A stretch of 64,000 nt of DNA from positions 325,332-389,331 of IMG/VR virus record IMGVR_UViG_3300021057_000274. The stretch is one strand, 5' to 3'. Position numbers and translations under genes: made by a program. The notes beneath the pieces are model-generated. The model was not told where the DNA came from. It worked only from the letters and a program-made list of their open reading frames with translations, and searched no databases. Positions 1-64,000 of the stretch are shown here, piece by piece. Numbering within the stretch: position 1 is the first letter of the stretch; each line of letters starts with the position of its first letter.

Positions 1-381
1 ATCCTCGCCGACATCCGAATCTGCCGCGTTGGCCTCGCCCGTGTGCGGGGCGCGCGTCGCACTGGCTATCGCGAGGAGCTCGAGCGGTACTTCCAGGAGC
101 TTCGCGAGCAAGCCAAGCGTGACGATTACTACCGCGTCAGGGTGTTTGGCGGGAGAACGATGCTCGGAAAGATCCGCAAGGTCACTGGCGACTTCGTTAG
201 GCTCGTTCGCGTGAACGGTGACGGTGACGAGCATGGTTCGATCGACGAGCTTCACCTCATCCTCGTGAACCGCTCAGATCTGATCGAGCCGATGGAGCTC
301 GACCAGTACTACGGAATGATCGTCCCGGCTGGCACCTCGAAGATCCACGTCGCCAACCACAACCTTGATCAAGTGAGGTAG
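1..381 (+). CDS. hypothetical protein (probably 5'-truncated by window edge)
   Basis: Frame open from base 1 to TAG at 381; phage-like codon usage; next gene starts at 384. Confidence 0.6.
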   Translation: MLADIRICRVGLARVRGARRTGYREELERYFQELREQAKRDDYYRVRVFGGRTMLGKIRKVTGDFVRLVRVNGDGDEHGSIDELHLILVNRSDLIEPMELDQYYGMIVPAGTSKIHVANHNLDQVR

Positions 382-383
382 AC

Positions 384-944
384 ATGGACGTCTCTCGCTA
401 TCCGACGCGCGTTGACACAGCCGCCGAGATGAATATCTACGAGCTGATCGTGCACGATCATGCTCCGGTGATCAAGGTCTCGGGTAAGCCCTTCAAGAGC
501 GGCGAGAAGATCGCGTTTCCTCGCTCGATCAGCGCCCACCCGAAGCTCGGTAACGCCGTCTACATGTTCGACGACGGCTCATACGTCGAGTGCTGGCGCT
601 GTTACGAGACCGAGCTCGGAACTCACTACCCGCGAGTCAAGCTCGCTATGCACTATCCGTCCCATTGGGCCCTCGGTCACTTCTTCGGGTTCATGCCCTT
701 CGACAAGTCCGAGGTGCAAACCTACTACTGCGACAGCTGGGTCAACAATATGGGTTTCTGGATGACTAACGTTAACGATCCAACCGATCGTCGCAACGTT
801 TCGGAGCGGGCTCCTGACCGGACGTACCACGGGATCAGGAATTACGACGGCCAGAGATATCTTGAGGCCAAGCGGGCGTTCGAAAAAAACGTGAAGCCAA
901 TCCTTCGTACCTTGCCACACTTTCACGTAGAGCTTGACCGTTAA
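384..944 (+). CDS. hypothetical protein
   Basis: 186 aa ORF, GAGG upstream, tightly packed. Confidence 0.7.
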   Translation: MDVSRYPTRVDTAAEMNIYELIVHDHAPVIKVSGKPFKSGEKIAFPRSISAHPKLGNAVYMFDDGSYVECWRCYETELGTHYPRVKLAMHYPSHWALGHFFGFMPFDKSEVQTYYCDSWVNNMGFWMTNVNDPTDRRNVSERAPDRTYHGIRNYDGQRYLEAKRAFEKNVKPILRTLPHFHVELDR

Positions 945-1187
945 GTGCATCACCGCTTCGTCGGTTGGCACTACGGGATACCGTCTCACGTTTCAGCGCG
1001 TGAGACACGTGCTTTCATCGAGACCGACGCGAGCGGCACGGTCATCGCGGCCTCCAAGAACTTTCGCTGGGCTCTCGGTAAGCCGCTCAGCGAAGTTCTC
1101 AACTGGACGCGCGCCACGCGTCTTCGTCACGCGCAAGCTGACACGCTAGAAGCTCTCAAGAAAAAGCGCGGGAGCATGAACTACTGA
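945..1187 (+). CDS. hypothetical protein
   Basis: 80 aa ORF abutting previous stop. Confidence 0.5.
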   Translation: MHHRFVGWHYGIPSHVSARETRAFIETDASGTVIAASKNFRWALGKPLSEVLNWTRATRLRHAQADTLEALKKKRGSMNY

Positions 1188-1195
1188 AAGCGCGA

Positions 1196-1224
1196 TTTAC
1201 TTGCGCGTAGTTTCGTGATATAAT
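1196..1224 (+). promoter_or_regulatory. sigma70-like early promoter
   Basis: TTTACT-N17-TATAAT in intergenic gap. Confidence 0.8.
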
Positions 1225-1247
1225 TCTCCATCGATCGCGGAGGCACC

Positions 1248-2348
1248 GTGAAGTTCACCAAGCTCTTTTCGCTCCAGTACGGCTCCCGCCTCTACGGCAC
1301 CTCCACCCCGGAGTCCGACCTCGATCTCAAGCACGTCGTCCTTCCGGAGCTCGGTGACCTTCTCGCTGGCAACGCGATCGGCAACGTCGTCAAGAAGACG
1401 AACAACCAGGCAAACACCCGCAACTCCAAGGACGACGTCGACGAGGAGTTCATCCCCGTCCAGGTCTTCGCGAGGGACTTCTTCCGCGGCCAGACGTACG
1501 CGCTCGAGATCGCGTACGCGCTCGAGGGCACGCACTGCGGCCAGACATTTTACTCGGACATCGAAACTCCGCTGGCGCCTTCAACGTACGACGTCAAGAA
1601 AAAGATTCTTCGGCGCGAGCTACCATACATGGATCCCGGGATTAAATTCTTGGAGTTCACCAAGGAGCTTCGTGCCAAGTTCTTGACGTCCAACCTCAAG
1701 GCGATGGTCGGTTACGCCGTCGGTCAAGCGATCAAGTACTCCGCTAAGGGCGAGCGTCTTAACGCCGCACGGCGTGTTCTCGCCGTGCTCAAGGACTACG
1801 CTGATCTCCCCCAAGGCAACAAGCCCTTCGGACCAGGACAGCAGCGGCTCGCTGAGATCGCGGGCGACAATCGCTTCGCGAGCATGGCGTCGGCCTGGTT
1901 TCAGGTCACCGAGTACGACATCGGTGACGGACGCATGCGTCCCTGCTTCAAGCTGCTCGAGAAGACGCTTCCCTTCACCTCGACCGTCGACCACACGATC
2001 GGCGTCGTCGAGGCGATCATCGACAGCTACGGCTCTCGCGCCGACGCGGCTGCATTCACGAATGCCGACTGGAAAGCGCTGATGCATGCCCTCCGCATCA
2101 CCGAGGAGGGCCTGGAGCTGCTCAACCATCACTTCATCACCTTTCCACGCCGCAACGTCGAGAAGCTGCTCGAGGTTAAGAGGGGCATGCACTCTTTCAA
2201 CGACGTCGAGGCTGAGATCAACGCCAAGGTTGATCAGCTCAAGAGTCTCGAGAGATTGTCCTCTCTGCCGAAGCACACTCCCGAGCTCCAAGCCGTGTTC
2301 AACGTCTGGCTGACGACGTGGATGAAGCGCTTCTACGGAGTGAAGTAA
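1248..2348 (+). CDS. pol-beta superfamily nucleotidyltransferase (T4 NrdC.11-like)
   Basis: YGSRLYGTSTPESDLD (GS..DxD) motif; C-terminal WKALMHALR helix; GGAGG SD. Confidence 0.75.
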   Translation: MKFTKLFSLQYGSRLYGTSTPESDLDLKHVVLPELGDLLAGNAIGNVVKKTNNQANTRNSKDDVDEEFIPVQVFARDFFRGQTYALEIAYALEGTHCGQTFYSDIETPLAPSTYDVKKKILRRELPYMDPGIKFLEFTKELRAKFLTSNLKAMVGYAVGQAIKYSAKGERLNAARRVLAVLKDYADLPQGNKPFGPGQQRLAEIAGDNRFASMASAWFQVTEYDIGDGRMRPCFKLLEKTLPFTSTVDHTIGVVEAIIDSYGSRADAAAFTNADWKALMHALRITEEGLELLNHHFITFPRRNVEKLLEVKRGMHSFNDVEAEINAKVDQLKSLERLSSLPKHTPELQAVFNVWLTTWMKRFYGVK

Positions 2349-2782
2349 TGCCGATCTATCGTCGCTTCGACAAGAATCGCCCAGAGATTGTAGACCCAAA
2401 GGACCTTCCCCTCTCTCGGGAGGAAGCCTTGGCTTGCGCCACGATCACAGACCAGTGGCCTGGTGGGCTGGGAGAGGTTCTCGTGCCCGATGCCAAGCAG
2501 AAGCGCGGCTTCAAGCGCGACCCGTCCTTCAGCGTCTTCAAGAAAGATTACTCGTGCCCGTCGGACGCACTCAAGTGCCCGGTCATGGTCATCAAGGAGA
2601 TGCGCGGGTGGCCGCACGGCGAGTACGCGAAGCACCTCTCGGCGTGGAGAAGTCTTCGCGACGCTTACGCGAAGGTTCTCGGGCTCGATCTCAAGGCCGC
2701 TCACGAGCTCTACAACGAGCACCTTCGCTCGACGCCGAGAGAGATGTCGAAGGTGCTCCGACAATATGCTGAGCTCGTATGA
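2348..2782 (+). CDS. hypothetical protein
   Basis: ATG overlaps previous TAA. Confidence 0.65.
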   Translation: MPIYRRFDKNRPEIVDPKDLPLSREEALACATITDQWPGGLGEVLVPDAKQKRGFKRDPSFSVFKKDYSCPSDALKCPVMVIKEMRGWPHGEYAKHLSAWRSLRDAYAKVLGLDLKAAHELYNEHLRSTPREMSKVLRQYAELV

Positions 2783-3162
2783 AGGTCGATCTCATCAGCG
2801 TTATGTTCGCGGTTCGGTACATCGAGCAGCGTCGCCGAGAGTTCAACACACAGATGAGAAGCTTGCGCGCGATGGGCGTGCGCAAGAAGGTACCTATCCT
2901 GGGCAGCAATTATCATCACTTCTGTGAGCGGCTGATCGAGCGAGTCGACCGGAGTGATCGCCAACGGGTGCTTGACGCGTTTTTCAACTTCATCTCGACG
3001 CAGCGCGAGCTACCGATCGGCGAGAAGGTCGTCCGCTCAGCGAGCTTGGGTTACACGCTCGCGTACGAGGTGTCACCAGGAAAACCGACGCCCATCGATG
3101 ACGAAGGGACAACGTTTCTCATCAGTCTTAAAACCGTGATGAAGAACGACAAAATTCTCTAG
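2779..3162 (+). CDS. hypothetical protein
   Basis: ATGA overlap, 127 aa. Confidence 0.65.
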   Translation: MKVDLISVMFAVRYIEQRRREFNTQMRSLRAMGVRKKVPILGSNYHHFCERLIERVDRSDRQRVLDAFFNFISTQRELPIGEKVVRSASLGYTLAYEVSPGKPTPIDDEGTTFLISLKTVMKNDKIL

Positions 3163-3167
3163 AAGTG

Positions 3168-3196
3168 TGTACTTTTTGAGAGCTTTTTGATACAAT
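3168..3196 (+). promoter_or_regulatory. sigma70-like early promoter
   Basis: TGTACT-N17-TACAAT. Confidence 0.75.
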
Positions 3197-3225
3197 TCTC
3201 ATATCGTCAATCGTTGAGGCATTAA

Positions 3226-4554
3226 ATGTCCAAACCCTTCGCCGACGCCATCCTGACAGCCGAGCAACACTCGACCCACAAGGAGAAGCACGCGGCGCTC
3301 AGCGGCATGGACAGCAACGGCGTCCGCCTCGTCGTCGAGGCCCTCAACCCGTACCGTCGCTTCCATGTCAAGAAGTTCGACAAGCCGGTCGCTTACGCGA
3401 CCGTCGACGCCGATCTCGGCGAGTTCTTCAAGCTCCTCGATCAGCTCCACGCGCGCACGATCACTGGCAACGCCGCTCGCGCCGCCGTCACCGCCGTCCT
3501 CGGCCTCTTCACCCAGCGTACCGCCGCGGTCCTCGAGCGCGTCCTGATCAAGGACCTCGACTGCGGCGCGTCGTCGACCACCTTCGAGAAGCTCTACCCC
3601 GGCCTCAAGGTGCCGTGCCACAACCTCGGCCTCGCGGTCAACCAGGACACCGTCGCCGACGTCTTCGACGTCATGCAGCCGAACGCCAAGGGCGTCTGGA
3701 AGCCGACCGGCGCGCGGAAGGACCACCTGATCGCCGAGGTCAAGTACGACGGCCATCGCGGCAACCTCCTCGTCGAGAACGGCGGCGTCACCCCGCTCTC
3801 GCGCGGCGGCCGCGTCATCGAGTCATGGGAGGGCCGCTGGGACGCCGAGCTCGCCGAGCTCGAGAAGATGCTCGGCTACCCGTTCGTCCTCGACGGCGAG
3901 GCGATGGGCGCCGACTTCCGCTCGACCAGCAAGAGCCGCGGCAAGGACAAGAGCCGCTCGAAGGACCTCAAGTTCTACGCGTTCGACCTGATCCCGCTCA
4001 CCGCGTGGAAGGCCGAGAAGTACGACCTGGTCCAGTCTGAGCGCTCCGCGCACCTCGAGAAGGTGCTCCGCCTGCTCGGCTCGAAGGACATCATCAAGTC
4101 TGAGTACCGGATCATCAAGACGATGGCCGAGCTCAACGCGTGGTACAAGGAGGTTCTGAAGCTCGGCCAGGAGGGCTTGATCCTCAAGGACCCGAACGGT
4201 GTCTACGTCTGGGACCGCTCGCCCCTGTGGATCAAGTACAAGCCGTACTACTCGTACGACCTGAAGATCACTGGCTGGTACTACGGCAATCCGGGCTCGA
4301 AGTACGAGAAGATGTTGGGCGGCTTCGAGCTCGAGGGCGTTGACGCCGCGTCGGGCAAGTACATCAAGACCCGTTGCGGCGGCGGCCTCTCCGACAAGCA
4401 ACGCGTCGAGTTCCTCGCCGCCATCCTGTCGGGCGTCGACACCCCGATCGGCAAGACCGCTGAGATCGAGGGCAAGGAGCTGTCCCTCGCCGAGAACGCG
4501 ACAGTCTGGGCGGTGCGCGAGCCGGTGTTCGTTCAGATCCGGGACGACAAGTGA
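3226..4554 (+). CDS. ATP-dependent DNA ligase
   Basis: EVKYDGHR (motif I), VLDGE, FYAFDL, EGLILK, WIKYK, C-terminal OB fold. Confidence 0.92.
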   Translation: MSKPFADAILTAEQHSTHKEKHAALSGMDSNGVRLVVEALNPYRRFHVKKFDKPVAYATVDADLGEFFKLLDQLHARTITGNAARAAVTAVLGLFTQRTAAVLERVLIKDLDCGASSTTFEKLYPGLKVPCHNLGLAVNQDTVADVFDVMQPNAKGVWKPTGARKDHLIAEVKYDGHRGNLLVENGGVTPLSRGGRVIESWEGRWDAELAELEKMLGYPFVLDGEAMGADFRSTSKSRGKDKSRSKDLKFYAFDLIPLTAWKAEKYDLVQSERSAHLEKVLRLLGSKDIIKSEYRIIKTMAELNAWYKEVLKLGQEGLILKDPNGVYVWDRSPLWIKYKPYYSYDLKITGWYYGNPGSKYEKMLGGFELEGVDAASGKYIKTRCGGGLSDKQRVEFLAAILSGVDTPIGKTAEIEGKELSLAENATVWAVREPVFVQIRDDK

Positions 4555-4814
4555 GGTACTGTCAGATCAGCGAGGCGCTCCTGGAGAGGCTCACCCAGTT
4601 TCTCGAGCGACAGCGAGTCAAGGAGTACCTCTCCTACCTGGTTCAGCTCCCGTCTGGCGAGCAGGAGCTCGTCGGCACGTACGTCCCGCTCATGGTCGGT
4701 AATCTGGTGGTTCTCCCAGACGGCACGCGTTGGAGAGTCGTGCTCGTTGACCAAAAGTTCGCGAACAATCGGATGTGCCAAAATCCAGTCGCTCACGTGG
4801 AGCCCTGGGAGTGA
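4551..4814 (+). CDS. hypothetical protein
   Basis: GTGA overlap with ligase stop. Confidence 0.55.
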   Translation: MRYCQISEALLERLTQFLERQRVKEYLSYLVQLPSGEQELVGTYVPLMVGNLVVLPDGTRWRVVLVDQKFANNRMCQNPVAHVEPWE

Positions 4815-5002
4815 GCGCCCTCGCTCAGCTTCAAGCCGCTCTCGCGCGAAAGCAGGGGAGTCATTCCCCCAAGCAAGAGGAGCAACCCCCTAACGACCAG
4901 AACGCGTTCTTCATCCCGTTCAACTTCATCGAGACGTCAGGCACTTACTACGACGCCAAGGGAGTCGCCTACACGATCACCTACGATCGGGACCTCAAGT
5001 GA
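4811..5002 (+). CDS. hypothetical protein
   Basis: GTGA overlap on both sides. Confidence 0.5.
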   Translation: MSALAQLQAALARKQGSHSPKQEEQPPNDQNAFFIPFNFIETSGTYYDAKGVAYTITYDRDLK

Positions 5003-5382
5003 TTCGCACTCCAGCTGAACAGGTCGAGAAGCAGATCGTGCACTTGATCGAGCACGCGCAGACCCCAGAGCTCGCCGAGCTAGTGCGTGAGCGCACCGCG
5101 CTCCTCGCGAGCCTCTTGAAGCTGTCTGGCTCCAAGATCCATCACACTCGCGGCGTATACAACTCGCACACCCCTGAGCATCCGCTGTACAAGGACAACG
5201 GCGTGCCGTCTAGCGCTCTTCTTGAGCACGTCGTTTACAACCTGTTCTATCGCCCAGGCCGCGCGTTCTTCATCGACGGCAAGTGCGTCGAGCCTGGCTA
5301 TCTCGGTTGGAAGCGCTGTCTCGAGCTCGAGAAGACGATGACGTGGCCGACGATGACTCGCGACACACGTCCGTACCAGTAG
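4999..5382 (+). CDS. hypothetical protein
   Basis: 127 aa, coupled start. Confidence 0.6.
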   Translation: MIRTPAEQVEKQIVHLIEHAQTPELAELVRERTALLASLLKLSGSKIHHTRGVYNSHTPEHPLYKDNGVPSSALLEHVVYNLFYRPGRAFFIDGKCVEPGYLGWKRCLELEKTMTWPTMTRDTRPYQ

Positions 5383-5425
5383 ATCTTGTTTCACCCCGAA
5401 GCTTATCTGTGATACCATTGAAAGT

Positions 5426-5686
5426 ATGAGCGGCATCGCCATGGAAGAGATTCACGGTTGGCTCGAGCGCGGAAAGCTGCGAGGCTCGACCCACGTCCTG
5501 GTGATGCAAGACACTTTTGCGAACGAGTACTACCCGATCTTCGTCTCCCCCACCGAGAACGCTCGAGAGGTCGTCGAGAAGATCGAGAGCGACAAGCGCG
5601 AGCTCGCTGATCGCGTCATTGAGGTGTACAACCTGGCCCTTCCGTTCGTCGAGCAGCTCAACGAGAAGCGAGCTCGAAACTTCTGA
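5426..5686 (+). CDS. hypothetical protein
   Basis: 86 aa, stop overlaps next ATG. Confidence 0.65.
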   Translation: MSGIAMEEIHGWLERGKLRGSTHVLVMQDTFANEYYPIFVSPTENAREVVEKIESDKRELADRVIEVYNLALPFVEQLNEKRARNF

Positions 5687-6717
5687 TGCGTCCTGTGGAC
5701 AAGCTAACGGAGGCCGAGCTCCTCTCCGCTACGAGCCCTGAGGCGATCTTCACCGATGACGCCGACACGATGAAGAGAGAGTGGCGCGCTCTCGTTAAGA
5801 TCTGGCATCCTGACCAAAATCCCAAGGCCAATCGTGACGTGATGACTCACGTCAACAAGCTCTACGACGTGGGGTGCGAGAAGCTCAAGCTCGGAATCTG
5901 GTTCAACCCGTACGCGCTGCGCATCAAGGCGACGAACGGGAAGGAGTATGACCTCAAGTTCAAGAAGCACCGCACCTTCGAGCTGGGTGACGTCTACATC
6001 GGGGTCAAGCAGGTCTCCTATCTCCTCGATAAGTCACCCGCCGCGGCCGCGCTCGTCGAGAACATGAAGCAAACGGTCGCGAGCTTTAAGTTCAAGGACG
6101 CCAAGATGGAGGAGCATGCTCGAAAATTTCTACCGAAGATCCTGGCGAGCGTCGAGACAGCCGACAAGCTAGTTGTCGTCCTGGCCAAGGAGCCGGACAT
6201 GATCCTCCTTCGCGATGTCATCGAGCACAAGGGTGGAAAGCTCGACCCGGTGCAAGCGGCGTGGATCATCACCAGGTTCTACAACGTCGGGTCTTATCTC
6301 GACATCATGAAGCTAACTCACAACGACCTGTCGCCCGACTCGATGTTCGTGTCACCCGACCACAAGTCGCTGGTGACCGGCTGGTGGTACGCGACGCCCC
6401 GCGGGCAGAAGATGAGATACGCCTCATCTCGCACGGTCCTCTACTCGCCGATCGACGTCACGACCTACAAGGACGCCAACCACCGCATCGACGGTGAGCT
6501 GATCAAGGCGACCGGCAGAGAGCTGTTCGGCGACCCTGCGGGCTCAGCTCTGAACTTCGATCCCAAGATTCCGCGCCCGCTCAAGGAGTGGGCGACCTCT
6601 CCGAGCTCCGACAACATCGTCGAGGAGTTCAAGAAGTGGCAAGAGACCATCCTCAACAGCTTCGGCAAGCGTCGCTACGTCGAGCTGGACGCAAAGTTTA
6701 GCGACATCTACCCGTAA
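5686..6717 (+). CDS. J-domain (DnaJ-like) fused to degenerate protein-kinase-like domain
   Basis: WRALVKIWHPD J-domain HPD motif; THNDLSPDSMFV resembles a kinase catalytic loop; TGWWY in place of DFG. Confidence 0.65.
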   Translation: MRPVDKLTEAELLSATSPEAIFTDDADTMKREWRALVKIWHPDQNPKANRDVMTHVNKLYDVGCEKLKLGIWFNPYALRIKATNGKEYDLKFKKHRTFELGDVYIGVKQVSYLLDKSPAAAALVENMKQTVASFKFKDAKMEEHARKFLPKILASVETADKLVVVLAKEPDMILLRDVIEHKGGKLDPVQAAWIITRFYNVGSYLDIMKLTHNDLSPDSMFVSPDHKSLVTGWWYATPRGQKMRYASSRTVLYSPIDVTTYKDANHRIDGELIKATGRELFGDPAGSALNFDPKIPRPLKEWATSPSSDNIVEEFKKWQETILNSFGKRRYVELDAKFSDIYP

Positions 6718-6729
6718 AGGAGAAGCAAC

Positions 6730-7647
6730 ATGGGTTCTGGAACCTTCAATCCGCATGAGTGGGACGCTTACCGGACCACGACGGCTCACAAGACCACCAA
6801 GGGTGTCGGCGGCATCTACAAGCGCTCGACGCTCAAGCCCGAGCTCGACCCCCGCACCTTCAAGGTGCGAGAGTCCCGCGACTCGGTCGACAACCCGCAA
6901 TCGACGCCGATCATCGTCGCCCTCGACGTCACCGGCTCGATGAACCCGATCTCCGACAAGATCGCGCGCGAGGGCCTGGGCATCCTCTTCAACGAGATCC
7001 TCAGCCGCAAGCCGGTCACGAACCCGCACCTGATGTTCATGGGCTTCGGTGACGTCGCGGCGCGAGACCCAGCGCCGCTCCAGGTCTCGCAGTTCGAGGC
7101 CGACAACCGCATCGTTGACCAGCTGACCGACATCTGGCTCGTCGGCGGCGGCGGCGGGAACGATTACGAGTCGTACCACCTTCCGCTCTACTTCGCGGCG
7201 ATGCACACCTCGATCGACAGCATCGAGAAGCGCAAGAAGAAGGGCTACCTCTTCACGCTCGGCGACGAGTCGGTGCCGAAGTCTCCGCTGACGCCCGACC
7301 ACATCGAGACGGTGTTCGGCTACAAGTCGCAAGTGTCGCTCTCCTACAAGCAGTGCCTCGAGATGGCGAGCCGGATGTACGAGTGCTTCCACCTCGTCAC
7401 CGCTCAAGGCAACCACGGCTCGCGCTTCTTTCCGCGGTGGCAGGAGGAGATCGGGCAACGCGCGCTCCTCGTCGAGGACTACACCAAGATCGCCGAGGTG
7501 ATCGTCTCGACGATCCAGGTGATGGAGGGTGACAACGTCGCCGCCGTCGTCGACAGCTGGGACCCGGACACCTCGATCGTCGTCAAGCGCGCGGTCGGTA
7601 GCCTCGTTCCGGCGGACCTGAAGAAGCTCGGCGCCGTCAAGCTGTGA
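6730..7647 (+). CDS. vWA domain protein
   Basis: IIVALDVTGSM MIDAS motif, GGGGNDYESY, LFTLGDE; AAGGAG SD. Confidence 0.8.
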   Translation: MGSGTFNPHEWDAYRTTTAHKTTKGVGGIYKRSTLKPELDPRTFKVRESRDSVDNPQSTPIIVALDVTGSMNPISDKIAREGLGILFNEILSRKPVTNPHLMFMGFGDVAARDPAPLQVSQFEADNRIVDQLTDIWLVGGGGGNDYESYHLPLYFAAMHTSIDSIEKRKKKGYLFTLGDESVPKSPLTPDHIETVFGYKSQVSLSYKQCLEMASRMYECFHLVTAQGNHGSRFFPRWQEEIGQRALLVEDYTKIAEVIVSTIQVMEGDNVAAVVDSWDPDTSIVVKRAVGSLVPADLKKLGAVKL

Positions 7648-7868
7648 GGTTCGCGCTTCTTCTCTTGCTCCCGCTTCTCGGCTGTGGGGGACCTCAGCAG
7701 GTTCACATGTCTCCTGAGGAGGTCACCCAGGTTCAATCGGCGTGCGCCGCGATGGGTCTACAGTCGGGCTCTCTTCCTAACAAGGAGATCTCGGCGGGCG
7801 TCGTCTGTTACAAGATCGCGTACCCCGAGGAGAACCAGATCATGAGATCGATAAAGAAGGGTGGCTGA
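7644..7868 (+). CDS. small lipoprotein
   Basis: MRFALLLLLPLLGC lipobox. Confidence 0.6.
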   Translation: MRFALLLLLPLLGCGGPQQVHMSPEEVTQVQSACAAMGLQSGSLPNKEISAGVVCYKIAYPEENQIMRSIKKGG

Positions 7869-8029
7869 TGGATCCAGTCACCAAGGCGATTTTCTTTCTC
7901 CTGACGATCGTCATCTGCGGACTTCCGGCGACCCTGATGGCTCTGCGCAACAAGGGCGACCCTGTCATCGCGACCGTGATCGGGCTCTTAGTCGCCTCGT
8001 CGATGGTCAGCTACATCTCCAAGCTATGA
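7868..8029 (+). CDS. small membrane protein (53 aa)
   Basis: MDPVTKAIFFLLTIVICG...; two hydrophobic stretches; coupled at both ends. Confidence 0.5.
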   Translation: MDPVTKAIFFLLTIVICGLPATLMALRNKGDPVIATVIGLLVASSMVSYISKL

Positions 8030-9177
8030 AAGCGTGCGTCGTCATCGGAGCGAACTACGGCGACGAGGGAAAGGGGCTCGTCACCGATTTTCTCACGTCG
8101 CTGACCGGCGCTGAGCTGGTCGTGCGCTTCAACGGCGGCGCGCAGGCCGGTCACACCGTCGTCACTCCTTGCGGTCGGCGGCACGTCTTTCATCACTTCG
8201 GCGCCGGGACCCTCGCAGGCGCCGCGACGTACCTGAGCCACCACTTTATCGTCAACCCTCTGCTCTTCAACAAGGAGCACGAGGAGCTGCTGACCGACTA
8301 TCGGATGCCGGTGGTCCACGTCAATCCGGAGGCCCCGGTGACGACGATCTACGACATGCTGATCAACCAGCTCGCCGAGGAGGTGCGTGGGGCCTCACGT
8401 CACGGGAGCTGCGGGATCGGGATCAACGAGACCGTTCATCGCCATGAGACGTCGGACTACAAGCTGTGCGTCGGGGACCTCTTCGTGCGTGACGAGAACG
8501 AGCGCACGACGATCCAACGCATGGTCCACATGATCGCGACCCAGTGGGTGCCCCTCCGCCTGGTTCAGCTCGGCATCACGCCGACGAGCTACTTCTCGTC
8601 GATGGTTGACTCGCTAGGAGTAATGAACAAGTGGATCCAGGAGGCTCTCGACTTCACCGACAAGGTCAACCTAGCGGGCGAGGAGGTCATCCTGAGCGCT
8701 AAGGGCGTCATCTTCGAGGGAGCACAAGGGCTGCTTCTCGACCAAAACAATCGTGACGACTTCCCCCACGTCACGAGATCTAACACTGGCCTCAAGAACG
8801 TCGTCGAGATCGCCGAGAGAGTCGGGATCTTCAAGCAGCTCGACGTTCACTACGTGACGCGACCCTACCTCACTCGTCACGGGGCAGGTCGGCTTCACAA
8901 GGAGTGGCCGACGCCGCCCTTCAAGGTCGACGATCAAACTAACGTTCACAACCAGTACCAAGGCGCGATGCGTTACGCGCCGATCAGCCCGATCTCCGTC
9001 GCCTCAAGGGTACACGGAGATGTAGCTCAGGCAGAGCAGCAGAGTGACCTCGAGATTCGCCCGTACCTCGCGATGACGTGCTCGGATCACATGCCGTTCG
9101 ACCCTGAGTTCTTCGACGTCAAGATTCCCCGCAGCCTGATGTCCACTGGCCCCGCCAGAAACCAGGTGAGGTGGTAG
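8026..9177 (+). CDS. divergent adenylosuccinate synthetase-like (PurA family) protein
   Basis: IGANYGDEGKG, RFNGGAQAGHT, FEGAQGLLLD, YLTRHGAG; aspartate-binding TTTGR loop absent; true start likely ATG 8026. Confidence 0.85.
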   Translation: MKACVVIGANYGDEGKGLVTDFLTSLTGAELVVRFNGGAQAGHTVVTPCGRRHVFHHFGAGTLAGAATYLSHHFIVNPLLFNKEHEELLTDYRMPVVHVNPEAPVTTIYDMLINQLAEEVRGASRHGSCGIGINETVHRHETSDYKLCVGDLFVRDENERTTIQRMVHMIATQWVPLRLVQLGITPTSYFSSMVDSLGVMNKWIQEALDFTDKVNLAGEEVILSAKGVIFEGAQGLLLDQNNRDDFPHVTRSNTGLKNVVEIAERVGIFKQLDVHYVTRPYLTRHGAGRLHKEWPTPPFKVDDQTNVHNQYQGAMRYAPISPISVASRVHGDVAQAEQQSDLEIRPYLAMTCSDHMPFDPEFFDVKIPRSLMSTGPARNQVRW

Positions 9178-9208
9178 TCTAGCGTCACCCGCCCTAGCGG
9201 GCGGTGCC

Positions 9209-9739
9209 GTGGAAGGTCTAGCAGTGCACATCATCAAGAACAGTGACGTCCTCTCGGACAAGGCGGTCGCCTACTTTGAGACGGTCAAGTATCCAGGCTC
9301 TAAGTTCATCCTCGACTCCTGCGTCAAGGGGGCCTGGGGGTGGACAGACTACCCAGCGGCGATCTTCTATCAGCCCAACCCACCTCGAGGTCGACCCGAG
9401 TGTACCAACTACTTCGGCATCGTCATCAAGGGTAGCCAGATGTTTATCTGCCAAGCGATCGACATCACGACGGTGCGCATCGACGCGGTTGTCGCAGATG
9501 ATGGTGACGTCATCTGGAGCCGTTATCGCCACGATTATCGTGAGTCGAATGACGGATCGGTGTGGATCGACGGCGGTCGAGACTACACTCGTAGCGGCGT
9601 CTTTGATCCGCATCCGAAAGGGTTTCCTCGCTTCGTCTCGCTGATCGTCGACAGGGACCAGCTTCGTTTCGCGACGGAGGCCGAGGTGTCTTGGCCATTT
9701 CAACTCACTCCCCCTGACACCACCTACACGGAGGCTTAG
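9209..9739 (+). CDS. conserved phage hypothetical protein
   Basis: SRYRHDY...IDGGRDY motif. Confidence 0.65.
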   Translation: MEGLAVHIIKNSDVLSDKAVAYFETVKYPGSKFILDSCVKGAWGWTDYPAAIFYQPNPPRGRPECTNYFGIVIKGSQMFICQAIDITTVRIDAVVADDGDVIWSRYRHDYRESNDGSVWIDGGRDYTRSGVFDPHPKGFPRFVSLIVDRDQLRFATEAEVSWPFQLTPPDTTYTEA

Positions 9740-9908
9740 ATGTTCTCGTATCTCACCCTCATCATCCTTGAGCTGAATGATCGTATCAACAGCGAGCTCG
9801 ACACTGGCTTGGTCATCTGCGGGCTGATCGAGCTCCTCGCAGAGATCCTCCTGCTCGGAGCATTGTTTTCTGGAAAGTGCTGAGAAGTTAGCCTCTTGAC
9901 TTGAGCCG

Positions 9909-9937
9909 TTTACAGGTGAACGGATATATGTTACCAT
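9909..9937 (+). promoter_or_regulatory. sigma70-like early promoter
   Basis: TTTACA-N17-TACCAT. Confidence 0.6.
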
Positions 9938-9986
9938 TCGCCTTCATCCTGAATTTAACGTGCGTTCTCTCAATATAGCTAGATTC

Positions 9987-10634
9987 ATGAGCTGGCGGAA
10001 ATATCCTCGTACTCCGCACTTCTCGTTCAGCCCAGGCGCGACCTCGGATGACAAGATCTTGCGTGACCTCTCCGCGTTCGAGGGAGTCGACGTCGTCGTC
10101 TCCGAAAAGCGCGACGGCGAGTGCACGTCGCTCTACACCAATTACTTCCACGCCCGGTCGATCGACTCGAAGAATCACCCGTCGAGAAACTGGCTACGCG
10201 CCTTTCACGCGCAGTTCGCATACAAGATCCCGGAGGGTTGGAGGATCTGCGGTGAGAACCTCTACGCGAGGCACTCGATCGCGTACGATGACCTGACAAG
10301 CTACTTCGAGGGGTTCTCGGTGTGGGACGACCGCAACGTCTCGCTCGCGTGGGCCGCGACTGAGCACATCTTTGTTGATCTCGGGATCACTCCCGTTCCA
10401 GTGCTCTGGCGGGGCAAGTTTAACCTTCAGCGAATCAAGGACACGATCGCGGAGCTAGATTTCAAGCGGCAAGAGGGCATCGTCGTGCGGGTGGCAGGTG
10501 AGATCCCGTACGACCAGTTCGGGTTGAAGGTGGTCAAGTACGTGCGGGTCGACCACGTTCAAACCGATGATCACTGGATGCACGGAGAGATCGTGCCCAA
10601 CCGATTGAAGTTGACGAGCGGTGGAGCAGACTAA
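9987..10634 (+). CDS. RNA ligase family protein
   Basis: KYPRTPH, SEKRDGE (KxDG), ICGEN, EGIVVR, VKYVR. Confidence 0.85.
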   Translation: MSWRKYPRTPHFSFSPGATSDDKILRDLSAFEGVDVVVSEKRDGECTSLYTNYFHARSIDSKNHPSRNWLRAFHAQFAYKIPEGWRICGENLYARHSIAYDDLTSYFEGFSVWDDRNVSLAWAATEHIFVDLGITPVPVLWRGKFNLQRIKDTIAELDFKRQEGIVVRVAGEIPYDQFGLKVVKYVRVDHVQTDDHWMHGEIVPNRLKLTSGGAD

Positions 10635-10971
10635 GAAGCCGTCGGCTCCACCACAAGTCGTCCCAGAAGCCTCGTACGATCTAGACATCGCGGCGATCGC
10701 CAAGCCGCGACAGCTCTACTTTTACTCGAGTCTCTTCGACGCTTATCTTCGGGTCTCCGAGGCCGATCTGGCGTACTTGAACGACCTCGGGCCCTTCTTG
10801 CATGAGATTCCGCCCGGCGCCAGGGTGATCAAGACGATCCAAGAGGGCATGGCCGCGCTAGTGAAGTTGAAGACGAGAGCCACGAAACCGTGGTGGGATG
10901 ATCCAGATCGAGGAGATTTGCGAAGATGGCAGCCTAACTGGGGTGAATGCGATCCGGAGCCAGAAAAGTGA
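10621..10971 (+). CDS. hypothetical protein
   Basis: 116 aa, coupled to next gene. Confidence 0.5.
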   Translation: MEQTKKPSAPPQVVPEASYDLDIAAIAKPRQLYFYSSLFDAYLRVSEADLAYLNDLGPFLHEIPPGARVIKTIQEGMAALVKLKTRATKPWWDDPDRGDLRRWQPNWGECDPEPEK

Positions 10972-11546
10972 TGCCCCACAGGGTTAACGAGCGTGACAAC
11001 TTCATCGGTGGATGGTACACCGAGAGGCTTGACATCTGCTCGAGCTTGATCGGCCTGTTCTGGGACTCTTCAGAGGAGCACAAGGCGGGGCTCATGAGCC
11101 GCGGGCTTGACCCGGCGATCAAGGAGTCTACCGAGCTGAGCTGCGATCAGCAACCCAAGGTGATCGAGTACTTCAACGAGATTCTCGTGCCGACGGTCAA
11201 GCTCTACCTCGAGAAGTACCCGATGTGCGGTTATTACTCGAGCTGGGGCCTCGCGTTACCGGCTAACCTGCAGTACTATAAGCCTGGGCAAGCGTACCAC
11301 GGCTGGCACACCGAGAGGTTCGCGGCGTCGGAGCCCGCGGGTCGACGACATCTCGCGTGGATGACGTACCTCAACACGATTCACGACGAGGGCGAGACTG
11401 AGTTCTATCACCAAGGAGTCAAGGTCAAGCCCGAGATCGGGTTGACGCTCATCTGGGGAGTCGACTGGACGTTCACTCATCGCGGCGTCCCCTCACCGAC
11501 CGCTCACAAGTACATCATCACCGGTTGGTTCAACTTTATCGATTGA
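10968..11546 (+). CDS. 2OG-Fe(II) oxygenase (prolyl hydroxylase-like)
   Basis: WHTE, MTYLN, GETEF, FTHRG, KYIITGW. Confidence 0.85.
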   Translation: MMPHRVNERDNFIGGWYTERLDICSSLIGLFWDSSEEHKAGLMSRGLDPAIKESTELSCDQQPKVIEYFNEILVPTVKLYLEKYPMCGYYSSWGLALPANLQYYKPGQAYHGWHTERFAASEPAGRRHLAWMTYLNTIHDEGETEFYHQGVKVKPEIGLTLIWGVDWTFTHRGVPSPTAHKYIITGWFNFID

Positions 11547-11603
11547 GCGAGCGCTCGATCGACGCATCACCAAGCAAAGGTAGATTTGGAAGTGAGGTAA
11601 CAC

Positions 11604-11840
11604 ATGCCGTACTGGGACGTCGAGGAGCACGAGGAGAGAACTGGTGAGAAGCTCACCGAGTCGCAGCAAGAGGCGCTGAAGCAGATCTCGGACAAGCTGG
11701 CGCAAGCCGACGCCGTGATCAAGGAAGCCGAGGAGATCGCGCGCAAAAACAACCTGCCGTTCAACAGTGGCGTGCGCGGCGTCGTCGGCCCGGACTTCTT
11801 CCACGACGAAGAGTGGTCCACCAGCTCGATCGGCTGCTGA
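11604..11840 (+). CDS. small helical protein with C-terminal W-x(1-2)-SS-xx-C-like motif (paralog 1)
   Basis: GAGG SD; EALKQISDKL..A...I.EAE.IA core; ends WSTSSIGC. Confidence 0.75.
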   Translation: MPYWDVEEHEERTGEKLTESQQEALKQISDKLAQADAVIKEAEEIARKNNLPFNSGVRGVVGPDFFHDEEWSTSSIGC

Positions 11841-11841
11841 G

Positions 11842-12021
11842 ATGACTCAACAAGAAGCCCTCGAGGAGATCTCGAAGAAGCTAAAGATGGCTCAGACCCT
11901 CGTCAGAGAAGCTGAGGACCTGGCGAGAAAGTCAGGAGTGTCCTTCTCCCCGCAGCTCGGTGACATGATCAACGAGGAAAACTTCACCGACTATTGGGTT
12001 TCCTCGGATAGCTGCTTCTAA
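11842..12021 (+). CDS. small helical protein, paralog 2
   Basis: MTQQEALEEISKKL...EAEDLA; ends WVSSDSCF. Confidence 0.7.
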   Translation: MTQQEALEEISKKLKMAQTLVREAEDLARKSGVSFSPQLGDMINEENFTDYWVSSDSCF

Positions 12022-12248
12022 TGGACGAGACCCGAGCTAGAGAAGAGATCGAGAAGAAGCTCGACGAGGCACGGAAGCTCATCGAGGAGGCTGAGGCGAT
12101 CGCGGACGAGGCGGGCGTCACCTTCAGTTTTGACCTCGCCTACGGAATGGGCGGCACGTACTATCCCGACAAGGTCGCGGAGGAGCGCGGATACGTCGAG
12201 GAGGAAGATCTTGACAACGGCTGGCGCGCCAGCTCGAGGAGCTGCTGA
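12021..12248 (+). CDS. small helical protein, paralog 3
   Basis: EEIEKKLDEARKLIEEAEAIA; ends WRASSRSC. Confidence 0.75.
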   Translation: MDETRAREEIEKKLDEARKLIEEAEAIADEAGVTFSFDLAYGMGGTYYPDKVAEERGYVEEEDLDNGWRASSRSC

Positions 12249-12346
12249 TGAGCTTCATTCTCGGATGCATCCTCGGAGCGGTCGTGGTCGCGGTGATCGT
12301 CGGCCTGATCGTGCTCAAGTTCATGATCAACGGTTGGAGAGCCTGA
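12248..12346 (+). CDS. small single-pass membrane peptide (32 aa)
   Basis: MSFILGCILGAVVVAVIVGLIVLKF...; fills the gap exactly. Confidence 0.45.
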   Translation: MSFILGCILGAVVVAVIVGLIVLKFMINGWRA

Positions 12347-12347
12347 G

Positions 12348-13289
12348 ATGATCGCGCTGCTTGGGAGTCAAGCGCTCGTCAGACGACTCGGGGGCAACGC
12401 TCTCACGATCGGACGTGTTCCGGTTGACTGGGACGTTGTCGGACCGTACTCGGAGGTGACCGAGTTCGCTAACCGCATGCTCGGCACGATCGAAGCTTGC
12501 TACCCCACCTCGAGCGGCAATAAGCTCGTCATCAAGAAGCGCAGTCTCGATGGTGTGAGGAACGGTCTTACGATCATCGACGCCGAGCTAGCGTGGCCCA
12601 AGGCGTCGACGACCTCATACGCTCTCTGGAAGCTGATCAAGAGCGACCCCGAGACGGTTCGACAAGACAAGGTCCTCATCCCGTCGATCCACGTGCTCTA
12701 CCTCTTGAAGATGACGCATCGCTACTTGAAGAACTCGCCGCACTTCCTCAAGACGATGCGAGACATCCACCTCCTACGAAGGCACGGCGCGGAGATCCAG
12801 CCGCAGCATCGAGACTTCTTCAAGGAGCGAGAGCGCGCGACGTACAGCTACCAGCACCCGAAGCTGAACGTCACCAAGGGTGACTTCTTCAAGGGCGACG
12901 GCGTCGAGTACGTCTACGACCATGACTCGATCCATGAGGCGATGAAGCACCTCGACGTCCCCGCCTACCAGCTCTACAAGGCGGAGGGAGCCGAGGTCAA
13001 CTGCGCGAGGGAAAAGTTCTTCGAGGCTCCAGAGCACGTTCGGCTCTACGGGGTGCTAGAGGAAACTTACGTGCTAGCTCTCGAGCGGTCTCAGATTCCC
13101 TTCCCTGAGACTGACCCCAAGCGAAGCTTTGAGATCGCGCTGCGGAAGGTCTGCACGAGCATCACGTCAGGCTGGTTCAGAGAGTACGCCTGGGAGAGCT
13201 ACGACAAGATCTGGGAGATGTATGATCCCGAGTACGTTGAGAAGTTCAAGAGGGGGATAGAGGCAGGCGTCGTGATGCCGCATAAATAG
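12348..13289 (+). CDS. nucleotidyltransferase-like phage protein
   Basis: N-terminal LGSQAL...DWDVV (GS/DxD); conserved-looking YDHDSIH and TSGWFR segments. Confidence 0.55.
   Translation: MIALLGSQALVRRLGGNALTIGRVPVDWDVVGPYSEVTEFANRMLGTIEACYPTSSGNKLVIKKRSLDGVRNGLTIIDAELAWPKASTTSYALWKLIKSDPETVRQDKVLIPSIHVLYLLKMTHRYLKNSPHFLKTMRDIHLLRRHGAEIQPQHRDFFKERERATYSYQHPKLNVTKGDFFKGDGVEYVYDHDSIHEAMKHLDVPAYQLYKAEGAEVNCAREKFFEAPEHVRLYGVLEETYVLALERSQIPFPETDPKRSFEIALRKVCTSITSGWFREYAWESYDKIWEMYDPEYVEKFKRGIEAGVVMPHK
13283..13288 (+). promoter_or_regulatory. T4-late-like promoter
   Basis: TAAATA 5 nt before ATG 13294. Confidence 0.6.
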
Positions 13290-13293
13290 TGGC

Positions 13294-14340
13294 ATGCCTA
13301 CTCATGACTTCGGCGACGGCCGCGGCGCCGTACCAGCTACCCAACACTCCAACGGTGGGGGCTGGGTAGAAGACACCGCTGTAGTCGCTTCAACCGTCTA
13401 CGTTTCCGCCACTGCCGAGGTCTACGGGCAAGCGAAGGTCAGCGATAACGCCAAGCTCTACGACTCGTGCGAGGTCTTCAGCACGATCGTCACCGCGTGG
13501 GCAGGAACTACCGCGAAGAGCTTGAACGCGCTCGTGCGCCCGACGGTCAAGAACGAGTTCAACTATAAGTGCACGACAGCGGGCACTACGGGCACGAGCG
13601 AGCCGACCTGGCCGACCACGCTGGGTCAGACCGTCATCGACGGCACGGTTACCTGGACCGCGGTCACGATCGAGCGACCGATCGTGTCTGGAGATGCTCA
13701 AGTCTACGGCACCGCCAAGGTCTCTGGAACTGCGCTAGTCCGTGATCGGGCTCAAGTGTATGACACCGCCGACGTCACTGGCGCCGCGATCATCGAGGGC
13801 GACGGCCAGGTCTATGATGACGCGACCGTCAACTTATCGGCTAAGGTCTCAGGCTTCGCGACGGTGCACGGCACCGCGACGATCACCGACTCTGCGGTCA
13901 TCACCGAAAATGCGGAGGTCTTAGGAGCGACGCCCGTAAGCGGCTCAGCCAAGATCGCCGGGGACGCGACCGTTAACGCCGCTGAGGTCTCGGGCACGTC
14001 ACAGATCTCGGGGAGCGCAGAGGTGATCGGCGGGCTCGCGAGAGTGCAAGGCGCGGCTAAGATCTACGGGTCAGCTCGCGTCCAGGGCAGCACGGTCATT
14101 CTCGGCGCAGCTCAAGTCTCTGACAACGCCCTCGTCGAGGGCACCGCGACGGTGGGCGGGGCGGCCAAGGTGAGCGGCTCAGCTCTGATCTCAGGCGCTT
14201 GCAAGATCCTAGGAGCCGCAGTCATCAAGAACCAAGCCAAGATCCGCGACACTGTCACCGTTCAGGGTGCAGCGTCGGTGGGTGGAAACGTCGAGCTGAC
14301 CGGGTCACAGGTCGTCGAAGGGGTTACGGTGCTCACGTGA
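13294..14340 (+). CDS. hexapeptide-repeat beta-helix protein with an inserted small beta domain; probable virion fibre/decoration
   Basis: Many A-x-V-x-G-x hexads; insertion YKCTTAGTTGTSEPTWPTT..VIDGTVTW; late promoter. Confidence 0.7.
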   Translation: MPTHDFGDGRGAVPATQHSNGGGWVEDTAVVASTVYVSATAEVYGQAKVSDNAKLYDSCEVFSTIVTAWAGTTAKSLNALVRPTVKNEFNYKCTTAGTTGTSEPTWPTTLGQTVIDGTVTWTAVTIERPIVSGDAQVYGTAKVSGTALVRDRAQVYDTADVTGAAIIEGDGQVYDDATVNLSAKVSGFATVHGTATITDSAVITENAEVLGATPVSGSAKIAGDATVNAAEVSGTSQISGSAEVIGGLARVQGAAKIYGSARVQGSTVILGAAQVSDNALVEGTATVGGAAKVSGSALISGACKILGAAVIKNQAKIRDTVTVQGAASVGGNVELTGSQVVEGVTVLT

Positions 14341-14678
14341 AGCTAAGCGAGATCACAGAGTCGGTCACCGACATCGAGCAGATCGTGCCTGACGCGAAGG
14401 ATCTAGAGCGTGCAGAGGGCTTAAGCATGCGCGGCCCCACGTTTCACGGCAACAACGCGCCCTTTCAGTCCGAAGCGGTCAAGATGTCTAAGCTCATCAA
14501 GGACAAGACCAAGCTGATCCGGCGTGCGAAGGCGGTTGCCGCGACCTGGGGAACTAAGCCGATCAGGAACGGAAAGGGAGAGTCTCAGGATGTCTGGGGA
14601 CCCTTCGCGTACGCGCTCGAGAAGGCAGGGCTGACCGCCCAAGAGATCGACGCGATCTCGAAATACAAGGCTAAATAA
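14337..14678 (+). CDS. late protein with capsid-targeting-like N-terminus
   Basis: GTG start, MKLSEITES. Confidence 0.6.
   Translation: MKLSEITESVTDIEQIVPDAKDLERAEGLSMRGPTFHGNNAPFQSEAVKMSKLIKDKTKLIRRAKAVAATWGTKPIRNGKGESQDVWGPFAYALEKAGLTAQEIDAISKYKAK
14672..14677 (+). promoter_or_regulatory. T4-late-like promoter
   Basis: TAAATA 5 nt before ATG 14683. Confidence 0.6.
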
Positions 14679-14682
14679 GCGA

Positions 14683-14919
14683 ATGGACTTTAAGAGATAC
14701 CTGGCCGAGAGCCAGAACCAGATGGCGGACAAGGTCGGTGAGATGGCCGCCGAGCTTCGGCGAGCTGAGCTCGCGATAGAAGCTAGGAGACACGATCTCG
14801 ACAAAGCTACTCGTGACGAATATTACAACGGAGATGTGAGAAAGTTACAGCGTCTCTACAATGGGGCGATTGCTGCTCTCCTCAAGCTCAGCGAGCATCT
14901 TCGTAGGAAGCCGTCTTGA
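14683..14919 (+). CDS. late protein with capsid-targeting-like N-terminus
   Basis: MDFKRYLAES. Confidence 0.65.
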   Translation: MDFKRYLAESQNQMADKVGEMAAELRRAELAIEARRHDLDKATRDEYYNGDVRKLQRLYNGAIAALLKLSEHLRRKPS

Positions 14920-15476
14920 AGCTAACCGATCTCAGCACCGAGCTCCTCATCTTCGAGGTGCGCCAGCGCACCGCCGAGATGTTAGGAGAGTCGATCTCTG
15001 ACTACCTGTCGATGACGATCGCCAAGATCAAGGCCAAGAAGCCAGAGGAGCTCTATGACGGCGAGGAGCCGCTGGTTGACCTTGATCGCTTGACCTCCGT
15101 CGTCTCCGCAATGCGCGTGCTCGGTAACGCCGACTTCAGGAAGGCGATCTCGAAGGAGGACATCGGCATCAACCCGAACAACGTCAAGGAGTTCGCCAAG
15201 TTCCTCGACAGCATCCCCCGTGACGGCAAGAAGCTTCCACAACTGACCGCGGCGGTGATCACCGCCCTGAAGGGGATCGCACCGAACGTCTTCAAGAAGC
15301 AACGCGAGCAGCTTGACCGCCTCAAGTCTCAGGACGAGACTGAGCGCAAGGACGCGCTCCAGGACCTCTCTAAGTTCGCGACGCAGGTCAACCAGATCTT
15401 CAGCAAGGTACGGTCTGGCACGTCTGGCAAGAAAGATGTCTCCAAAGAGCTCGATCGAGCGGCAAAATCCGCCTGA
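14916..15476 (+). CDS. helical late protein
   Basis: MKLTDLSTELLIFE; coupled TTG start. Confidence 0.65.
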   Translation: MKLTDLSTELLIFEVRQRTAEMLGESISDYLSMTIAKIKAKKPEELYDGEEPLVDLDRLTSVVSAMRVLGNADFRKAISKEDIGINPNNVKEFAKFLDSIPRDGKKLPQLTAAVITALKGIAPNVFKKQREQLDRLKSQDETERKDALQDLSKFATQVNQIFSKVRSGTSGKKDVSKELDRAAKSA

Positions 15477-15502
15477 AGATCGTCACTAGACGGTCATCTT
15501 AG

Positions 15503-15531
15503 TTTACTTTAGGTACCTGCTGGTATAAAAT
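15503..15531 (+). promoter_or_regulatory. sigma70-like early promoter
   Basis: TTTACT-N17-TAAAAT. Confidence 0.7.
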
Positions 15532-15569
15532 CTCCTCTCGTGTAGGTTAACCGCACAAGAGGGTGGGCA

Positions 15570-16019
15570 TTGACGAGCGTCACGCCGTCATTCTTGGACT
15601 TTTGTAGGCTCTTCCTCAGGAAGGTCTACGGCAAGGAGCCTCGGTCTAGCGCTAAGCTAGCCCTGCTTCATGCCCAATTTGTCCGGGACTCGGAGATCCA
15701 GCTCCACGGTGTCTACGACCTCTTCGTCGATTACTCTCCCTTTCGCGCCCGCTTGTTCTTCTCACGCAACGGGTTCAAGAACACCCCGTCGGTCGCCTCC
15801 TTTCCTGAGTCATCGATGGGTGACGACTCGCTCTGCTTAAGCGTCTTCCCTCTCAACGGCTGGGAGGGTGTCCAGATCGATTGGCTAAAGAAGGAATTTA
15901 AGATTGGCAAGCGTCAACGTGATGGAGCTAAAGCGCATCGCCACAGGACAGTATCGCGTGCGCGTCAAGGCGGTGATGATCTCGGATCAAACCTTCGCCG
16001 TCGGGGTGGGCGAGGATGA
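15570..16019 (+). CDS. hypothetical protein
   Basis: 149 aa after promoter; overlaps next ORF. Confidence 0.45.
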   Translation: MTSVTPSFLDFCRLFLRKVYGKEPRSSAKLALLHAQFVRDSEIQLHGVYDLFVDYSPFRARLFFSRNGFKNTPSVASFPESSMGDDSLCLSVFPLNGWEGVQIDWLKKEFKIGKRQRDGAKAHRHRTVSRARQGGDDLGSNLRRRGGRG

Positions 16020-16104
16020 GGACCCGTTCAAGGCCGCGGCTCAGGCAGGAGTCGCCGCTGGCATGGAGCTAAACAAACTTTTGACTAAGAAGGAAAGAGC
16101 ATGA
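15904..16104 (+). CDS. hypothetical protein
   Basis: 66 aa, AAGGA upstream, ATGA overlap with next gene. Confidence 0.5.
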   Translation: MASVNVMELKRIATGQYRVRVKAVMISDQTFAVGVGEDEDPFKAAAQAGVAAGMELNKLLTKKERA

Positions 16105-16865
16105 CGACGAGCACGATCATATTCATCGTGGCGGTGATCGCGATCACCGCCGTGGGCAGTCTAGTCATCTTTTGGCCTCGGAAGAAACAGCCTGAGACAG
16201 ATTGGACGAGCAACATGGATTTCATCCGAACCGAGCCGCCGAAGAGCCTCTCGAGCGACAAGGACGCCGTTCTTACCCAGGTTACGATCCCATCCGCTGC
16301 CGTGACGATCGTAAAGCCTCTCAACCACGAGTTCGTCAGCAATCGCATTCCGTCGGCGACCATGGATAACGAGATCGCCCGCACAAACGCAGAGCGAGAG
16401 CGTGAGCTGGCCAGGATCAAGAGAGTCGCTGACGAGCAACGCGCGCGTGACGCGCGCGTACGTGAGGAGGAGCGGGTGCGCCGCGAGCGCACGTTTGAAG
16501 CCGTGCGGAGAGCAGAGGAGCGTGCCCGCCTAGCAGAGGAGCGTGCTCGCCGCGCCGAAGAGCGCCAGGACGTCGTTCTCTTGAGCGGCGGCGCGGCCGC
16601 CGCGACAGCTGCTTATCTCATGAGCGCGAGCGCCGCGGCGCGTGAGAGCCCTGAGGTGATTACATCGCTGGGCGCGCCGAGCGAAGAGGTCATCACGTCT
16701 CTCGAGAGAGAAGCTCCGCGAGAGAGCACGATCACGTCATTCGATCGCCAGGAGGAAGAGCAAAGACCCTCCTTCTCAAGCTCGAGCGACGACAGCTCTA
16801 GCTCGTACAGCAGCGACTCTAGCTCTTCCTCGAGCGATAGCTCCTCATCGTTCAGCGGGGATTGA
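16101..16865 (+). CDS. membrane-anchored coiled-coil protein with Ser/Asp-rich tail
   Basis: N-terminal TM helix, R/E-rich coil, C-terminal SSSSDDSSSSYSSDSSSS. Confidence 0.75.
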   Translation: MTTSTIIFIVAVIAITAVGSLVIFWPRKKQPETDWTSNMDFIRTEPPKSLSSDKDAVLTQVTIPSAAVTIVKPLNHEFVSNRIPSATMDNEIARTNAERERELARIKRVADEQRARDARVREEERVRRERTFEAVRRAEERARLAEERARRAEERQDVVLLSGGAAAATAAYLMSASAAARESPEVITSLGAPSEEVITSLEREAPRESTITSFDRQEEEQRPSFSSSSDDSSSSYSSDSSSSSSDSSSSFSGD

Positions 16866-17407
16866 TGTACCAGCGCGTCATCTACATGTCTCGGCGAGAC
16901 GTTGAGAGAATCAACTCTGGCGACGTGCCTCTCATCTCGATCACCAGCCCTCCAGACGGTGACTGGAGCAGGCCAGCTAAGCTCGCTGCGTGCTGGGGAA
17001 AGATTCTTCGTCTCGAGTTTCACGATGACGAGCACCCGCACATCTATCCAGACGGCACCACGCTGGTGCTCATGAGCGACGAGCAGGGCTACCAAATTCT
17101 TCGCTTCTTGCGCGAGAATGAGAGTTATAATGAGCTGGTGGTCCATTGCGAGGGCGGAATTAGTCGGTCAGCAGCGATCGCGCGCTTTGTCTCTGACTAC
17201 TACGGGATTCCCTACCAAACGGTGGTGAACGGAATCTTGTACCAGAACCCGATCATGGAGAAGTACAATCGGTCGATGTACGCGAAGTTGGTGAAGCTCT
17301 ACGGCTTATGCTTGAGTGAGAAGGGAGAGATCCCTCGCGGCGAGCTGCCTGCGTTGCAAGCGTTTGAAAACTACATGAAGGAGAAGGTTGATGGCCAGGA
17401 AGGTTAA
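16865..17407 (+). CDS. tyrosine/dual-specificity phosphatase-like protein
   Basis: VHCEGGISRSAA (HCxxGxxRS) P-loop; LEFHD. Confidence 0.85.
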   Translation: MYQRVIYMSRRDVERINSGDVPLISITSPPDGDWSRPAKLAACWGKILRLEFHDDEHPHIYPDGTTLVLMSDEQGYQILRFLRENESYNELVVHCEGGISRSAAIARFVSDYYGIPYQTVVNGILYQNPIMEKYNRSMYAKLVKLYGLCLSEKGEIPRGELPALQAFENYMKEKVDGQEG

Positions 17408-17750
17408 TCACACTCCGAAGCTCACGGGCGACGCCGCGCAAGTGGCCGTCGCGAAAGCTCTCGAGGACTTGAAGTCGAACCTAAAGAAGTACAGCGACAT
17501 CGTCAGCGAGATCGACGCCCTCAACTCGGCTAACAACTTCCGGTACCTCTCGAAGAGTCGTCGAAACGAGCTGATGGCCGGCTTGATCGAGCGATCGGCG
17601 GACCTGTCTGACGCGTCGAAGGGCGCCTTCAGGGTGCTCAAGAAGGTCAAGCGCGAGCGCGCGCCAGAGAAGCTGATCGACACGGTTCTGGCGAGGATCG
17701 TCGTGCAAACCGAGCCGCTAGGCGGAGATGTCGAGATCACCGCGCCGTGA
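17391..17750 (+). CDS. hypothetical protein
   Basis: Helical ORF coupled to next gene. Confidence 0.6.
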   Translation: MARKVNHTPKLTGDAAQVAVAKALEDLKSNLKKYSDIVSEIDALNSANNFRYLSKSRRNELMAGLIERSADLSDASKGAFRVLKKVKRERAPEKLIDTVLARIVVQTEPLGGDVEITAP

Positions 17751-18169
17751 AGCTCGACGATCTGCGCTTCAAGCCCGGAACCTATCTCGCCTTCTTGCTG
17801 AGCGAGAAGAGCCGGGCTGACCTCCTCACTCGGTGGCCACCGCTCTATCCTGACGTGCGCTGTCACCACGTCACGCTCGAGTTCAACCTAACCGATGAGA
17901 AGCTCGCCTTCTTCATGAGAGCTCTCAAGGGCGGCGCTGACGTGCAGGTGGTCGGGTACGCGAAGAGCGACAAGCTCGACCTCTTCGCGGTCACCCTCAA
18001 CGGGCAAGCTGTTCGCCCCGACGGCGGCTATTACCACATCACCCACTCCCTCGTTCCGCCCACCAAGCCGAAGGAGTCCAATGACCTCTTGACGCGACTC
18101 AAGGGAGAGACGGACAAGTTCCGCGGAACTTGGAAGCTGGACGGAGAGGTCATTCTCCTCAAAAAGTAA
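17747..18169 (+). CDS. 2H phosphoesterase
   Basis: Two HxT motifs: HHVTL and YHITHS. Confidence 0.7.
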   Translation: MKLDDLRFKPGTYLAFLLSEKSRADLLTRWPPLYPDVRCHHVTLEFNLTDEKLAFFMRALKGGADVQVVGYAKSDKLDLFAVTLNGQAVRPDGGYYHITHSLVPPTKPKESNDLLTRLKGETDKFRGTWKLDGEVILLKK

Positions 18170-18178
18170 GCATCTAGT

Positions 18179-18207
18179 TTTACTCTCAGCATTTGAGGTG
18201 ATACAAT
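18179..18207 (+). promoter_or_regulatory. sigma70-like promoter with -10 box in a hairpin loop
   Basis: TTTACT-N17-TACAAT; inverted repeat 18188-18201/18208-18221. Confidence 0.8.
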
Positions 18208-18216
18208 TCACCTCAG

Positions 18217-18723
18217 ATGCTTCGAGAAATTCCGCAAGTTCTTAGGTCCCCGTTTGACGGCTTCTTCTTAGATCTCGACGGAGTATTCGCCGACTTCGAG
18301 GGTCGCTTCTTCAAGCTGACCGGCCGACAGTGCCGAGAGGTGTCGCAGAGAGAGCTGTGGAAGGTCGTCATGGCCGACCGCAACTTCTTCTACGACCTCG
18401 AGTTGATGCCGAACGCCGACGTCCTCTGGCGATATTGCAAGCAGTACAACCCTTGCTTCTTGACCGGGCTGCCGGTCAAGCAAGCTTTTCGTGACCAAAA
18501 GCTCAGGTGGGTCAGCGACAAGTTCGGCGCCGAGTGGGTTTGCCACGTCGTTCCCAAGCGAGACAAGCAGAAGCACTCAGGTCCGAACAAGGTCTTGATC
18601 GACGACTCTCTAGAGAACATCGAGCAGTGGATCTCCAAGGGAGGTCTGGGAATTCTTCACGACGGCGACGTTTGGAAGACGATCGACCAGGTCGAAGCTC
18701 TTCGCCTGGCGTATAACATCTAA
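18217..18723 (+). CDS. HAD-family 5'(3')-deoxyribonucleotidase
   Basis: LDLDGVFADF, LTG, QKLRW, VLIDDS..N..QW. Confidence 0.85.
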   Translation: MLREIPQVLRSPFDGFFLDLDGVFADFEGRFFKLTGRQCREVSQRELWKVVMADRNFFYDLELMPNADVLWRYCKQYNPCFLTGLPVKQAFRDQKLRWVSDKFGAEWVCHVVPKRDKQKHSGPNKVLIDDSLENIEQWISKGGLGILHDGDVWKTIDQVEALRLAYNI

Positions 18724-18735
18724 CACGGTGGGGTA

Positions 18736-21228
18736 ATGGGAAAGACGAAGGGAAAGGGGAAGGAGCAGTTTCCGGTTCACCTGTTGCGGTATCCGGCGGA
18801 GCTCGTCAAGGACGCCAACGCGTGCAACCTGATCATGAGCGACGAGTATCTCTTCGGGACGTACTTCACGGCGATGCTTCAGGGAGCTCAGAACGACTCG
18901 GGAATCGAGGACGTGATGGTGATCCTCGAGCGGCATCTCGGAGATCACTTCAAGGCCGACGAGCTTGAGGACATCACGTCGGTCAAGAAGCGTGACCAAG
19001 AGCGAATGATGAAGATCGTCGATCACCTTCGCTCGCAGTTTGGTGAGCAAGTGACCTCGACGTACGTTCGCGACTTCTTCATCGCTACGGCTACCTATCG
19101 TGGGATTCTCTCCATGGAGAAGGACTTCACGAGATGCATCTCGCTCTTTGGGGCCATCATCCAGAGCATGATGGAAGCGTTTCTGGCGCAAGCTCCCGTC
19201 GGCGGGGTCTCGTCGATCACTGAGAACTTGAACAGGCTCACTAAGGTGATGAGCCTGACTCAATCAGAGGGGCGTCTCCTCGAGGTTAGCCTTCTCTTCG
19301 CGATCGACACGCGGTTCATGATCTTCCGCGACTTTCTCCATCAGCTAGTGAGAAACCAAGCTAGCTACACGAACTGCATCAAGGTGATGCTAGCGCTGGG
19401 CGGTAACGTCTTCGATCGTGAGGTCGACGCGGCGCTGTTGCCTCAGACGAGCAAGCCGCTAGCTCTGGGAATGATCAGCTACGATCAGCACTTCAAGAGG
19501 ATCGGTCGCCTGAGCGAGTTTTGGTCGTTCGCGATCACCACCATGGCGAAGACCGAGAGCGAGTTCTACGCTCGGTTTGTCGAGCCCCTCAAGGATAAGA
19601 AGAAGAACTTTGCTGGCGCGCTCGCAAAGCTGAACGAGCACGACGAGGAGCTTCTCAAGGAGTTCGTCCGACACACCGTCACGGGTGAGATCGACGCCGA
19701 CTACTCCGTTCAGCGCGCGAAGGTGCGTAAGCTGATGGAGAAGATCGTCGCCGTCAGCGAGAACAGCTACGTAGATGACATTGACGCGTTCTCCCTCAAC
19801 GTCTTCCTCTACGGTAGCAAGAAGCTAGACAAGCTTGGATATCTGTCTAAGCTCTTCGAGGAGGAGGGCGTCGAGGGTTACCAGGTTCGGACTCGTGACG
19901 CGAAGGACCACGACATTCCCGCGATCTGTTACGCCGCACAGCAGATCGTCGGCAAGCGGGTCAACGTCGCCAAGGACGACAAGGTGATGCTCGTCGTCGA
20001 GAACACCGAGTCAGCCCTGTCGAAGAGCTTCAGCAAGCCCGCCTGGTTCCTGGACGCTTTCGGCGACGCCGGTCTCAAGACGAAGGAGAAGGATGAGCTG
20101 GACAGTGACGAGCTGATCTTGACGAAGAATCCTGTCCCGACCGTTTGGCTCGCCTCCTCAACCGCGTACATGGAGCAAGAGAACCTGGGTCGATTCTTGT
20201 TTCACTGCGAGCTCCGCGGAGGGTCACGCAAGGACCGTCGAGACGAGGTTGATCGCATCATCAAGGCTCTCGGCTTCTCCGAGCAGGCGGTGCAGACGCT
20301 CTCACGGTACGTCGAGCTCAGCCCCGAGCAGATCAAGAGCGCAGCGCGAATGATCGAGCTCGTGGATCAGCAGGGAGCGGCAGGAGAGTCAAACCTGCTT
20401 CATCTGATCTCGAACAGCCAGCGCGTCCTCGATCGCGAGAAGATGGAGGACCTCCGTGACTCGGTCACGAAGTACAATCTCGACTTTCTCAACATCCGGG
20501 GCAACGTCAACGTCCCGCAGCTGATCAAGGCTCTCCAGCGCACCAAGCAAGGCACGATCTGCTTCTACGGAATGCCTGGCACGGGGAAGACGCAGCTCGC
20601 CGAGTACATCGCGATGCAGTGTGACCAGCCGCTCTTGATCAAGCCGGCCTCCGAGCTCCTGAGCATGTGGCTCGGGGAGACCGAGAAGAAGATCGCCGAG
20701 GCCTTTGACGAGGCGAAGTCCGAGGGCGCGATCTTCCTCCTGGACGAGGGCGACAGCTTCCTCCAGGATCGTAGCCGCGCGCAGCACTCCTGGCAGGTGA
20801 CGCAGGTCAACGAGTTGCTTCAGAAGATGGAGCGCTTTCCGGGAATCTTCATCCTCGCGACGAACCTCTTCGAGGGGATCGACGCGGCGGCGGTGCGCCG
20901 CTTCACGTTCAAGCTCGAGTTCCTCGCGCTTCGCCAGGAGCAGCGCGTCAAGATGCTGTGCAGCGAGCTCGACTGGGACTTTGAGAAGTTGAGTGAAGCC
21001 GAGCGGGGCAAGATCGACGTCGAGGTCGGGACGATCCAGTACCTGACGCCGGGTGACTTCGCGACGGTCAAGCGCCAGGCCAACATCCTCGGCGAGAAGC
21101 TCACCTTCGAGGACTGGATCGAGCGTCTCAACTCCGAATCACGGGCCAAGCTGGCTGGTCTGCGCCGTAACGACAACTACGGCCAATCGAATAACTTCGC
21201 GGGCGTCAAGCCGCGCGAGCAAAGGTGA
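18736..21228 (+). CDS. AAA+ ATPase with long N-terminal region
   Basis: GMPGTGKT Walker A, FLLDEGD Walker B, ATN sensor 1, IDAAAVRRF Arg finger. Confidence 0.88.
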   Translation: MGKTKGKGKEQFPVHLLRYPAELVKDANACNLIMSDEYLFGTYFTAMLQGAQNDSGIEDVMVILERHLGDHFKADELEDITSVKKRDQERMMKIVDHLRSQFGEQVTSTYVRDFFIATATYRGILSMEKDFTRCISLFGAIIQSMMEAFLAQAPVGGVSSITENLNRLTKVMSLTQSEGRLLEVSLLFAIDTRFMIFRDFLHQLVRNQASYTNCIKVMLALGGNVFDREVDAALLPQTSKPLALGMISYDQHFKRIGRLSEFWSFAITTMAKTESEFYARFVEPLKDKKKNFAGALAKLNEHDEELLKEFVRHTVTGEIDADYSVQRAKVRKLMEKIVAVSENSYVDDIDAFSLNVFLYGSKKLDKLGYLSKLFEEEGVEGYQVRTRDAKDHDIPAICYAAQQIVGKRVNVAKDDKVMLVVENTESALSKSFSKPAWFLDAFGDAGLKTKEKDELDSDELILTKNPVPTVWLASSTAYMEQENLGRFLFHCELRGGSRKDRRDEVDRIIKALGFSEQAVQTLSRYVELSPEQIKSAARMIELVDQQGAAGESNLLHLISNSQRVLDREKMEDLRDSVTKYNLDFLNIRGNVNVPQLIKALQRTKQGTICFYGMPGTGKTQLAEYIAMQCDQPLLIKPASELLSMWLGETEKKIAEAFDEAKSEGAIFLLDEGDSFLQDRSRAQHSWQVTQVNELLQKMERFPGIFILATNLFEGIDAAAVRRFTFKLEFLALRQEQRVKMLCSELDWDFEKLSEAERGKIDVEVGTIQYLTPGDFATVKRQANILGEKLTFEDWIERLNSESRAKLAGLRRNDNYGQSNNFAGVKPREQR

Positions 21229-21322
21229 AAAGAGGGCACATGGACGAGATCATGTTCTGCATGGGCATGATCTTCGGAGCCGTTCTCTTCTGGGCGGCTC
21301 AAGTCATCGTGCGCCTGATCTC

Positions 21323-21871
21323 ATGATCGAGCAAAAATCTTATCGAGTAGCTGACCTTCTCTCGGCGGCCACGCTGACCGAGAGGTTCTACGGGCTCATC
21401 CACGACCTCTCGGGACGTGAGAAGGACCAGATCTACTACAATCCAGGCACCTCTCTCAAGAGCTTCATCATCGCGCACTGCGTCAAGCGAGACATCGTCT
21501 CGGTCGACGGCCAGATGCTAGACATCATCAGAGAGTGTGAGCAATTTCAGAGCAACAAGACCATCCTGATCGCGATCAACCAGTGCCTGATCAGCACCGC
21601 GGCCGCCCTGGTCAACCAGATAAACACGATGCCGAAGGACGCTCACCTCGAGCTGATCGAGAGAGTCGTCGAGCTTCACCAGATCGGCCAGGTGATCAAG
21701 GCCAGCTTCGACGCGTTGCTGTCGACTCAAGCCATTGAGGAGGCTCGTGTCGACATGTCGTCCTACCCGGCCTTGACTTACAAGCAAGCGCTCTACGACA
21801 TCCAGGACAAGATCGACGAGATCACCGATCTGGTGCGCGAAAAACTTCAACCTGAGCCGGAGGCTGCATGA
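21323..21871 (+). CDS. hypothetical protein
   Basis: Likely start ATG 21323 (MIEQKSY). Confidence 0.6.
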   Translation: MIEQKSYRVADLLSAATLTERFYGLIHDLSGREKDQIYYNPGTSLKSFIIAHCVKRDIVSVDGQMLDIIRECEQFQSNKTILIAINQCLISTAAALVNQINTMPKDAHLELIERVVELHQIGQVIKASFDALLSTQAIEEARVDMSSYPALTYKQALYDIQDKIDEITDLVREKLQPEPEAA

Positions 21872-22071
21872 GTTGGCATTCTGACATGAGCGCCACGGAC
21901 ATCGTGGTCGCTTGCTTGATCATCGCCGTGATTCTCTTCGTTCTGATCACGGTTCCGCTGATGGTCATGAGGGACAAGCGCTTGTCCGCCGAGTGCGTCG
22001 CCAAGGGCGGTGTCCCCCATCATGACCGGGGCTCGTTCTTGTGTCTCTCTCCTGGAGCGATCATCAAGTGA
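21868..22071 (+). CDS. small membrane protein
   Basis: TM helix then C..GG...C. Confidence 0.55.
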   Translation: MSWHSDMSATDIVVACLIIAVILFVLITVPLMVMRDKRLSAECVAKGGVPHHDRGSFLCLSPGAIIK

Positions 22072-22304
22072 CCGTCGAGCTCACTGGCCTCGCCGCCATC
22101 ATTGCGCTGCTAGTGTGTGCTGGAGTCGCGACGATCGTAGTCGGTGTCATGACTTACATCATCCTTCACGGCCTCAGCGGACAGATGAATGTCGAGATCT
22201 TTCTCGTAACAGCCGCCGCTGCTGTCCTCAACGTGTACACTCTCTCATTTCTCGTTGCAGCTGGTCTCGTTTGGGTGGGAACAGCGTTAGGTGCGACAAG
22301 TTGA
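22068..22304 (+). CDS. small membrane protein
   Basis: Two hydrophobic helices; GTGA overlap. Confidence 0.5.
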   Translation: MTVELTGLAAIIALLVCAGVATIVVGVMTYIILHGLSGQMNVEIFLVTAAAAVLNVYTLSFLVAAGLVWVGTALGATS

Positions 22305-22521
22305 AGAAGTGTAACTGTAGCACGGTCACGTATGACGAGCGCGCAGGATGCGTCGTGGGACGATGCATCAGCAGGAATCGTGAGATCGGAGATTGGCTCT
22401 ACGCCTCTCGGGCGAGCGGAACGCCATGGCACCCTAACATGTATCCGATCGAGGACGAGTTCACGACCACTCCATATCAAGAGCGCAAAGACGAGAGCAC
22501 CGTCGGCTTCAAGTGGTGAAA

Positions 22522-22550
22522 TGTTCAACTCTAGGTGAGGGGGATACAAT
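22522..22550 (+). promoter_or_regulatory. sigma70-like promoter with -10 box in a hairpin loop
   Basis: TGTTCA-N17-TACAAT; 16-nt inverted repeat 22529-22544/22552-22567. Confidence 0.65.
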
Positions 22551-22577
22551 GTCCTCCTCACCTAGAGAGGTCTCCCC

Positions 22578-24302
22578 TTGTTGAAGCAGCACCCCTTAGA
22601 GTTTTTCAAGCGCGAGCAGTTGGCGGCACGTGACCAGCAGACGCAGATCCTCGACCAGATCGCCGCGAGCTGGGACAAGTACAACTACTTCGCTCTCAGT
22701 CTCCCCACCGGGGTGGGCAAGACGTACATCGCTACCGCGATCGCCGACTCTGTCAAGGGGTCGGCGTACATCCTCACCTCTACCCTCCAGCTCCAGACCC
22801 AGTACGAGCACGCCTGGGACGCGATCGTCAATCTCAAGGGCCGCAGCAACTACCAGTGCAACCTCAACCACAACTTCACCGTTGACGCCGCGCCGTGCTC
22901 GGCCAACAAGGAGCTTGTCGGGTTCTGCAAGATGCGGTCGATCTGCGCTTACTACAACCAGAAGAACAAGGCTCTCCAAGCTAGGGCGATGATCACGAAC
23001 CCGGTCTACATGCTCTACAGCACGCACTGCGGGTTCGCTCAGGACGAGGACTCACCGTGGGTGAAGCGTGACGTGTTGATCATCGACGAGGCGCACAACA
23101 TCGAGAACCACCTCGTCACCTTCGCCGAGTCAGACGTCGATCCCGAGTACTACTACCTGGAGTTCGGCGTCCCGACCAACAAGATTCAATTCACTGGGGT
23201 GCCTGAGGATGACTACCTCAAGGTCGTCGAGATCCAGGACATCTTAAAGATGAAGGCGCTTGAGCTTCAGCTCAAGCTTGAGCGTGAGTTTCCTGCCGCT
23301 AGCATGCTCGGAATGGATCCTCGAGAGTGGGCGAGAGGGATCACGAAGAAGGCCGCCGAAAGGGTCGAGCGACTTAACGCCAAGATCTACCGGCTCGACA
23401 AGGCGATCCAGCCGCTCAAGATCTTCTTCAACACGCACAGCACCCCCGATGAGCTGAGCAGCCGTTGGCTCGTGTCGAAGGTGCCTGACAAGAACGTCTT
23501 GAAGCTAGCTCCGATCTACGGTGACTTTCTCTTCAAGGAGTACTTTGGCACCCTGGCCGACAAGTTCGTCTTTCTCTCGGCGACCTTGGGCTCAAAGTAC
23601 GCGTTCTGTAAGGAGATCGGTGTCAACGAAAAGGATTGCCTCTTCCTTGAGACGGGATCCCCCTTTGACCCTGCTCAATCGCCGGTCATCATCATGCCCG
23701 TGATCAGTCTGGCGAGGGACGTCAAGGACGAGAACATGCATAAGCTCGGTCCGATCATCGACGACATCCTCAAGCTCCACCCCGGCCAGCGCGGCATCAT
23801 CCACAGCGTCACCTACGACATCGGCACCAAGCTCTTTCAGCTCGTCTCGCCCGAGAACCAGCGGCGGCTCTTGTTTCGGGACATGGTCGAGCTTCGACTA
23901 GACCTGTTTGCCCGAGCTGGCAAGAACCCGGGTAGAGTTAAGCTCACCAACGAAGAACTTCTCAGAAAACATGAGATTGAGGGCGAAAAGTACGGAAGCG
24001 TCCTCGTTTCACCGTCAATGATGGAGGGTGTTGACCTCGTTGATGATCTGTCACGGTTTCAGGTGATCGTTAAGCTGCCCTGGCCCTACCTGGGGGACCT
24101 GAGAGTGCGAGCCAAGAGCAAGCTCGACGACGAGTGGTACGCTAACAAGATGTGGGTAGCGGTGATGCAGGCCGCTGGGCGGAGCACCAGGCACGTCAAC
24201 GACTCCTCCGTGACCTACATCCTTGACAAGAAGTTCGAGCACTTTTACCGCTTGTGGGAGAGAAAGCTGCCAGATTGGTTCAAGTCCCGCCTGGTCTTTT
24301 AA
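22578..24302 (+). CDS. DinG/Rad3-like SF2 helicase
   Basis: LPTGVGKT, LKGRSNYQC with Fe-S-type Cys, DEAH, LSAT, EGVD, QAAGR. Confidence 0.88.
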   Translation: MLKQHPLEFFKREQLAARDQQTQILDQIAASWDKYNYFALSLPTGVGKTYIATAIADSVKGSAYILTSTLQLQTQYEHAWDAIVNLKGRSNYQCNLNHNFTVDAAPCSANKELVGFCKMRSICAYYNQKNKALQARAMITNPVYMLYSTHCGFAQDEDSPWVKRDVLIIDEAHNIENHLVTFAESDVDPEYYYLEFGVPTNKIQFTGVPEDDYLKVVEIQDILKMKALELQLKLEREFPAASMLGMDPREWARGITKKAAERVERLNAKIYRLDKAIQPLKIFFNTHSTPDELSSRWLVSKVPDKNVLKLAPIYGDFLFKEYFGTLADKFVFLSATLGSKYAFCKEIGVNEKDCLFLETGSPFDPAQSPVIIMPVISLARDVKDENMHKLGPIIDDILKLHPGQRGIIHSVTYDIGTKLFQLVSPENQRRLLFRDMVELRLDLFARAGKNPGRVKLTNEELLRKHEIEGEKYGSVLVSPSMMEGVDLVDDLSRFQVIVKLPWPYLGDLRVRAKSKLDDEWYANKMWVAVMQAAGRSTRHVNDSSVTYILDKKFEHFYRLWERKLPDWFKSRLVF

Positions 24303-24319
24303 GAAATTTTGAGTACTAG

Positions 24320-24348
24320 TTTACTTTTTGTGACGAGCGTGATACGAT
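24320..24348 (+). promoter_or_regulatory. sigma70-like early promoter
   Basis: TTTACT-N17-TACGAT, ATG 6 nt downstream. Confidence 0.65.
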
Positions 24349-24354
24349 GGGTTC

Positions 24355-24636
24355 ATGAAGATCTTCATCGTGCTAGCCGCCTTTTTGTCGGTCATGACAG
24401 CAGCTCAGGGCCAATCTCTTCAAGAGGGGCCGGGGAACAAGATCGATTACGCGCGGGTCACTCGAGTCGCGCCGATCTACGGGATGGCCCCGCCGGGAAA
24501 GTCGCCGCCGGTCATGGGCTACGCGTACGTCGCTGAGTACAACCGGATCGTAGTACACGGACAGTCCAAGCGACCGCTCAAGGTCGGTGAGATGGTCAGG
24601 GTGAGGGTGGTCACCTCGATCGTCCCGGCAGAGTGA
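24355..24636 (+). CDS. secreted small beta protein
   Basis: Signal peptide MKIFIVLAAFLSVMTAAQG; ARVTRVAP...Y.Y..EY. Confidence 0.65.
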   Translation: MKIFIVLAAFLSVMTAAQGQSLQEGPGNKIDYARVTRVAPIYGMAPPGKSPPVMGYAYVAEYNRIVVHGQSKRPLKVGEMVRVRVVTSIVPAE

Positions 24637-24668
24637 ACAAATAGTTTACGCTCGGCTCTAACCGAGTT

Positions 24669-24703
24669 CGGGGCAGTTTACCCCCTAAACTGCCCCGCTT
24701 TTT
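24669..24703 (+). terminator. Rho-independent terminator
   Basis: CGGGGCAGTTTA/TAAACTGCCCCG 12-bp stem followed by T run. Confidence 0.8.
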
Positions 24704-24780
24704 CATCTTCTCCGCCAGAAGTACCCCTTAGGTTCGACTTTCGCCGTGTAGTACAAAGTACTACAATATGTAATTGGTTG

Positions 24781-24809
24781 TTTACAGGCGGCCTTTCCAG
24801 ATATACAAT
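24781..24809 (+). promoter_or_regulatory. sigma70-like early promoter
   Basis: TTTACA-N17-TACAAT. Confidence 0.75.
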
Positions 24810-24929
24810 TCCCTTAACCTACCTGTTACCTGGCGGTCACACCCACGTGACCGCCAGGGCGTAGGAAGTACCCCGGGTGGGGAGCCTACCCCGGGCGCAC
24901 ACAAGACGAAGTCAAGCGGTTGGTAACGG

Positions 24930-25442
24930 ATGAGGAACTTGCTTGGGGGATCCATCTTGAAGTGCTTCTCTACGTTCTACGCCGTCGGCGGCGCAGAATA
25001 CATGTCGTATGTCTTTGCGGCCTCGAGATCAGAGGCCGACCAGCTAGTTAAGGCACGCAACATCGGCGAGAGGGTCGCTGGTCTCATGGCGGGTGCACGC
25101 CCGACCCTGATGGCAAAGGACCTTCCGTCGGTGCTCTATCGGTCGCGACTCTTGCCTGATTGTGCTCACAGCATCGCATTTCTCTCCTGGATCGTAGCTA
25201 GGAGCGGGCAGATGAACAATCAGCAGGTAGCGGATTGGATCCTCGGTGACCAGGGGATTCTCCACGACGTTCTTCACGAGATTCACCACCCGAAGCAATT
25301 CGGGTTTCGTGAGGTCGTCATGGCGCGCATCGAGGAGCTCGAAGAGCGTGTGCCGGGCCTCGCTAAAAAGAATTCAAAAAGTGAAAATATGGCGTCAAGC
25401 CATGGTTTCACCGCGAAAGCTCGAGGTGTAGCGGTGCATTGA
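24930..25442 (+). CDS. hypothetical protein
   Basis: 170 aa ORF. Confidence 0.55.
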   Translation: MRNLLGGSILKCFSTFYAVGGAEYMSYVFAASRSEADQLVKARNIGERVAGLMAGARPTLMAKDLPSVLYRSRLLPDCAHSIAFLSWIVARSGQMNNQQVADWILGDQGILHDVLHEIHHPKQFGFREVVMARIEELEERVPGLAKKNSKSENMASSHGFTAKARGVAVH

Positions 25443-25516
25443 ACTAGATTCTCCGCTAAATCTGAGTATACTCTTAGTTTTGAGAGCCAGCATCGAGTTT
25501 TTGGACTCGATGCCGG

Positions 25517-25545
25517 TTTACTTTGCATTTTCAAAGGTATAAAGT
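25517..25545 (+). promoter_or_regulatory. sigma70-like early promoter
   Basis: TTTACT-N17-TAAAGT. Confidence 0.6.
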
Positions 25546-25618
25546 TATCTCAAGTTCGCCCTTCGGCGCAACCGGCCGTCCGATACGGTCTTTTTGTAAA
25601 CTGCGAGGAGAAGCAGAG

Positions 25619-26218
25619 ATGACAACCGCAACCGCAACCGCAACCCCCACCAGCGACAAGCCCGCCGGAAAGCGCGGCCGTCGCAAGTCCGCCGTGTCCC
25701 GCAAGCCCTCTGGGCGCCCCCTGAAGCGCGACTTCATGAAGGACGTGGTGATCGGCAGCAACGCCGCCGTGATCAACGACGCCGCGCTGAAGGACATCAA
25801 GGCCAAGCCCGGCAGCCGCGAGTTCCGCAAGGAGCTCAAGGCGCGCGGCATGCAGGTCGTACGGATCTTCCAGAAGGAGGACTACGACAAGGCGACCCAG
25901 GCGCACCGCGACACCGCCAAGGAGCGCATGGTCAAGGCGAAGGAAACGATGATCTCCAGCGCTTTCAAGGACGCCGGCGCCAAGCCGGAGCCCCGGATCG
26001 AGCGCGCGGTGAAGACCGTGCTGCCGCTGTTCCGCGGCGTGAACGAGAAGCGCGCGGCGCGCGCCCTCCGCAACATGGTCCGCAGCGTGGTCGCGGTCGT
26101 TCCGACTCCGTCAGGGCGGCGTCCGCGTCGGGCGAAGAAGGACGATCAGCAGGCCCAGCCGGCTCAGCCGCAGGGAGACCAGAAGGGCGGCGACCAGAAG
26201 GGCGGCACGGTTCACTAG
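25619..26218 (+). CDS. basic (K/R-rich) protein, possibly nucleic-acid binding
   Basis: GAGGAG SD before ATG 25619; strongly biased codons; KRGRRKS and RRPRRAKK patches. Confidence 0.7.
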   Translation: MTTATATATPTSDKPAGKRGRRKSAVSRKPSGRPLKRDFMKDVVIGSNAAVINDAALKDIKAKPGSREFRKELKARGMQVVRIFQKEDYDKATQAHRDTAKERMVKAKETMISSAFKDAGAKPEPRIERAVKTVLPLFRGVNEKRAARALRNMVRSVVAVVPTPSGRRPRRAKKDDQQAQPAQPQGDQKGGDQKGGTVH

Positions 26219-26242
26219 GACCGGGCGAGCTACGCGATGGTC

Positions 26243-26267
26243 ACGAGGGCGCTAAGAGCGCCCTCGT
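26243..26267. terminator. hairpin between convergent genes
   Basis: ACGAGGGCGCT-AAG-AGCGCCCTCGT perfect 11-bp stem. Confidence 0.7.
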
Positions 26268-26270
26268 CAT

Positions 26271-26951
26271 TTAGACGGCTTGCACGTCTGAAAAGCGCGA
26301 GAGCATGCCGATGTTTCGATGGAAGAGGAAGACGTAGGTTAAGTCGCTGAGCGACTCGGGGTCATTGTCGAGAAGGGAGAACATGAACGTCAGCTTGACC
26401 TTGCGCCCGCAAACGTCAGCGTCTAGCTGAAGCTCGACCTCTGGCTCGAGGGCACCCGGGAGCGCCTCCTTGAAGACTCGATTGCACTCCGTGAACTTCT
26501 TACCGTTGGTAAACTTGGAAGCTTGATCGATGATCTTTTGAGAGAGCTCGGCAAAGAAGCTGGGGCTAAAGCGAATCTCGTTCTCCCCGTCGGCCACTTG
26601 ATTGATCACGTCGCAGATCCGCTTTCCGACCGCTGCCCCCTCCTCGATGCCGAGAAGCTTCTCTCCGGTCTTGTTTAGCTGAATGACGTTGCCTTGATGA
26701 TCGACCAGGAGAACTCCCTCATGTAGCTTCTTGGTGATCGAGGTAAGTGACTTCTTGGCGACCTTCAGCTCCTTCTTGAGCTTCCCAACCAGATCGACGG
26801 ACAGTTGCTTCGTTTCAGAGACGGCGATCTCGAGCTGGGAATTGACTCTCTCAACCTCCTCAAGCTTCCTCTTGATCTCCTCACGCTTCTTGCTCATCAC
26901 CTCGAAGGTGACGTCTTTCTGAGATGGTTTAGATCCTCTGAAAGCGAACAT
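26271..26951 (-). CDS. coiled-coil + PAS domain protein
   Basis: LHEGVLLVDHQGNVIQLNKTGEKLLG...VGKRI PAS signature; AGGGAG SD before ATG 26951. Confidence 0.7.
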   Translation of the reverse strand: MFAFRGSKPSQKDVTFEVMSKKREEIKRKLEEVERVNSQLEIAVSETKQLSVDLVGKLKKELKVAKKSLTSITKKLHEGVLLVDHQGNVIQLNKTGEKLLGIEEGAAVGKRICDVINQVADGENEIRFSPSFFAELSQKIIDQASKFTNGKKFTECNRVFKEALPGALEPEVELQLDADVCGRKVKLTFMFSLLDNDPESLSDLTYVFLFHRNIGMLSRFSDVQAV

Positions 26952-26967
26952 TTTCTCTGTACTCCCT

Positions 26968-27246
26968 TTAGATCTTAGCCCCGATCGCCGCGACAAGAAC
27001 CTTGATCTCGTTGATCGCTTGAACCACGGTCAACTGCCCAGCTTGATACTTCTCGATCACTTCTAGCATGTCCTCTTGCTGTTCCATGAGCTTGTCCATC
27101 AGCTCCGTTCTCTCACGGCGATGCACATCCTCACGTTTCCAGCTTAAGTACCCTAGAGCTGCAGTGATCAAGAGCAAGATCGCTGTAACCGCAGGTCCTG
27201 CCTGCAAGATAGGCATCAGCAGGGCGCTGATTAATTCCTCTACCAT
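26968..27246 (-). CDS. single-TM coiled-coil protein (holin-like size and topology)
   Basis: GGAG SD; TM segment then coil; TAAATA upstream on - strand. Confidence 0.6.
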   Translation of the reverse strand: MVEELISALLMPILQAGPAVTAILLLITAALGYLSWKREDVHRRERTELMDKLMEQQEDMLEVIEKYQAGQLTVVQAINEIKVLVAAIGAKI

Positions 27247-27283
27247 TTTGACTCCTCTGCAGGCTATGGTGCGTTTGACATTC

Positions 27284-27289
27284 TATTTA
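27284..27289 (-). promoter_or_regulatory. T4-late-like promoter
   Basis: TAAATA on - strand upstream of 27246. Confidence 0.5.
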
Positions 27290-27320
27290 ATCTTTTCCAG
27301 CGGAGCTGGTCCAAAATGAA

Positions 27321-27349
27321 TTTACTCTATGAGAAAAGTAGGATACAAT
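27321..27349 (+). promoter_or_regulatory. sigma70-like early promoter
   Basis: TTTACT-N17-TACAAT. Confidence 0.75.
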
Positions 27350-27357
27350 CTCTCTCA

Positions 27358-27828
27358 ATGGGAATCATCAGAGACGGCGGAGTTAGCTTGCGGAGACTCC
27401 TCCATAACGGATCCAAGACGCCAAACGTCAACGGTTACACCACGCTGATCGGTGCCGGGACCATCTTCCGCGGTAACATTACCTTTCTCAAGTCGATCAG
27501 GATCGAGGGACAGATGTACGGCTCGGTGAAGAGCACCGACGGCACCGTGGTCATCGCGGGCGACGGGCTCGTCGAGGGGCCAGTTCATGCTCAGCACATC
27601 TTCCTCAAGGACAACGCAGTTGTGAAGGGTGAGGTCATCGCAGGCACCGGACTCAATCTTGAGAGCGGTGCCCGAATCAACGGGGACGTTACCTGCGCGG
27701 CGATTCAGATCGACAGAGGCGCGCAGGTCAATGGCAAGATAACGATGACAGATCCGACACAGGTCAAGTGGCCGCGTGGGCCTGTTGGCGCAGAAGGTGC
27801 AGAGGCGAAGTCGTACACTCCGCTTTGA
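27358..27828 (+). CDS. bactofilin (polymer-forming cytoskeletal protein)
   Basis: TLIGAGTIFRGNI..IRIEG..G.V...V.I...G.VEG.V.A...GARINGDV...IQI..GA.V.G.I.M beta-helix pattern. Confidence 0.85.
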   Translation: MGIIRDGGVSLRRLLHNGSKTPNVNGYTTLIGAGTIFRGNITFLKSIRIEGQMYGSVKSTDGTVVIAGDGLVEGPVHAQHIFLKDNAVVKGEVIAGTGLNLESGARINGDVTCAAIQIDRGAQVNGKITMTDPTQVKWPRGPVGAEGAEAKSYTPL

Positions 27829-27836
27829 AGCGGTAG

Positions 27837-27842
27837 TAAATA
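27837..27842 (+). promoter_or_regulatory. T4-late-like promoter in small hairpin
   Basis: GCGGTA-GTAAA-TACCGC containing TAAATA, upstream of prkA. Confidence 0.45.
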
Positions 27843-27913
27843 CCGCAAGGACAGCAGCACAGCATCCCCCTCGCTGGGGATCAATGTAGTAAAGCAGGAA
27901 AGCAACACGCAAG

Positions 27914-29839
27914 ATGGGCATTCTCGAGTCGTTCTCCAAGGAATATCAAGAGAAGTACGCAGAAAAAGAATCAATCTCGCTCGAGGAATACCTCGAGGTC
28001 TGCAAGACCGATCCGATGTCCTATGCCTCTCCCGCGCAGAGGATGCTCAAGGCGATCGGCGAGGCCGAGATGGTCGACACCCGCTCCGACCCGCGGATGT
28101 CGAAGGTCTTCAGCAACAAGGTCATCAAGATCTATCCGGCCTTTCGTGACTTTTACGGGATGGAGGAGACGATCGAGAACATCGTCTCCTACTTCAAGCA
28201 CTCCGCCCAGGGGCTTGAGGAAGCCAAGCAAGTGCTCTACCTGCTCGGTCCAGTCGGAGGCGGTAAGTCTTCCCTCGCTGAAAAGCTAAAGGAGCTGATG
28301 GAGGTCATTCCGGTCTACGTCTTGGACGGATCCCCGGTCTTTGAAAATCCCCTCGGCCTCTTCGCGCAAAAGGAAGATTACATCCGCGCGCTCGAGCGCG
28401 ACTTCAAGATTCCGCGCACTGCGATCCGCACGATTCCCTCCCCGTGGGCGCTCGAGAAGCTGAAGGAGCACGGCGGTGACATCTCGAAGTTTCGCGTGCG
28501 CAAGATGTATCCGTCGCGTCTTCGTCAGGAGTGCATCTCGCGCGTTGAGGCTGGCGATCGCAACAATCAAGACATCTCGGCCCTGGTGGGGGAGGTCGAC
28601 ATGCGGATGGTCGGGAAGTTAGCCCAGAACCATCCATACGCCTACTCTTACTCTGGCGGACTCTGCCGCGGCAACGGCGGCATCATGGAGTTCATGGAGA
28701 TGTTCAAGGCGGACCTTGAGATTCTCAATCCGATTCTCGCGGCGACTCAGGATCGCTACTACGCTGGCACTAAGCCGATCGGTAGCATCCCCTTCGACGG
28801 CATCATCCTCGCCCACTCGAACGAGTCGGAGTGGAAGGCCTTCAAGGAGGACAAGACCAACGAGGCGTTTCTCGATCGGGTCTACATCGTCAAGGTGCCG
28901 TATTGCAAGCGCCGCACCGAGGAGATCAAGATCTACGAGAAGCTCCTCAACAACTCGGAGCTCTCTCGCGCACCCTGCGCGCCCGGAACTCTTCGCCTCT
29001 TGGCTGAGTTCTGCGTGATGAGTCGCCTGGCCGATCCGGAGAACTCGGCGCTCTACTCGAAGATGCGGGTCTATGACGGCGAGAACATCAAGAACGATGA
29101 CCCGAAGGCGAAGCCTCTTCAAGAATATAAGGATGACGCCGGAGTGAACGAGGGCATGAACGGGCTGTCGACGCGCTTCGCGTTCAAGGTTCTCTCCAAA
29201 GCCTTCAACTACCCGACGGAGGAGGTCGCGGCTGACCCGATTCACCTGATGTACATCCTCAAGCAGAGCATCGCTGAGGAGGAGTTCGAGAACGAGGGTG
29301 AGCTCTTGGAGGTGCTTGACGGCGTCCTTCACGACAAGTACCTCGAGTCGCTCGAGAAGGACATCAGGGCGTCATTTTTGGACAGCTTCCCGGAGCTCTG
29401 CCAGAACGTCTTCGACACGTACTTCTACTACGCCGACGCGTGGGTTCAGGAGCAAGACTACCGCGACCCGTCGACCGGGACGATGATGGACCGCGAGGTG
29501 CTCAACGCTGAGCTGTCGAAGATCGAGAAGCCAGCCGACATCGCGAACCCGAAGGACTTTCGTCAAGACATCACAAACTTCGTGATTCGCTACCGTGCGG
29601 CGAACAAGGGCAAGCTGCCGCGCTGGAACGAGTACGAGAAGATGCGCCAGGTGATCGAGAAGAAGGTCCTCCTCTCGACCGACGAGATCCTGCCGGTCAT
29701 CTCCTTCGGCCCGAAGCGCTCCGACAAGGAGAAGAAGGAGCACGATCAGTTCGTCGGCAAGATGAAGGCCCGCGGTTACACCGAGCGGCAGACGCGCTTC
29801 CTGTGCGACTGGTTCATGCGGAATCGCAAGGCCTCGTGA
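27914..29839 (+). CDS. prkA: PrkA/YeaG family AAA+ serine protein kinase
   Basis: FYGMEE, LLGPVGGGKSSLAE, NNQDISALVG, YSYSGGLCRGN, AHSNESEW, NEAFLDR; 641 aa. Confidence 0.93.
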   Translation: MGILESFSKEYQEKYAEKESISLEEYLEVCKTDPMSYASPAQRMLKAIGEAEMVDTRSDPRMSKVFSNKVIKIYPAFRDFYGMEETIENIVSYFKHSAQGLEEAKQVLYLLGPVGGGKSSLAEKLKELMEVIPVYVLDGSPVFENPLGLFAQKEDYIRALERDFKIPRTAIRTIPSPWALEKLKEHGGDISKFRVRKMYPSRLRQECISRVEAGDRNNQDISALVGEVDMRMVGKLAQNHPYAYSYSGGLCRGNGGIMEFMEMFKADLEILNPILAATQDRYYAGTKPIGSIPFDGIILAHSNESEWKAFKEDKTNEAFLDRVYIVKVPYCKRRTEEIKIYEKLLNNSELSRAPCAPGTLRLLAEFCVMSRLADPENSALYSKMRVYDGENIKNDDPKAKPLQEYKDDAGVNEGMNGLSTRFAFKVLSKAFNYPTEEVAADPIHLMYILKQSIAEEEFENEGELLEVLDGVLHDKYLESLEKDIRASFLDSFPELCQNVFDTYFYYADAWVQEQDYRDPSTGTMMDREVLNAELSKIEKPADIANPKDFRQDITNFVIRYRAANKGKLPRWNEYEKMRQVIEKKVLLSTDEILPVISFGPKRSDKEKKEHDQFVGKMKARGYTERQTRFLCDWFMRNRKAS

Positions 29840-30231
29840 ACGATGAAGCTCTCTCCTCTGAGGTCACTGATCTAGAGGACAGTGACCTCAGAGAATTTGA
29901 GATGCTTCTAGGCTCGAACATCCAACCGTCGCACGTCGACGTCGGCGGCGAGCATCCGGTGCAACTCGGTGAGATCGTTTGCGGCGCGCAAAAACAGAGC
30001 GGGCTCTCTGTCAAGCAGTGGAACGCGCTCCCCTCGGATGAGCGAGAGGCCTACATTCAAGATGAGATCTTCAGGCGAGTCCTCAAGAATTTTCACGATG
30101 CTCTGCAGCTAGATCCGGCACCTCGTGAGGTGTCCCCAGATCTTCTCAAGTTGATCACGATCGAGACCCGCCAAGCTTCACCTCCAGATCTTCACGGAGA
30201 AGCTCTCGAGAAGCTCAAGGCCCAGACGTGA
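29836..30231 (+). CDS. hypothetical protein
   Basis: GTGA overlap with prkA stop. Confidence 0.55.
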   Translation: MNDEALSSEVTDLEDSDLREFEMLLGSNIQPSHVDVGGEHPVQLGEIVCGAQKQSGLSVKQWNALPSDEREAYIQDEIFRRVLKNFHDALQLDPAPREVSPDLLKLITIETRQASPPDLHGEALEKLKAQT

Positions 30232-30235
30232 CGAT

Positions 30236-30264
30236 TTTACTTGAGCTCAGTTTCCTGATAAAAT
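30236..30264 (+). promoter_or_regulatory. sigma70-like early promoter
   Basis: TTTACT-N17-TAAAAT; ATG 6 nt downstream; TTGAGCT/AGCTCAA flanks. Confidence 0.75.
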
Positions 30265-30270
30265 AGCTCA

Positions 30271-30918
30271 ATGAACTTTCGCGTCATCTCTGGCGGACAG
30301 ACCGGCGCGGACCTAGCAGGGCTCTGGGTCGGTAAGCTTCTCGGTCTCGAGACCGGCGGCACTGCCCCGGGAGAGTTCATGACCCTCGACGGCCCCAAGC
30401 CTGAGTTAGGGAGAAACTTTGGCCTGGTTGAGGGACCAGCTGGCTACCGTGATCGAACCCGCACCAACGTTAACGACGCGGACGTCACCCTCATCTTCTC
30501 GAGGAACATGGCGTCGCCCGGCACCGTTCTCACCGTCAATTCAGCCATCAAGGCGCACAAACCTTATTTTGCGATCAAGGATACGAGGTCGCCCGGAGAG
30601 TCGTTGAAGAGCTTCTGGTGCGCCGACAATTGCCCTATCACCGCGCAGGCCGCGGCCCAATTCATCACTAACCTCTGTGACGTCAAGAAGCTGACTAGCG
30701 AGCTAGTGACGATCAACGTCGCTGGCAACGCTACCAAGAACGCGCAAGAAGCTTACGAGTTTGCGTTCATGGGTCTCATTCACGTCTTCATGATGCTCCG
30801 CCATGACTTGATGCCGTGGCGTGTCGGCGAGATCTCGATTTCAGACTGGCTCGTCATCGCTCGGGCGACGAAGGACCAGTACGAGCTCGCCGGGGAAGTC
30901 GCTGAGGTACTAGCATGA
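30271..30918 (+). CDS. SLOG-superfamily protein (putative MoCo-carrier/YpsA-like)
   Basis: ISGGQTGADLAG, RTRTNVNDADVTL, INVAGN. Confidence 0.78.
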   Translation: MNFRVISGGQTGADLAGLWVGKLLGLETGGTAPGEFMTLDGPKPELGRNFGLVEGPAGYRDRTRTNVNDADVTLIFSRNMASPGTVLTVNSAIKAHKPYFAIKDTRSPGESLKSFWCADNCPITAQAAAQFITNLCDVKKLTSELVTINVAGNATKNAQEAYEFAFMGLIHVFMMLRHDLMPWRVGEISISDWLVIARATKDQYELAGEVAEVLA

Positions 30919-31649
30919 ACGAGGAGATGGAAGCTGAGATCCAGGGCTCTCTTACCACCTTCCAGGTGCTGAAGGAGATGCGCACCATGACGCTCGGGCG
31001 TCTTGGAGCCCTCAGGGCGTGTCAGGTAGCCGGGCTCGAGCCGTTCTTTCACTTTTTCGACGAGTACAATCCCTCTCTCCTCGCGCCCTACCATAACGCG
31101 TACCACACGTATTGCCTGGTGCTGAATTGCTTTGAAGGAGCTTTTTACGAGAGGCTCTTCGACGACAATCGACGCATCCTCATCCTCGCGGGGCTCTTTC
31201 ACGACTTTGACCACACCGAGGGCCGCGAGGAGGACAAGGTCAACATCAGAAAGGCGATCTTCGGGTTGTCGACGGCGAAGAAGTACGCGCGAAACAATCA
31301 TTGCTTCATCACCGATGAAGAGTTTGAAGTAGCATGCGAGCTCATTCGGGTGACTAAATACCCGTATGACAGAGAGCCGGAAACTCCTCTAGAGCGCATC
31401 ATCCGCGACGCGGATCTGATGCAACCCTATGAGGAAGATCCGACGGTACTCCGGAAGCAGTTTCTGGGGCTGAAGGCTGAGATCGAGGTGCGGCGTCCCG
31501 TCATGACCAACGAGGAGTTCGGCAACGGCCTCCACGCTTGGTACATCGAGCACGCTCACTTTTACTCCCTCTGGGGTAAAGAGAAACAGCACAAGCTTCA
31601 CTACGGAGTCCGTCTGGACAACTTGAAGGAGCTTTTGGTTAGGGCGTAG
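30915..31649 (+). CDS. HD-domain phosphohydrolase
   Basis: YHNAYH...LFHDFDH...IIRDADL. Confidence 0.82.
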   Translation: MNEEMEAEIQGSLTTFQVLKEMRTMTLGRLGALRACQVAGLEPFFHFFDEYNPSLLAPYHNAYHTYCLVLNCFEGAFYERLFDDNRRILILAGLFHDFDHTEGREEDKVNIRKAIFGLSTAKKYARNNHCFITDEEFEVACELIRVTKYPYDREPETPLERIIRDADLMQPYEEDPTVLRKQFLGLKAEIEVRRPVMTNEEFGNGLHAWYIEHAHFYSLWGKEKQHKLHYGVRLDNLKELLVRA

Positions 31650-31651
31650 AC

Positions 31652-33034
31652 TTGGGCTTGACCATCGTTGATCGGCGGACTGTCACTAGTGACAAGACCA
31701 CCGAAAACCGGGCGCGGTTTCTACGCAGAATCAAGGGCTCCGTCAAGGAGCAAGTTCGGAAGCTGATCGCAAGCAGGTCGATCAAGACGCTTGACGGGGC
31801 TGGAGGCGTCATCAACATTGATCGCAAGTCGATCCATGAACCGACGATTCACCACGCTCCCGGCGGCAACGTCGACTGGGTGCTGCCCGGCAACGTTAAG
31901 TGGGTCGAGGGAGACACCATCCCGAAGGAGGAGATCTACGGCGACGGGGACGGTGACGGAGACGACGATCAGGCGGGTGACGGCGACGAGACGATCGACG
32001 AGAGCCTCGAGGTCGAGCTCACGCGCGAGGAGTTCTTGCAGTACCTCTTCGAGGATCTCGAGCTCCCTGACCTTGACGTCACCGAGGTTTCGAAGCTGAC
32101 TGAGACGATCGTCGAAAACAAGGGCTACTCCAAGGACGGCGCCCCAAATCGGCTGCACCTCTTGAGGTCGTACAAGGAGTCGCTCACTCGGCGTCTCCCC
32201 CTCATCAACTTCATTCAGGACCTCGAAAAGTTCATCGGCGCATTGAAGAGCGCGACAAATCTTGTCGACGTTCCCTCGGAGCTGATCAACGACGCCGAGA
32301 ACTTTGACGTTAAGACGGAGATGCTCGCCGTCGTTGCAGCCACCTCCCTCTCCCGCGAGCTTGAGCTCACGTCAGCGGTCCACGTGCTTCTCACGGCGCG
32401 CGTCCTCGAGGAGCCGATCTTCGACCAGATGGATCTCAGGTACCGCGCCTCACTGAGGCATGACATCCCGATCTCCCACGCGACGATGTTCATGATCATG
32501 GACGTCTCGGGAAGCATGGGTGAGGAGGAGCGCCAGGTTGCTCGCGCCTTCTTCTGGATCCTGTACAACTTCCTCAAGAAGCAATACGGTGAAGATAAGG
32601 TCGTCGACCGCTACATCATTCACACCACCGAGGCTCGTGAGGTCGAGGAGGATGAGTTCTTCGACACTCGCGCGTCAGGCGGCACGACGGTGTCGACCGC
32701 GCTCGACCTGATCTCCGAGATCATCCAGAGCGAGGGGCTTGAGGCCCAGACTAACATCTACATCGCGCAGATCTCGGACGGAGACAACGCCGAGGAGGAC
32801 AACGGTACCTGCACCGAGATTCTCGAGGACGACCTCCTGCCTAAGATCCGTTATTTTGCGTACATCCAGGTCGACGACCACAACTCGGTACCGTCCTCGT
32901 ACACCGACAAGATGTGGCGCTCGTACGAGATCGTGTCACAGAAAAATCCCAAGCTCCAGATGAAGCGCGTGTTTAGCCAGAAGGACATCTGGCACGTGTT
33001 TCGGGAGCTCTTTCAGAAGAGAGGTAGCAAGTGA
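31652..33034 (+). CDS. yeaH: YeaH/YhbH (DUF444) vWA-like protein
   Basis: IVDRR...NRARFLRR, IHEP, PGN...GD.I, LFEDLELP, MDVSGSM, SGGT.VS, QISDGDN. Confidence 0.88.
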   Translation: MGLTIVDRRTVTSDKTTENRARFLRRIKGSVKEQVRKLIASRSIKTLDGAGGVINIDRKSIHEPTIHHAPGGNVDWVLPGNVKWVEGDTIPKEEIYGDGDGDGDDDQAGDGDETIDESLEVELTREEFLQYLFEDLELPDLDVTEVSKLTETIVENKGYSKDGAPNRLHLLRSYKESLTRRLPLINFIQDLEKFIGALKSATNLVDVPSELINDAENFDVKTEMLAVVAATSLSRELELTSAVHVLLTARVLEEPIFDQMDLRYRASLRHDIPISHATMFMIMDVSGSMGEEERQVARAFFWILYNFLKKQYGEDKVVDRYIIHTTEAREVEEDEFFDTRASGGTTVSTALDLISEIIQSEGLEAQTNIYIAQISDGDNAEEDNGTCTEILEDDLLPKIRYFAYIQVDDHNSVPSSYTDKMWRSYEIVSQKNPKLQMKRVFSQKDIWHVFRELFQKRGSK

Positions 33035-33258
33035 GAGTTGAGATCAGATACTTGAAGTTCGTGTCACACGTCAATCGCCCGGTCGCGGTGGGGCAGCTCT
33101 GGTCCGTCGAGCAGAACACCGCAGGCGGCAACCAGGAGCTGATCATGGACGATCGGGTAGCGATCCTCCTCTCGATCATCAAGGAGCGCAACTACGTTCT
33201 GGTGAACTCGCAAGAGATCCTCGACCTGATCGTCAGGGTGAACGGATTCGCGGCGTGA
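33031..33258 (+). CDS. hypothetical protein
   Basis: Coupled GTGA. Confidence 0.55.
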   Translation: MRVEIRYLKFVSHVNRPVAVGQLWSVEQNTAGGNQELIMDDRVAILLSIIKERNYVLVNSQEILDLIVRVNGFAA

Positions 33259-33446
33259 AGCTTAGATTGGTGCGAGAAGAAGGCCCGACCGATGAGCCGT
33301 TCAAGTACCCAGCTTCTAAGATGTACTACTATCTCGAGATCATGAACGGAGATAAGGTGGCGGTGACTTGTGAGCTAGGAGCGGCCCAGTTTCAAAAGTT
33401 GAAGAGGCTAGGAGTCAACGTCGTCAAGGAGATCAAGTTCAGATGA
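33255..33446 (+). CDS. hypothetical protein
   Basis: Coupled on both sides. Confidence 0.55.
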   Translation: MKLRLVREEGPTDEPFKYPASKMYYYLEIMNGDKVAVTCELGAAQFQKLKRLGVNVVKEIKFR

Positions 33447-34972
33447 GCAAGCTTCTCTTCAAGTGTGACGACAACTGGACTGAAGCCATCCTCAAGCGAG
33501 CCTGGGAGGAGATCGAAAGGGTCGCGCGAGAGGAGCTCAAGGCCGACTACTACGAGCCTGAGATCCAGATCGTCAGCGCGAAGCAGATGCTGAACTCTTA
33601 CACGTCGGTCGGCATGCCGATCTACTACAACCACTGGTCGTTCGGCAAGGAGTTCGTCAACAGCGAGAAGGCCTACAAGAAGGGTCACATGAACCTCGCC
33701 TACGAGCTAGTGATCAACTCCGACCCCTGCGTCGCCTACCTGATGGAGGAGAACGACGCCCTGATCCAGACGCTGGTGATGGCGCATGCCTCGGTCGGCC
33801 ACTCCGCGGTCTTCAAGAACAACTTTCTCTTCAAGGACAAGACCGACGCGACGGCGATCGTCGATTACCTCTCGTTCGCGAAGAAGTACGTCAAGATGTG
33901 TGAGGAGAAGTACGGGGCTGCGGAGGTCGAGGTGGTGATCGACGCGTGCCACGCGATCATGCGTTACGGAGTCGACAAGTACAAGAAGCCCCGCAAGCTC
34001 AGTCCCGCGCAAGAGGAGACGCGCGCGCTCCAAAAGTTCGAGCAAGAGCTCCAGGACTACGATCACGTTTGGGAGAAGATCGGCAAGCGTCGCAAGCCAG
34101 AGCAGGCGAAGAGAGACGAGTCCTACATGCTCTCGGATCCGGAGGAAAACCTCCTCTACTTTCTCGAGAAGCAAGCTCCCCATCTCGCTGGCTGGAAGCG
34201 TGAGATCATCAGGATCGTCAGGACGATCGCTCAGTACTTCTCGCCTCAGCGCCCGACCCAAGTTGTCAACGAGGGTTACGCGACCTTCTGCCACTACTAC
34301 ATCATCAATCGACTCCACGACAAGGGACTGATCGACGGTGGCTCGATGATCGAGTTCTTCTCTGTTCACAACAACGTCGTGGCTCAGCGACGCTTGTCGT
34401 GGTTCAACCCGTACAAGCTCGGCTTCTCGATCTTTATGGACATCAAGCGGATGTGCGAAAGCCCGACGGATGAGGATCGCTTGTACTTTCCTGATCTCGT
34501 CGGCCAAAACTGGATCGAGCAGGTCAACTACGCCATGGCTAACTTCAAGGATGAAACCTTCATCCTTCAGTACCTCTCTCCTAAGGTTGCGCGTGACCTA
34601 CGGATGTTCGCTTTCAATGACCCGTCGCTCTACTCCCCCGTCTTGACGGTGACCGAGATCAGCAATGAGCGGAGCTTTCGCGAGCTTCGTGCCAAGCTAG
34701 CTGCTCAATATGCGGTCGAGAACCAAACTCCTGACATCCAGATCACGGGCGTCGACTCGAAGGGGTCACGCAAGCTGCTCCTCGAGCACTTCGTCAAGAG
34801 GAACGCGCGTCCGCTCAATCTTCAAGACGCTAAGAAGGTGGTGAAGTACGTCGCCGATCTCTGGGAGTACTCGGTCAGTCTCAAGACGATCAACTACACC
34901 GATGAGGGTGATCTCGAGACGGTTAACATCTCTGAGCTCGGAAAGTACTCAAGAAGCCTAGCTGGCGCTTAA
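33443..34972 (+). CDS. spoVR: SpoVR/YcgB family protein
   Basis: GMPIYYNHWSFGK, LAYELVINSDPC, MAHASVGH..FKNN, NEGYATFCH, NPYKLG. Confidence 0.92.
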   Translation: MSKLLFKCDDNWTEAILKRAWEEIERVAREELKADYYEPEIQIVSAKQMLNSYTSVGMPIYYNHWSFGKEFVNSEKAYKKGHMNLAYELVINSDPCVAYLMEENDALIQTLVMAHASVGHSAVFKNNFLFKDKTDATAIVDYLSFAKKYVKMCEEKYGAAEVEVVIDACHAIMRYGVDKYKKPRKLSPAQEETRALQKFEQELQDYDHVWEKIGKRRKPEQAKRDESYMLSDPEENLLYFLEKQAPHLAGWKREIIRIVRTIAQYFSPQRPTQVVNEGYATFCHYYIINRLHDKGLIDGGSMIEFFSVHNNVVAQRRLSWFNPYKLGFSIFMDIKRMCESPTDEDRLYFPDLVGQNWIEQVNYAMANFKDETFILQYLSPKVARDLRMFAFNDPSLYSPVLTVTEISNERSFRELRAKLAAQYAVENQTPDIQITGVDSKGSRKLLLEHFVKRNARPLNLQDAKKVVKYVADLWEYSVSLKTINYTDEGDLETVNISELGKYSRSLAGA

Positions 34973-34978
34973 CTTTCA

Positions 34979-35007
34979 TTTACTTTTGCCCCCAGTGATG
35001 ATATAAT
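34979..35007 (+). promoter_or_regulatory. sigma70-like early promoter
   Basis: TTTACT-N17-TATAAT. Confidence 0.85.
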
Positions 35008-35039
35008 TCTCTATCGTCAATTTACCTGGAGGCGGGTAA

Positions 35040-37703
35040 ATGTTGCTTCGCGAGACCAACGACTCACAGTTTGACAGCAATCTCGACGGATCGGCTAGCA
35101 CCACGACGGTAGCCACCGTCGACGTCAGCTCAAAGATCTTCTCGATCCTCTCGGACGGCATCTACAAGGACAAGATCCTCGCCGTTGTCCGTGAGGTCTG
35201 CTGCAACGCCTACGACGCCCACGTCGCGGCTGGCAAGAAGTCCGTTCCGATCCACATCAAGATGCCGACGTGGAACGACCCGTCGTTCGCGGTCGACGAC
35301 GAGGGTACCGGGATCGATCCGTCCCAGATCACCAGCATCTACCTCTCGTACGGCAAGTCGACGAAGACGAGCTCCAACGACCAGATCGGCGCGCTCGGCC
35401 TCGGTTGCAAGTCACCTCTCGCTTACACCAAGAACTCGTTCATCATCAAGAATCGCTGGAACGGGACAGAATACACCTACTTCATTTACCTCAACGAACG
35501 CGGCATCCCGGCGATGTCGAAGACGAGCGAGATGCCCGTCTCCGAGGCGAACCGCCTCCGTGACGAGAAGGGGCAGCGTGCGGTCAAGGACTTCGGCCTG
35601 ACGGTCGAGTTCGCGGTGCGCAAGGATGACACCCACGTCTTCCGCAGTCGGGTTCAGCGCTTCTTCCGCTACTGGGGCGGAGCGCTCCCAGAGGTTTCGG
35701 GCGTCAACGACGACCTCTTCTCCTCGACCAAGGTCAAGAAGGTTCTCAACGGGAGCGACTGGTTTCTCGAGGCTAAAGAGGACGACGACCGCGACTTCCG
35801 CGGCGCCGTCGCGATCCAGGGCAACGTGCCCTACCCGATCGAGTTCGACTCCCTGCCGAAGCTCCCGAAGGAGCTGCAGGTCATCGTTCGCAATCCGTTC
35901 GTCATCGTCTACGACATGGGCTCCCTCGCGTTTCAAGCCTCCCGCGAAGCCCTCTCGTACGATGACATCACGGTCAAGAACCTGGTCGAGCGCTTCGAGG
36001 ACGTCAAGGCGGACCTCGTCAAGACGTTCAACGCGACGGTCTTCAAGAAGGGGCGTTCGCACCTCCAGTTCATCCACGACCTGGTCGAGAAGTTCCGCAC
36101 CTTCCAGAAGAGCGTGTCGCACATCACGACGAATTCGACCGACGTTGACGACCAGTACTGCCAGTTCCTCTTCGGGCAGCCCCTCGAGACGGCGACGGTC
36201 AAGTACGACGGCGCGACCTTCTCGATCAAGGATCTCCTGCAGGGTAAGATCGTTACCCGGCACACGACCGGGCACCAGAACTTCACGCTGATGTGTCTCG
36301 AGCCGAAGGGCCGCAGCGGTCGCCGCACTGTGCTGACGCACAAGACGACGGTCAACTACGTGCTAAACAAGGAGATGCGCGAAGAGGAGCTCTTTCCGGA
36401 GACTGACCATCGCGTCATCCCGACGAAGGACAAGAAGATCGCTAAGGGACAGTGCTTCTCGATGCCGTGGCGCACCGACCGTGTCAACAAGAAGGACGAC
36501 TCCGACTTCGCGAACGTCATCCGACACGCAAAGAACTTCAGCATCACGACCGTCAATCGCATCCCGGTGCAAGGGCGCTTCGGCGTCGCGAAGGTCAAGA
36601 TCGTCCTGAACGACTGTGTCAGCACCGGCGACGCTCGAATGAAGGCCCTTCTCACCCACATCGAGTACGCGAGCAAGGCCGTGTCGCCGCACTTCATCTA
36701 CGTCACCTTCGACCCAAAGGTGACTGACGTCGCCGAGGTCAAGAAGCAGATCGAGGTGCTGATCCAGACTGGCTTGAAGGGCGCCGAGATCGAGCTGCTC
36801 TCGTCATACCCCGACCATCGCGCGATCGTCGATCGCGAGGCGAAGGAGCGTGGGAAGTTCAAGCTATCGACCCGCGAGATCGCTATCTCGAGAGAGTCAA
36901 CGACGATCTCCCTCGGCTACAACCAGTCGGCCGATCTCAACGACGTCACCTTTACTGACAAGCAAGAGGTCTTTTCCCTCGACGCCATGCAGGCGATGCC
37001 GATGGTCGTCTATTGCTACAAGGGGCGCGGTGCTGGCCAGTTCTTCGATCGGAGCGTTAACCCGGACGATCGTACTCTCTCACTGGCGAACAACAGCGAC
37101 GCTCTCAGCCTCGCCCATCATCTCGGCGTGCTGACCAGGGTCTTTGACGAGGCGAAGAGCTGCAAGGTCTTTACTCTCGCTGAGAGCCAGAAGAACTGGT
37201 TGGGGGCTCGGGGCGTCAACCTCGTTCCGTTCGAGGACCTGATGATCAAGTACACCGCTGAGATGAGCAAAGCGGCTGGGGACTACCGGAATCGAATCGC
37301 GAAGACGATCTGTATCCGAAACATCGGCCAGATCAACAGCTTCTATAGCAACTACGAGCGACTGTGCGCCAAGAACAAAACGCGCTTCGAGGGCTGGGCG
37401 AACCCGAGCCCTTTCATCGACACGGTTCTCACGATCATGAACCAGTCGAACGACAAGCGCGACTTCATGGTCGAGGCCCTCAACCAACGCCTCAACGGAA
37501 GCTCGATCCAGATCAGCGCCAGAGAGACGGCTGCGATCACGAAGGTGATCGAGAGCCGATACCCGCTGCTTCATCGCGTTTACCTGTCGACGCACGACAA
37601 GTCGATCTTCGAGGCGATCCTCGATTACATTGATCTGGTAGATCAGCGCGCGGCGAGCGCTCCAGCGGCGCAAGTTGGCTCAGACGACACGGCGAGCGCT
37701 TAG
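35040..37703 (+). CDS. rIIA: rIIA-like protein (N-terminal GHKL/HSP90-like ATPase)
   Basis: KIFSILSDGIYKDKILAVVREVCCNAYDAH, D.GTG, YGKSTK..SN..IGALGLGCKSP; directly upstream of rIIB-like gene. Confidence 0.8.
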   Translation: MLLRETNDSQFDSNLDGSASTTTVATVDVSSKIFSILSDGIYKDKILAVVREVCCNAYDAHVAAGKKSVPIHIKMPTWNDPSFAVDDEGTGIDPSQITSIYLSYGKSTKTSSNDQIGALGLGCKSPLAYTKNSFIIKNRWNGTEYTYFIYLNERGIPAMSKTSEMPVSEANRLRDEKGQRAVKDFGLTVEFAVRKDDTHVFRSRVQRFFRYWGGALPEVSGVNDDLFSSTKVKKVLNGSDWFLEAKEDDDRDFRGAVAIQGNVPYPIEFDSLPKLPKELQVIVRNPFVIVYDMGSLAFQASREALSYDDITVKNLVERFEDVKADLVKTFNATVFKKGRSHLQFIHDLVEKFRTFQKSVSHITTNSTDVDDQYCQFLFGQPLETATVKYDGATFSIKDLLQGKIVTRHTTGHQNFTLMCLEPKGRSGRRTVLTHKTTVNYVLNKEMREEELFPETDHRVIPTKDKKIAKGQCFSMPWRTDRVNKKDDSDFANVIRHAKNFSITTVNRIPVQGRFGVAKVKIVLNDCVSTGDARMKALLTHIEYASKAVSPHFIYVTFDPKVTDVAEVKKQIEVLIQTGLKGAEIELLSSYPDHRAIVDREAKERGKFKLSTREIAISRESTTISLGYNQSADLNDVTFTDKQEVFSLDAMQAMPMVVYCYKGRGAGQFFDRSVNPDDRTLSLANNSDALSLAHHLGVLTRVFDEAKSCKVFTLAESQKNWLGARGVNLVPFEDLMIKYTAEMSKAAGDYRNRIAKTICIRNIGQINSFYSNYERLCAKNKTRFEGWANPSPFIDTVLTIMNQSNDKRDFMVEALNQRLNGSSIQISARETAAITKVIESRYPLLHRVYLSTHDKSIFEAILDYIDLVDQRAASAPAAQVGSDDTASA

Positions 37704-37708
37704 AGTTG

Positions 37709-37737
37709 TTTACTTTGAGGCGTTCCTAAGTTATAAT
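37709..37737 (+). promoter_or_regulatory. sigma70-like early promoter
   Basis: TTTACT-N17-TATAAT. Confidence 0.85.
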
Positions 37738-37762
37738 CGCACCATCAAATGGAGGCTACCAC

Positions 37763-38914
37763 TTGACCGACTTTCACTTCGTGACCCACACCACCGGTGT
37801 GGCGATGGTCCGCAACGGACGGCACGCTGTCGTGATGAACGACCAGCCGAACTTTTCGTACGTCATGGACGTTCTCCGTAGTCTGAAGGGACTACGCGGC
37901 GAGGCCCTCGAAGCCAAGCTCAAGGACCTGGACAAGGTCATGACGGTCGGCGGATTGGTCGAGAGCTTCGGCCAGCCGAAGGACCACAAGCTCAAGGACT
38001 GCCGGGTCTTCGTGGAGAAGGGCAAGCTCTTTTACTCGGAGTACCGCGGCCACAAGCAGGAGCTGCACGGCGCCCTCGCGGAGAGGATCCTCCAAGACCT
38101 CGGGAAGCCGTCCAAGGCGTTCGCGCGGTACGGCGACGCCCTGATGCGGTTCATGCAGAACATCCGCAAGAACAAGGTCAAGGACATCCGCAACGAGCTG
38201 TACGAGTGGCTGATGTCCGGCAAGGCGCCGATCACGTATGACGGTTGCTTCCTGGCGTACAAGAAGGTGCGGAGCAACTTCATGGACGGCCACACCGGGA
38301 CGATCGACAACTCGCCCGGCAACGTCGTCAGGATGCAGCAGTCGGAGGTCGACACGAACCGAGAGAACCACTGCTCGGTCGGCTTGCACTTTTGCTCGAA
38401 GGGGTACCTGGATCACTTCGGCGCCGGCGGCGCCAGCAAGATCGTGATCGTCAAGGTGAACCCGCGGCACGTGTTCGCGATCCCGACGGACTACAAGTTC
38501 CAGAAGGGTCGGGCCAGCGAGTACTTCGTGGTCGGGGAGTACACCGGCGCGCGAAACACCGATGACGGCCCGGTCGCGGAGGCATTTAAGGACGCCTTCA
38601 TCGACGAGGACACGAAGCAAGACGCGATGCCGGACGTCAAGCTGGTCGGGTGGCTCCGGCCAAGCTTGGAGAACCTGGCCAAGAGCTACGGGCTCCTGAC
38701 CGATGACGGCAAGGTGCTGATCCTCGAACGTCGCGGTAGGATGGTGCCGGTGAAGCAGGCGGCAAACGGCAAGTTCGAGGACATCGTCGGAATGCATCAA
38801 GCAACCGACGACGGCTTGGATGCGCCAAAGTCGATGTCGCTCCAGACCAAGTCGGTCCGGCAAGCGGTGCGAGCCGCGATCAACAAGGTGGAGAAGGGGC
38901 TCACCACGCGTTAG
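37763..38914 (+). CDS. rIIB: rIIB-like protein
   Basis: PITYDGCFLAYKKV...DGHTG.IDNSPG..V.M....VD......CSVGLHFCS..Y...VKVNP..V..IP.DY...KGR. Confidence 0.82.
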   Translation: MTDFHFVTHTTGVAMVRNGRHAVVMNDQPNFSYVMDVLRSLKGLRGEALEAKLKDLDKVMTVGGLVESFGQPKDHKLKDCRVFVEKGKLFYSEYRGHKQELHGALAERILQDLGKPSKAFARYGDALMRFMQNIRKNKVKDIRNELYEWLMSGKAPITYDGCFLAYKKVRSNFMDGHTGTIDNSPGNVVRMQQSEVDTNRENHCSVGLHFCSKGYLDHFGAGGASKIVIVKVNPRHVFAIPTDYKFQKGRASEYFVVGEYTGARNTDDGPVAEAFKDAFIDEDTKQDAMPDVKLVGWLRPSLENLAKSYGLLTDDGKVLILERRGRMVPVKQAANGKFEDIVGMHQATDDGLDAPKSMSLQTKSVRQAVRAAINKVEKGLTTR

Positions 38915-38966
38915 GTTGAAATCGCCTCCCAACCTGACGTGATCCGGGAAGAAGGTTCCCGGGTCG

Positions 38967-39003
38967 GTGAGGGCGATCGGGCGACCGGTCGCCCTTACTT
39001 TTT
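38967..39003 (+). terminator. Rho-independent terminator (third of three consecutive hairpins)
   Basis: GTGAGGGCGATCGG-GCGA-CCGGTCGCCCTTAC plus T run. Confidence 0.8.
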
Positions 39004-39007
39004 GCAA

Positions 39008-39013
39008 TAAATA
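39008..39013 (+). promoter_or_regulatory. T4-late-like promoter
   Basis: TAAATA just after terminator. Confidence 0.5.
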
Positions 39014-39037
39014 AGAGAGGCATAAGGAAGAAGACAC

Positions 39038-39679
39038 ATGAGCACGCACATCCTGGCAGTTGACAAGTACTACCAGCCGCACCGGTGGATCGGCGTCGAG
39101 GAAGCTATGGTCCTCGAGGCGAAAGAGCTCGTCCTGGAGCGCAAGGGCGAAGCGATCTACGTCTACCGCGGCGGCATCAACGGTAAGACAGGCGAGCAGT
39201 CTCGCCTGGAGACCAGCTCGATCATCGTCGTCGACGGAGCTCCGTCAGCGCGCAAGCGCAAGGACCCGGCGCTGACGAACGCGTCGCTGTTCCAGCGCGA
39301 CCGCCACATGTGCGCGTACTGCGGTGGCCTCTTCCGCGCGGGTGACCTGACCCGCGACCACATCGTGCCGACGTCGAAGGGCGGCCGGGACGTGTGGATG
39401 AACGTGGTCACGGCATGCCGCGGCTGCAACATGCTCAAGGGAGACTTGATGCCGGGCCAGAAGCTGCACGGTTTCAAGGAGGGCAACGTCGGCCCGCAGG
39501 GTACCGGCCGCATGGACCCGCTCTACGTCCCGTACGTGCCGTGCCGCGCCGAGCACATGATCTTGAAGAATCGCTCGATCAAGGCCGACCAGATGCAGTT
39601 CTTGCTGGGCCTGGTCTTGAACGAGAAGTCTAGGATCTTCAAGTACGCGGAGGAGCTGATGAAGGGCATGCGTGCGTAA
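39038..39679 (+). CDS. HNH endonuclease (McrA-like, Zn-binding)
   Basis: LF.RD...CAYCG...LTRDHIVP.SKGG.D.W.NVVTAC..CN..KG. Confidence 0.9.
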   Translation: MSTHILAVDKYYQPHRWIGVEEAMVLEAKELVLERKGEAIYVYRGGINGKTGEQSRLETSSIIVVDGAPSARKRKDPALTNASLFQRDRHMCAYCGGLFRAGDLTRDHIVPTSKGGRDVWMNVVTACRGCNMLKGDLMPGQKLHGFKEGNVGPQGTGRMDPLYVPYVPCRAEHMILKNRSIKADQMQFLLGLVLNEKSRIFKYAEELMKGMRA

Positions 39680-39897
39680 GATCCCCGCTAGTCGGGCTTG
39701 GAGGCCGTGGGCGCGAGCTCACGGCCTCGCTTCATTGGTAAGCCACTTCGTGACCTCCCTGACGTATACGTCAGGGAGCCGGAGTTGCGACCAGCAAAAG
39801 CGAAGTTCAAGAGGTTCAAGCTTGACACGAGGTACGCTCATCACCGCAGTGAGGGACTGACTCACCGCAGAAACAAGGGCACCAAACTCCAAATTGG

Positions 39898-39926
39898 TGT
39901 ACAATCGCGTGAATCTGTGTTAAGAT
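39898..39926 (+). promoter_or_regulatory. sigma70-like early promoter
   Basis: TGTACA-N17-TAAGAT. Confidence 0.65.
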
Positions 39927-39998
39927 TCTCTAACTTCAACGAATCTTGAGCGAAAGGAGCAGAGAATGAAGCATTAGATACCTTAACGAGGAGATCTA

Positions 39999-40292
39999 AT
40001 GTCTCGCACTCTGCACCACGGCCTCAAGGCCAAGATCCGCCGCTTCGGGTTCGGCTACCGTCCGACCGGCTGGTATGACATCGGCGGCGAAGAGTTCCCC
40101 GCCCCGCCCAAGCGCCCTCGCCGCGGCCCTCGCGCCGTCAGCATCAAGGGCGGCGGCAACTTCCACTACCGTCTCCACCTCCCCGAGGCGACCGCTCGCG
40201 CCCTCTCTCGCGAGTTCTGCACTAAAATTCTCAAGGCCGTCGACCTCGACGACCTCCCGCTCTTCCCCGAGCTCCGCAAGCCGATGGACTGA
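39999..40292 (+). CDS. small basic protein
   Basis: GAGGAG SD; MSRTLHHGLKAK; R-rich. Confidence 0.7.
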   Translation: MSRTLHHGLKAKIRRFGFGYRPTGWYDIGGEEFPAPPKRPRRGPRAVSIKGGGNFHYRLHLPEATARALSREFCTKILKAVDLDDLPLFPELRKPMD

Positions 40293-40309
40293 CTACAAGG
40301 GAGGCAAGG

Positions 40310-40519
40310 ATGGCCTTTGACAACTACTACCCGAAGCGCAAGGACTTCAAGCGCGTTTTCAATCGTGCTCGCCGCGCCGATCGCATCAAGGCGACCGTTC
40401 GCGGTTGTCGCAACGGCGGGAGCTGCGATCACTGCCGTCGTAACCGGATGATCGGAGCTCTGCGGCTCAAGGCCCTCCTGCTTACCCACGATGAGGTGCA
40501 CGATCTCAAGATCAAGTAG
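40310..40519 (+). CDS. small basic Cys-containing protein
   Basis: CRNGGSCDHC..NR motif; GGAGG SD. Confidence 0.65.
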   Translation: MAFDNYYPKRKDFKRVFNRARRADRIKATVRGCRNGGSCDHCRRNRMIGALRLKALLLTHDEVHDLKIK

Positions 40520-40539
40520 AGGTAGGTAACCTTGGACCT

Positions 40540-40560
40540 CATGGAGCTAAATACTCCATG
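40540..40560 (+). promoter_or_regulatory. T4-late-like promoter in the loop of a start-codon-sequestering hairpin
   Basis: CATGGAG-CTAAATA-CTCCATG; ATG 40558 in 3' arm. Confidence 0.7.
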
Positions 40561-41610
40561 CTTCTCAGTGAACTCTTAGACTCCGAGGCCGAGTGGAAAT
40601 GGCTCAAGCAGAACAACGACGTCTGGAAAGCCGCATTTAAGGTTGATGGACGAGAGTTCGAGCTAGCGATCCACGCTTGGCCAGACATCTTTTCAGATCC
40701 TAAAAACGAGAATAACCGGTGGGACTTTGAGTTTGTTGACCGAACAGATGACGTCGGAAAAGCCTTCGGTAACACAGGAAAGATGGATCGTAGCGCGATC
40801 ACCGTCTTCGCGACGGTGATGAAGATCGTGCGAGAGTTCATCGAGGAGAAGCGTCCAAACCGGATCTCGTTCACGGGGAATAAGGCAAAGAAGCGCGACA
40901 AGCTCTATCTCACTCTGATCAGAGCGATCGGTAATGACATCAAAAAGCTCGGATACAAGATCGAGCATCGCCCAGATGATCTTGAGAAGAACGGCTTTAT
41001 GGCCGCTGACGTTTTCACTCTTGTTCGCGAAGGTCATCTTGATGAGGGAGTCAAGGAGCTCATCACGGCGTTGATCATCGGAGCAGCAGCGATCGGTGGA
41101 GTCGACAACGTTGAGGCCGCCAAGAAGAAGCCAGTCGCGGCGAAGACCAAGATCGTCAAGCTGATCCCTGACCAGAAGCGGCTTCAGAAGCTCTCCGCGG
41201 CCGCCGCTCAAAAGTACCAGAAGGCTGATCCTAAGATGATCGTCAAGATCGTCAAGCTCGCCAAGAAGCATGAGGATCCGGTCTTCCCGAGAGCCGAGGA
41301 CATCCTCGCGACGATCGGGGTCGAGAGCAGCTTCAACCCGAAGGCCAAGTCAAACCTTCCAAAAGACCCCGCGATCGGTCTCATGCAGGTGCGTCCAGAG
41401 ATCTGGGGGATCTCACCGTCTGAGCTGAGTGACGTTGAGAGCCAGATCAAGCACGGAGTCGTCATTCTCAAGAAAAAGTACAATCGCTTCAAGGGTGATA
41501 AGATCAAGACCATCCACGCTTACAATGTGGGGATCACCGGCGTGCTTCAGGGGCGTCGAAACGAGAACTACGTTCAAAAGTGGAATCGAGAGCGGGAGCT
41601 TTACACGTGA
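40558..41610 (+). CDS. two-domain late protein: N-terminal domain paralogous to 42087 plus SLT lytic transglycosylase
   Basis: GVESSFNPKA, AIGLMQV, AYNVG SLT motifs. Confidence 0.8.
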   Translation: MLLSELLDSEAEWKWLKQNNDVWKAAFKVDGREFELAIHAWPDIFSDPKNENNRWDFEFVDRTDDVGKAFGNTGKMDRSAITVFATVMKIVREFIEEKRPNRISFTGNKAKKRDKLYLTLIRAIGNDIKKLGYKIEHRPDDLEKNGFMAADVFTLVREGHLDEGVKELITALIIGAAAIGGVDNVEAAKKKPVAAKTKIVKLIPDQKRLQKLSAAAAQKYQKADPKMIVKIVKLAKKHEDPVFPRAEDILATIGVESSFNPKAKSNLPKDPAIGLMQVRPEIWGISPSELSDVESQIKHGVVILKKKYNRFKGDKIKTIHAYNVGITGVLQGRRNENYVQKWNRERELYT

Positions 41611-42086
41611 AGTTGACGGAGTTTTGCCAGGAGATCGGTGAAGAGGTAGTTGAGGTCGTCGAGGCGGTTGAGGACATCGTCGGTGACATCTGTGAGGAGC
41701 AGCTCGACGAGAAGAGCATCATGCAGGTGATCGCCGCGCTGCTGATCGGCACGGCGTCATTCACGATCAGGGCGGAGGAACAAGAGAAGGCCGAGGCCGT
41801 CATCCAGCAGCTTAACCTCTCGAAGGCTGACCTCGAGTGGATCCGTGAGATGAACAAGAAGGCCAACGAGAAGATCCTCCCGACCAATGACTCGGCCGAG
41901 GAGCTTGCTCGTAAGATAAAGGAGCTCTACAAGATCGGCGGGTTCTCCTTCAAGAGCCGAGGGCTTAGCATGCCCCTGGTGAAGGACAAGGACGAGGAGG
42001 TCAGCGTGCGCATCGGCAAGAATCCCGTGCAAGGACTTCCTAACGCTGGCAAGGGCATCGGCATCAACTACAAGAAGACGTTTTAG
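41607..42086 (+). CDS. late protein, acidic N-terminus
   Basis: GTG MKLTEFCQE; internal QLDEKSIMQVIAALLIG similar to HLDEGVKELITALIIG of upstream gene. Confidence 0.65.
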   Translation: MKLTEFCQEIGEEVVEVVEAVEDIVGDICEEQLDEKSIMQVIAALLIGTASFTIRAEEQEKAEAVIQQLNLSKADLEWIREMNKKANEKILPTNDSAEELARKIKELYKIGGFSFKSRGLSMPLVKDKDEEVSVRIGKNPVQGLPNAGKGIGINYKKTF

Positions 42087-42560
42087 ATGCATCTGCATGA
42101 GCTACTCGACTCTAAGGTGCCCTGGCGCTGGACCCACAAGGGGCACGTCTTGCGCGGTGCCGAGTTTGAGATCGGCGGCAAAAAGTTCATCGTAGATCTA
42201 GTTCGTGTCGTGGGGCTTAACACCGATCGCTGGAAGGTCTCCTTTGCACAGATCATCAAGATGATGACTGGCAAAGATGAGCCGTTCTACTTAAACATGC
42301 ACAACATGAAGAGAGAAGCGATACAAGTTTTCGCGACGGTCATCAAGGTCATCGAGGACTTCATTCATGAGGTGAAACCAGATGAGATTAGCTTCGTCGG
42401 TTATAAGCATGACAAGAGGGACAAGCTCTACTCCCTCTTTCTAGAGAAGTTCAAGCCCAAGCTCCAGCAAGCTGGATACAAGGTCTCCTCCAACGCTCCA
42501 GAGAACTGGGATGACGAAGTCACTTTTTCTATAGTGAAGGACAAGGATCCAGCTAAATAG
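42087..42560 (+). CDS. late protein paralogous to N-domain of 40558
   Basis: AIQVFATVIKV..FI.E.KP..ISF.G.K..KRDKLY shared. Confidence 0.75.
   Translation: MHLHELLDSKVPWRWTHKGHVLRGAEFEIGGKKFIVDLVRVVGLNTDRWKVSFAQIIKMMTGKDEPFYLNMHNMKREAIQVFATVIKVIEDFIHEVKPDEISFVGYKHDKRDKLYSLFLEKFKPKLQQAGYKVSSNAPENWDDEVTFSIVKDKDPAK
42554..42559 (+). promoter_or_regulatory. T4-late-like promoter
   Basis: TAAATA 5 nt before ATG 42565. Confidence 0.6.
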
Positions 42561-42564
42561 GTTC

Positions 42565-43155
42565 ATGCCGGACCTACTTACCGCTGACATCCTCTTGAAG
42601 GTGATGCCGAACGTCAAGACGCGGATCGACTCCAAGAACCCGAAGTCGAAGACGCGCCTCGAGGTTTTTCTTGAGCCGCTCAACATCACGCTTGAGGCCT
42701 TCGAGATCAACACTCCGCGGCGCGCCGCGATGTTCCTCGCCCAGGTCGCCCACGAGTCGGGAGAGTTTCGCTACCTGGCCGAGCTCGCCGACGGCGTCGC
42801 GTACGACACCGGAAAGCTGGCTGAGAACCTAGGCAACACTCCTGGAGCGGACGGTGACGGTCAAAAGTATCGTGGGCGCGGCTTGATCCAGATCACCGGC
42901 GCGGCGAACTACAAGGAGTGCTCGATCGCGCTCTTCAGAGATCCTGACTTTCTCCTCACGAACCCCGAGGTGCTCGAGAAGCCCCTCCACGCGTGCCGCT
43001 CGGCGGGTTGGTTCTGGAAGTGGAAGAAGCTCAACGCTTGCGCTGACGCCGATGACTTTCTCAAGTGCACGAAGATCATCAACGGCGGGACGAACGGTCT
43101 TGACGATCGTAAGATGTACTGGGAGCGCGCCAAGCGGGAGCTGAAGGTCACTTAA
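42565..43155 (+). CDS. GH19 chitinase-like endolysin
   Basis: FLAQVAHESG, DGQKYRGRGLIQITG..NY, SAGWFW, INGGTNGL.DR. Confidence 0.9.
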   Translation: MPDLLTADILLKVMPNVKTRIDSKNPKSKTRLEVFLEPLNITLEAFEINTPRRAAMFLAQVAHESGEFRYLAELADGVAYDTGKLAENLGNTPGADGDGQKYRGRGLIQITGAANYKECSIALFRDPDFLLTNPEVLEKPLHACRSAGWFWKWKKLNACADADDFLKCTKIINGGTNGLDDRKMYWERAKRELKVT

Positions 43156-43391
43156 TGGACTTCAAAGCCTTCGTCATCCAAGAAGCAAGGGATCCGCTCG
43201 TCATCACCGACTTCGGCGTAGCCACCGACGTGGAGCACCAGGGCAAAGTGATCACCACGATCCCCCGTTACGGCGTGTGGACCGTGGCCAGCAACGAGCT
43301 TCAGCGAGTGATCGACACCGGTGACGACCTCGAGGCTCTCAAGGTGAAGCACGGGATCACGTCTGATCCTATCAAGCTAGGAAAGAGGTGA
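43155..43391 (+). CDS. small late protein with capsid-targeting-like N-terminus
   Basis: MDFKAFVIQEA. Confidence 0.65.
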   Translation: MDFKAFVIQEARDPLVITDFGVATDVEHQGKVITTIPRYGVWTVASNELQRVIDTGDDLEALKVKHGITSDPIKLGKR

Positions 43392-43393
43392 CC

Positions 43394-43660
43394 ATGGACT
43401 TACTTCGAGAGCTGATCAATCTCCGCGAGGTAGAGGAGAAGAAGCCAGATAAGCCCGCCGAGAAGCTTAGAGCTCGCCCTGACGCGGTCAACTTCAAGGA
43501 GCTCGAGGGTGAGACGATCACGAATGTCAAGTATGGTTCGCCCCACTATCCTCGTGCTGGAAGTTATGGCGCCGTCACGATCACCACGAAGTCGGGGAAG
43601 GAGTTCGTGCTCACCCAGGGCTTCGGTGAGGTTAACCTTTCGAAACTCATTCCGCTATGA
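43394..43660 (+). CDS. small late protein
   Basis: MDLLRELINLRE. Confidence 0.6.
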   Translation: MDLLRELINLREVEEKKPDKPAEKLRARPDAVNFKELEGETITNVKYGSPHYPRAGSYGAVTITTKSGKEFVLTQGFGEVNLSKLIPL

Positions 43661-43851
43661 TCTTCAAGAGCTTTCTAGCAGAGACGTTCGGCGAGACCGT
43701 CCTGAAGCAGATCCCGCAGCAAAAGCAGCGGCAAGACGCGCTGAACGACCAGCTCAAGGATCTCTACGGCGTCGCGAATCGTCTCGGGATGTATGACGCG
43801 GCCGACTACTTGAGGACGATCTTGGTCAAGGCCGGGGAGATGGCGCGATGA
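43657..43851 (+). CDS. small late protein with capsid-targeting-like N-terminus
   Basis: MIFKSFLAET. Confidence 0.65.
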   Translation: MIFKSFLAETFGETVLKQIPQQKQRQDALNDQLKDLYGVANRLGMYDAADYLRTILVKAGEMAR

Positions 43852-44147
43852 AGCTCTTGCAAGAGTTGCTCGAGATTCTCTCAGAGGCGATCGTCGAGCC
43901 AGAGCTCACCCGTAAGGCTGAGCTTCACCACGGCACGCAAGACTACTTCATCGGCGTAGACGCGTTCAAGAACGCCCTCGAGAAGAGCGACCTGCCCGAG
44001 GATGTCAAGGCTGACGTGATCGACGAGATCTACAAGCATGACTTGCGTCAGCTGAACTACACGATCATCTATCAGCTCTGTCAAGACGCCGGGCATGAGG
44101 AGCATCTCGGCAAGATCATCAAGTTAGCAGGCTTTCGCAAGCACTAA
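43848..44147 (+). CDS. small late protein
   Basis: MKLLQELLEILSEA. Confidence 0.65.
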   Translation: MKLLQELLEILSEAIVEPELTRKAELHHGTQDYFIGVDAFKNALEKSDLPEDVKADVIDEIYKHDLRQLNYTIIYQLCQDAGHEEHLGKIIKLAGFRKH

Positions 44148-44158
44148 CTCAAAAGCAG

Positions 44159-44187
44159 TGTACTTCTGAGAGAGTTTGAGTTAAAAT
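44159..44187 (+). promoter_or_regulatory. sigma70-like early promoter
   Basis: TGTACT-N17-TAAAAT. Confidence 0.7.
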
Positions 44188-44222
44188 TCTCTTATCCCAT
44201 CCAGCAAGGTCATCTCCCAAGC

Positions 44223-44600
44223 ATGTTCTTTGTTGAGGCCCGGTACCCGTACGAGAGCAACGCCGTTTTGGGCGGTCGCTCTACCCTCGAGGCCGCCGTC
44301 GCTCTGGCGGAGAAGTGTGCCCGTGACCAGCGCTTCATGCACTATGACCAGATCGCGGTCATCGAGATTCCGTCCGAGGACTTCGACACCGGCTACTTGA
44401 CCGGAGCCTGGGGCATGGACGAGTACGTCGGCCCGCGGACGGTGCACTGCATCGACGTCGAGCAGTACCTGCGCCTCGTTGACCACGAGGCCTTCGAGGC
44501 CGAGGAGGCGTCGGGCCGTGAGTACGACGCGCTCGCAGTGTTCGGCTGCTTCGGCGGGAAGGCCGACTACCGGAAGACCACCGGAAAGAGGGCAAGCTGA
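44223..44600 (+). CDS. hypothetical protein
   Basis: 125 aa after promoter. Confidence 0.65.
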   Translation: MFFVEARYPYESNAVLGGRSTLEAAVALAEKCARDQRFMHYDQIAVIEIPSEDFDTGYLTGAWGMDEYVGPRTVHCIDVEQYLRLVDHEAFEAEEASGREYDALAVFGCFGGKADYRKTTGKRAS

Positions 44601-44917
44601 GAGAGCAGACAGGTTGGTTAGTCTGTGACAAGCATGTTTGCTTGTATGACGAGCGCACGAAGCTACATCGCTGCGTGAAGCACGGGGCGATCTTGGGATA
44701 CCGTCACTGGTTGACGGGACTGACCCGTCAAGAAGCTCGCAAGAGATTGAACGAGGATCGAGATGCTCAAGGGCGTTGAACGTACCCGAGGTTGTTGGTT
44801 CGGCTCTGGTAACTCTGGGCGCCGTGGGCGTCGGCAGCTAGAGCGTAAGCTCCGCCGTGCAGGTAAGCGGCATCTCCGTCGATCGGATCTGGCTCGTGAG
44901 CTGAGCGTTAGTCTAGC

Positions 44918-45268
44918 ATGAACCTCAAGCCCTGCCCCTTCTGCGAGTCAGTCGCCGAATTTGTTCCGGCCGATAGCGTCGACGGAGCTATGATCGGTTG
45001 CTCAAATCGGAAGTGTCCCGCGTTTCTGCTTCTCCTCGTTGAGCCCGGTGACACGGTCGAGCGCAACGTTGAGCTCTGGAACAATCGGACAGAGAAGAAG
45101 CTGAAGGCCGCTGAGAAGATCTGTCGTGACGCCGCTGAGCGACTAGGGAAGGCGGCCTCGGAAGAATGGGCGAGCCATGACGTTGAGGCGGCTAACATCA
45201 GGCAAGCTCAGAGCAGTCTCGCGTCACAGCTCGCTGATGGAATTCGAGCCCTCATTCGCGATGGCTAA
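44918..45268 (+). CDS. Lar-like (restriction alleviation) Zn-ribbon protein
   Basis: LKPCPFC...C....C...WNNR. Confidence 0.65.
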   Translation: MNLKPCPFCESVAEFVPADSVDGAMIGCSNRKCPAFLLLLVEPGDTVERNVELWNNRTEKKLKAAEKICRDAAERLGKAASEEWASHDVEAANIRQAQSSLASQLADGIRALIRDG

Positions 45269-45509
45269 GTGTCCCACCTGCGGAGCACCTGTCGCTAGGC
45301 CGGGCGGCGGCCCAGATGCCCAGTTCATATTCAAGAAGAAGCCGGTGCGCCGGCGCGCCGCGGCGCCGAAATTCGAAACTCTAGAACGCACTCGTGAACG
45401 CTTCGAGCAGTGGTTCAAGATGGACCTGTTCGGAGGCGAGCGCGACATGACGTTGAAGCATCAGCTTTGGACGGCGTGGCAGGTGGCTCACCTTGGTAGG
45501 TCTGGCTAG
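45261..45509 (+). CDS. hypothetical protein
   Basis: MAKCPTCG; FEQWF...W.AWQ. Confidence 0.55.
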   Translation: MAKCPTCGAPVARPGGGPDAQFIFKKKPVRRRAAAPKFETLERTRERFEQWFKMDLFGGERDMTLKHQLWTAWQVAHLGRSG

Positions 45510-45514
45510 GCTTC

Positions 45515-46060
45515 ATGACTTGGCGTAAGCCGCTGAAGCTTAGGCTCGTTGAGACGAGCGACGGCGAGTCTTTCAAGATCTTCTCAAAGGACACGACTGG
45601 CGTTCCGGTCGGGAGTCATCCAGGAGCGTTCGGAGTCGTCCGAAAGCACCACGTCCACGAGGGCGTCGACCTCTACGCGCCAGTGGGCACGCCTGTTTAC
45701 GCGGTAGAGTCAGGTGCGGTCGTCAGAGTGCTGCCGATGACCGGTCCAGCCGCAGGGTCACCGTGGTGGTTCGACACGAAGGCGGTGATGGTCGAGGGGC
45801 GGTCTGGAGTCGTCGTCTACGGAGAGATCTCTCCTGCGGTACAAGAAGGGCGAGTGATCTTCGCAGGTGACGTCGTCGGACACGTCATCCGTGTCCTTCG
45901 CCATGACAAGGGGCGCCCGACCAGCATGCTTCACCTCGAGCTCCATCGCATGGGCTCGCGCAGCTGTCTGGACTGGAATCTGCCCCCGGCGAAGCCGCCC
46001 GAGCAGCTGCTCGATCCTACGCCGCACCTGTTGCAGATCTGCCGCAGGCATCGTAAATAG
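45515..46060 (+). CDS. M23 family peptidase
   Basis: HEGVDLYAPVGTPVYAV..G.V; MLHLELH. Confidence 0.85.
   Translation: MTWRKPLKLRLVETSDGESFKIFSKDTTGVPVGSHPGAFGVVRKHHVHEGVDLYAPVGTPVYAVESGAVVRVLPMTGPAAGSPWWFDTKAVMVEGRSGVVVYGEISPAVQEGRVIFAGDVVGHVIRVLRHDKGRPTSMLHLELHRMGSRSCLDWNLPPAKPPEQLLDPTPHLLQICRRHRK
46054..46059 (+). promoter_or_regulatory. T4-late-like promoter
   Basis: TAAATA upstream of 46082. Confidence 0.55.
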
Positions 46061-46081
46061 CTCTTTATCGGAGATCACCAC

Positions 46082-46417
46082 GTGGAATTCAAGAACTTTC
46101 TGAGAGAGGCTAAGATCGACCACGACGAGCTGATCAAGAAGGGCGTCGAGGCCTTTAGAGCCGTCGCGAAGTACCTCACAAAAAAGTTCCCCAAATCAGA
46201 AGACGGATGGACCGACGAGGCCTTCTTCGACCCGAAGACCGAGTGCTGGTACACTTACGAGTACGTCAGCATGAAGTCTGGAGATGAGGTTTTCCTCTAC
46301 CTCAAGACCGACCCTAGCGGAAAGGTTGAAGAGGTTAACGAGTTCACAGACGCTCAAGTTAAGTCTTGGGTGACCGATGATGATCTGATCGCAGAGATCA
46401 CCGAGCAACTGCCGTGA
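46082..46417 (+). CDS. late protein with capsid-targeting-like N-terminus
   Basis: MEFKNFLREA. Confidence 0.7.
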   Translation: MEFKNFLREAKIDHDELIKKGVEAFRAVAKYLTKKFPKSEDGWTDEAFFDPKTECWYTYEYVSMKSGDEVFLYLKTDPSGKVEEVNEFTDAQVKSWVTDDDLIAEITEQLP

Positions 46418-46839
46418 ACTTCAAGAACTTTCTCGCGGAGGCTGCGGCCGACGCTTACTACCACGCGACCCTCACCAAGAACGCTGACCAGATCAAGGAG
46501 AAGGGTCTCACCAAGTTCAACGCCTCGAACTGGGTCAAGGCCGCGAGCAAGGAGCGCTACGGCGACGGCGCGATCTTCGCCTTCGAGAACGAGCTCGACG
46601 CGCTTCGCTGGGCAGGCAAGATGGACTGGGAGTTCAACAAGGGTTTCGGCACCGGAAAGGTCTCGATCGTCAAGCTTCGCGTTTCAGATCCTGAGGCTTG
46701 GAAGGTGGATGACGCTGACCCGCTAGGTCAAGCAGGATCCAAGGGGCGCTGGATGAAGAGCCAGGACGCGGTCAAGGCGACCGACATCATCTCGATCACT
46801 CCCGTCAACGCAGCCGATATCAAGCGCGCGACCAAATGA
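46414..46839 (+). CDS. ADP-ribosyltransferase-fold-like late protein
   Basis: MNFKNFLAEA; YYHAT....I.EKGL...IFAF...A..W...IVKL pattern. Confidence 0.55.
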   Translation: MNFKNFLAEAAADAYYHATLTKNADQIKEKGLTKFNASNWVKAASKERYGDGAIFAFENELDALRWAGKMDWEFNKGFGTGKVSIVKLRVSDPEAWKVDDADPLGQAGSKGRWMKSQDAVKATDIISITPVNAADIKRATK

Positions 46840-47195
46840 GAATTGATGAGATCGTAGGCGAGCTCCCGGTCGGTGCTCGAGTAAAGGGTACCATCCTCGA
46901 GACGTCCGAGGAGGGCGACAAGGAGTACTTTGGCACGGTGATCGATCCCAAGCTAGCCGATAGCGGCGAAGTTGACGTGGAGGGCGATCATGGAGAGGTA
47001 GGTCTCTTCATCAAGCCAGATCATGATGACATCGTCATGGCTTTCACGCGAGAAGGTGATCACTGGAGGCATGACGCCTACGGCGGTTACTACGAGGTGA
47101 CGAAGTTCCAGGTCGTCAAGACCGAGCAGTCGAAGAGGGGTCGTTGCCCGCACGGGGTGGCTGCTGGTAACCGCTGCGAGAAGTGCGACGGATAG
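46836..47195 (+). CDS. late protein
   Basis: MRIDEIVGE; C-terminal CPHG...C..C. Confidence 0.6.
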   Translation: MRIDEIVGELPVGARVKGTILETSEEGDKEYFGTVIDPKLADSGEVDVEGDHGEVGLFIKPDHDDIVMAFTREGDHWRHDAYGGYYEVTKFQVVKTEQSKRGRCPHGVAAGNRCEKCDG

Positions 47196-47234
47196 GCTCA
47201 GGCTGGTGGTAGTCCATCCGGATACACAAAGTTG

Positions 47235-47263
47235 TTTACTTCCGTCGAGAACTAATATATAGT
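47235..47263 (+). promoter_or_regulatory. sigma70-like promoter of the tRNA operon
   Basis: TTTACT-N17-TATAGT; leader ATG 8 nt downstream. Confidence 0.8.
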
Positions 47264-47271
47264 ATCATACC

Positions 47272-47337
47272 ATGACGAACGTCCTATCACTTAGCTTGAG
47301 CTGGTCCCTGTCCTCGTATCTCGGGGAGAGGCCCTAG
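47272..47337 (+). CDS. attenuator leader peptide MTNVLSLSLSWSLSSYLGERP
   Basis: Codons 5-18 CTA TCA CTT AGC TTG AGC TGG TCC CTG TCC TCG TAT CTC GGG match downstream tRNA anticodons; stop lies in the antiterminator strand. Confidence 0.85.
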   Translation: MTNVLSLSLSWSLSSYLGERP

Positions 47338-47386
47338 TCTCTATGTGATCTGACGAAAAGTCGACAGATTCTAGACCTAGGGCCTC
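47328..47386 (+). promoter_or_regulatory. antiterminator helix
   Basis: GAGGCCCTAGTCT (47328-40) pairs with AGA(C)CTAGGGCCTC (47373-86); inner ATCTG/CAGAT hairpin. Confidence 0.8.
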
Positions 47387-47409
47387 CAAGTGAGGCCCTA
47401 GTCGTTTTT
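47377..47409 (+). terminator. attenuator terminator
   Basis: CTAGGGCCTC-CAAGT-GAGGCCCTAG 10-bp stem plus TCGTTTTT. Confidence 0.82.
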
Positions 47410-47445
47410 GCAACGCGCTCTTTTACAATTCGGAAGCAGTACCTT

Positions 47446-47532
47446 GCCAGACTGGCGGAATCGGCAGACGCGCTAGTCTCAAAAATTAGTACCCGTGAGG
47501 GTGTCCCGGTTCGAGCCCGGGGTCTGGCACCA
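47446..47532 (+). tRNA. tRNA-Leu(CAA)
   Basis: GCCAGAC/GTCTGGC acceptor, CT-CAA-AA loop, long V arm, TTCGAG, CCA. Confidence 0.92.
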
Positions 47533-47533
47533 A

Positions 47534-47621
47534 GGATGGTTGGCAGAGTGGCCAATTGCACCTGGCTGTAAACCAGGCGCCCTGACGGGCTTCGGTGGTT
47601 CAAATCCATCACCATCCACCA
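47534..47621 (+). tRNA. tRNA-Tyr(GTA)
   Basis: CCTGG-CTGTAAA-CCAGG, long V arm, TTCAAAT, CCA. Confidence 0.93.
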
Positions 47622-47626
47622 ACATT

Positions 47627-47718
47627 GGGTCTGGTCATAAGGACGGGTGGTCCTGTCAGGAGCCTGTAAAGCTCTTCCTCAGCGAGGCACGGAGTTCGAT
47701 TCTACCCCAGACCCACCA
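47627..47718 (+). tRNA. atypical tRNA-Tyr(GTA), 8-bp acceptor
   Basis: GGGTCTGG/CCAGACCC, GGAGC-CTGTAAA-GCTCT, enlarged D arm, short bulged T stem, CCA. Confidence 0.7.
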
Positions 47719-47722
47719 AATT

Positions 47723-47812
47723 GGAGAGTGAACCGCACGGGGTGTGGCACTGCCTGGAAAGCAGTCGGGCTGGCGTAAGCTGGTCGCGGGTCGGGACCGC
47801 CGCTCTCCTCCA
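47723..47812 (+). tRNA. tRNA-Ser(GGA), 8/4 fold
   Basis: GGAGAGTG/CGCTCTCC, 6-bp D stem, ACTGC-CTGGAAA-GCAGT, GCGG/CCGC T stem, CCA. Confidence 0.85.
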
Positions 47813-47830
47813 AGTTGTAGAAGTAACGCT

Positions 47831-47919
47831 GCCCTCGTGGACAAATTGGTAAAGTTGCCAGGCTCAGAACCTGGAGCCGCGAAAGCGTATTGTCGGTTCG
47901 ACTCCGACCGAGGGCACCA
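47831..47919 (+). tRNA. tRNA-Leu(CAG)
   Basis: CCAGG-CTCAGAA-CCTGG, long V arm, TTCGACT, CCA. Confidence 0.92.
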
Positions 47920-47927
47920 ACACGAGA

Positions 47928-48010
47928 CCCCTCGTGGCAAATGGAAATTGGTACACCTACTAGATCGAGAGTCTAGGCTTTTCTCGGTTCGAATCCGAGC
48001 GAGGGGACCA
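47928..48010 (+). tRNA. atypical tRNA-Leu(GAG): short V arm, C33
   Basis: CCCCTCG/CGAGGGG, CTAGA-TCGAGAG-TCTAG, TTCGAAT, CCA. Confidence 0.65.
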
Positions 48011-48014
48011 GCAT

Positions 48015-48107
48015 GGAAGACGAACCGAGAAGGTCTCGGACTCGCCTTGAAAGCGATGGGATCGCGGCCAACCCGTGATTGGGGATCATCTCCTCCGTCT
48101 TCCGCCA
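48015..48107 (+). tRNA. tRNA-Ser(TGA), 8/4 fold
   Basis: GGAAGACG/CGTCTTCC, CCGAGA-AGG-TCTCGG D arm, CT-TGA-AA loop, T loop ATCATCT, GCCA. Confidence 0.82.
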
Positions 48108-48111
48108 GTAT

Positions 48112-48195
48112 GCGAGCGTGGTGGAATGGTATACACACGTGCCTTAGGAGCACGTGCCGCAAGGTATGTGGGTTCGACTCCCACCGCTCGCACCA
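48112..48195 (+). tRNA. tRNA-Leu(TAG)
   Basis: CGTGC-CTTAGGA-GCACG, TTCGACT, CCA. Confidence 0.93.
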
Positions 48196-48206
48196 AAGGA
48201 GACGAC

Positions 48207-48404
48207 ATGAACCTCAAGTCTAGAGAAGCAGGTGAGCTGATCCAGGGCATCCAGGTAAACGAGTCTCGCAGGGTGAAGTACTCGTCCTGGTACCACGCGA
48301 TCGCTCGAAACAGAGGAATCACGATCAGGACGAGGAGGGTGAGCGATGACGAGATCATCGTCACCCGGATCGAACCCAAGGATGACGAACTAGTCAGGGA
48401 CTAG
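48207..48404 (+). CDS. small protein inside tRNA cluster
   Basis: AAAGGAG SD; 65 aa; 3' end overlaps tRNA-Ser(CGA). Confidence 0.6.
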   Translation: MNLKSREAGELIQGIQVNESRRVKYSSWYHAIARNRGITIRTRRVSDDEIIVTRIEPKDDELVRD

Positions 48405-48467
48405 CGCTGCCTCGAAAGCAGATGGACTCGGAAACGGGCTGGGGGTCGGGACCTCCGTCATCCGCCA
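48380..48467 (+). tRNA. tRNA-Ser(CGA), 8/4 fold
   Basis: GGATGACG/CGTCATCC, CTAGTC-AGG-GACTAG, CT-CGA-AA loop, GCCA. Confidence 0.85.
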
Positions 48468-48573
48468 AGGAAGCAAGCAGGCGCTGGCAACGGCGTTTGG
48501 AGACTCATGACCTTTTTGACGTAGCTTTTGCATGCTGCATCAGACGAGCGACCTCTACTTAGGAGCCTTTATC

Positions 48574-48847
48574 ATGAACGACACCGAGCTGCTGAACGCG
48601 ATCAACAAGTACAGGTTGCATCCGCTCCCCTCAAGCTTTCTGGGTGGGGAGTACTGGAGGTGTCTTTGGACACCCTCGAGTTCCAGCACCAGCTGAGGGA
48701 TTTCCGAACAAAACGAGAAGCGTCGAGGTAGTCGGGTTCGGACGAACGGTCAGAGCAGCCGTTCGTGACTGTGTCGAGAAGATGAGAGCGACGATCGCCG
48801 ACGGAGGTAGGATGGCGATGTTCGACGGCACTGACGATGGAGAGTGA
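48574..48847 (+). pseudogene. split small gene (+1 frameshift at CCC-T 48673-76); pseudogene or programmed frameshift
   Basis: AGGAG SD; MNDTELLNAINKY... stops at 48696; the +1 frame continues ...GRTVRAAVRDCVEKM to 48847. Confidence 0.45.
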
Positions 48848-48934
48848 ACCGGGGAGGCCCTGGGACCGCCTGCTAAGCGGATCGTCTGGGAGCGCGAGCT
48901 CTTGGATGCGGATCGAGACCGCCGCTCTCCGCCA
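48839..48934 (+). tRNA. tRNA-Ser(GCT), 8/4 fold
   Basis: GGAGAGTG/CGCTCTCC, CCGGGG-AGG-CCCTGG, CT-GCT-AA loop, GCGG-ATCGAGA-CCGC, GCCA. Confidence 0.85.
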
Positions 48935-49046
48935 GAGCAAGGTGAAATTTCGCGGCGAGAACCAAAGAGCGTGACCGGCTGCTACCGGGCTACGCATCGA
49001 ATCGCGGTAACGAGGATCCTAGCAGGGAATTCCCTCACCTTGCTCT
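48934..49046 (+). ncRNA. unidentified structured RNA
   Basis: 12-bp terminal stem AGAGCAAGGTGA/TCACCTTGCTCT filling the gap between two tRNAs. Confidence 0.5.
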
Positions 49047-49051
49047 ACCTT

Positions 49052-49138
49052 GCCTGCGTGGCGGAACTGGTATACGCGCAACGTTGAGAGCGTTGTTCCC
49101 TAACGGGATTGAGGGTTCGAGTCCCTCCGTAGGCACCA
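49052..49138 (+). tRNA. tRNA-Leu(GAG)
   Basis: CAACG-TTGAGAG-CGTTG, long V arm, TTCGAGT, CCA. Confidence 0.93.
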
Positions 49139-49145
49139 AGACGGA

Positions 49146-49241
49146 TGAGTGGGGGAATGGGCAATCCCTGGGTTAATCCCTGTGCGAGTCATGTCGCGCT
49201 GCCTGCCAGTAGGTGGAATTGTAGGTTCGAGTCCTATCTCA
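49146..49241 (+). ncRNA. degenerate or multi-arm tRNA-like element
   Basis: Canonical T arm GTAGG-TTCGAGT-CCTAT, D-like arm, three internal hairpins, weak acceptor, no CCA. Confidence 0.4.
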
Positions 49242-49269
49242 GAAAGTACTGGCCGCATCGTCTTATCTC

Positions 49270-49343
49270 GGGTCGTTGGTGTAGTGGCAGCACAGGAGCC
49301 TCCAAAACTCTTAGTCAGGGTTCGATTCCTTGACGACCCGCCA
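49270..49343 (+). tRNA. tRNA-Trp(CCA)
   Basis: GGGTCGT/ACGACCC, CT-CCA-AA loop, TTCGATT, GCCA. Confidence 0.88.
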
Positions 49344-49405
49344 GCTGTGTCCAGTGCTAAAATACATCGGTACCGCAACGGGCGAAGGGTACCGAGCAGT
49401 TCAGT

Positions 49406-49480
49406 AGGGGATTGGTGTAGTGGTAACTACGCGGAGCTCCAAACTCCGAGTCGGGGGTTCGATTCCCTCATCCCTTGCCA
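49406..49480 (+). tRNA. tRNA-Trp(CCA), second copy
   Basis: AGGGGAT/ATCCCTT, CGGAG-CTCCAAA-CTCCG, GCCA. Confidence 0.9.
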
Positions 49481-49481
49481 A

Positions 49482-49599
49482 GCACATCACGATGGTGGCG
49501 AGTCGTCCCAGCTCGTCTGGGCGCAGCCGAGGTGAGATTCCTCGGTGGCATTTCCGGTTGTAGCCCACCCGCTCGCGCCAAACCGGCTAGGTGATGTGT
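49482..49599 (+). ncRNA. unidentified structured RNA
   Basis: CACATCAC/GTGATGTG closing stem; internal CCCAG/CTGGG and CCGAGG/CCTCGG hairpins. Confidence 0.45.
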
Positions 49600-49605
49600 G
49601 GTTCT

Positions 49606-49684
49606 GGGTCGGCAGCTCTTGGCAACTGCGTGGGACCCTTCCCAAGGGAAACGCGACGAGGGTTCGATTCCCTTCCGATCCACC
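49606..49684 (+). tRNA. atypical tRNA-Gly(CCC)
   Basis: GGGTCGG/CCGATCC acceptor, CCC-TTCCCAA-GGG anticodon arm on an extended GCGT/ACGC stem, GAGGG-TTCGATT-CCCTT. Confidence 0.55.
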
Positions 49685-49903
49685 GGGGCAGAAGGCCGAA
49701 GGAAGGCCACTTGTAAAACACGGACGAGCTCCAGTAAAATGGGCGTCTCCATCAAGAACGTCGTCGAGTACGGTTAACAGATTGCACCGGGCGAAGCTCC
49801 TGCCAAGGGGTTAGCAGGGAAGCAGGTTTCCAACGGCGGCGTTGCCTGAAGTAATGACTCAGGTCGGAGGCGTTTGCGGGTTCGACTCCCGCCTGCCCTA
49901 CCA
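49685..49903 (+). ncRNA. 219-nt tRNA-like RNA (acceptor + T arm + CCA with a large structured insert)
   Basis: GGGGCAG/CTGCCCT-ACCA; GCGGG-TTCGACT-CCCGC; 49741-50 pairs with 49866-75; 49757-66 pairs with 49834-43. Confidence 0.6.
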
Positions 49904-49924
49904 GAGGTACTGCTTTCGAATCAC

Positions 49925-50007
49925 GCCGGCGTGGCTAGGACAAATTGGGACAGTCACTGGGCTTAAACCCCAGGCTCGTGAGGGTTCGAATCCCTCCGTC
50001 GGCACCA
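49925..50007 (+). tRNA. atypical tRNA-Leu(TAA): short V arm
   Basis: GCCGGCG/CGTCGGC, CTGGG-CTTAAAC-CCCAG, TTCGAAT, ACCA. Confidence 0.8.
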
Positions 50008-50014
50008 CAAAAGT

Positions 50015-50020
50015 TAAATA
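50015..50020 (+). promoter_or_regulatory. T4-late-like promoter
   Basis: TAAATA 4 nt before GTG 50025. Confidence 0.6.
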
Positions 50021-50024
50021 GGCG

Positions 50025-50939
50025 GTGAGCTCCTTCCGCCAATTTCTTCTTGAAGCCAAGTCCGTCAAGGACTATCGGCACGAGGATCGCTTCGACGACC
50101 TCGCCTACTGGCCCCGCAGAGAAGATCCTCAATTCATGGCGCCCTCCGAGGGATTTCATTTTACCTATCACAAGGGTGATCTCATCCTCCACAGCACCGA
50201 CAATGCGGTCTATTCGAGCGTCGTCGCGACCGGTCAGATCGAGGCTAAGCGGGCCGGCAAGATCAAGGACTACAAGATGGACTCCAGCCTCTGGAATCAC
50301 TTCGGCGGCAAGGTCGACCTCAAGAACAAGGTCATCACCGTGAGCAAGGAGTCTGTTGGTGACAAGATGCGCCAGCGCTCGATCAACGACGTCAAGGACA
50401 TCCAGGCCGCGTTCAAGAACCTCCGCAAGTATGGCGTCACGGACGACTTCAAGCTCAAGGGTGTCCCGTCTCCATACAATGGAATGAAGATGGGCGACTT
50501 CCTCAAGCACCCCGACCCCGTTCAAACGATGATGGGAGGCGGCGGCCAAATCATGTATCACGGAACCTCGAAGAAGCGCTGGAACGAGAAGATCTCTCGA
50601 GAGGGTCTGCGTCCAGGAAACACGGGCGAGATCTACGTCGATCTTGTCAAGGGCTATTCTGAGGAGAACGTTTACCTCGCAACGACCGCCAAGGTCGCCG
50701 AGTTCTACGGCAAGCGTCAGGCCGAGAAGGATAACGATGATGGTTACGTCATCCTCAAGGTAGAGGTACCTGACTCCGCCAAGCTCCGCCCCGACGATCA
50801 CTTCGCGGTCTTTCTAACGAAGAACAAGGACAAGGAGCACGAGATGCAGAAGAGATCGGTTCAGGAGCTCGGCTCGCTAGCTTATAGAGGTAGGATCCCG
50901 GCGAGGTTCATCAAGATGCTCAGCGCCCGGAGAGCTTAG
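50025..50939 (+). CDS. late protein with capsid-targeting-like N-terminus and C-terminal ART/Tpt1-like domain
   Basis: MSSFRQFLLEA; MYHGTS....I..EGLRP...VYLATT...A..Y...VILKV...YRGRIP. Confidence 0.65.
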   Translation: MSSFRQFLLEAKSVKDYRHEDRFDDLAYWPRREDPQFMAPSEGFHFTYHKGDLILHSTDNAVYSSVVATGQIEAKRAGKIKDYKMDSSLWNHFGGKVDLKNKVITVSKESVGDKMRQRSINDVKDIQAAFKNLRKYGVTDDFKLKGVPSPYNGMKMGDFLKHPDPVQTMMGGGGQIMYHGTSKKRWNEKISREGLRPGNTGEIYVDLVKGYSEENVYLATTAKVAEFYGKRQAEKDNDDGYVILKVEVPDSAKLRPDDHFAVFLTKNKDKEHEMQKRSVQELGSLAYRGRIPARFIKMLSARRA

Positions 50940-51260
50940 AGCTTTTTCTCGCAGCTCTTGAACTTTAGCTACTCTAGCTGCGATGTTGTCGCCCTCCCGC
51001 TTCCAACCTAGAGCTCTCCGATAAGCTCCTAGCTTTCCGTTTCTCGCGAGCTGCTGTTCATCCACCTCGATCTCATGCGTAAATGGGGCTACGTAGATCG
51101 CGTCGACAGGACAATAGACCTCGCAGATGAAGCACGTTTGGCAATCTTCCTTCCTAGCGATGATCGGAATGGTCTTAGTCGTGTCGAAGACGTTGGTGGG
51201 GCACACCTTGACGCACTTGTCGCACGAGATGCACCGATCGGCGCTAAGTAATTCGATCAC
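50877..51260 (-). CDS. 2x[4Fe-4S] ferredoxin (AsfB/AprB-like)
   Basis: CISCDKCVKVCP and CQTCFICEVYCP. Confidence 0.9.
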   Translation of the reverse strand: MIELLSADRCISCDKCVKVCPTNVFDTTKTIPIIARKEDCQTCFICEVYCPVDAIYVAPFTHEIEVDEQQLARNGKLGAYRRALGWKREGDNIAARVAKVQELREKALSSPGAEHLDEPRRDPTSIS

Positions 51261-52707
51261 GACGTACCCAGATAGAATCTAACCCCCCGATGTTGATGTA
51301 GTCATGTTGGGCAGGATCCTGGTGCGGATGGTCGAGCCTGATGTGATATCCGCGCGTCTCCGTTCGCTCTAACGCGGCGGTGGCTCCCCAACGGGCCGCG
51401 ATGATCATCGCGGCGGCTTCACGAGATTTTACCGGAGCAGAGTGATCTGACCCGTTCCTTATCTGCTCCCAGAGGCCGTCAAAAATCCTCAGAGAGCTTA
51501 AGAGCTTTTCTCGGGTCCTGAACATGGTTTTATCTAGGGGAAGGATTTCAGCTTGTGTTGCTTTGATCACTCGGCGAGCGTCGAAGCTCGCGGATCCTAA
51601 CCCTGCCGCTGCGCGAGACGTAGCGTTGATGATCTGGCTGCGTTCACGAGCAAAGGATGCTGCTCCCCTCCCAGCTATGTTTCCGCTCCCGACGACCCAG
51701 GTCATGTAAGCCTCTGGAATCAGCCACGCGCCGACGACAGGCGTCCTGCACGCGACATCTCCTGCGGCGTAGAGCCCGATCGCTGTGGTCATGCACTCGT
51801 CGGTGACGTGGATACCTCCGCTCCCTCTCATGGTGCCCTCTAGGACGCAATCGATCTCCCACCACTCCGTGAAGGGGTCAATTCCGAGCTTCTCGAACAC
51901 GAGAAAGAGGTTAGGTTGCATGACCTTCATCACGCTGCGGAGGTGCGTCGGTGCCTTGTTGAGCTTACACCTCACTGGACCGCGTCTCAGCGCTTCTGCA
52001 ACTTCAAACTTCTCGGTTCTGGAGATCTCGCGCCCGTCGGCGTCAACGAAGGTGGCGTATTTGTAGTACAAGCCCTTCGTCATCGACGTTCCCTTCGGAG
52101 CGTAGCTGTAGAAGTTTCCAAACTCCATCCCCGACAGCTCAGCTCCGACCTCACTGGCCATCAAGAGCCCGTCGCCGGTGTTAGTGTTTCCCCCGAGGGT
52201 CGAGCTTAGCCAAGAGCATCCGCCTGTCGCTAGAACGGTCGCCTTCGCCTCCACCTCCCACGGCGTGAACTCTCGTTGAGATTGACGTCCGCGCGCGCCT
52301 GAAACTATTCCTGATTCATCGACGAGCAGCTCTAGAGCTGGCGAGTGATCTAAGATCTTGACACCCGACTTTAAGAGCTGACGTCGAAAGATCCGCATGA
52401 CCTCTAAGCTCTGGAGGTAACGATAGTGCTTGGTCCAGCTCTCTAGCTTATGCTCATTTTTAGCTACTTCGAGGATGATCTTGAATTGACGGTACTTTCG
52501 GGCGAGATATCCTCCGGCGGCGTCATACGGGGTGAATGACGAGATGCTTCTAGCGGTACCGCAAGACGCGGCAGCCATTGATCCGCTGGTGCTGACGAAG
52601 CCCTTATCAGCGATGACGACCTTGGCCCCGTGACTCAAGGCGGACAGGGCGGCCCAACATCCAGCAGGTCCTCCTCCCAGAATCAACACATCTGCTTGCA
52701 GCTTCAT
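51244..52707 (-). CDS. FAD-dependent oxidoreductase (AsfA/SdhA/AprA family)
   Basis: DVLILGGGPAG, VLATGG, NTGDG, GLYAAGD, RTETRG.H.R.D.P. Confidence 0.88.
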   Translation of the reverse strand: MKLQADVLILGGGPAGCWAALSALSHGAKVVIADKGFVSTSGSMAAASCGTARSISSFTPYDAAGGYLARKYRQFKIILEVAKNEHKLESWTKHYRYLQSLEVMRIFRRQLLKSGVKILDHSPALELLVDESGIVSGARGRQSQREFTPWEVEAKATVLATGGCSWLSSTLGGNTNTGDGLLMASEVGAELSGMEFGNFYSYAPKGTSMTKGLYYKYATFVDADGREISRTEKFEVAEALRRGPVRCKLNKAPTHLRSVMKVMQPNLFLVFEKLGIDPFTEWWEIDCVLEGTMRGSGGIHVTDECMTTAIGLYAAGDVACRTPVVGAWLIPEAYMTWVVGSGNIAGRGAASFARERSQIINATSRAAAGLGSASFDARRVIKATQAEILPLDKTMFRTREKLLSSLRIFDGLWEQIRNGSDHSAPVKSREAAAMIIAARWGATAALERTETRGYHIRLDHPHQDPAQHDYINIGGLDSIWVRRDRIT

Positions 52708-52712
52708 CACAA

Positions 52713-52718
52713 TATTTA
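52713..52718 (-). promoter_or_regulatory. T4-late-like promoter
   Basis: TAAATA on - strand 5 nt before ATG 52707. Confidence 0.6.
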
Positions 52719-52746
52719 TTTGGCCAAGGGAGGCACGTCCTGACTC

Positions 52747-52754
52747 TATAAATA
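52747..52754 (+). promoter_or_regulatory. T4 late promoter consensus
   Basis: Exact TATAAATA. Confidence 0.7.
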
Positions 52755-52803
52755 CCGAGAAGTTCTGGTGTGCACATACGCATATCTAGTCTCGGAGATC
52801 AGA

Positions 52804-53721
52804 GTGAAACTTGTTCTCGCAGCACTCCTAGCAGCCTTTTCCCTCCTCGCAGCCCCCGCACAAGCGCAATCCGGTAGACCAGACATCCTCGAGGTGATCA
52901 AGATCGAGGGCGGCATCGGTGATCACACGACTCGAACCGTCAAGGATCAGGTCGAGAAGATCAACGACAATCAGCGCATCAAGGCCGTGCTCATGATCGT
53001 CGACTCCCCGGGAGGCTCCGCGGTTTCAGCCGCGGCCGTTCACGAGGAGCTCGGCAAGATCAAGGTCCCGGTCGTCGCGTGGTGCAACAACATCTGTGCG
53101 TCGGGCGGAGTGTACGTGATGATGGCGACCTCGGTCAAGTACATCGGGGTTCGCACCGAAGCGATCGGCGGAAGCGTCGGCGTGATCGTGTCGGCGACTA
53201 GATATCACCGCTTGCTCGAGTGGGCGAAGATCGACAGCGAGACTTACAAGAGCGGATCTCTCAAGGACGTGTGGAACCCAACTCGGGCACCTGACGACGA
53301 GGAGAAGAAGTACATTCAGGGCCTCGTGGACGAGCTCGCCCAGACCTTCTACGGCGTGGTCAAGGCCGCTCGGGGCAGCAAGATCAACGAGGAAGCGTGG
53401 CGCGAGATCAAGCGCGCGAAGATCTTCTTCGGTAAAAACGTGGTGAAGATGGGATTGGCCGACTCCGTCATGACGCTTGAGCAAGCCGCGGCGAAGGCGA
53501 AGGAGCTCAGCGAGTCGAAGGCGATCTACACCAGAGACGAGCTGAAGAAGATGTCACAAGCCGCCGAGGACAAGCCTGGGCACGGTCCGTACATGCAACC
53601 GTCGCCTCATCCGATCATGGGTGGCCTCCCACAGAACGTCGGTGACCTGATCGACATGGTCAAGGAGATCCGAGAGGGAGAGTCGGTGAAGTTCGAGTAC
53701 AGGATGCCGTACAAGTTCTAG
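52804..53721 (+). CDS. sppA: S49 peptidase (SppA-like) with signal peptide
   Basis: VDSPGGS, CASGGVY, GSVGV, KSGSLKD; GTG 52804 followed by a signal peptide. Confidence 0.82.
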   Translation: MKLVLAALLAAFSLLAAPAQAQSGRPDILEVIKIEGGIGDHTTRTVKDQVEKINDNQRIKAVLMIVDSPGGSAVSAAAVHEELGKIKVPVVAWCNNICASGGVYVMMATSVKYIGVRTEAIGGSVGVIVSATRYHRLLEWAKIDSETYKSGSLKDVWNPTRAPDDEEKKYIQGLVDELAQTFYGVVKAARGSKINEEAWREIKRAKIFFGKNVVKMGLADSVMTLEQAAAKAKELSESKAIYTRDELKKMSQAAEDKPGHGPYMQPSPHPIMGGLPQNVGDLIDMVKEIREGESVKFEYRMPYKF

Positions 53722-53740
53722 CAGCATTGACGGCTTGGTG

Positions 53741-53770
53741 ACGGAGAGCGATCGCTCTCCGTTTTCATTT
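53741..53770 (+). terminator. Rho-independent terminator
   Basis: Palindrome ACGGAGAGCGATCGCTCTCCGT plus TTTCATTT. Confidence 0.75.
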
Positions 53771-53796
53771 ACAAGACTCGCAACACTTGATATAAT
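53768..53796 (+). promoter_or_regulatory. sigma70-like early promoter
   Basis: TTTACA-N17-TATAAT. Confidence 0.85.
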
Positions 53797-53820
53797 CATC
53801 CTCTAGACATCGGAGGCGAT

Positions 53821-53994
53821 GTGACTACCGAAGAGCTTTACGCGTTTCTCAGGGAGAACCTGAGCATCGAGATCACGGAAGGGCCGGGCGGTTTCACCGA
53901 CCCGAACGGGAGAACTGTCAATCTCAAGCTCGGTGACGACGTCATCTCGACGGCGTACTTCAACGTGCGCCAGACTAGGGAATACGACGGATGA
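53821..53994 (+). CDS. hypothetical protein (57 aa)
   Basis: GGAGG SD, GTG start, ATGA overlap with next gene. Confidence 0.6.
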   Translation: MTTEELYAFLRENLSIEITEGPGGFTDPNGRTVNLKLGDDVISTAYFNVRQTREYDG

Positions 53995-54449
53995 GTGACC
54001 AAGATCTGATTCGCTCAGTCAAGCGAAGCTCACGCGTCACGCCGCTCGCATACCGCGGTGACGAGGTCGAGGGCGGAGAGTACAAGTCCGTTCCTCTCGG
54101 CGTAAACGGTCCCCACGCACCGATGAAGAGGGAGTCCGAAGCGATCCGACGCGCCATGGCAGAGACCGGTCGTACGGAGGAGGACCTCAGGCAAGATCCT
54201 CACTACCGAAAGCTCTTTTCAGAGGCCGCGAAGGCCAAGGGCACCAAGACGCCTCGTGAGCGAAAGATCCGCGAGATGCTCAAGGCGGTGCTTCGAGAGG
54301 TGAAGCTTCCGAAGGAGCACCCGAAAACCCTGGAGACGTTGGCCGAGATGTATCGGGCAAAGAGAGGACCGTTTCGGGCCTGGGGTTGGTCATCCGCGAC
54401 GACGATCACTCTCGACGAGCTAGTCTCCTACCTCAAGCATAGCTACTGA
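53991..54449 (+). CDS. hypothetical protein
   Basis: 152 aa. Confidence 0.65.
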   Translation: MSDQDLIRSVKRSSRVTPLAYRGDEVEGGEYKSVPLGVNGPHAPMKRESEAIRRAMAETGRTEEDLRQDPHYRKLFSEAAKAKGTKTPRERKIREMLKAVLREVKLPKEHPKTLETLAEMYRAKRGPFRAWGWSSATTITLDELVSYLKHSY

Positions 54450-54498
54450 CGATTCCACCGAAACTCTACGCTCAGATCTGGAGAGTCTAAAGCAAGAG

Positions 54499-54527
54499 TT
54501 TACATCTCTCTCCTGAGGTGTTAAGAT
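54499..54527 (+). promoter_or_regulatory. sigma70-like early promoter
   Basis: TTTACA-N17-TAAGAT. Confidence 0.65.
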
Positions 54528-54690
54528 TTCACGGTGTCGTGGTTTCTCTTCGCGGTCGGCGTCGTCGGTTCGGTGCTGACCTCTCTCATGATCTGGGCAA
54601 TTCTCGGACCTGTGCCCGCGGCGCTGTGGTCAGGGGCTTGCTTCGGCTTCGGAGCAATGTTCGCAATAGGCAAACAAGAGCTAGACAAAG

Positions 54691-54927
54691 ATGGCTGACG
54701 CAAAGGTTGGATCAAAGAAGAAGGGCACGCAGCGCGTGCGGATGCTAGACGGCAAGGTTGTACGTCCTTGCCTCTACAATGGTCGCGCCTTGGGTCACGG
54801 GCTCTATTACGCTGGCTACGTCGAGCAAGCCGACAAGAAGGGCAGCTGGCCATCAGATCTCTTCGTCTATGACGAGAACGGAAAGCCGCGTCCGTACAAC
54901 GAGATCGGCGAGCTAGTTTTGGAGTGA
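54691..54927 (+). CDS. hypothetical protein
   Basis: 78 aa, coupled downstream. Confidence 0.6.
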   Translation: MADAKVGSKKKGTQRVRMLDGKVVRPCLYNGRALGHGLYYAGYVEQADKKGSWPSDLFVYDENGKPRPYNEIGELVLE

Positions 54928-55127
54928 GCTTGCCCACCGTCCTCCCCAACGGCAAGGTTTTCGACCTCCCCTGCGAGAAGCCTGAAGATCTGACGGGGTT
55001 CATGACAATTCACGTAGTCGGTCGGGGAGAGCTTGCGCTCGAATTTCACGTCAACCCTGAGTCGACTCCTCTGGCAGCCAACGACCCGAGGATCAACCCG
55101 TGTGACGCCGAGCAGAGGCGCAGGTGA
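54924..55127 (+). CDS. hypothetical protein
   Basis: GTGA overlaps on both sides. Confidence 0.5.
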   Translation: MSLPTVLPNGKVFDLPCEKPEDLTGFMTIHVVGRGELALEFHVNPESTPLAANDPRINPCDAEQRRR

Positions 55128-55570
55128 GCGAACCTAAGCAGGTCATCGTGATGCGCAAAGATCTCAACATGCGCAAGGGCAAGATGGTCGCTCAAGGGGC
55201 TCACGCGTCGATGGCGGCGATTCTCGCGATCGGACAATACATTCCTGCGACGCAGTCTCACACCAGTGAAGCTCGCTTTGAGATCCCCCTCACTGACGAG
55301 GGAGTGCGTCGATGGCTCGTCGGCGGGGCCGACGTTCCGCCTACAGGCTTCAAGAAGATCTGTGTCGGAGTCGACAGCGAGCAAGAGCTGCTCGACGTCT
55401 GGAAGGCGGCTCAGCCGATGCTCTTGTCCGGGAGGTTGCCTGGCGCTCTCATCAAGGACAACGGGCTCACCGAGTTCAACGGCGTCCCTACCTACACGTG
55501 TCTCGCTCTCGGCCCTTCCGAGAAGCTTGACCTCTTTGACCTTCTCACGGGACATCTCAAGCTTCTATGA
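55124..55570 (+). CDS. pth2: peptidyl-tRNA hydrolase, Pth2 family
   Basis: KQVIVMRKDLNMRKGKMVAQGAHAS, KKICV, DNGLTEF, TCLALGP. Confidence 0.92.
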   Translation: MSEPKQVIVMRKDLNMRKGKMVAQGAHASMAAILAIGQYIPATQSHTSEARFEIPLTDEGVRRWLVGGADVPPTGFKKICVGVDSEQELLDVWKAAQPMLLSGRLPGALIKDNGLTEFNGVPTYTCLALGPSEKLDLFDLLTGHLKLL

Positions 55571-56133
55571 ATCGACTTGACCGCACTCGCGTCTTGACCG
55601 CTCCCTACTACTCCGAGGACCTCTCGCCGAGCGACCCCGCGATCTTTCTCGCTGGTCCGATCACCGACGCGCCGAACTGGCAGCTCGACGCGGTGCGCAT
55701 CCTCCGAGAGAGGGCGAGGTCGCCGATCTTTATCTTCAACCCGCGGCAAGAAAAGTCTCCGACGGTAGTCGAGTTCACCGACGAGATGTACTACGAGCAA
55801 GTCAATTGGGAGCTCAACCACCTCAAGCACTGCACCGGTTACGGCGTCATCCTCTTCTGGATGGCGTGCCCGGTCATCGCGCGCAAGGCCCCTGAGCGGG
55901 CATACGCCCAGACGACGCGCCTCGAGTTCGGCAAGTACTCCGCGCTGAGCAACTTCGGCGCGAAGGTCGTGCTCGGAATCGACGAGAGCAGCCCACGTTA
56001 CCCCTTCGGCAACGAGCGGTACATCCGTCACTACGTGGCGACCGAGTGCCCGCACATCCCGCCGATCCAGACGACGCTCGAGCACACGTGCGAGACGGCT
56101 CTCGTCGCTCTCGAGAGCATGGGGCGGGCATGA
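55567..56133 (+). CDS. nucleoside 2-deoxyribosyltransferase-like protein
   Basis: IFLAGPI..APNWQ, FNPR, QV.WE..HL, ILFW, TTRLEFG. Confidence 0.8.
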   Translation: MNRLDRTRVLTAPYYSEDLSPSDPAIFLAGPITDAPNWQLDAVRILRERARSPIFIFNPRQEKSPTVVEFTDEMYYEQVNWELNHLKHCTGYGVILFWMACPVIARKAPERAYAQTTRLEFGKYSALSNFGAKVVLGIDESSPRYPFGNERYIRHYVATECPHIPPIQTTLEHTCETALVALESMGRA

Positions 56134-56519
56134 TCGTTCAGCTCTGGGGAAACCTGATCAGCCTCAGCGAGATCGTCATGGTCAACAAGCTAACCATCTC
56201 GATCATGGGTTATCCGCAGCACTCGTCCGTCGCATTCACCGTCATCTTCAAGGGCGGGAAAGAGCTTCCTCTTCACCGGTACATTAGAGACGACGAGCTC
56301 ATCAAGCAAACGGATAAGTCTCGCGTGATGATCTTCAAAAAGACGGATGCCCTCTCGAAGGATGAGAGGTTAAAGGTTTACCCTCTTGAGGATGGTCAAC
56401 GTCCGTCTGACGATGAGATGTCTCTCCTTGAGGCTAACGCGACGCATGAGCGCCAAAAGCTCATCGATCTCTGGCAAATAACTATCCAGTCGGATCGCCC
56501 GATCGAGGTGATCGCGTGA
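56130..56519 (+). CDS. hypothetical protein
   Basis: ATGA overlap. Confidence 0.6.
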   Translation: MIVQLWGNLISLSEIVMVNKLTISIMGYPQHSSVAFTVIFKGGKELPLHRYIRDDELIKQTDKSRVMIFKKTDALSKDERLKVYPLEDGQRPSDDEMSLLEANATHERQKLIDLWQITIQSDRPIEVIA

Positions 56520-57172
56520 AGGAATTTCCCTCCGTCCCGAGCTGGAGGGAAAAGTCAAAGGTGCCCTTCGGCGAGCCGTGCTACGGCTTCTACAAGTACG
56601 ACGGCTCGAATCTTAGGTGGGAGTGGCGGCGCAAGAAGGGCTTTTACAAGCACGGCACTCGCAATCGGCTCTTCGGCGCTGACGAGTCACCGTGGAACCA
56701 GGCGATCCCGCTCTTCCTCGGATCGATGGCCGAGCAGATCGAGCGAGTCGTCACTAGGGAGCACAAGGGCATCCAAGAGTTCACGGTCTACACCGAGTTC
56801 CTCGGGCCGAGCTCGTTCGCGGGAAACCACGTTCTTGACGAGCCGAAGGAGCTCAAGCTCATCGACGTGTGGATTCACCAGAAGGGTTTCATCCCACCCA
56901 ATCGCATGGTTAGGATCTTTGACGGCATGGGCGAGGGCGCCGAACCGTGGATGCCAGTTTGCCTCTATTACGGAAACCTCAATCGCGAGCTGATCGAGCA
57001 AGTCGCGCAGGGACACGTGATCAGCGGGGGCAAGGCCTTTAAGCTGGATGAGGGTTTGATGTGCAAGGGCGTCGATCGACGCGACCAGCAGTGGATGGTC
57101 AAGATCAAGACGATCGCTTGGATCGAGCGACTCAAGCAGCGCTACGGCCAAGACTGGGAGAAGTACGCGTAA
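56516..57172 (+). CDS. RNA-ligase-like nucleotidyltransferase
   Basis: YKYDGSNLR (KxDG), YTEF, LIDV, EGLMCK, VKIK. Confidence 0.65.
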   Translation: MKEFPSVPSWREKSKVPFGEPCYGFYKYDGSNLRWEWRRKKGFYKHGTRNRLFGADESPWNQAIPLFLGSMAEQIERVVTREHKGIQEFTVYTEFLGPSSFAGNHVLDEPKELKLIDVWIHQKGFIPPNRMVRIFDGMGEGAEPWMPVCLYYGNLNRELIEQVAQGHVISGGKAFKLDEGLMCKGVDRRDQQWMVKIKTIAWIERLKQRYGQDWEKYA

Positions 57173-57189
57173 CTAAAGGAGAATGAACG

Positions 57190-58233
57190 ATGGGGACGAC
57201 GATGGGGTTGGCGATGACGCGAGCGATGGAGAACGTGGCGCGGGCACCCGGCGGAAGAGCTTCTCTGTCTCGAAAGCCTCGCGTCACTTGGGTGCCCTCC
57301 GAGGTTCAGAAGATCCAGGACGAGATGTTTAACATGCTCGCTCGGGAGAACGCGTTTCCGCTAGATCACTTCTCCCACGTGATCTTTCGCAAGGCACAAG
57401 AGTCGCTCGTCTCGAAGCGCATGCTCGACGGCAACCGCACCCGCGAGCACTTGAGCGAGCAAGATGTCGGCGCCTGGAGGAAGATCCTCAACGAGCGCGG
57501 CCACAAGTACAACATGGAGATCTACGACGGGACACGCACCCCAAAGGGAGTCCTCATTGAGCAGACGAAGCCCGCAGAGACCAAACAGCCAGAGCAGCAG
57601 CAACCTGTAGAGAGAAAAGATGCTGCACCTCTACAAGGCACCGCATCTCCGCTCGAGCTGATCGAGTCGGGAATCAAGATGATGATGGCTAACTACCTGC
57701 GCGGCCTCGGTAACGTCTTTCAAGAGACCCTCAACGAGCAAGAGCGCATCCTTCGGGACACCCTCATCATCGTTGACGAGCTCCGCGAGGACGTCACCAA
57801 ACTGCGCGCCGAGGTCGAGGCGTTGCGACCCAAGCCGTCTGAGCCGTCAACCTACCAGGTGAACACTGGCCCGCTCACGACCGCGATCGATACCTTCTTG
57901 AAGGCCGAGAAGGTACCCCAGCTCCAGTTCACCCGGAAACCTCGGATCGCGGTCGTCGGCCTGTTCGACAAGTGGCGGCGCGAGCTTGAGGGCTACGAGC
58001 AGTTCTTCGACATCAGGTACTTTCGAGGTGACGAGCGCCCTCTCGTTTTCGACGGCTTTCAGAGGGTTTATTGCATGATCCGCTACATGGGTCATACTCA
58101 CACCGACACCGTCAAGGCCGTCGCGCGGAAGCAAGGCCAGGATGTCTACGTGCAGGTTCCGGGCCGCTCGCCCTCCTCGCTCAAGCGAGAGATCGACAAG
58201 CACCTAAGTGCGGTGGAGATCAAGGTGAAGTAG
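57190..58233 (+). CDS. hypothetical protein with coiled coil and C-terminal alpha/beta domain
   Basis: AAAGGAG SD; 347 aa. Confidence 0.7.
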   Translation: MGTTMGLAMTRAMENVARAPGGRASLSRKPRVTWVPSEVQKIQDEMFNMLARENAFPLDHFSHVIFRKAQESLVSKRMLDGNRTREHLSEQDVGAWRKILNERGHKYNMEIYDGTRTPKGVLIEQTKPAETKQPEQQQPVERKDAAPLQGTASPLELIESGIKMMMANYLRGLGNVFQETLNEQERILRDTLIIVDELREDVTKLRAEVEALRPKPSEPSTYQVNTGPLTTAIDTFLKAEKVPQLQFTRKPRIAVVGLFDKWRRELEGYEQFFDIRYFRGDERPLVFDGFQRVYCMIRYMGHTHTDTVKAVARKQGQDVYVQVPGRSPSSLKREIDKHLSAVEIKVK

Positions 58234-58243
58234 GTTAAATCCG

Positions 58244-58272
58244 TGTACTTTTCGCGAGAGATGAGTTAAAAT
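58244..58272 (+). promoter_or_regulatory. sigma70-like promoter, -10 in imperfect hairpin
   Basis: TGTACT-N17-TAAAAT; CGCGAGAGATGAG/CTCTATCTCTACGCG flanks. Confidence 0.7.
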
Positions 58273-58299
58273 GCTCTATCTCTACGCGGAGGCGCGTAC

Positions 58300-58659
58300 A
58301 TGGAAGCGACGACGAGGTCAGGACGCAGGGAGCTTCTCGAGGACATCGCGGCCAAGCTGACCGAGGCTCGGCTTTGCAATCCTTACGGCGGTGACGTCAC
58401 CAAGGTGCCGAGAGGTCGGGGTGGGGCTTTTTACCAGACGCTCTTCTCGTACCCGCGCAACCTGGACGGGTACATCGCCGTCTATAACGTCAACCACATC
58501 GTGGTCGAGTTCCAGACGCGCTATCATCACCTTCCGCACCGAGGGCGGTTCGTCTTCAAGAGCGCGGATGACGTCAAGGAGTTCATCGACGCGGCGTTCG
58601 TCAAGCTGAGCCAAGACGCGACAGACGCCGTGCTCGCGAGAGCCGTGAGGGAAGGATGA
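58300..58659 (+). CDS. hypothetical protein
   Basis: GGAGG SD. Confidence 0.7.
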   Translation: MEATTRSGRRELLEDIAAKLTEARLCNPYGGDVTKVPRGRGGAFYQTLFSYPRNLDGYIAVYNVNHIVVEFQTRYHHLPHRGRFVFKSADDVKEFIDAAFVKLSQDATDAVLARAVREG

Positions 58660-58895
58660 TGTACGTTCTCGGGGTCGGATCTTGGGTCATCGCGTGGCTG
58701 AAGCGCCGCGCAGATCGCAAGATGCACAGGCTGACGATCGAGATTCTCGAGGATCACATCAATGACCTCGAGGGGGAGATCGACGCGGCGCAATCCGAGC
58801 TTCCCTGGTCGGCCAACCACATCAACGTCTGCGAGGTTGAGATCAGAGAGCTTCGCCGAGAGATTCAAGCTCGTCGAAACCTCGCGCAGCTATGA
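58656..58895 (+). CDS. hypothetical coiled-coil protein
   Basis: Coupled. Confidence 0.55.
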   Translation: MMYVLGVGSWVIAWLKRRADRKMHRLTIEILEDHINDLEGEIDAAQSELPWSANHINVCEVEIRELRREIQARRNLAQL

Positions 58896-59209
58896 ACACT
58901 AACCTCGTCGAGGTCATCTTTCAGGTGCTCGACTCCCAGTCCAAGCCTCTCACGAGAGCGCGCAGAACCCCGACGCGCACCGAGGCGAGAGAGTTTCTGC
59001 GAGAGCTCGTCTCTCAGGTACACTCGCAGGGCGGAGCGGAGATCATCGCCGATCTGCTCGGCCTCGACTCACTTAAACGATCCGATCTCAGCTTGGATGA
59101 TATAATGTCCGAGCTTGAGGAAGTCAAGTGCCCGATCACCGTGTACGGTGTCGCTCTCGCTGGAGCGATGTTCTTGAAGCAGGGCTACCTCAAGTGCCTA
59201 ACCCACTAG
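58892..59209 (+). CDS. hypothetical protein
   Basis: Coupled. Confidence 0.55.
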   Translation: MNTNLVEVIFQVLDSQSKPLTRARRTPTRTEAREFLRELVSQVHSQGGAEIIADLLGLDSLKRSDLSLDDIMSELEEVKCPITVYGVALAGAMFLKQGYLKCLTH

Positions 59210-59219
59210 AGGAGCTCTC

Positions 59220-60227
59220 ATGCACTTGATCGGATTCATCCTTTGCTTCATGGCGGCGTTGCTTGCGCCAGTCTTCGCGCTCGCCGCTGGCGATCCCAAC
59301 TGTCCGCCCCTCACCGGGCTTCAGAAGGTCGCTGGCTTCATCGACTTTCTCTCGATCCTCAAGATCTCGGCGATCATCGGCGGAGTCGCTTGCGCAGGTT
59401 ACCTCCTCTTCAGCTGGGTCAAGTGGCTTCGCCAGCTCTTCATGGCGGTCCCCCTCGCCGCTTACGAGGCGCTAGGCTGGATCGCGTCGATCGGAGCGAT
59501 CCTCATTGCAGGCGAGGTCGGTGAGACTAACCGTCTCTGGCCCCTGCTCGGCGGTTGCCTAGGCATCGCGGCGATGATCCCGATCACCTCCTTCATCCAC
59601 AACATCAAGGGTCACCCGCGAAACTACTTCATCACCCTCACGCTCGTCTGGAGTGCGGCCGCGGTGATGTACATGGATCCGGTCGTCGCCTTCTTCGCTG
59701 TCGGCGCGCTGATCTCGGCTCTCGGCTTTGCCTTCCACGTCTTTCCCGGCTTCGGCTGGGGCATCGGGTTTCACGGCGACGAGGAGCTCTTCTCGGGTAC
59801 GGCAGCAGCGGCCGTCCTCACCATCTGCGGTGCTGCGCTGCGCATCAACGGCGGTCCAGATGTCTTGAAGCTCTTCGAGACGGGCCTCCTCTGGATCGGA
59901 CCGTTCGTTCTCTACCTCGGCCTCTTCATCATGGCGTCGCGTTGGACCACCGACGGGTTGAACGGCACCTACGTCATCCGCAACCTCTACATGCTCGTCG
60001 CGACGCTCCTCGGCATCTACCTCGGCACGGTCTACGACGTCGGCCCGCTGCGCGGAATGGCCGCGACCTGGTTCGTGCTCTGGGTGCTCGAGAAGCCGTT
60101 CGAGCTGCCGGTACAGAGCCGCTCGGCGTTCGCCGCAATCGGCCTGTGCGTCGCCGTTGCGGTCGGGGCCGGTGTCTACTGGGCCCAGAACCACATGGAT
60201 CTGGTTCGTCCCTATCTGCTCTTTTGA
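59220..60227 (+). CDS. polytopic membrane protein
   Basis: About 10 hydrophobic helices; GAGGAG SD. Confidence 0.8.
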   Translation: MHLIGFILCFMAALLAPVFALAAGDPNCPPLTGLQKVAGFIDFLSILKISAIIGGVACAGYLLFSWVKWLRQLFMAVPLAAYEALGWIASIGAILIAGEVGETNRLWPLLGGCLGIAAMIPITSFIHNIKGHPRNYFITLTLVWSAAAVMYMDPVVAFFAVGALISALGFAFHVFPGFGWGIGFHGDEELFSGTAAAAVLTICGAALRINGGPDVLKLFETGLLWIGPFVLYLGLFIMASRWTTDGLNGTYVIRNLYMLVATLLGIYLGTVYDVGPLRGMAATWFVLWVLEKPFELPVQSRSAFAAIGLCVAVAVGAGVYWAQNHMDLVRPYLLF

Positions 60228-60544
60228 TGAAGAGGGTCTACTTCAAGTTCGCGGGTGACACGCTCGCTCAACACAGCCAGTCACTATGGTTCTACGTCAA
60301 GGACAACTTCAAGGCCGCGGTCGGCAACCACGTCGCCACGTATCTCCAGGAGGCGGAGAGGGCGGGCTACGTGATCAAGATCGAGACGATCGACGACGCG
60401 GAGACGGGCGAACCGTGCGAGCTCCGCATCGTCCTCAAGGGGAGCCAAGCGCAAGCGATCTCGGTGTTCAAGCAACTCATGAACCTGCTCATGCCGATGA
60501 TCGTCATGCCGAGCGGCCCCCAAGAGTACGACCAGGCGGCTTGA
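60227..60544 (+). CDS. hypothetical protein
   Basis: TGATG overlap; MKRVYFKF. Confidence 0.6.
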   Translation: MKRVYFKFAGDTLAQHSQSLWFYVKDNFKAAVGNHVATYLQEAERAGYVIKIETIDDAETGEPCELRIVLKGSQAQAISVFKQLMNLLMPMIVMPSGPQEYDQAA

Positions 60545-61119
60545 GCCACGACCGGCACACGTACGGCAAGACGCCCGCGGCGATGTATCTCGCGGCGAGG
60601 CTCAACGAGCTCAACGATCCGGTCCTGGCGCGTAAGGTTGGCAAGCAGATCACGACGCTCCAGGAGCGCGTCGCCGAGCTCTATCGCTCAAACGTCGTCG
60701 GCACGCTGACGGCTCACACGATCGGGTTTCTAGTGACGATCCTTCGGGGTGACGTCAAGCGCGCCCACGACGAGATGATCAGAGCGAGGTGCGACAAGCT
60801 GGCGATCAACCTGATGGCGAACGTCATGATGGGCGAGCTCAAGCGACTGAGCCGACAGGTGATGGAGGCGCGCCACTCCGAGCAGCATCGCCAGCGAGTG
60901 CTCGGACGTCCGACCCAGTTCTTCGACCCGAGCGAGAAGCGACCGCAGCGCATCTTCACCGCCGAGGAGAACGTCGTCGTCGCGGAGTACGTCAACGGAC
61001 AAGCGCGCGGCGCGAGGATCAGGATCGACCAGATGAGCGACCCGATCACCCCAGAGGTCTTGATCAAGCGCTCGAGGGCTAAGTTAGCCAGACGAGGCAA
61101 GCCCAGCGATTTTTATTGA
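60541..61119 (+). CDS. hypothetical protein
   Basis: TTGA overlap. Confidence 0.55.
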   Translation: MSHDRHTYGKTPAAMYLAARLNELNDPVLARKVGKQITTLQERVAELYRSNVVGTLTAHTIGFLVTILRGDVKRAHDEMIRARCDKLAINLMANVMMGELKRLSRQVMEARHSEQHRQRVLGRPTQFFDPSEKRPQRIFTAEENVVVAEYVNGQARGARIRIDQMSDPITPEVLIKRSRAKLARRGKPSDFY

Positions 61120-61167
61120 CCGTAGATACCCATTAACCCAAAAGCCTAGGTTAGCTCAGGAAAGCAC

Positions 61168-62106
61168 ATGACCGCACCATCGAAGGTGGCGTACAAGTCT
61201 GGTAACATCGTACGCGTCGAGATCATCAAGCGCGAGGAGTACGAGTTCAAGGTCGCTGGACCGCGCGGCAAGCCAGTCGTCCCCAACTGCTCTGAGGGTT
61301 GCGGATCAATTCTTCGGCAGAAGTGCGCGTGGGATCTGGGAGGCTCTTGCCCGCGCCACGAGCTTACGCAGGCTTACGAGGAAGCGCTGCGGATCTGGCG
61401 CTCCCAACACGTCGCTGCCAACGTCCTCGACTTCTATCGCGAGGAGTTTCCGGTCGTGTATCGTGAGTCGGAGTCGCATTCGCCGGGAAGCGTTTCGTCG
61501 CCGTTTCGAACGTTCGACATCAACTCGGTTCAGAGAGCCAAGTTCGACTGGCTCGAGACGGTGCACTGCTACATCCAGTGGATGTTTCCGACCGACGAGG
61601 TCAGTCAGTTCAACCCCGACGCGCCCCTGGTCACGACGTATGTCCGTCGAGTGTTTCGTGAAAACGGCGAGCTTCGCCGAAAACTCATCCGCTCCCTTGA
61701 GCGCATCCTCCGCTTCTACGGCCTAGAGGTGATCCGCCCGTTTGGCGGACCCAAGTGGAGAGTGTCCGAGCCTTGGAAGGGCGAGATCAAGGATCGCCCG
61801 GAGGTGGTGCTTGTCACTGACAAGTGGCTGATCCCGAACCAGATCGCGAACATCAATGCCGGCCACGTCGAGAACTACCGCTTCGAGGCACGTGCCTCGA
61901 ACTGGTTGCGACCAGGCAACCACAACTTGTTGCGACTGACGCGCATCCTGCGCTCTCTGACGCTCCTCGGCCTTCCGGTACATGCGCTGGCGCTGCTTAA
62001 CACCCTGGAGAAGATCGCAACTGAGCGACTCGACGTCATCACCGACACGACCCTCGAGTTTTGGCGCGCCGCGGTGAACGAGCCGGTCGGCGCACGAAGA
62101 GATTAG
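61168..62106 (+). CDS. OGFr-like (opioid growth factor receptor conserved region) domain protein
   Basis: LE..H.YIQWMFP..E.S.FNPDAP; FYGL; NHNLLRLTRILRSL..LG. Confidence 0.78.
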   Translation: MTAPSKVAYKSGNIVRVEIIKREEYEFKVAGPRGKPVVPNCSEGCGSILRQKCAWDLGGSCPRHELTQAYEEALRIWRSQHVAANVLDFYREEFPVVYRESESHSPGSVSSPFRTFDINSVQRAKFDWLETVHCYIQWMFPTDEVSQFNPDAPLVTTYVRRVFRENGELRRKLIRSLERILRFYGLEVIRPFGGPKWRVSEPWKGEIKDRPEVVLVTDKWLIPNQIANINAGHVENYRFEARASNWLRPGNHNLLRLTRILRSLTLLGLPVHALALLNTLEKIATERLDVITDTTLEFWRAAVNEPVGARRD

Positions 62107-62113
62107 GAGACCG

Positions 62114-62626
62114 ATGACCTTTCGCAAGCGTGAGCCGCTCACCGAGAAGCGCCGGCGAAGCGACGAGAGGTACCGCGAGTGGATGAACTCGTCGGAGTAC
62201 AAGGCGATCATCAAGAAGCTTGAGGAGCTTCCCCCGATCGCCGCTTGCTTGCGCGAATACGCTGGCTCAAACATCAAGTCGCAGCTCCGCGTCAAGCTCT
62301 GGCAACAGGTCGAGGGGACATGCAAGTGGTGCGGCAAGCTAACATTTCTGCTCAAGCCCTCCGAGAAGTTTCACCACGGCAAGGTCGAGCGCGGCGGCCG
62401 CGACCCGAACTTGATCGCGACCGTTGACCACCTCTTCTCCAAGTATCACCCGGAGAAGGACTCGGCCGCGCAAGACTTCGTCCTGGCTTGCGCGCTCTGT
62501 AACAACACCCGGCAGCACGAGGAGGCGATGAGGTACGTCGGACTTGACGAGCTGAGGAAGCGGTCAGGTCGTCTCCCTCTAGATCCAAGCTGGCCATTTC
62601 CGCAACCGAGGAGGCCGCGTGCCTGA
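62114..62626 (+). CDS. HNH-like endonuclease
   Basis: CKWCG...ATVDHL...VLACALCN..R. Confidence 0.7.
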   Translation: MTFRKREPLTEKRRRSDERYREWMNSSEYKAIIKKLEELPPIAACLREYAGSNIKSQLRVKLWQQVEGTCKWCGKLTFLLKPSEKFHHGKVERGGRDPNLIATVDHLFSKYHPEKDSAAQDFVLACALCNNTRQHEEAMRYVGLDELRKRSGRLPLDPSWPFPQPRRPRA

Positions 62627-63554
62627 GGGTCCCGAGGTCAAGCGCTGCGGAGACGTTCTCCGCGGCATCCTCAAGGACAAGGTCGTCGTCAAGGCGTCAG
62701 CGCTGTCGGGAAAGCTTCAACGGCTGGGGGTCCTCGGGCTCAACGAGCTCAAGCTCCCGCTCAAGATCAACAACGTCTACACGATCGGGAAGGTGATCTT
62801 CATCCAGACGCTCAACGACAAGATGATCTTGTCGACCCTCGGGATGTCAGGATGGTGGTATCCGCCCGCGAGCCAGCTCTCTCCAACCGACACCAACGGT
62901 GTCGCGTACTACCAGGGAAAGATGCTCAGGGTCGGTGACGTCGTCAAGCGAGCCGAGAGCTACGCCAGGTTCGCGCTCGAGACCGAGGACGGTTCTCTAG
63001 CTCTCTACACCGACCCGAGAAACTTCGGCAATCTCAAGGTCTTGCCTGACGTCGAGGGGATGCGCGTCGCGCAAGGGTTAGGAGTAGACTTCTTCAACGA
63101 GCCTTGCGCGTACGGCAGCGCGGTCATGGCTCTCAAGAGGAAGCCTAACAAGGCGATCGGTGAAGTGCTCTTAGACCAGTCACTCATCGCGGGCATCGGC
63201 AACATCTATCGCGCGGAGGTGCTCTACGCGGCAGGCATCTCTCCGTTTAGGCTAGTGAGTGACCTCTCGAGCCACGAGCTTGACCTGTTGGTAAAGGCCG
63301 TCGAGACGGTCCTCAAGGTCTCGTATCACCAGGAGGGTACGATGACCTACACGACCGAGTTTCTCGCGATAACGCTCGGGAGGCACCCTGGCCTGATCGA
63401 CAAGCTTCGCTCCCTCGGTCGGCGAGCAGGCGGGCTCTCGTACATCGAGCGGATGCTCTGCTACGGTTACAAGATCGACATCTTTGGTTATAATGTCCAG
63501 ACCGCAAAGCTGGGCGGGAGAACGATCTGGTACGTGCCGGAGGTTCAACGGTGA
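62619..63554 (+). CDS. Fpg/Nei DNA glycosylase/AP lyase (zincless finger type)
   Basis: MPEGPEV, GK, LGMSG, D.RNFG, LLDQ..IAGIGNIYRAE, GRTIWYVPEVQ. Confidence 0.9.
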   Translation: MPEGPEVKRCGDVLRGILKDKVVVKASALSGKLQRLGVLGLNELKLPLKINNVYTIGKVIFIQTLNDKMILSTLGMSGWWYPPASQLSPTDTNGVAYYQGKMLRVGDVVKRAESYARFALETEDGSLALYTDPRNFGNLKVLPDVEGMRVAQGLGVDFFNEPCAYGSAVMALKRKPNKAIGEVLLDQSLIAGIGNIYRAEVLYAAGISPFRLVSDLSSHELDLLVKAVETVLKVSYHQEGTMTYTTEFLAITLGRHPGLIDKLRSLGRRAGGLSYIERMLCYGYKIDIFGYNVQTAKLGGRTIWYVPEVQR

Positions 63555-64000
63555 CTCAGAGGTATGAGCGGCTGAGGGTGATCGATCTGAATCGAGCGCT
63601 TGGCTTGATTCGTGAGAGCTACGAGAGCACGGGAGAGCCACACAAGCGGCGACGCGGGCGTGACAAGGGACCCAAGGTAGACATCGACGGGGTCTCGGTG
63701 CGCATCGGCTCTCTCAGGCTCTTGACCTTCGCTCTGAAGGGAACGGTCTGCGTCGAGTGCGGAAAGAGGGCTACCCACTTTGCGCTCGAGAGACCGCCCG
63801 GACAAGATGGTTCTTATCATCTCAACCTCTGGGCAGCCAACCCAGACGGCACCGAGACGCTCTTCACCCACGATCACATCCACCAGCGAAGCACCGGTGG
63901 CCGAGACGAGCTTGACAACTGCCAGCCGATGTGTCAACCGTGCAATCAAGCGAAGGCAGCCGAAGAGCAGAAGCTCTTCAACGCGCTCTCGAAGCGCTGA
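63551..64000 (+). CDS. HNH endonuclease
   Basis: CVECG...FTHDHI...GG.D...N.QPMC..CN..K. Confidence 0.8.
   Translation: MTQRYERLRVIDLNRALGLIRESYESTGEPHKRRRGRDKGPKVDIDGVSVRIGSLRLLTFALKGTVCVECGKRATHFALERPPGQDGSYHLNLWAANPDGTETLFTHDHIHQRSTGGRDELDNCQPMCQPCNQAKAAEEQKLFNALSKR

Follow-up and report, generated by a model that had tools for sequence, protein, structure and literature searches.

What controls the transcription of a phage tRNA array, and can that control follow the supply of the very tRNAs that the array encodes? The question is raised by the final 64 kb of a soil jumbo phage of 389 kb (the window, meaning here the whole 64-kb stretch of DNA analyzed), in which a promoter, a 21-codon ORF lacking a Shine-Dalgarno (SD) sequence, a duplicated 12-mer and a strong intrinsic terminator are packed into positions 47232-47409, with a cluster of about 16 tRNA or tRNA-like genes downstream of the terminator. 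Promoter, ORF, mutually exclusive helices and terminator lie immediately ahead of the first tRNA (Table 1). Phage tRNA arrays have been studied as a means of codon compensation or counter-defence (PMC10264068, PMC11555353, PMC12409363); the papers that we found treat the function of the tRNAs, and none describes a sensor controlling transcription of the array. Here we propose that the element is probably a ribosome-mediated (leader-peptide) transcription attenuator, which reports the supply of the tRNAs under its control. The original prediction had read the locus as a trp-type leader attenuator on a tRNA operon whose anticodons are matched by the leader codons, and this agrees with the sequence itself and is supported independently by two related phages (L017 and L098) and by the more distant L221.

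Table 1. Features of the leader and the tRNA array in the window
Feature	Position	Strand	Description or evidence
Promoter	47232-47263	+	TTGTTTACTT; -35 TTTACT (47235-40), 17-nt spacer, -10 TATAGT (47258-63); consensus scan, conservation
Leader ORF	47272-47337	+	21 codons, MTNVLSLSLSWSLSSYLGERP*; sequence reading
Sensor run, codons 5-18	47284-47325	+	CTA TCA CTT AGC TTG AGC TGG TCC CTG TCC TCG TAT CTC GGG
Region 1	47301-47316	+	Pairs with region 2 in untranslated full-length fold; 1:2 hairpin -20.6 kcal/mol
Region 2	47322-47339	+	Upstream GAGGCCCTAGTC copy (47328-39) and stop TAG (47335-37); antiterminator 5' strand
Region 3	47374-47386	+	CTAGGGCCTC plus GAC; strand common to antiterminator (with 47328-37) and terminator (with 47392-401)
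Region 4 and T tract	47392-47409	+	Downstream GAGGCCCTAGTC copy, terminator 3' arm; T tract 47405-09
tRNA-Leu(CAA)	47446-47532	+	ARAGORN default, Rfam
tRNA-Tyr(GTA)	47534-47621	+	ARAGORN default, Rfam
tRNA-like, tRNASec-like shape	47629-47714	+	8-bp acceptor, 6/4 D arm, long V arm, GUA anticodon
8/4 tRNA-Ser(GGA)	47723-47812	+	Relaxed threshold, consensus structure
tRNA-Leu(CAG)	47831-47919	+	ARAGORN default, Rfam
8/4 tRNA-Ser(TGA)	48015-48107	+	Relaxed threshold, consensus structure
tRNA-Leu(TAG)	48112-48195	+	ARAGORN default, Rfam
8/4 tRNA-Ser(CGA)	48380-48467	+	Relaxed threshold, consensus structure
8/4 tRNA-Ser(GCT)	48839-48934	+	Relaxed threshold, consensus structure
tRNA-Leu(GAG)	49052-49138	+	ARAGORN default, Rfam
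tRNA-Trp(CCA), two genes	49270-49343, 49406-49480	+	ARAGORN default, Rfam
Weak tRNA-like, candidate Gly CCC	49606-84	+	3-bp anticodon stem, no CCA
Weak tRNA-like	49808-49903	+	UAA inside 9-nt loop
Weak tRNA-like	49925-50007	+	UAA anticodon, short V arm; Rfam tRNA 28.2 bits vs gathering score 29

Seven tRNAs of the array (Leu CAA, Tyr GTA, Leu CAG, Leu TAG, Leu GAG and Trp CCA twice) are reported by ARAGORN at default settings and by Rfam, while the four Ser tRNAs (discriminators U, G, G and G; anticodons GGA, TGA, CGA and GCT) come to light only when the threshold is relaxed. These four are genuine 8/4 tRNAs: their RNAalifold consensus has an 8-bp acceptor and a 4-bp T stem, with compensatory changes in 14 of its 28 pairs. 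The Leu (TAG/GAG/CAA/CAG), Ser, Trp and Tyr members of the predicted downstream set are present; its Gly CCC and UAA-anticodon members are weak. A consensus scan found no promoter-like site besides the leader promoter between 47263 and 49711. In one soil metatranscriptome, two exact contigs fall within the array (49155-49323 and 49452-49612; DNA carry-over is possible), and none of the public RNA runs listed contains the leader.

The promoter is present where it was predicted (47235-63), as a sigma-70-like TTTACT-17-TATAGT sequence whose consensus score is modest (only 9/12), but the extended motif TGTTTACTT is rare (2 copies in the window against 0.19 expected, the second preceding an ordinary gene at 37707) and conserved, being invariant in an alignment of five promoters from three phages. 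It also stands at the head of the leaders in L017 and L098 (relatives of the window phage, with proteases 53-59% identical), which also have the terminator tail GTCGTTTTTG in common with the window leader. The leader ATG lies 9 nt past the -10 element, and the SD-less frame of the original prediction is found there, with no SD upstream; the leader mRNA may be leaderless or nearly so.

The codons of this short frame correspond closely to the array. Codons 5-17 sample 10 of the 10 well-supported anticodons (Leu CAA/CAG/TAG/GAG, Ser GGA/TGA/CGA/GCT, Tyr GTA and Trp CCA). At 14 codons, this array-decodable run exceeds every other in the six frames of the window (the runner-up has 9), where the expected number of runs of at least 14 is 3e-4, and the leader samples all 12 listed anticodons, compared with a mean of 3.7 and a maximum of no more than 11 in 20,000 random draws of gene segments matched to it in length. 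The earlier match of all 14 codons to downstream tRNAs therefore holds for the 10 well-supported anticodons but is weak for its Gly CCC partner. The proposed sampling of isoacceptors (five different Leu codons, four different Ser codons) is evident from codon counts, and the five Leu codons are all different although 54% of phage Leu usage is CTC (P = 0.009). Codons 2-4 (Thr, Asn and Val) lie within the stall-competent zone, yet have no matching tRNA in the array.

The leader is followed by sequences that can form alternative helices. Throughout the 64 kb, GAGGCCCTAGTC occurs exactly twice, at 47328 and 47392 (64 nt apart), and its complement CTAGGGCCTC once, at 47377, in agreement with the predicted 12-mer duplicate and shared complement. 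The terminator (47374-47409) consists of the expected 10-bp stem, extendable to 12-13 bp by a GAC/GUC extension, then GUUUUU, and ends 36 nt upstream of tRNA-Leu. Competition between the pairings is recovered in part: the minimum-energy fold of the full-length leader RNA contains the leader hairpin and the terminator, and the antiterminator (47328-37:47377-86) is predicted to be favored only in a transcript cut before the terminator 3' arm. For this reason the accompanying claim that absence of translation leads to the antiterminator agrees with the cut transcript but not with the full-length untranslated fold, which keeps the terminator. The 1:2 hairpin may serve as a pause or protector hairpin.

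The position of a stalled ribosome was represented by a mask on a transcript cut before region 4, and the limits of the stall zone depend on the footprint, taken to be A site +12 nt. In these folds the 10-bp antiterminator is whole for A-site codons up to 15-16; as the A site moves through codons 17-20, it shrinks to 5, 3, 1 and 0 bp. Because the antiterminator is lost from A-site codon 17 in this model, the sensor run ends about where stalling would cease to be productive. In equilibrium folding most masked states favor the terminator, and region 4 could displace the antiterminator, since it has the same sequence as region 2 and the loop that it closes is local and 5 nt long.

The ORF and the hairpin might instead be an independent unit (a small-peptide gene that has a promoter and a terminator of its own, or just the terminator of the upstream operon), with the array transcribed by leaky read-through or from other starts and the codon match coincidental. 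Chance small ORFs are common, this one lacks an SD behind a promoter of modest score (9/12), and the terminator is favored at equilibrium, all of which would suit such an arrangement. We nevertheless consider it very unlikely: the codon-anticodon match in the window is far above chance and recurs with other peptides and other arrays in L017/L098 and L221, the exact 12-mer duplicate makes a competing helix, and the hairpin cannot serve the previous operon alone because the leader promoter precedes it.

In the comparison that the original prediction called for, the leaders of related phages match the content of different arrays. The L017 and L098 arrays comprise 29-38 tRNAs for exactly the 16 amino acids other than Leu, Ser, Tyr and Trp, and are preceded by putative leader ORFs (start codons uncertain) reading MNMMKHTFRTQPRTAICDREIVNAQPEVYVLVIGGGTSN* in L017 and MNTMQKHFCETAPRAANREIGKPVDTVSLVIDGGSSN* in L098, which sample 23 of 26 (P = 0.005) and 24 of 27 (P = 0.0013) array anticodons, respectively. 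Their modeled stall-competent zones (codons 2-26 in L017, 2-25 in L098) lack Leu, Ser, Tyr and Trp and include 15 (L017) and all 16 (L098) of the 16 amino acids that the arrays serve, with joint P values of 1e-4 and 1.5e-5. In L221, a 50-codon leader of unrelated sequence, an antiterminator and a terminator lie upstream of a Gln-Gln-Met-Ala-Arg-Phe-His-Asn-Val-Pro-Ile array; codons 2-39 are without Leu, Ser, Tyr and Trp (P = 5e-4), and the first Ser is codon 40, precisely where the modeled antiterminator is lost. In all three phages, Leu, Ser and Tyr occur in the leader only past the modeled stall-competent zone. As L017 and L098 are homologous and count as approximately one replicate, there are about three independent cases in all. 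No Leu/Ser/Tyr/Trp array was found in any relative examined, so covariation among relatives bears on the window leader and its helices only indirectly.

The comparison of L017 with L098 also bears on whether the ORF is translated. Indels between the two leaders are of 3, 6 and 3 nt within the ORF and of 1, 1, 1 and 2 nt outside it, which argues for translation, and the middle of the ORF is only 57% identical in nucleotides (its flanks are 74-84% identical) but keeps its amino-acid set. A real attenuator whose leader RNA is itself the binding target of a protein, small molecule or tRNA (as in a T-box, or by protein antitermination), with the ORF incidental, would be consistent with the absent SD, the unmapped start site and the strong RNA structure (z = -4.5 in the window, -4.9 in L017), and T-box elements offer a precedent for tRNA-sensing antitermination. 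Such binding seems unlikely to us, since the indels preserve the ORF frame, the fast-evolving ORF middle conserves the amino-acid set rather than sequence or structure, and array-foreign amino acids occur only downstream of the stall zone. In addition, a covariance-model search (cmscan of 44000-54000 against Rfam 15, E <= 1) matched only the tRNA clan and one spurious sRNA, with no T-box, riboswitch or known leader family.

The helices are likewise conserved in design. The window lineage and the L017/L098 lineage have different sequences in regions 2, 3 and 4, with mutual complementarity kept within each lineage, and loss of the antiterminator under ribosome masking in silico in L017, L098 and L221 is analogous to that in the window. 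A translated, decoding-sensing leader could alternatively act on how the tRNA precursor is processed, on its stability or on Rho-dependent polarity, since the same ribosome-position logic could bare or hide RNase or Rho sites and termination at this site is predicted. A canonical GC-rich hairpin and U tract are, however, conserved at the same position in 4/4 loci, with a competing helix that always overlaps the hairpin 5' arm, and we rate these other outputs as the least likely of the alternatives.

In the attenuation mechanism that we favor, the leader would set the frequency with which RNA polymerase reads through from the phage promoter into the phage tRNA array. Transcription would start at the leader ATG or just before it, and a ribosome coupled to the polymerase would need each array tRNA species (four Leu, four Ser, Tyr and Trp) once or twice in codons 5-17. 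With all codons decoded fast, the ribosome would reach the last codons and the stop and there cover region 2 (47328-37), leaving region 3 to pair with region 4 in the terminator, and the RNA would end near 47409. If any sensed tRNA runs short, lacks its amino acid or is damaged, the ribosome would stall no later than A-site codon 16, and the free region 2 would pair with region 3 in the antiterminator, blocking the terminator and allowing the array to be transcribed. As a stall at any one of the approximately 10 tRNA species would open the array, the leader would act as an OR-gate with negative feedback on tRNA supply. Surveillance of host anticodon nucleases or other defences as the trigger is speculation, and plain supply-and-demand feedback fits equally well.

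Classical leader-peptide attenuators include those of trp, his, leu, thr, ilvGMEDA, ilvBN, pheA and pheST; of these, the thr and ilv leaders already monitor at least two amino acids. The phage element resembles them in its promoter, short ORF and alternative 1:2, 2:3 and 3:4 hairpins with the intrinsic terminator last, in regulatory codons cognate to what the operon supplies, and in the proposed outcomes of termination for a ribosome at the stop and read-through for a stalled one. It differs from the attenuators described for amino-acid operons and pheST (PMC1183508, PMC3082878) in being phage-encoded, in controlling tRNAs rather than enzymes or a synthetase, and, in the window, in having an SD-less leader that would begin at the transcription start. 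In place of single-amino-acid runs, the phage codons form a checklist of different anticodons, from 10 in the window up to about 22 in L098, each sampled 1-2 times, and such leaders cover up to 16 amino acids. A T-box, by comparison, recognizes a single uncharged tRNA by direct binding, using a specifier codon and the T-box sequence, and needs no translation. Both systems would let tRNA status govern the choice between terminator and antiterminator upstream of translation-related genes. A T-box riboswitch was considered as a candidate for the window element; neither the stem I specifier loop nor the T-box antiterminator sequence was found by cmscan, and the evidence favors a translated ORF.

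The mechanism would thus be known (ribosome-mediated attenuation), and its target (a tRNA array) and logic (a codon checklist) new. We lean towards a family of 'tRNA-stat' attenuators in a soil jumbo phage lineage, in which each array is headed by a leader that is a codon checklist of its own anticodons, one for Leu/Ser/Tyr/Trp and another for the remaining 16, and loss of any tRNA turns on replacements. Like other phage arrays, these carry many tRNAs that could replace host tRNAs depleted or cleaved in infection. If so, the trigger would be a shortage or cleavage of a single tRNA arising from host shut-off, late-infection demand or tRNA-targeting defence, and the leaders would show codons read by non-canonical tRNAs (8/4 Ser, odd tRNA-like genes).

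In the (8/4) tRNASer described by Mukai et al. (2017, PMC5389517), the 12 bp of the acceptor branch are divided 8/4, the variable arm is long, the discriminator is G73 or U73 and the anticodon is one for Ser. The four window Ser tRNAs share its features (8-bp acceptor, 4-bp T stem, long D stem, long V arm and G73/U73) and appear to be new members of this known class, with serine charging by SerRS predicted. The complete set of 8/4 Ser isoacceptors adjoins canonical Leu, Tyr and Trp tRNAs.

The tRNA array of the window is preceded by a leader which probably, to judge from its sequence and that of its counterparts in other phages, acts as a ribosome-mediated attenuator that would report the availability of the array tRNAs and feed back on their synthesis. 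The short leader ORF of the original prediction encodes MTNVLSLSLSWSLSSYLGERP*. The 12-mer GAGGCCCTAGTC, claimed to be duplicated, occurs exactly twice in the window, and its complement once. Pairing with the downstream copy gives the expected terminator, a 10-bp hairpin (12-13 bp with a GAC/GUC extension) followed by GUUUUU. The proposed promoter (TTTACT-17-TATAGT) matches the consensus at just 9 of 12 positions but is supported by a rare longer motif, TGTTTACTT, with two copies in the 64 kb (0.19 expected), the second at 37707 in an intergenic gap ahead of a gene bearing a Shine-Dalgarno (SD) sequence. The motif is invariant upstream of the leaders of two relatives (contigs L017 and L098, described below), and the promoter is taken here as real. 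The leader ATG lies 9 nt past the -10 hexamer, which would make the mRNA leaderless or leave 2-3 extra bases ahead of the start codon; the G+C content of the window is 58%, and SD sequences are present at its ordinary genes. Two alternatives were rejected: a bypass promoter in the stretch from the terminator to the first tRNA, by a promoter scan and inspection of 47410-47446, and a T-box or other Rfam element as the identity of the leader, by an Rfam search.

In the array itself, default ARAGORN and Rfam recognize seven tRNAs (Leu CAA, Tyr GTA, Leu CAG, Leu TAG, Leu GAG and two Trp CCA), while a relaxed threshold gives 16 tRNA-like genes, every one on the + strand. The latter include four tRNA-Ser genes undetected by default ARAGORN and by Rfam, which share a consensus fold with an 8-bp acceptor stem, long D stem, long variable arm and 4-bp T stem (compensatory changes in 14 of the 28 consensus pairs), a discriminator G73 or U73 and an encoded CCA. 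These genes belong to the (8/4) tRNASer class, known previously from phages (PMC5389517). Of the claim that 14 consecutive leader codons are read by downstream tRNAs, the Leu, Ser, Tyr and Trp matches stand, while support for "Gly CCC" is weak. A short variable arm is seen in the element with the UAA anticodon, and the anticodon arms of three others are odd, hence the well-supported set comprises 10 anticodons (Leu, Ser, Tyr and Trp). With its Leu, Tyr and Ser genes, the array contains essentially every long-variable-arm tRNA type, plus Trp. Two small ORFs inside the array have AGGAG motifs upstream of in-frame ATGs (48208 and 48575), the first overlapping the 5' end of tRNA-Ser(CGA). Among 1.8 billion representative proteins, no useful homologue of either was found.

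Coordinates of features in the window and in related contigs
Feature	Contig	Position	Strand	Basis
Promoter (putative)	window	47235-63
Leader ORF	window	47272-47337
12-mer copies (starts)	window	47328, 47392
12-mer complement (start)	window	47377
tRNASec-like element, GUA (Tyr) anticodon	window	47629-47714	+	shape
8/4 tRNA-Ser GGA	window	47723-47812	+	relaxed threshold, consensus fold
8/4 tRNA-Ser TGA	window	48015-48107	+	relaxed threshold, consensus fold
8/4 tRNA-Ser CGA	window	48380-48467	+	relaxed threshold, consensus fold
8/4 tRNA-Ser GCT	window	48839-48934	+	relaxed threshold, consensus fold
65-aa ORF in array	window	48207-48404
54-aa ORF in array	window	48532-48696
Metatranscriptome matches	window	49155-49323, 49452-49612
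304-aa protein	window	50025-50939
Prohead protease gene	window	52768-53721
tRNA array	L017	2786-9914
tRNA array	L098	11868-17839
Conserved 21-mer	L017	2567-2587
Conserved 21-mer	L098	12056-12076
tRNA with UUA anticodon	L017	3615-3693
Second promoter	L098	11400-11445

The match between leader codons and array anticodons greatly exceeds chance. Across the six frames of the window, no run of array-decodable codons is longer than these 14 (runner-up 9), and 3e-4 runs of at least 14 such codons are expected. The leader samples every listed array anticodon, compared with a mean of 3.7 and a maximum of at most 11 for same-length segments of long ORFs in 20,000 draws, and codons 2-16 match all 10 well-supported anticodons. 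Its five Leu codons are all different, although CTC accounts for 54% of phage Leu usage (P = 0.009). The diversity of Ser codons was rejected as independent evidence (P = 0.51 alone).

The fold of the full-length leader is well below shuffled controls (z = -4.5) and comprises a hairpin inside the ORF (47301-16 with 47322-37) and the terminator. In a transcript cut before the 3' arm of the terminator, pairing between 47328-37 and 47377-86 is preferred, which is the antiterminator originally proposed. In a mask model, where the ribosome is assumed to hide all RNA up to 12 nt beyond the first A-site base (a footprint that fixes the limits of the stall zone), the antiterminator is kept while the A site is at codon 15-16 or earlier and is gone over codons 17-20. 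The 14-codon sensor run occupies the predicted stall-competent zone. At equilibrium the terminator mostly wins in the full-length RNA, so a kinetic mode of control would be needed, like that of classical attenuators. A search listed no public RNA run with the leader; in one soil metatranscriptome, two exact contigs lie inside the array, covering spacers and parts of tRNA genes, and none on the leader. These contigs hint at a transcribed precursor, DNA carry-over being another possible source.

About 88 homologues (45-60% identity) of the prohead protease encoded 5 kb downstream were identified in soil metagenomes, and in two of these relatives, L017 (29 tRNAs) and L098 (38), a large tRNA array lies beside the protease gene. 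Both arrays cover Arg, Gly, Cys, His, Asn, Asp, Glu, Ala, Pro, Lys, Met, Ile, Val, Phe, Gln and Thr, and lack Leu, Ser, Tyr and Trp, exactly the set of the window array, which suggests that the phage tRNA complement is split, in a conserved manner, into two separately controlled arrays. No Leu/Ser/Tyr/Trp array was found in the L017 and L098 contigs extended by 10 kb, and a pattern for the 8/4 Ser tRNA matched many unrelated phage arrays and bacterial loci, with no relative carrying such an array among them; nor were the remaining tRNAs of the window phage located. No array start was within reach in the further protease relatives L096, L212-L215 and L391, and an 18-mer conserved in the L017/L098 leader type is absent from IMG/VR.

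Each of the two arrays has a homologous leader (82% identity between L017 and L098), with the promoter motif of the window, a putative 37-39-codon ORF (start codons uncertain) and a hairpin terminator, whose tail GTCGTTT(T/C)TG is common to all three phages. Indels between the two leaders are of 3, 6 and 3 nt within the ORF and 1, 1, 1 and 2 nt outside, and identity is lowest in the middle of the ORF (57%), compared with 74-84% in the flanks and helices. In the antiterminators, the 3' part of the ORF pairs with the 5' arm of the terminator. The productive zones given by the mask model, codons 2-26 in L017 (NMMKHTFRTQPRTAICDREIVNAQP) and 2-25 in L098 (NTMQKHFCETAPRAANREIGKPVD), are free of Leu, Ser, Tyr and Trp and cover 15/16 and 16/16 array amino acids (joint P 1e-4 and 1.5e-5, respectively); the few Leu, Ser and Tyr residues of these leaders are confined to the structural part downstream of the zones. 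Of the array anticodons, 23 of 26 are sampled by the leader in L017 (P = 0.005) and 24 of 27 in L098 (P = 0.0013).

L221, a more distant phage (185-kb contig, 49% G+C), was reached via the 304-aa gene just past the window array. It contains an unrelated 50-codon ORF, antiterminator and terminator ahead of a tRNA array in the order Gln-Gln-Met-Ala-Arg-Phe-His-Asn-Val-Asn-Pro-Val-Pro-Ile-Ile. Leu, Ser, Tyr and Trp are missing from codons 2-39 (P = 5e-4), and Ser first appears at codon 40, where the mask model loses the antiterminator, and the leader matches 10 of the 11 known anticodons of this partly sampled array. The suggested search of related phages found that leader composition tracks the array in L017/L098 and L221. 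A strict automatic screen of all arrays examined returned only two of these loci, the window and L221, together with an unrelated ORF.

A ribosome-mediated attenuator is the best explanation for three essentially independent leaders (the window, the L017/L098 pair and L221) that share an architecture and whose composition follows the array. In this mechanism, trial translation of the leader would measure the supply of each tRNA species, and a missing one would lead to synthesis of more array tRNAs. In nature, the trigger may be decay of host tRNAs, demand late in infection or defence nucleases such as those described in PMC10264068, PMC11555353 and PMC12409363. The mechanism is classical, while its target (tRNA genes), checklist design and phage setting are new as far as our full-text literature searches show, which found no sensor controlling the transcription of phage tRNA genes. 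Instead of repeating one codon, these leaders sample 10-22 anticodons; if the reading is correct, they would be the first known to sample many isoacceptors (for up to 16 amino acids) and the first attenuators known to control tRNA genes. Phages would then not merely be carriers of spare tRNAs, and the avoidance by large arrays of being a constant cost would be explained. The debate on what phage tRNAs are for (codon compensation, host tRNA decay or counter-defence) could be tested directly, by finding the perturbation that opens the switch. Such leaders would also offer a compact natural multi-tRNA sensor usable in synthetic biology, and an internal key to the decoding roles of non-canonical phage tRNAs.

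Several further features of these loci were observed. An exactly conserved 21-mer, TTGAGAGGCTTTATAAATACT, ends 3 nt ahead of the leader ATG in L017 and L098, and L221 has TTGAGAG 15 nt upstream of its leader ATG; these may constitute an unusual ribosome-loading element. The leader stop codon is UAA in L017, L098 and L221, and UAG in the window. One L017 array tRNA has the anticodon UUA, which would decode the UAA stop. Another promoter of this type (GTTTACTT ... TACAAT) occurs in L098. Beyond it, at a distance of 6 nt, is a two-codon ORF (ATG GAC TGA), and tRNA-Arg(TCT) comes after a further 430 nt without a recognized gene.

The 304-aa protein has no Pfam match. An HGTS motif is invariant in its family, and homologues of the protein do not usually adjoin tRNA arrays. 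Its AlphaFold model, a confident one (pLDDT 87.5), has an ADP-ribosyltransferase-type fold, with KptA/Tpt1 RNA 2'-phosphotransferases and ART toxin subunits as best PDB matches at low TM-scores (0.22-0.45); on this structural prediction, the protein may act on RNA or tRNA. Distant phages with this family (L223-L230) encode a tRNA with the anticodon CUA, which reads UAG (about 8744-8856), and stop-codon reassignment or suppression is possible there.

The window is the terminal 64 kb of IMGVR_UViG_3300021057_000274, a 389-kb phage contig from a soil metagenome. Two other assemblies of this phage exist, a JGI contig of 395,730 bp and an ENA contig of 395,674 bp, and the leader is identical in all three copies. 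The phage has no close relative among GenBank phages, where a near-identity search with 46800-50100 gave a 40-nt tRNA match only, and a flanking 119-aa protein has no homologues beyond the phage itself. Other genes of the window encode an rIIA-like protein (35040-37703) and a PrkA/YeaG-like serine kinase (27914-29839) that shares 55-58% identity with kinases of 600-kb "huge phages". Just past the protease gene, at 53740-53796, a strong terminator is immediately followed by a near-consensus promoter, TTTACA-17-TATAAT, preceding the next + strand ORFs, which start at 53821.

What the first reader, a model, noticed from the sequence alone, without database searches (positions are those of the whole stretch)
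47723..48934. All four Ser tRNAs (and the second Tyr) use a non-canonical 8/4 cloverleaf with degenerate T-loops
Seen: Ser GGA, TGA, CGA and GCT each have an 8-bp acceptor stem, a 4-bp T stem, an AA linker, a 6-bp D stem with a 3-nt loop (AGG/GGG), and T-loops GTCGGGA, ATCATCT or ATCGAGA instead of TTCRANY. The Tyr at 47627 also has an 8-bp acceptor. Established: 8/4 tRNA-Ser folds have been reported as rare variants. Inference: a whole isoacceptor set in this fold may escape enzymes that recognise the normal elbow or acceptor geometry. Standard annotators may miss or mis-score these genes.
Basis: partly seen in the sequence, partly recalled or inferred. Interest (0 to 1): 0.7.

Follow-up and report, generated by a model that had tools for sequence, protein, structure and literature searches.

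The report
Phage serine tRNAs with 8/4 cloverleaf
A 389-kb soil phage encodes its only four serine tRNAs, and one extra tyrosine tRNA, in a rare "8/4" cloverleaf that standard tRNA finders miss; the genes look real and usable, but this fold was already described in phage tRNA clusters in 2017, so this is a new example and not a new kind.

Summary
At 47723-47812, 48015-48107, 48380-48467 and 48839-48934 (+ strand) lie four tRNA genes. Each has an 8-bp acceptor stem, an AA linker, a 6-bp D stem with a 3-nt loop, a long variable arm, a 4-bp T stem, G73 or U73, and an encoded CCA. The anticodons are GGA, TGA, CGA and GCT. ARAGORN and the Rfam tRNA and tRNA-Sec models miss all four. They are the only convincing serine tRNAs in the 389-kb phage, which has tRNAs for the other 19 amino acids.

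The fold is supported by compensatory changes among the four genes and across about 80 relatives. Those relatives sit in other phage contigs, in bacterial long tRNA arrays and in cultured phages, where they are unannotated. This is the (8/4) tRNA-Ser class of Mukai et al. 2017 (allo-tRNA group), so it is a new member of a known kind.

They most likely work as ordinary serine decoders charged by host SerRS. The phage has no SerRS, and the 12-bp acceptor/T helix is kept.

The second Tyr belongs to a recurring 8/4 tRNA-Tyr type with a conserved 7-8-nt linker. The main text of the 2017 paper does not mention that type.

The parts
47723..47812 (+). tRNA-Ser(GGA), 8/4 fold, U73, CCA encoded, T loop GTCGGGA, D loop GGG
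   Evidence: Parse; MFE fold; model R1 96.6 bits; missed by ARAGORN and Rfam
48015..48107 (+). tRNA-Ser(UGA), 8/4 fold, G73, CCA encoded, T loop ATCATCT, D loop AGG
   Evidence: R1 96.2 bits
48380..48467 (+). tRNA-Ser(CGA), 8/4 fold, G73, CCA encoded, T loop GTCGGGA, D loop AGG
   Evidence: R1 87.2 bits
48839..48934 (+). tRNA-Ser(GCU), 8/4 fold, G73, CCA encoded, T loop ATCGAGA, D loop AGG, 26-nt variable arm
   Evidence: R1 93.8 bits
47627..47718 (+). Second tRNA-Tyr(GUA). It has an 8-bp acceptor, a 7-nt linker TCATAAG, a 6-bp D stem with a TGGT loop, a 6-bp anticodon stem, a 4-bp T stem with one bulged A on the 3' strand, the canonical T loop TTCGATT, A73 and CCA.
   Evidence: Rfam tRNA-Sec 27.9 bits, below the cut-off of 47; the same architecture occurs in three other phage contigs with compensatory changes
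47446..49480 (+). Surrounding cluster of canonical 7/5 tRNAs on the same strand: Leu-CAA 47446-47532, Tyr-GTA 47534-47621, Leu-CAG 47831-47919, Leu-TAG 48112-48195, Leu-GAG 49052-49138, Trp-CCA 49270-49343 and 49406-49480
   Evidence: ARAGORN; Rfam RF00005 47-60 bits

Best explanation
The four sequences are genuine serine tRNA genes of the (8/4) class, part of the allo-tRNA group of Mukai et al. 2017. They form the complete serine isoacceptor set of a 389-kb soil phage that otherwise carries tRNAs for the other 19 amino acids.

Shown here: the fold, the anticodons covering all six Ser codons, G73/U73, the long variable arm, the encoded CCA, the absence of any other convincing Ser tRNA, and the absence of a phage SerRS.

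Inferred: the genes are transcribed with the neighbouring Leu, Tyr and Trp tRNAs and trimmed by host enzymes. Host SerRS charges them, because it reads the variable arm and the discriminator base and not the anticodon or the way the 12 bp are split. EF-Tu and the ribosome accept them because the stacked acceptor/T helix is 12 bp, as in ordinary tRNAs. They then decode Ser codons in phage mRNAs.

The 8/4 fold itself is best read as a trait of a tRNA gene lineage that circulates in phage tRNA clusters and horizontally transferred bacterial tRNA arrays. It is not a property of host housekeeping sets.
For: - Structure and covariation. On 74 distinct relatives 94% of cells pair, against 40-48% when slid, and the 8th acceptor pair occurs as GC 47, AU 9, UA 6 and CG 3.
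- Only these four match the model in the whole genome.
- ARAGORN finds tRNAs for 19 amino acids but no class-II Ser, so the four fill exactly the missing amino acid, one gene per anticodon.
- Ser makes up 6.8% of codons in long ORFs, and all six Ser codons are used.
- The phage has no class-II aaRS core PF00587, so charging must be by the host enzyme. It does encode a PF01743 nucleotidyltransferase.
- Of 65 strictly parsed relatives from other contigs, 64 carry Ser anticodons only.
- Other elements carry full sets of four (L034, L040, L062) or mix 8/4 with 7/5 so that each anticodon occurs once (L030, Caulobacter phage CcrPW). This implies the two folds are interchangeable in decoding.
- The elbow nucleotides are conserved, with one tertiary-pair swap.
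- Literature: allo-tRNAs with 8/4 or 9/3 structures inserted Ser efficiently in E. coli, and SerRS accepts 8/5, 9/4, 8/4 and 9/3 substrates (PMC5389517; PMC7609411).
- Bacterial copies lie in long tRNA arrays beside complete canonical sets. This fits the horizontally spread L-arrays of PMC8421152.
Against: - There is no expression, processing or charging evidence for these four genes. One soil metatranscriptome holds two identical short contigs, but only over the Trp part of the cluster, and DNA carry-over cannot be excluded. No RNA run was listed for the Ser genes.
- Three of the four have a non-Watson-Crick 27:43 pair. All four lack T54, and two have G54/G58, so elbow stability is assumed and not shown.
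- The host is unknown.
- Mukai et al. found that some allo-tRNA groups (the UAU type) were inactive in E. coli.
Confidence: 0.8

Rival explanations
1. The 8/4 geometry, with altered T loops, is selected because it makes the phage's Ser (and Tyr) tRNAs poor substrates for tRNA-targeting nucleases or modification enzymes that read normal acceptor/T-arm geometry. These enzymes could be host defences or the phage's own weapons against host tRNA. This would add to, and not replace, a decoding role.
For: - In the two bacterial genomes checked (a Sphingopyxis isolate and a Faecousia MAG), the 8/4 Ser genes are supernumerary beside a full canonical 7/5 set of four.
- They sit in phage clusters or mobile arrays.
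- All four Ser genes have a non-T54 T loop, against 4 of the 48 ARAGORN-called tRNAs of the same phage.
- From general knowledge, phage tRNAs can counter host tRNA nucleases.
Against: - Nothing here tests sensitivity to any enzyme.
- The anticodon loops, which are the usual nuclease targets, are standard.
- U55, C56 and the D-loop GG that form the elbow are conserved.
- The phage's other tRNA genes (48 found by ARAGORN) are drawn as ordinary 7/5.
- Other phages mix 7/5 and 8/4 Ser isoacceptors in one set.
- No RtcB-type repair ligase is present.
Confidence: 0.12
2. They are decaying pseudogenes or tRNA-like elements with a role outside translation, such as processing signals, recombination or attachment sites, or regulatory RNAs.
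For: - The cluster also holds several irregular tRNA-like sequences (47928-48010, 49606-49685, 49816-49903, 49925-50007).
- Mukai et al. found inactive allo-tRNA(UAU) groups associated with mobile elements.
Against: - The acceptor, D and T stems are fully paired, with compensatory changes.
- There is exactly one gene per Ser anticodon, with G73/U73 and CCA.
- No other Ser tRNA exists in a phage that covers the other 19 amino acids.
- 64 of 65 relatives keep Ser anticodons, which only selection on decoding explains.
Confidence: 0.05
3. They are selenocysteine-type tRNAs, or missense tRNAs charged with something other than Ser.
For: The D arm (6-bp stem, tiny loop), the 8-bp acceptor and the long variable arm resemble tRNA-Sec.
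Against: - The acceptor/T helix is 12 bp, not 13.
- The anticodons are Ser sense anticodons, not UCA.
- There is no RF01852 match even at E<=10.
- There is no G3:U70.
- The discriminator fits SerRS.
Confidence: 0.02

Closest known systems
(8/4) tRNA-Ser of phage tRNA gene clusters, within the allo-tRNA group (Mukai et al., NAR 2017, PMC5389517)
   Same: 8-bp acceptor plus 4-bp T stem (12 bp in all), long variable arm, G73 or U73, extended D stem with a very small loop, Ser anticodons, and a location inside a phage tRNA cluster.
   Different: - The D loop here is 3 nt (AGG/GGG), whereas allo-tRNAs have a tetraloop. The paper says only the (8/4) tRNA-Ser with Y20 are also classed as allo-tRNA.
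- The anticodon stem is 5 positions, with 27:43 often unpaired, not lengthened.
- The phage's His tRNAs are ordinary 7/5, one with G-1:C73. They are not the (8/4) tRNA-His that accompanies 8/4 Ser in the alpha-proteobacterial phages of that paper.
- The host here is unknown (soil).
Bacterial tRNA-Sec (Rfam RF01852; 8/5)
   Same: 8-bp acceptor, 6-bp D stem with a small loop, long variable arm, and a SerRS substrate.
   Different: tRNA-Sec has a 13-bp acceptor/T helix, a UCA anticodon and a 6-bp anticodon stem. The four Ser genes give no RF01852 match, and Tyr2 scores only 27.9 bits against a cut-off of 47.
selC* tRNA-Cys and minor (8/4) tRNA-Sec with one bulged T-stem nucleotide, and the '(8/4) tRNA with an extra loop (E-loop)' of soil polycistrons (Mukai et al. 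2017)
   Same: Tyr2 has an 8-bp acceptor, a 4-bp T stem interrupted by one bulged nucleotide, and an extra 7-nt single-stranded stretch between the acceptor and D stems.
   Different: In Tyr2 the bulge is on the 3' strand, whereas A51a is on the 5' strand. Tyr2 has a GUA anticodon and A73 (Tyr identity), not Cys, Sec or GCU/U73. This resemblance rests on the text of the paper only; the figures were not available.
Long horizontally transferred tRNA arrays (L-arrays; Santamaria-Gomez et al., NAR 2021, PMC8421152)
   Same: Bacterial homologues of these 8/4 genes lie in arrays of 20-27 tRNA genes within 8 kb and add supernumerary genes to a complete housekeeping set.
   Different: The present cluster is in a phage genome. 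The text passages retrieved from the L-array paper do not mention an 8/4 fold.
Canonical bacterial class-II tRNA-Ser (7/5; Rfam RF00005)
   Same: Same anticodons, long variable arm, G73, and presumably the same synthetase.
   Different: Canonical tRNA-Ser has a 7-bp acceptor, a 5-bp T stem, U8, a 3-4-bp D stem with a large loop, and a TTCRANY T loop. RF00005 does not match the four genes.

Membership tests
(8/4) tRNA-Ser / allo-tRNA group (Mukai 2017) | 8-bp acceptor stem stacked on a 4-bp T stem (12 bp in all), with 7/5 not possible | tested here: met
   8/8 and 4/4 pairs in all four genes. The 8th pair and all T-stem pairs covary across relatives.
(8/4) tRNA-Ser / allo-tRNA group (Mukai 2017) | Long variable arm and a G73 or U73 discriminator (SerRS identity) | tested here: met
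   Variable arms of 18-26 nt with 6-10-bp stems; discriminators U73, G73, G73, G73.
(8/4) tRNA-Ser / allo-tRNA group (Mukai 2017) | tRNA-Sec-like D arm (long stem; tetraloop with Y20 in allo-tRNAs proper) | tested here: inconclusive
   The D stem is 6 bp with covariation, but the loop is 3 nt (AGG/GGG) without Y20. Relatives with AGGT tetraloops exist. The published consensus figure could not be read.
(8/4) tRNA-Ser / allo-tRNA group (Mukai 2017) | Serine anticodon (this separates (8/4) tRNA-Ser from the missense or nonsense allo-tRNAs) | tested here: met
   Anticodons GGA, TGA, CGA and GCT. 64 of 65 strictly parsed relatives carry Ser anticodons.
(8/4) tRNA-Ser / allo-tRNA group (Mukai 2017) | Serylation by SerRS and use in translation | not testable with these tools
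   Only indirect support: no phage SerRS, and published E. coli assays on other allo-tRNAs.
Bacterial tRNA-Sec (RF01852) | 13-bp acceptor/T helix (8/5), UCA anticodon, score at or above the Rfam cut-off | tested here: not met
   The helix is 12 bp and the anticodons are Ser sense anticodons. No RF01852 match at E<=10 for the four Ser genes.
Canonical tRNA (RF00005, 7/5) | 7-bp acceptor, 5-bp T stem, score at or above 29 bits | tested here: not met
   No RF00005 match at the gathering score or at E<=10. A 7/5 drawing leaves a C:C or U:C mismatch.

The most novel reading that the evidence does not exclude
The 8/4 architecture of tRNA-Ser, and of two tRNA-Tyr types that the main text of the 2017 paper does not mention, marks a mobile-element tRNA lineage. 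That lineage would be kept because it is orthogonal to tRNA-directed nucleases or modification enzymes that act on the host's 7/5 class-II tRNAs. A phage or array could then keep Ser and Tyr decoding running while canonical tRNAs are being destroyed.
Probability: 0.12. Interest if true: 0.7.

Novelty: new member of a known kind. Interest (0 to 1): 0.3.

Why it matters
**Annotation.** Phage and tRNA-array inventories are systematically short of serine, and sometimes tyrosine, tRNAs. In all 22 cultured-phage GenBank records that matched an 8/4 Ser gene, the matched stretch carries no annotated feature. The hosts include Ruegeria, Rhodobacter, Phaeobacter, Caulobacter, Stenotrophomonas, Mycobacterium and Rhodococcus. 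Claims that a phage lacks Ser tRNAs, or that Ser is the tRNA least often found in arrays, may therefore partly reflect detection failure.

**Biology.** A complete isoacceptor set in this fold, with no canonical back-up, argues strongly that 8/4 tRNAs serve routine decoding.

**Testing.** The cultured phage-host pairs identified here make the open question directly testable: why do mobile elements keep a separate 8/4 lineage?

Tried and rejected
- Relatives of the phage through the 304-aa protein next to the cluster: none in IMG/VR.
- The S49 protease gave only distant cultured-phage hits, so no close relative was available for synteny.
- (8/4) tRNA-His as in Mukai's alpha-proteobacterial phages: not present. 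Both His genes are 7/5, and one has G-1:C73.
- Phage-encoded SerRS (PF00587) and RtcB (PF01139): absent.
- Stop-codon recoding, suggested by an amber-suppressor tRNA: no signal. Standard-code ORFs cover 78-99% of each 20-kb bin (the low bin holds the main tRNA cluster). Making TAG a sense codon lengthens ORFs about as much as doing so for TAA.
- RNA evidence: one metatranscriptome covers only the Trp part of the cluster, and no RNA run was listed for the Ser genes.
- The idea that 8/4 mirrors host housekeeping tRNAs: rejected for the two genomes checked, which both have full canonical sets.
- Flanking proteins: nothing tRNA-related. The hits were a Lar-like protein, an endolysin/peptidase and unknowns.
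- The ARAGORN 'Ser(tga)' at genome 81695-81767: rejected as a Ser tRNA (5/7 acceptor, no variable arm).
- Promoter and terminator scan: nothing above the shuffled expectation except one strong hairpin with a T run at 47377-47401, just upstream of the cluster.
Full report
**Where the window lies.** The window is the last 64 kb (325332-389331) of a 389,331-bp IMG/VR virus record rated 98% complete. The two DNA runs that hold it are soil metagenomes. GC content is 55-61%. The window also carries helicase, AAA ATPase, S49 protease, SLT lysozyme and a PrkA-DUF444-SpoVR block. No close cultured relative was found.

**The observation.** ARAGORN finds 7 tRNAs in the window, and the Rfam tRNA model finds the same 7. 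None of them is a Ser tRNA. A permissive Rfam scan of 47300-49700 (E up to 10) still gives no tRNA or tRNA-Sec match over the four candidates.

- an 8-bp acceptor, an AA linker, and a 6-bp D stem with a 3-nt loop (GGG or AGG);
- one linker base, an anticodon stem, and a 7-nt loop with anticodon GGA, TGA, CGA or GCT;
- a variable arm of 18-26 nt, a 4-bp T stem, and a T loop (GTCGGGA, ATCATCT, GTCGGGA, ATCGAGA);
- the acceptor 3' strand, U73 or G73, and CCA.

Free-energy folding without constraints recovers this cloverleaf. A 7/5 drawing fails in all four, because the base before the T stem cannot pair with the C of the 8th acceptor pair.

On the alignment of the four, 96.4% of cells pair, against 40-51% with slid partners, and 12 of 28 pairs carry compensatory changes. 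The D stems are almost entirely different in sequence. A covariance model built from them (R1) scores the four at 87-97 bits in the whole phage genome, and the next hit is a Trp tRNA at 27 bits. A simple geometric descriptor finds the same four and no other tRNA-like hit.

**Role in the phage.** ARAGORN on the whole genome gives 48 tRNAs covering 19 amino acids, plus an amber suppressor. Serine is the one amino acid missing. The only exception is a 73-nt 'Ser(tga)' call at 81695-81767, which has a 5/7 acceptor and no variable arm and is not found by Rfam.

The four 8/4 genes supply one gene for each Ser anticodon needed to read all six codons. Ser makes up 6.8% of codons in long ORFs, with TCG and AGC the most used.

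The phage has no class-II synthetase core PF00587, so it has no SerRS. It has a PF01743 nucleotidyltransferase and no RtcB. The 48 ARAGORN-called tRNAs are drawn as 7/5. Of these, 37 have a TTC.A T loop and only 4 have A54, whereas all four Ser genes lack T54.

**Relatives.** A fixed pattern made of the positions invariant among the four matched 26 IMG/VR contigs. R1 finds 78 hits in them, often 3-5 per contig. The same pattern matched 37 stretches of GTDB genomes, which gave 54 R1 hits.

Under a strict parse (perfect 8-bp acceptor, perfect 4-bp T stem, D and anticodon stems present), 65 sequences remain. Of these, 64 have the Ser anticodons GCT, GGA, CGA or TGA, and one has GTA. They also share the AA linker, AGG/GGG D loops and G73 more often than U73. 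About half have A54 or G54 T loops, and ATCGAGA is among the commonest.

On 74 distinct sequences 94% of cells pair, against 40-48% when slid, and every pair covaries. The 8th acceptor pair occurs as GC 47, AU 9, UA 6 and CG 3. The 27:43 position is unpaired in more than half, so the mismatch seen in three of the window's genes is a family trait.

The nucleotides that build the elbow are kept. Of 82 distinct 8/4 sequences examined (the window's four included), 77 have U55-C56 together with a GG in the D loop. Two genes of Caulobacter phage CcrPW have C in place of the second G, together with G56. This reads as a swap of the 19:56 tertiary pair. The T loops are therefore variant at positions 54 and 58-60 and are not degenerate.

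**Bacterial copies.** In bacterial genomes the genes sit in long tRNA arrays, for example 26 tRNAs in 8 kb in Chondromyces apiculatus DSM 436 and 20-27 in three MAGs. In Clostridia MAGs they sit at the head of short tRNA operons.

Two genomes were checked in full.
- Sphingopyxis sp. JAI128 has four dispersed canonical 7/5 Ser tRNAs (CGA, TGA, GGA, GCT, all with a TTCGAAT T loop) in addition to its 8/4 cluster.
- A Faecousia MAG likewise has four Ser tRNA genes (TGA, GGA, CGA, GCT) detected by RF00005 and ARAGORN, in addition to an 8/4 Ser(GCT). Their 7/5 fold was not parsed by hand.

So the 8/4 genes are supernumerary there. This matches the horizontally transferred L-arrays described in PMC8421152.

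**Cultured phages.** The 8/4 Ser gene of Ruegeria phage RpAliso matched 22 cultured-phage records. These include Roseobacter-group phages, Caulobacter phiCbK-like phages, Stenotrophomonas DLP_6, Mycobacterium Bigswole and Rhodococcus REQ2. Every match lies under no annotated feature.

R1 and parsing confirm the following:
- three R1 matches (53-81 bits) in RpAliso, the two best shown as 8/4 alignments;
- three in CcrPW;
- three in CcrRogue;
- one perfect 8/4 gene (and a second, weaker match) in DLP_6;
- one in Bigswole, where only 7 of the 8 acceptor pairs form.

Some sets are mixed. CcrPW has three 8/4 genes plus one 7/5 Ser(TGA). IMG/VR contig L030 has three 7/5 genes plus one 8/4. In both, each anticodon occurs once, which argues that the two folds are interchangeable in decoding.

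**What is already known.** Mukai et al. 2017 (PMC5389517) reported tRNAs with 8/4 and 9/3 acceptor branches. They stated that certain bacteria and their phages use the 8/4 structure for Ser and His tRNAs. They found (8/4) tRNA-Ser in tRNA gene clusters of phages, proteobacteria and rumen Clostridia. They also showed that allo-tRNAs insert Ser in E. coli, and noted that SerRS accepts 8/5, 9/4, 8/4 and 9/3 substrates (review PMC7609411). The present genes meet the defining features of that class, apart from the 3-nt D loop.

**How it most likely works.** The four genes are ordinary serine decoders. They are transcribed with the neighbouring class-II tRNAs and matured by host enzymes. Host SerRS charges them through the variable arm and G73/U73. 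EF-Tu accepts them because the acceptor/T helix is still 12 bp. These steps are inferred.

Direct RNA evidence is lacking. One soil metatranscriptome holds two identical contigs at 49155-49323 and 49452-49612, which is the Trp part of the cluster. Nothing covers the Ser genes, and DNA carry-over cannot be excluded. No RNA run was listed for the Ser genes.

It fits the restriction of the class to phage tRNA clusters and accessory gene sets in everything examined here. However, nothing tests it. The elbow nucleotides and the anticodon loops are standard, the rest of the phage's tRNAs are 7/5, and mixed sets exist.

**The second Tyr.** The gene at 47627-47718 has these features:
- an 8-bp acceptor and a 7-nt linker TCATAAG;
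- a 6-bp D stem with a TGGT tetraloop and a 6-bp anticodon stem (GUA);
- a short variable hairpin;
- a 4-bp T stem if one A on the 3' strand is bulged (otherwise 5 positions with two mismatches);
- the canonical T loop TTCGATT, A73 and CCA.

Rfam's tRNA-Sec model gives 27.9 bits, below its cut-off of 47.

A pattern scan followed by a geometric filter found the same architecture in three other IMG/VR contigs (L211, L199, L201). They share a conserved linker (U)CA(A)UAAG, all stems are fully paired, and there are many compensatory changes. L211 has the bulge at the same place.

A second 8/4 Tyr type also exists. It has an AA(A) linker and, in the IMG/VR members, an ATCGNAA T loop (TTCGATC in CcrRogue). 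It occurs in three IMG/VR contigs and, unannotated, in Caulobacter phage CcrRogue. The main text of Mukai et al. names Ser, His, Cys and Sec but not Tyr. The supplement could not be read.

**Verdict.** The structure is real and under selection. The genes are very probably functional Ser tRNAs, and the fold is a published class. The added value here is threefold: a complete 8/4-only Ser set in a huge phage, evidence that such genes go unannotated in many cultured phages, and the recurring 8/4 Tyr types.

Noticed in passing
window 47627-47718; L211:2423-2514, L199:1897-1985(-), L201:1820-1910: The second Tyr belongs to a recurring phage tRNA-Tyr type. It has an 8-bp acceptor, a conserved 7-8-nt linker (U)CA(A)UAAG, a 6-bp D stem with a UGGU loop, a 6-bp anticodon stem, a 4-bp T stem (with a bulge on the 3' strand in two of four members) and A73. 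The main text of Mukai 2017 does not mention it.
   Followed up: partly
L025:5340-5422(-), L029:2252-2340, L041:10125-10206(-), L101:2286-2370 (Caulobacter phage CcrRogue JX100814.1): A second 8/4 tRNA-Tyr(GUA) type has an AA(A) linker and A73. The T loop is ATCGNAA in the three IMG/VR members and TTCGATC in CcrRogue. It is unannotated in the cultured phage.
   Followed up: partly
window 47928-48010 and 49925-50007: Two homologous 83-nt tRNA-like genes have Leu anticodons (GAG, with C33; and TAA), A73, CCA, normal acceptor, anticodon and T arms, only a 6-nt variable region, and an enlarged D region (7-nt linker, 3-bp stem). The TAA gene would be the phage's only tRNA-Leu(UAA). RF00005 gives it 28.2 bits, just under the cut-off. 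Short tRNA-Leu genes without a variable arm are also called by ARAGORN or annotated in the arrays and phages examined.
   Followed up: partly
window 49606-49685, 49816-49903, about 49195-49245: Further tRNA-like pieces lie in the cluster. The first has good acceptor and T arms but no proper anticodon loop (Rfam tmRNA model 23.9 bits, below the cut-off). The second has a 9-nt anticodon-type loop and one acceptor mismatch. The third is an isolated T-arm-like hairpin.
   Followed up: no
genome 123181-123255 (outside the window): A well-formed tRNA with a CUA (amber suppressor) anticodon scores 65 bits with RF00005. A crude ORF-length comparison shows no sign that TAG is recoded.
   Followed up: partly
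GenBank OR257569.1 13289-13374 and two more; OP186293.1; KT870145.1; MH015255.1; MN602268.1; MT270409.1; MH588545.1; JX100814.1; KU682439.2 106110-106197; NC_054715.1 34073-34160: 8/4 tRNA-Ser genes sit in unannotated gaps of the tRNA clusters of cultured phages of Ruegeria, Rhodobacter, Phaeobacter, Caulobacter, Stenotrophomonas and Mycobacterium. Five records were checked with the model. The rest rest on the BLAST match alone.
   Followed up: partly
L098:790-879, L101:783-869 and 875-964 (Caulobacter phages CcrPW, CcrRogue): These genes are annotated as 'tRNA-Lys' and are 87-90 nt long. The two CcrRogue genes were read: they have a long variable arm, U73 and the anticodons CTT and TTT. Their shape is class-II, Ser-like. 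Whether they are charged with Lys or Ser is open.
   Followed up: no
genome 81955-82029 (Glu), 82392-82465 (Lys), 82705-82780 (Met), 86119-86192 (His): Four otherwise ordinary 7/5 tRNAs of the phage also have A54 T loops (ATCGAAA, ATCATTA, ATCGAAA, ATCGATA). ATCATTA, like ATCATCT of Ser(UGA), looks like a swapped 54:58 pair.
   Followed up: no
window 27914-34972: The phage carries a PrkA kinase, DUF444 (YeaH-like) and SpoVR gene block, normally a bacterial stress or sporulation-associated trio.
   Followed up: no
window 49155-49323 and 49452-49612: A soil metatranscriptome run holds two contigs identical to spacer-plus-Trp-tRNA stretches of the cluster. This hints at transcription of a precursor, although DNA carry-over is not excluded.
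   Followed up: partly
window 48207-48404: A 65-codon ORF between Leu(TAG) and Ser(CGA) overlaps the first 25 nt of the Ser(CGA) gene. It has no PHROG match and is probably not a gene.
   Followed up: partly
window 47377-47401: A 10-bp GC-rich hairpin followed by a T run lies just upstream of the first tRNA of the cluster, and a promoter-like site lies at 47235-47263.
   Followed up: no

What the first reader, a model, noticed from the sequence alone, without database searches (positions are those of the whole stretch)
49685..49903. 219-nt CCA-ending tRNA-like RNA with a large structured insert
Seen: a GGGGCAG/CTGCCCT-ACCA acceptor and a tmRNA-like T arm (GCGGG-TTCGACT-CCCGC) enclose about 180 nt of nested helices and a short ORF (MGVSIKNVVEYG*, from 49739). 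It lacks the G3-U70 Ala determinant and an Ala-Ala tag, and is much shorter than typical tmRNA. Inference: a novel tRNA mimic (decoy for tRNA-targeting enzymes, a mini-tmRNA, or an intron-containing tRNA) co-induced by the attenuator.
Basis: partly seen in the sequence, partly recalled or inferred. Interest (0 to 1): 0.6.

Follow-up and report, generated by a model that had tools for sequence, protein, structure and literature searches.

The report
Orphan giant tRNA-like phage RNA
A 390-kb phage's tRNA gene cluster holds a 219-base gene with all the outer parts of a tRNA (paired ends, D arm, T arm, CCA tail) but no usable anticodon loop and about 145 extra structured bases inside; it fits no known RNA family and has no relatives in the collections searched, so its function is unknown.

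Summary
Window 49685-49903 (+) has a 7-bp acceptor stem (G1.U72, G3-C70), a D arm, a T arm and an encoded ACCA. These enclose a hairpin with a 9-nt loop and a nested domain of about 145 nt. It is the only element of this kind on either strand of the window, and none appeared in 300 shuffles. It sits as one unit in a dense, same-strand array of CCA-ending tRNA genes in a 389-kb phage contig.

It is not a tmRNA: Rfam RF00023 scores 21 bits against a threshold of 47, there is no G3.U70, and no credible tag. It is not a canonical tRNA: there is no RF00005 hit and no U33. It shows no group I intron signature. No single deletion gives a unique, clean tRNA.

My best reading is a non-decoding tRNA-like stable RNA, a class II tRNA shell whose variable-arm site carries a large structured insert. 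It would be processed like its neighbours. The nearest precedent is T4 RNA C (species 1 RNA), whose role is also unknown.

No homologue turned up in the phage, viral, metagenome or genome collections at the sensitivity I could reach. There is therefore no covariation evidence, and a decaying or disrupted tRNA gene remains a serious rival.

The parts
49685..49691 (+). Acceptor stem, 5' strand (GGGGCAG). It directly abuts the 3' end (..CCACC) of the preceding tRNA-like unit.
   Evidence: pair probabilities 0.89-1.0
49694..49708 (+). D arm: 4-bp stem GGCC/GGCC with 7-nt loop GAAGGAA (contains GG).
   Evidence: required feature in the scan
49710..49728 (+). Hairpin H3 at the anticodon-arm position: CUUGU/ACGAG with 9-nt loop AAAACACGG. 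It has no U33, so it is not a decoding loop.
   Evidence: Model R1 aligns the anticodon arm of tRNA-Leu(UAG) to it.
49731..49742 (+). Small hairpin H4: CCA-GUAAAA-UGG.
   Evidence: pair probabilities 0.90-0.94
49743..49750 (+). P2-like helix, 5' strand (GCGUCUCC). It pairs with 49866-49873 and closes the inner domain.
49757..49843 (+). Inner cloverleaf-shaped domain. A 10-bp stem (49757-49766 / 49834-49843) encloses three hairpins (49771-49789, 49791-49815, 49817-49831). None has tRNA loop signatures.
   Evidence: No RF00005 hit there.
49844..49864 (+). Hairpin GCCUGA(A)GU-AAUG-ACUCAGGU.
49866..49873 (+). P2-like helix, 3' strand (GGAGGCGU), two bases before the T stem.
49876..49892 (+). T arm: GCGGG-UUCGACU-CCCGC.
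49893..49903 (+). Acceptor stem 3' strand CUGCCCU, discriminator A, encoded CCA.
49739..49777 (+). 12-codon ORF MGVSIKNVVEYG*. It has no SD and overlaps H4, P2 and the inner stem, so it is probably fortuitous.
   Evidence: No gene was called here by JGI.
47235..47401 (+). Context only: a promoter-like site (47235-47263) and a terminator-like hairpin (47377-47401 plus a T run). The terminator's 3' arm GAGGCCCTAG is repeated at 47328-47337. This attenuator-like leader lies upstream of the RNA gene array 47446-50007.

Best explanation
This is a gene for a non-decoding, tRNA-shaped stable RNA. It is a class II-type tRNA shell: a 7-bp acceptor stem, a D arm with GG, a T arm, discriminator A73 and an encoded CCA. 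Its anticodon arm has degenerated into a hairpin with a 9-nt loop lacking U33. The site where a long variable arm would emerge carries a structured domain of about 145 nt.

Inferred mechanism. It is transcribed on the same strand as the roughly 15 tRNA genes of the array. RNase P cuts 5' of G49685, and that same cut makes the 3' end of the abutting upstream unit. The 3' end is trimmed to the encoded CCA. The D-loop/T-loop elbow makes it stable and lets tRNA-handling proteins recognise it. The insert is the working part, either as a binding platform or decoy for a host or phage factor that recognises tRNA, or as cargo displayed on a tRNA scaffold.

What is shown and what is inferred. Shown: the sequence and predicted fold, the statistical non-randomness of the shell, the position and strand within the array, the absence of coding calls, and failure to fit tmRNA, tRNA, group I or YrlA models. 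Inferred: expression, processing, stability and any function.
For: - The complete tRNA shell is unique in the window, with none in 300 shuffles.
- The helices are well supported, with z = -2.5 for the whole RNA and -2.8 for the inner domain.
- It occupies a slot in a head-to-tail array of CCA-ending units with 0-21 nt spacers. No + strand terminator was predicted between 47402 and 50400.
- JGI called no gene between window 48696 and 50025.
- A covariance model of the element aligns the neighbouring class II tRNA-Leu(UAG), with its anticodon arm on H3 and its variable arm at the insert site (26.8 bits). The 3' part is most similar to that tRNA (26 of 33 positions).
- The array is dominated by long-variable-arm tRNAs: Leu x4, Tyr, and four 8/4 Ser.
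- There is a precedent. T4 RNA C/species 1 RNA is annotated in the T4 tRNA cluster and has a T arm plus an acceptor-like stem around a large insert. The literature gives its role as unknown (PMC3014915, PMC9697503).
Against: - No homologue was found, so there is no covariation or conservation evidence that the insert, or even the gene, is under selection.
- The folding z-scores are moderate.
- The G1.U72 pair and 9-nt loop would also fit a decaying gene.
- No expression data exist.
- The proposed decoy or scaffold role is a guess with no partner identified. No SmpB, aminoacyl-tRNA synthetase or RNA repair gene was seen among the window proteins scanned.
Confidence: 0.5

Rival explanations
1. 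It is a disrupted or decaying tRNA gene. A class II tRNA gene (Leu-like) acquired inserted or duplicated sequence and lost its anticodon loop. The product, if made, has no function. The apparent structure is what GC-rich sequence gives.
For: - It is an orphan in every collection searched.
- The z-scores are only -2.5 and -2.8.
- Other units of the same array are also irregular: 47628-47720, 47928-48010, 49606-49684 and 49925-50007.
- A 17-nt stretch of the insert is identical to part of the purZ-like gene at 8792-8808. This could be a trace of patchwork origin.
Against: - Both acceptor strands, the D arm and the T arm remain perfectly paired across 200 nt.
- The insert is closed by 8-bp and 10-bp helices rather than being loose.
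- The unit keeps exact array spacing and an encoded CCA.
- Phage genomes usually purge dead sequence.
Confidence: 0.25
2. It is an intron-containing tRNA. Part of the 108-145 nt interior is removed to give a decoding tRNA. ARAGORN's model is tRNA(UGC) with a 127-nt insert after U30. An alternative uses P2 as the anticodon stem with loop AUCAAGA (CAA).
For: - ARAGORN -i calls it at the default threshold. In that model the 5' exon ends in U and the insert ends in G.
- tRNAs with structured inserts of 79-85 nt in the anticodon loop do exist in other large phages, L034 and L258.
Against: - The ARAGORN model has a G.G mismatch in the anticodon stem, C37, no nucleotide 26 and an unnatural 23-nt variable arm on an 'Ala' anticodon without G3.U70.
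- Testing 864 single-deletion products gave 156 calls spread over many anticodons, so there is no unique solution.
- RF00005 finds nothing here, although it scores the L034 intron-bearing tRNAs at 54-60 bits.
- There is no RF00028 hit, and the insert is smaller than known group I introns (my own knowledge).
- A model of the L034 insert 5' module does not hit the window.
- CUUGU has a perfect local partner, ACGAG, 9 nt away.
Confidence: 0.12
3. It is a miniature tmRNA-like rescue or interference RNA. It would be charged, enter stalled ribosomes and add a tag from the internal ORF. Alternatively it would block host trans-translation, like the CDS-less tmRNA of phage DS6A.
For: - The overall topology matches: tRNA-like ends around a helix (P2) that closes a structured domain.
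- The T arm and ACCA are identical to those of many bacterial tmRNAs.
- The UAA of the short ORF lies in a hairpin loop.
- Phage tmRNA variants are known (PMC11915505).
Against: - RF00023 scores 21.2 bits against a threshold of 47, and only over the 3' end. RF04321 scores 11.7 bits.
- ARAGORN finds no tmRNA at default settings.
- G3-C70 replaces the universal G3.U70.
- A true D stem and an arm at the anticodon position occupy the place SmpB needs (my own knowledge).
- No pseudoknot was identified.
- The ORF starts inside H4/P2 and its peptide ends in EYG.
- No SmpB was seen among the proteins scanned.
Confidence: 0.08

Closest known systems
Bacteriophage T4 RNA C (species 1 RNA, rnaC) and RNA D, small stable RNAs of the T4 tRNA cluster
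   Same: Both are encoded inside a phage tRNA gene array on the same strand. RNA C has a genuine T arm (CCGGG-UUCGAAU-CCCGG) and an acceptor-like terminal stem around a large structured interior. Both are non-decoding, and the function is unknown (PMC3014915, PMC9697503).
   Different: There is no detectable sequence or model similarity: R1 gave no hit on the T4 locus. T4 RNA C is 139 nt and lacks a D arm and an encoded CCA, and its acceptor stem is imperfect. The present RNA keeps a complete tRNA shell and is 219 nt.
tmRNA (Rfam RF00023), including CDS-less phage and plastid forms
   Same: It has tRNA-like ends with a T arm and ACCA, and a closing helix next to the T arm that encloses a structured domain holding a short ORF.
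   Different: It has no G3.U70. It has a real D stem and an anticodon-position hairpin. It scores below threshold, has no pseudoknots or typical tag, and is much shorter than standard tmRNA yet much longer than the roughly 65-nt CDS-less forms.
Class II (long variable arm) tRNAs and irregular or allo-tRNAs in polycistrons (Mukai et al. 2017, PMC5389517)
   Same: It has a 7/5 acceptor/T branch, A73, and extra structure emerging between the anticodon arm and the T arm. It lives among class II tRNAs and 8/4 tRNA-Ser of the kind that paper reports from phages. Some irregular tRNAs there are thought to be non-translational.
   Different: The extra arm is about 145 nt with five helices, against at most about 25 nt. 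The loop at the anticodon position has 9 nt and no U33.
Phage tRNAs with structured anticodon-loop inserts
   Same: They are oversized tRNA-like genes (153-171 nt) in the tRNA arrays of large phages, with nested structure.
   Different: Their exons make canonical tRNAs (RF00005 54-60 bits), and the insert sits in the anticodon loop and contains a mini-tRNA with a true T loop. The present RNA has neither property, and the model of their insert does not match it.
YrlA / bacterial Y RNAs (RF02553)
   Same: It is a tRNA-like module fused to another structured module, and such RNAs are found in some phages.
   Different: In YrlA the RNA ends lie in the Ro-binding stem, not in a CCA-ending acceptor stem (my own knowledge). 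There was no RF02553 hit at E <= 10.

Membership tests
tmRNA (RF00023 / RF04321) | Covariance-model score at or above the curated gathering score | tested here: not met
   RF00023 scores 21.2 bits against 47 and covers only 49816-49903. RF04321 scores 11.7 bits against 47. There is nothing at gathering threshold.
tmRNA (RF00023 / RF04321) | G3.U70 wobble pair in the acceptor stem (alanine identity) | tested here: not met
   Position 3-70 is G-C. The only wobble is G1.U72.
tmRNA (RF00023 / RF04321) | Tag reading frame with a resume codon after a pseudoknot and a C-terminal hydrophobic (..AA) degron | tested here: not met
   The only short ORF (49739-49777) starts inside paired H4/P2 and ends ..VVEYG. 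No pseudoknot was identified. ARAGORN calls no tmRNA at default settings.
tmRNA (RF00023 / RF04321) | Dedicated partner SmpB and aminoacylation | not testable with these tools
   No SmpB was found among the roughly 30 window proteins scanned, but 325 kb of the phage lies outside the window. Charging needs experiments.
Canonical tRNA (RF00005) | Acceptor stem, D arm, T arm with a TTCRA loop, and a 3' CCA position | tested here: met
Canonical tRNA (RF00005) | 5-bp anticodon stem with a 7-nt loop, U33 and a purine at 37; model score at or above 29 bits | tested here: not met
   The loop is AAAACACGG, 9 nt with no U33. There is no RF00005 hit at E <= 10 over 49685-49903. ARAGORN does not call it without -i.
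Intron-containing tRNA (group I type, as in bacteria) | Removing one contiguous insert yields a canonical tRNA, and the insert has a group I core (RF00028) | tested here: not met
   The best ARAGORN model has a mismatch and an odd loop and arm. The 864 deletion variants gave no unique solution. There is no RF00028 hit at E <= 10.
T4 RNA C-like stable RNAs of phage tRNA clusters | Encoded within a phage tRNA array on the same strand, with a T arm plus terminal stem around a non-tRNA interior | tested here: met
T4 RNA C-like stable RNAs of phage tRNA clusters | Sequence or structure homology to T4 rnaC | tested here: not met
   Model R1 gives no hit on L008. No Rfam family exists for rnaC. This is an analogy only.
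YrlA / Y RNA-like (RF02553) | Model match, with a Ro-binding stem formed by the RNA ends | tested here: not met
   There is no RF02553 hit at E <= 10. The ends form a CCA-bearing acceptor stem.

The most novel reading that the evidence does not exclude
This is a new kind of phage RNA: a fully tRNA-shaped carrier that can be processed, and perhaps charged. Its variable-arm pocket displays a five-helix module of about 145 nt. The module would act during infection as a decoy or sponge for a host factor that senses or cleaves tRNA, or as a regulator. On this reading it would be the first well-defined, structurally tractable relative-by-design of the long-unexplained T4 RNA C.
Probability: 0.2. Interest if true: 0.75.

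Novelty: new variant of a known kind. Interest (0 to 1): 0.45.

Why it matters
Phage tRNA clusters are increasingly seen as counter-measures against host tRNA-cleaving defences. Yet the non-tRNA stable RNAs that travel with them, T4 RNA C and D, have had no assigned role for fifty years.

This element shows that a complete tRNA shell can carry a large structured payload at the variable-arm site. That is a natural version of the 'tRNA scaffold' used in biotechnology. It would be a clean object for asking what such RNAs bind.

If it proves to be dead sequence instead, it documents how tRNA genes decay inside fast-evolving phage arrays. It also warns that ARAGORN's intron mode can label such elements as intron-bearing tRNA-Ala.

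Tried and rejected
1. Rfam at gathering and at E <= 10. The only hits were sub-threshold tmRNA on the 3' end and noise.

2. Homologue searches. All returned nothing beyond the element itself or chance hits.
- blastn of 49600-50010 against 50,697 phage records: no match.
- Exact and degenerate patterns in IMG/VR: only the source contig.
- Metagenome scan with D loop, T arm and ACCA: 11 other hits, all ordinary tmRNA or tRNA 3' ends.
- Genome scan: 3 chance hits. I set the gap to 135-165, which does not include the element's own 170 nt. That scan therefore could only find homologues with a shorter insert.

3. Relatives by synteny.
- The downstream gene and the S49 protease gene have no close relatives in IMG/VR.
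- Homologues of the downstream gene at 41-56% identity sit in other contexts without tRNA arrays.

4. Covariance model R1 of the element. I searched the first 100 kb of Ralstonia phage RsoM2USA, the closest cultured relative at 41-54% amino-acid identity, and about 0.8 Mb of viral loci. Only ordinary tRNAs matched. The remaining 244 kb of RsoM2USA and all of XacN1 were not searched.

5. Kinship with the L034 insert family. I had seen a similar order of an AGUAAA-type hairpin, AUCAAGA and a long stem. Model R2 found nothing in the window, so I dropped the idea.

6. Two-piece (permuted) tmRNA made from the upstream G3.U70 unit plus this RNA. The cross-pairing is only 5 of 7, and each unit has its own perfect partner.

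7. Antisense targets in the window. No complementarity longer than 13 nt was found, which is the chance level.

8. CsrA-type GGA enrichment, checked by eye: 4 GGA, no more than expected.

9. The T4 genome review could not be opened.

Full report
**Where the window comes from.** The window is the last 64 kb of IMGVR_UViG_3300021057_000274. This is a 389-kb viral contig, the same as JGI Ga0196981_1000006 at 395.7 kb. It encodes rIIA, a DNA ligase, a helicase, a PurZ-like adenylosuccinate synthetase and a YeaG/PrkA-like kinase. GC content is 58%. No close relative exists in IMG/VR. The nearest cultured phage is Ralstonia phage RsoM2USA, at 41-54% amino-acid identity.

**Observation.** Positions 49685-49903 (+) read as follows:
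- acceptor 5' strand GGGGCAG
- AA
- D arm GGCC-GAAGGAA-GGCC
- A
- hairpin CUUGU-AAAACACGG-ACGAG (H3)
- CU
- hairpin CCA-GUAAAA-UGG (H4)
- helix GCGUCUCC, which pairs 116 nt downstream with GGAGGCGU (P2)
- inside P2, a 10-bp stem that closes three hairpins, followed by a further hairpin
- UU
- T arm GCGGG-UUCGACU-CCCGC
- acceptor 3' strand CUGCCCU
- ACCA

Pair probabilities of the main helices are 0.83-1.0. The pair at 1-72 is G.U and the pair at 3-70 is G-C. The short ORF MGVSIKNVVEYG is present at 49739-49777.

I ran a purpose-built scan for a T arm, a 7/7 acceptor complement 100-420 nt upstream, a D stem and NCCA. It finds only this element on both strands of the window, and none in 300 dinucleotide shuffles.

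A stricter null takes the real tRNA 3' half as given. The chance of a 7-mer complement with at most one G.U, followed by a GC-only D stem at the right spacing, is then about 0.002-0.01 by my estimate. That is before counting the exact abutment to the upstream unit.

**Context.** The element is one slot in a same-strand array of RNA genes spanning 47446-50007, almost all ending in NCCA with spacers of 0-21 nt. The units are:
- Leu(CAA)
- Tyr(GUA)
- an irregular unit with an 8-bp acceptor stem
- Ser(GGA)
- Leu(CAG)
- an 83-nt irregular unit
- Ser(UGA)
- Leu(UAG)
- Ser(CGA)
- Ser(GCU)
- Leu(GAG)
- Trp x2
- a 79-nt unit with G3.U70
- the 219-nt element
- a Leu(UAA)-like unit

The four Ser genes have the 8/4 acceptor/T architecture described for phages by Mukai et al. 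(PMC5389517).

A promoter-like site (47235-47263) precedes the array, followed by a terminator hairpin (47377-47401). The terminator's 3' arm is repeated 54 nt upstream. No + strand terminator follows until beyond 50400. JGI called no gene over the element.

**What it is not.**
- *tmRNA.* RF00023 reaches 21.2 bits against a gathering score of 47, and only over the T arm and 3' acceptor strand. The permuted model scores 11.7 bits. ARAGORN finds no tmRNA at default settings. G3.U70 is absent. A true D stem and an arm at the anticodon position are present. The ORF begins within paired segments and does not end in a degron-like tail.
- *Canonical tRNA.* RF00005 gives nothing at E <= 10. The loop at the anticodon position has 9 nt without U33.
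- *Group I intron.* There is no RF00028 hit, and the interior is 108-145 nt.
- *Spliced tRNA.* ARAGORN with introns allowed proposes tRNA(UGC) with a 127-nt insert. That model has a G.G mismatch, C37, no nucleotide 26 and a 23-nt variable arm. I made all 864 single-deletion products of 70-96 nt. ARAGORN called 156 of them with a scatter of anticodons. The good shell drives these calls, and no unique spliced product exists.
- *YrlA.* No hit.

**What it looks like.** A covariance model of the element (R1) finds the neighbouring class II tRNA-Leu(UAG) as its best non-self match, at 26.8 bits. It aligns that tRNA's anticodon arm on H3 and its variable arm where the insert emerges. The element's 3' part is most similar to the same tRNA (26 of 33 positions). 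The simplest anatomical description is therefore a class II tRNA shell with two changes: the anticodon loop is no longer a decoding loop, and the variable-arm site carries H4 plus the P2-closed domain. In the predicted fold this makes a six-helix junction.

**Homologues.** None was found in any of these searches:
- blastn against GenBank phages
- three IMG/VR pattern scans
- a JGI metagenome scan; all 11 other hits are ordinary tmRNA or tRNA ends
- a GTDB genome scan, with a gap range that I set slightly too short
- R1 over 100 kb of RsoM2USA and about 0.8 Mb of viral loci

Synteny did not help. Relatives of the downstream gene lie in other contexts. As a result there is no covariation evidence, and the structure rests on thermodynamic prediction alone.

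**Mechanism and rivals.**
- *Stable, non-decoding tRNA-like RNA (0.5).* It would be processed by RNase P and 3' trimming like its neighbours, with the insert as the functional payload (decoy, sponge or scaffolded module). T4 RNA C is the closest precedent. Its role is still unknown (PMC3014915, PMC9697503).
- *Decaying or disrupted tRNA gene (0.25).* This cannot be dismissed for an orphan.
- *Intron-bearing tRNA (0.12).*
- *tmRNA-like RNA (0.08).*

**Side finding.** While testing the scan on unrelated loci, I found bona fide tRNAs with 79-85-nt inserts in the anticodon loop. They score 54-60 bits on RF00005. They occur in the tRNA arrays of two other large phage contigs, L034 (235.6 kb) and L258 (149.9 kb).

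The inserts share three parts: a hairpin with loop AGUAAA, an AAAAUCAAR linker, and a nested mini-tRNA that lacks an anticodon arm. The mini-tRNA at L034:2990-3047 scores 34.5 bits on RF00005. A model of the insert's 5' module does not match the present element, so I claim no kinship. It does show that oversized, nested tRNA genes occur in big phages.

**Verdict.** The element is real, unusual and unclassifiable with current families. It is best filed as a new variant of the poorly understood tRNA-like stable RNAs of phage tRNA clusters. Interest is moderate (0.45), because nothing yet shows conservation or expression.

Noticed in passing
window 47723-47812, 48015-48107, 48380-48467, 48839-48934 (+): There are four tRNA-Ser genes (anticodons GGA, UGA, CGA, GCU) with an 8-bp acceptor stem, a 4-bp T stem and odd T loops (GUCGGGA, AUCAUCU, AUCGAGA). 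Default ARAGORN and Rfam at gathering score both miss them. They match the (8/4) tRNA-Ser reported from phages by Mukai et al. (PMC5389517).
   Followed up: partly
window 49606-49684 (+): This 79-nt tRNA-like unit directly abuts the target. It has a GGGUCGG/CCGAUCC acceptor stem with G3.U70 (alanine identity), a tmRNA-like GAC-G...UCCACC 3' part (RF00023 15.4 bits) and only a 3-bp 'anticodon' stem. ARAGORN calls it Gly(CCC) at low threshold. It could be a tRNA-Ala mimic or a CDS-less tmRNA-like mimic.
   Followed up: partly
window 47628-47720, 47928-48010, 49925-50007 (+): Three further irregular CCA-ending units are present. One has an 8-bp acceptor stem, a GUA loop and a mismatched T stem. 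One is an 83-nt unit whose loop lacks U33. One has a Leu(UAA) anticodon but a short variable loop and extra D-region bases (RF00005 28.2 bits, just under 29).
   Followed up: partly
window 49483-49600 (+): A non-coding stretch of about 118 nt lies between tRNA-Trp and the G3.U70 unit. It is closed by an 8-bp stem (CACAUCAC/GUGAUGUG). Its fold is not better than shuffles (z = -0.9).
   Followed up: partly
window 47235-47401 (+): This is an attenuator-like leader of the RNA array. It has a promoter-like site and then a terminator hairpin (47377-47401 plus a T run). The terminator's 3' arm GAGGCCCTAG is repeated at 47328-47337, so an alternative pairing can compete with it.
   Followed up: partly
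window 8792-8808 vs 49752-49768 (+): There is a 17-nt exact identity (TCAAGAACGTCGTCGAG) between the target's interior and the purZ-like gene, in the same orientation and the same reading frame (..KNVVE..). About 1e-3 is expected by chance under uniform composition. No similarity extends beyond it.
   Followed up: partly
window 50025-50939 (+): The gene just downstream of the array has a C-terminal H-Y-type ADP-ribosyltransferase fold related to Tpt1/KptA RNA 2'-phosphotransferase and PARP. A profile matches PDB Tpt1 at E = 1e-3, and 8 of 20 homologues hit PF01885. In related phages it is not next to tRNA genes.
   Followed up: partly
L034:2224-2380, 2928-3098, 3871-4025, 5005-5161; L258:4191-4349: Two other large phage contigs (235.6 kb and 149.9 kb) carry bona fide tRNAs with 79-85-nt inserts in the anticodon loop. 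The inserts share an AGUAAA-loop hairpin, an AAAAUCAAR linker and a nested mini-tRNA without an anticodon arm but with a true T loop (RF00005 34.5 bits at L034:2990-3047). My literature searches found no description of this. The removal mechanism is unknown.
   Followed up: partly
window 7861-9177 (+): A PurZ-like adenylosuccinate synthetase is present (PHROG 1211; PF00709). This suggests the phage may replace adenine with 2-aminoadenine in its DNA.
   Followed up: no
window 27914-29839 and 31652-33034 (+): A YeaG/PrkA-like serine kinase and a DUF444 (YeaH-like) protein are encoded in the phage. The kinase is 53-58% identical to genes in huge metagenomic phages, Ralstonia phage RsoM2USA and Enterobacter phage LAU1.
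   Followed up: no
window 48198-48395 and 48532-48696 (+): Two small ORFs (65 and 54 aa, called by JGI) sit inside the tRNA array. The first overlaps the 5' end of the Ser(CGA) gene.
   Followed up: no
window 49711-49740 (+): A sigma-70-like promoter match (TTGTAA-18-TAAAAT, 9 of 12) lies inside the target, over H3-H4. It is probably chance: 3 sites were found in the region against 1.0 +/- 0.9 expected.
   Followed up: no
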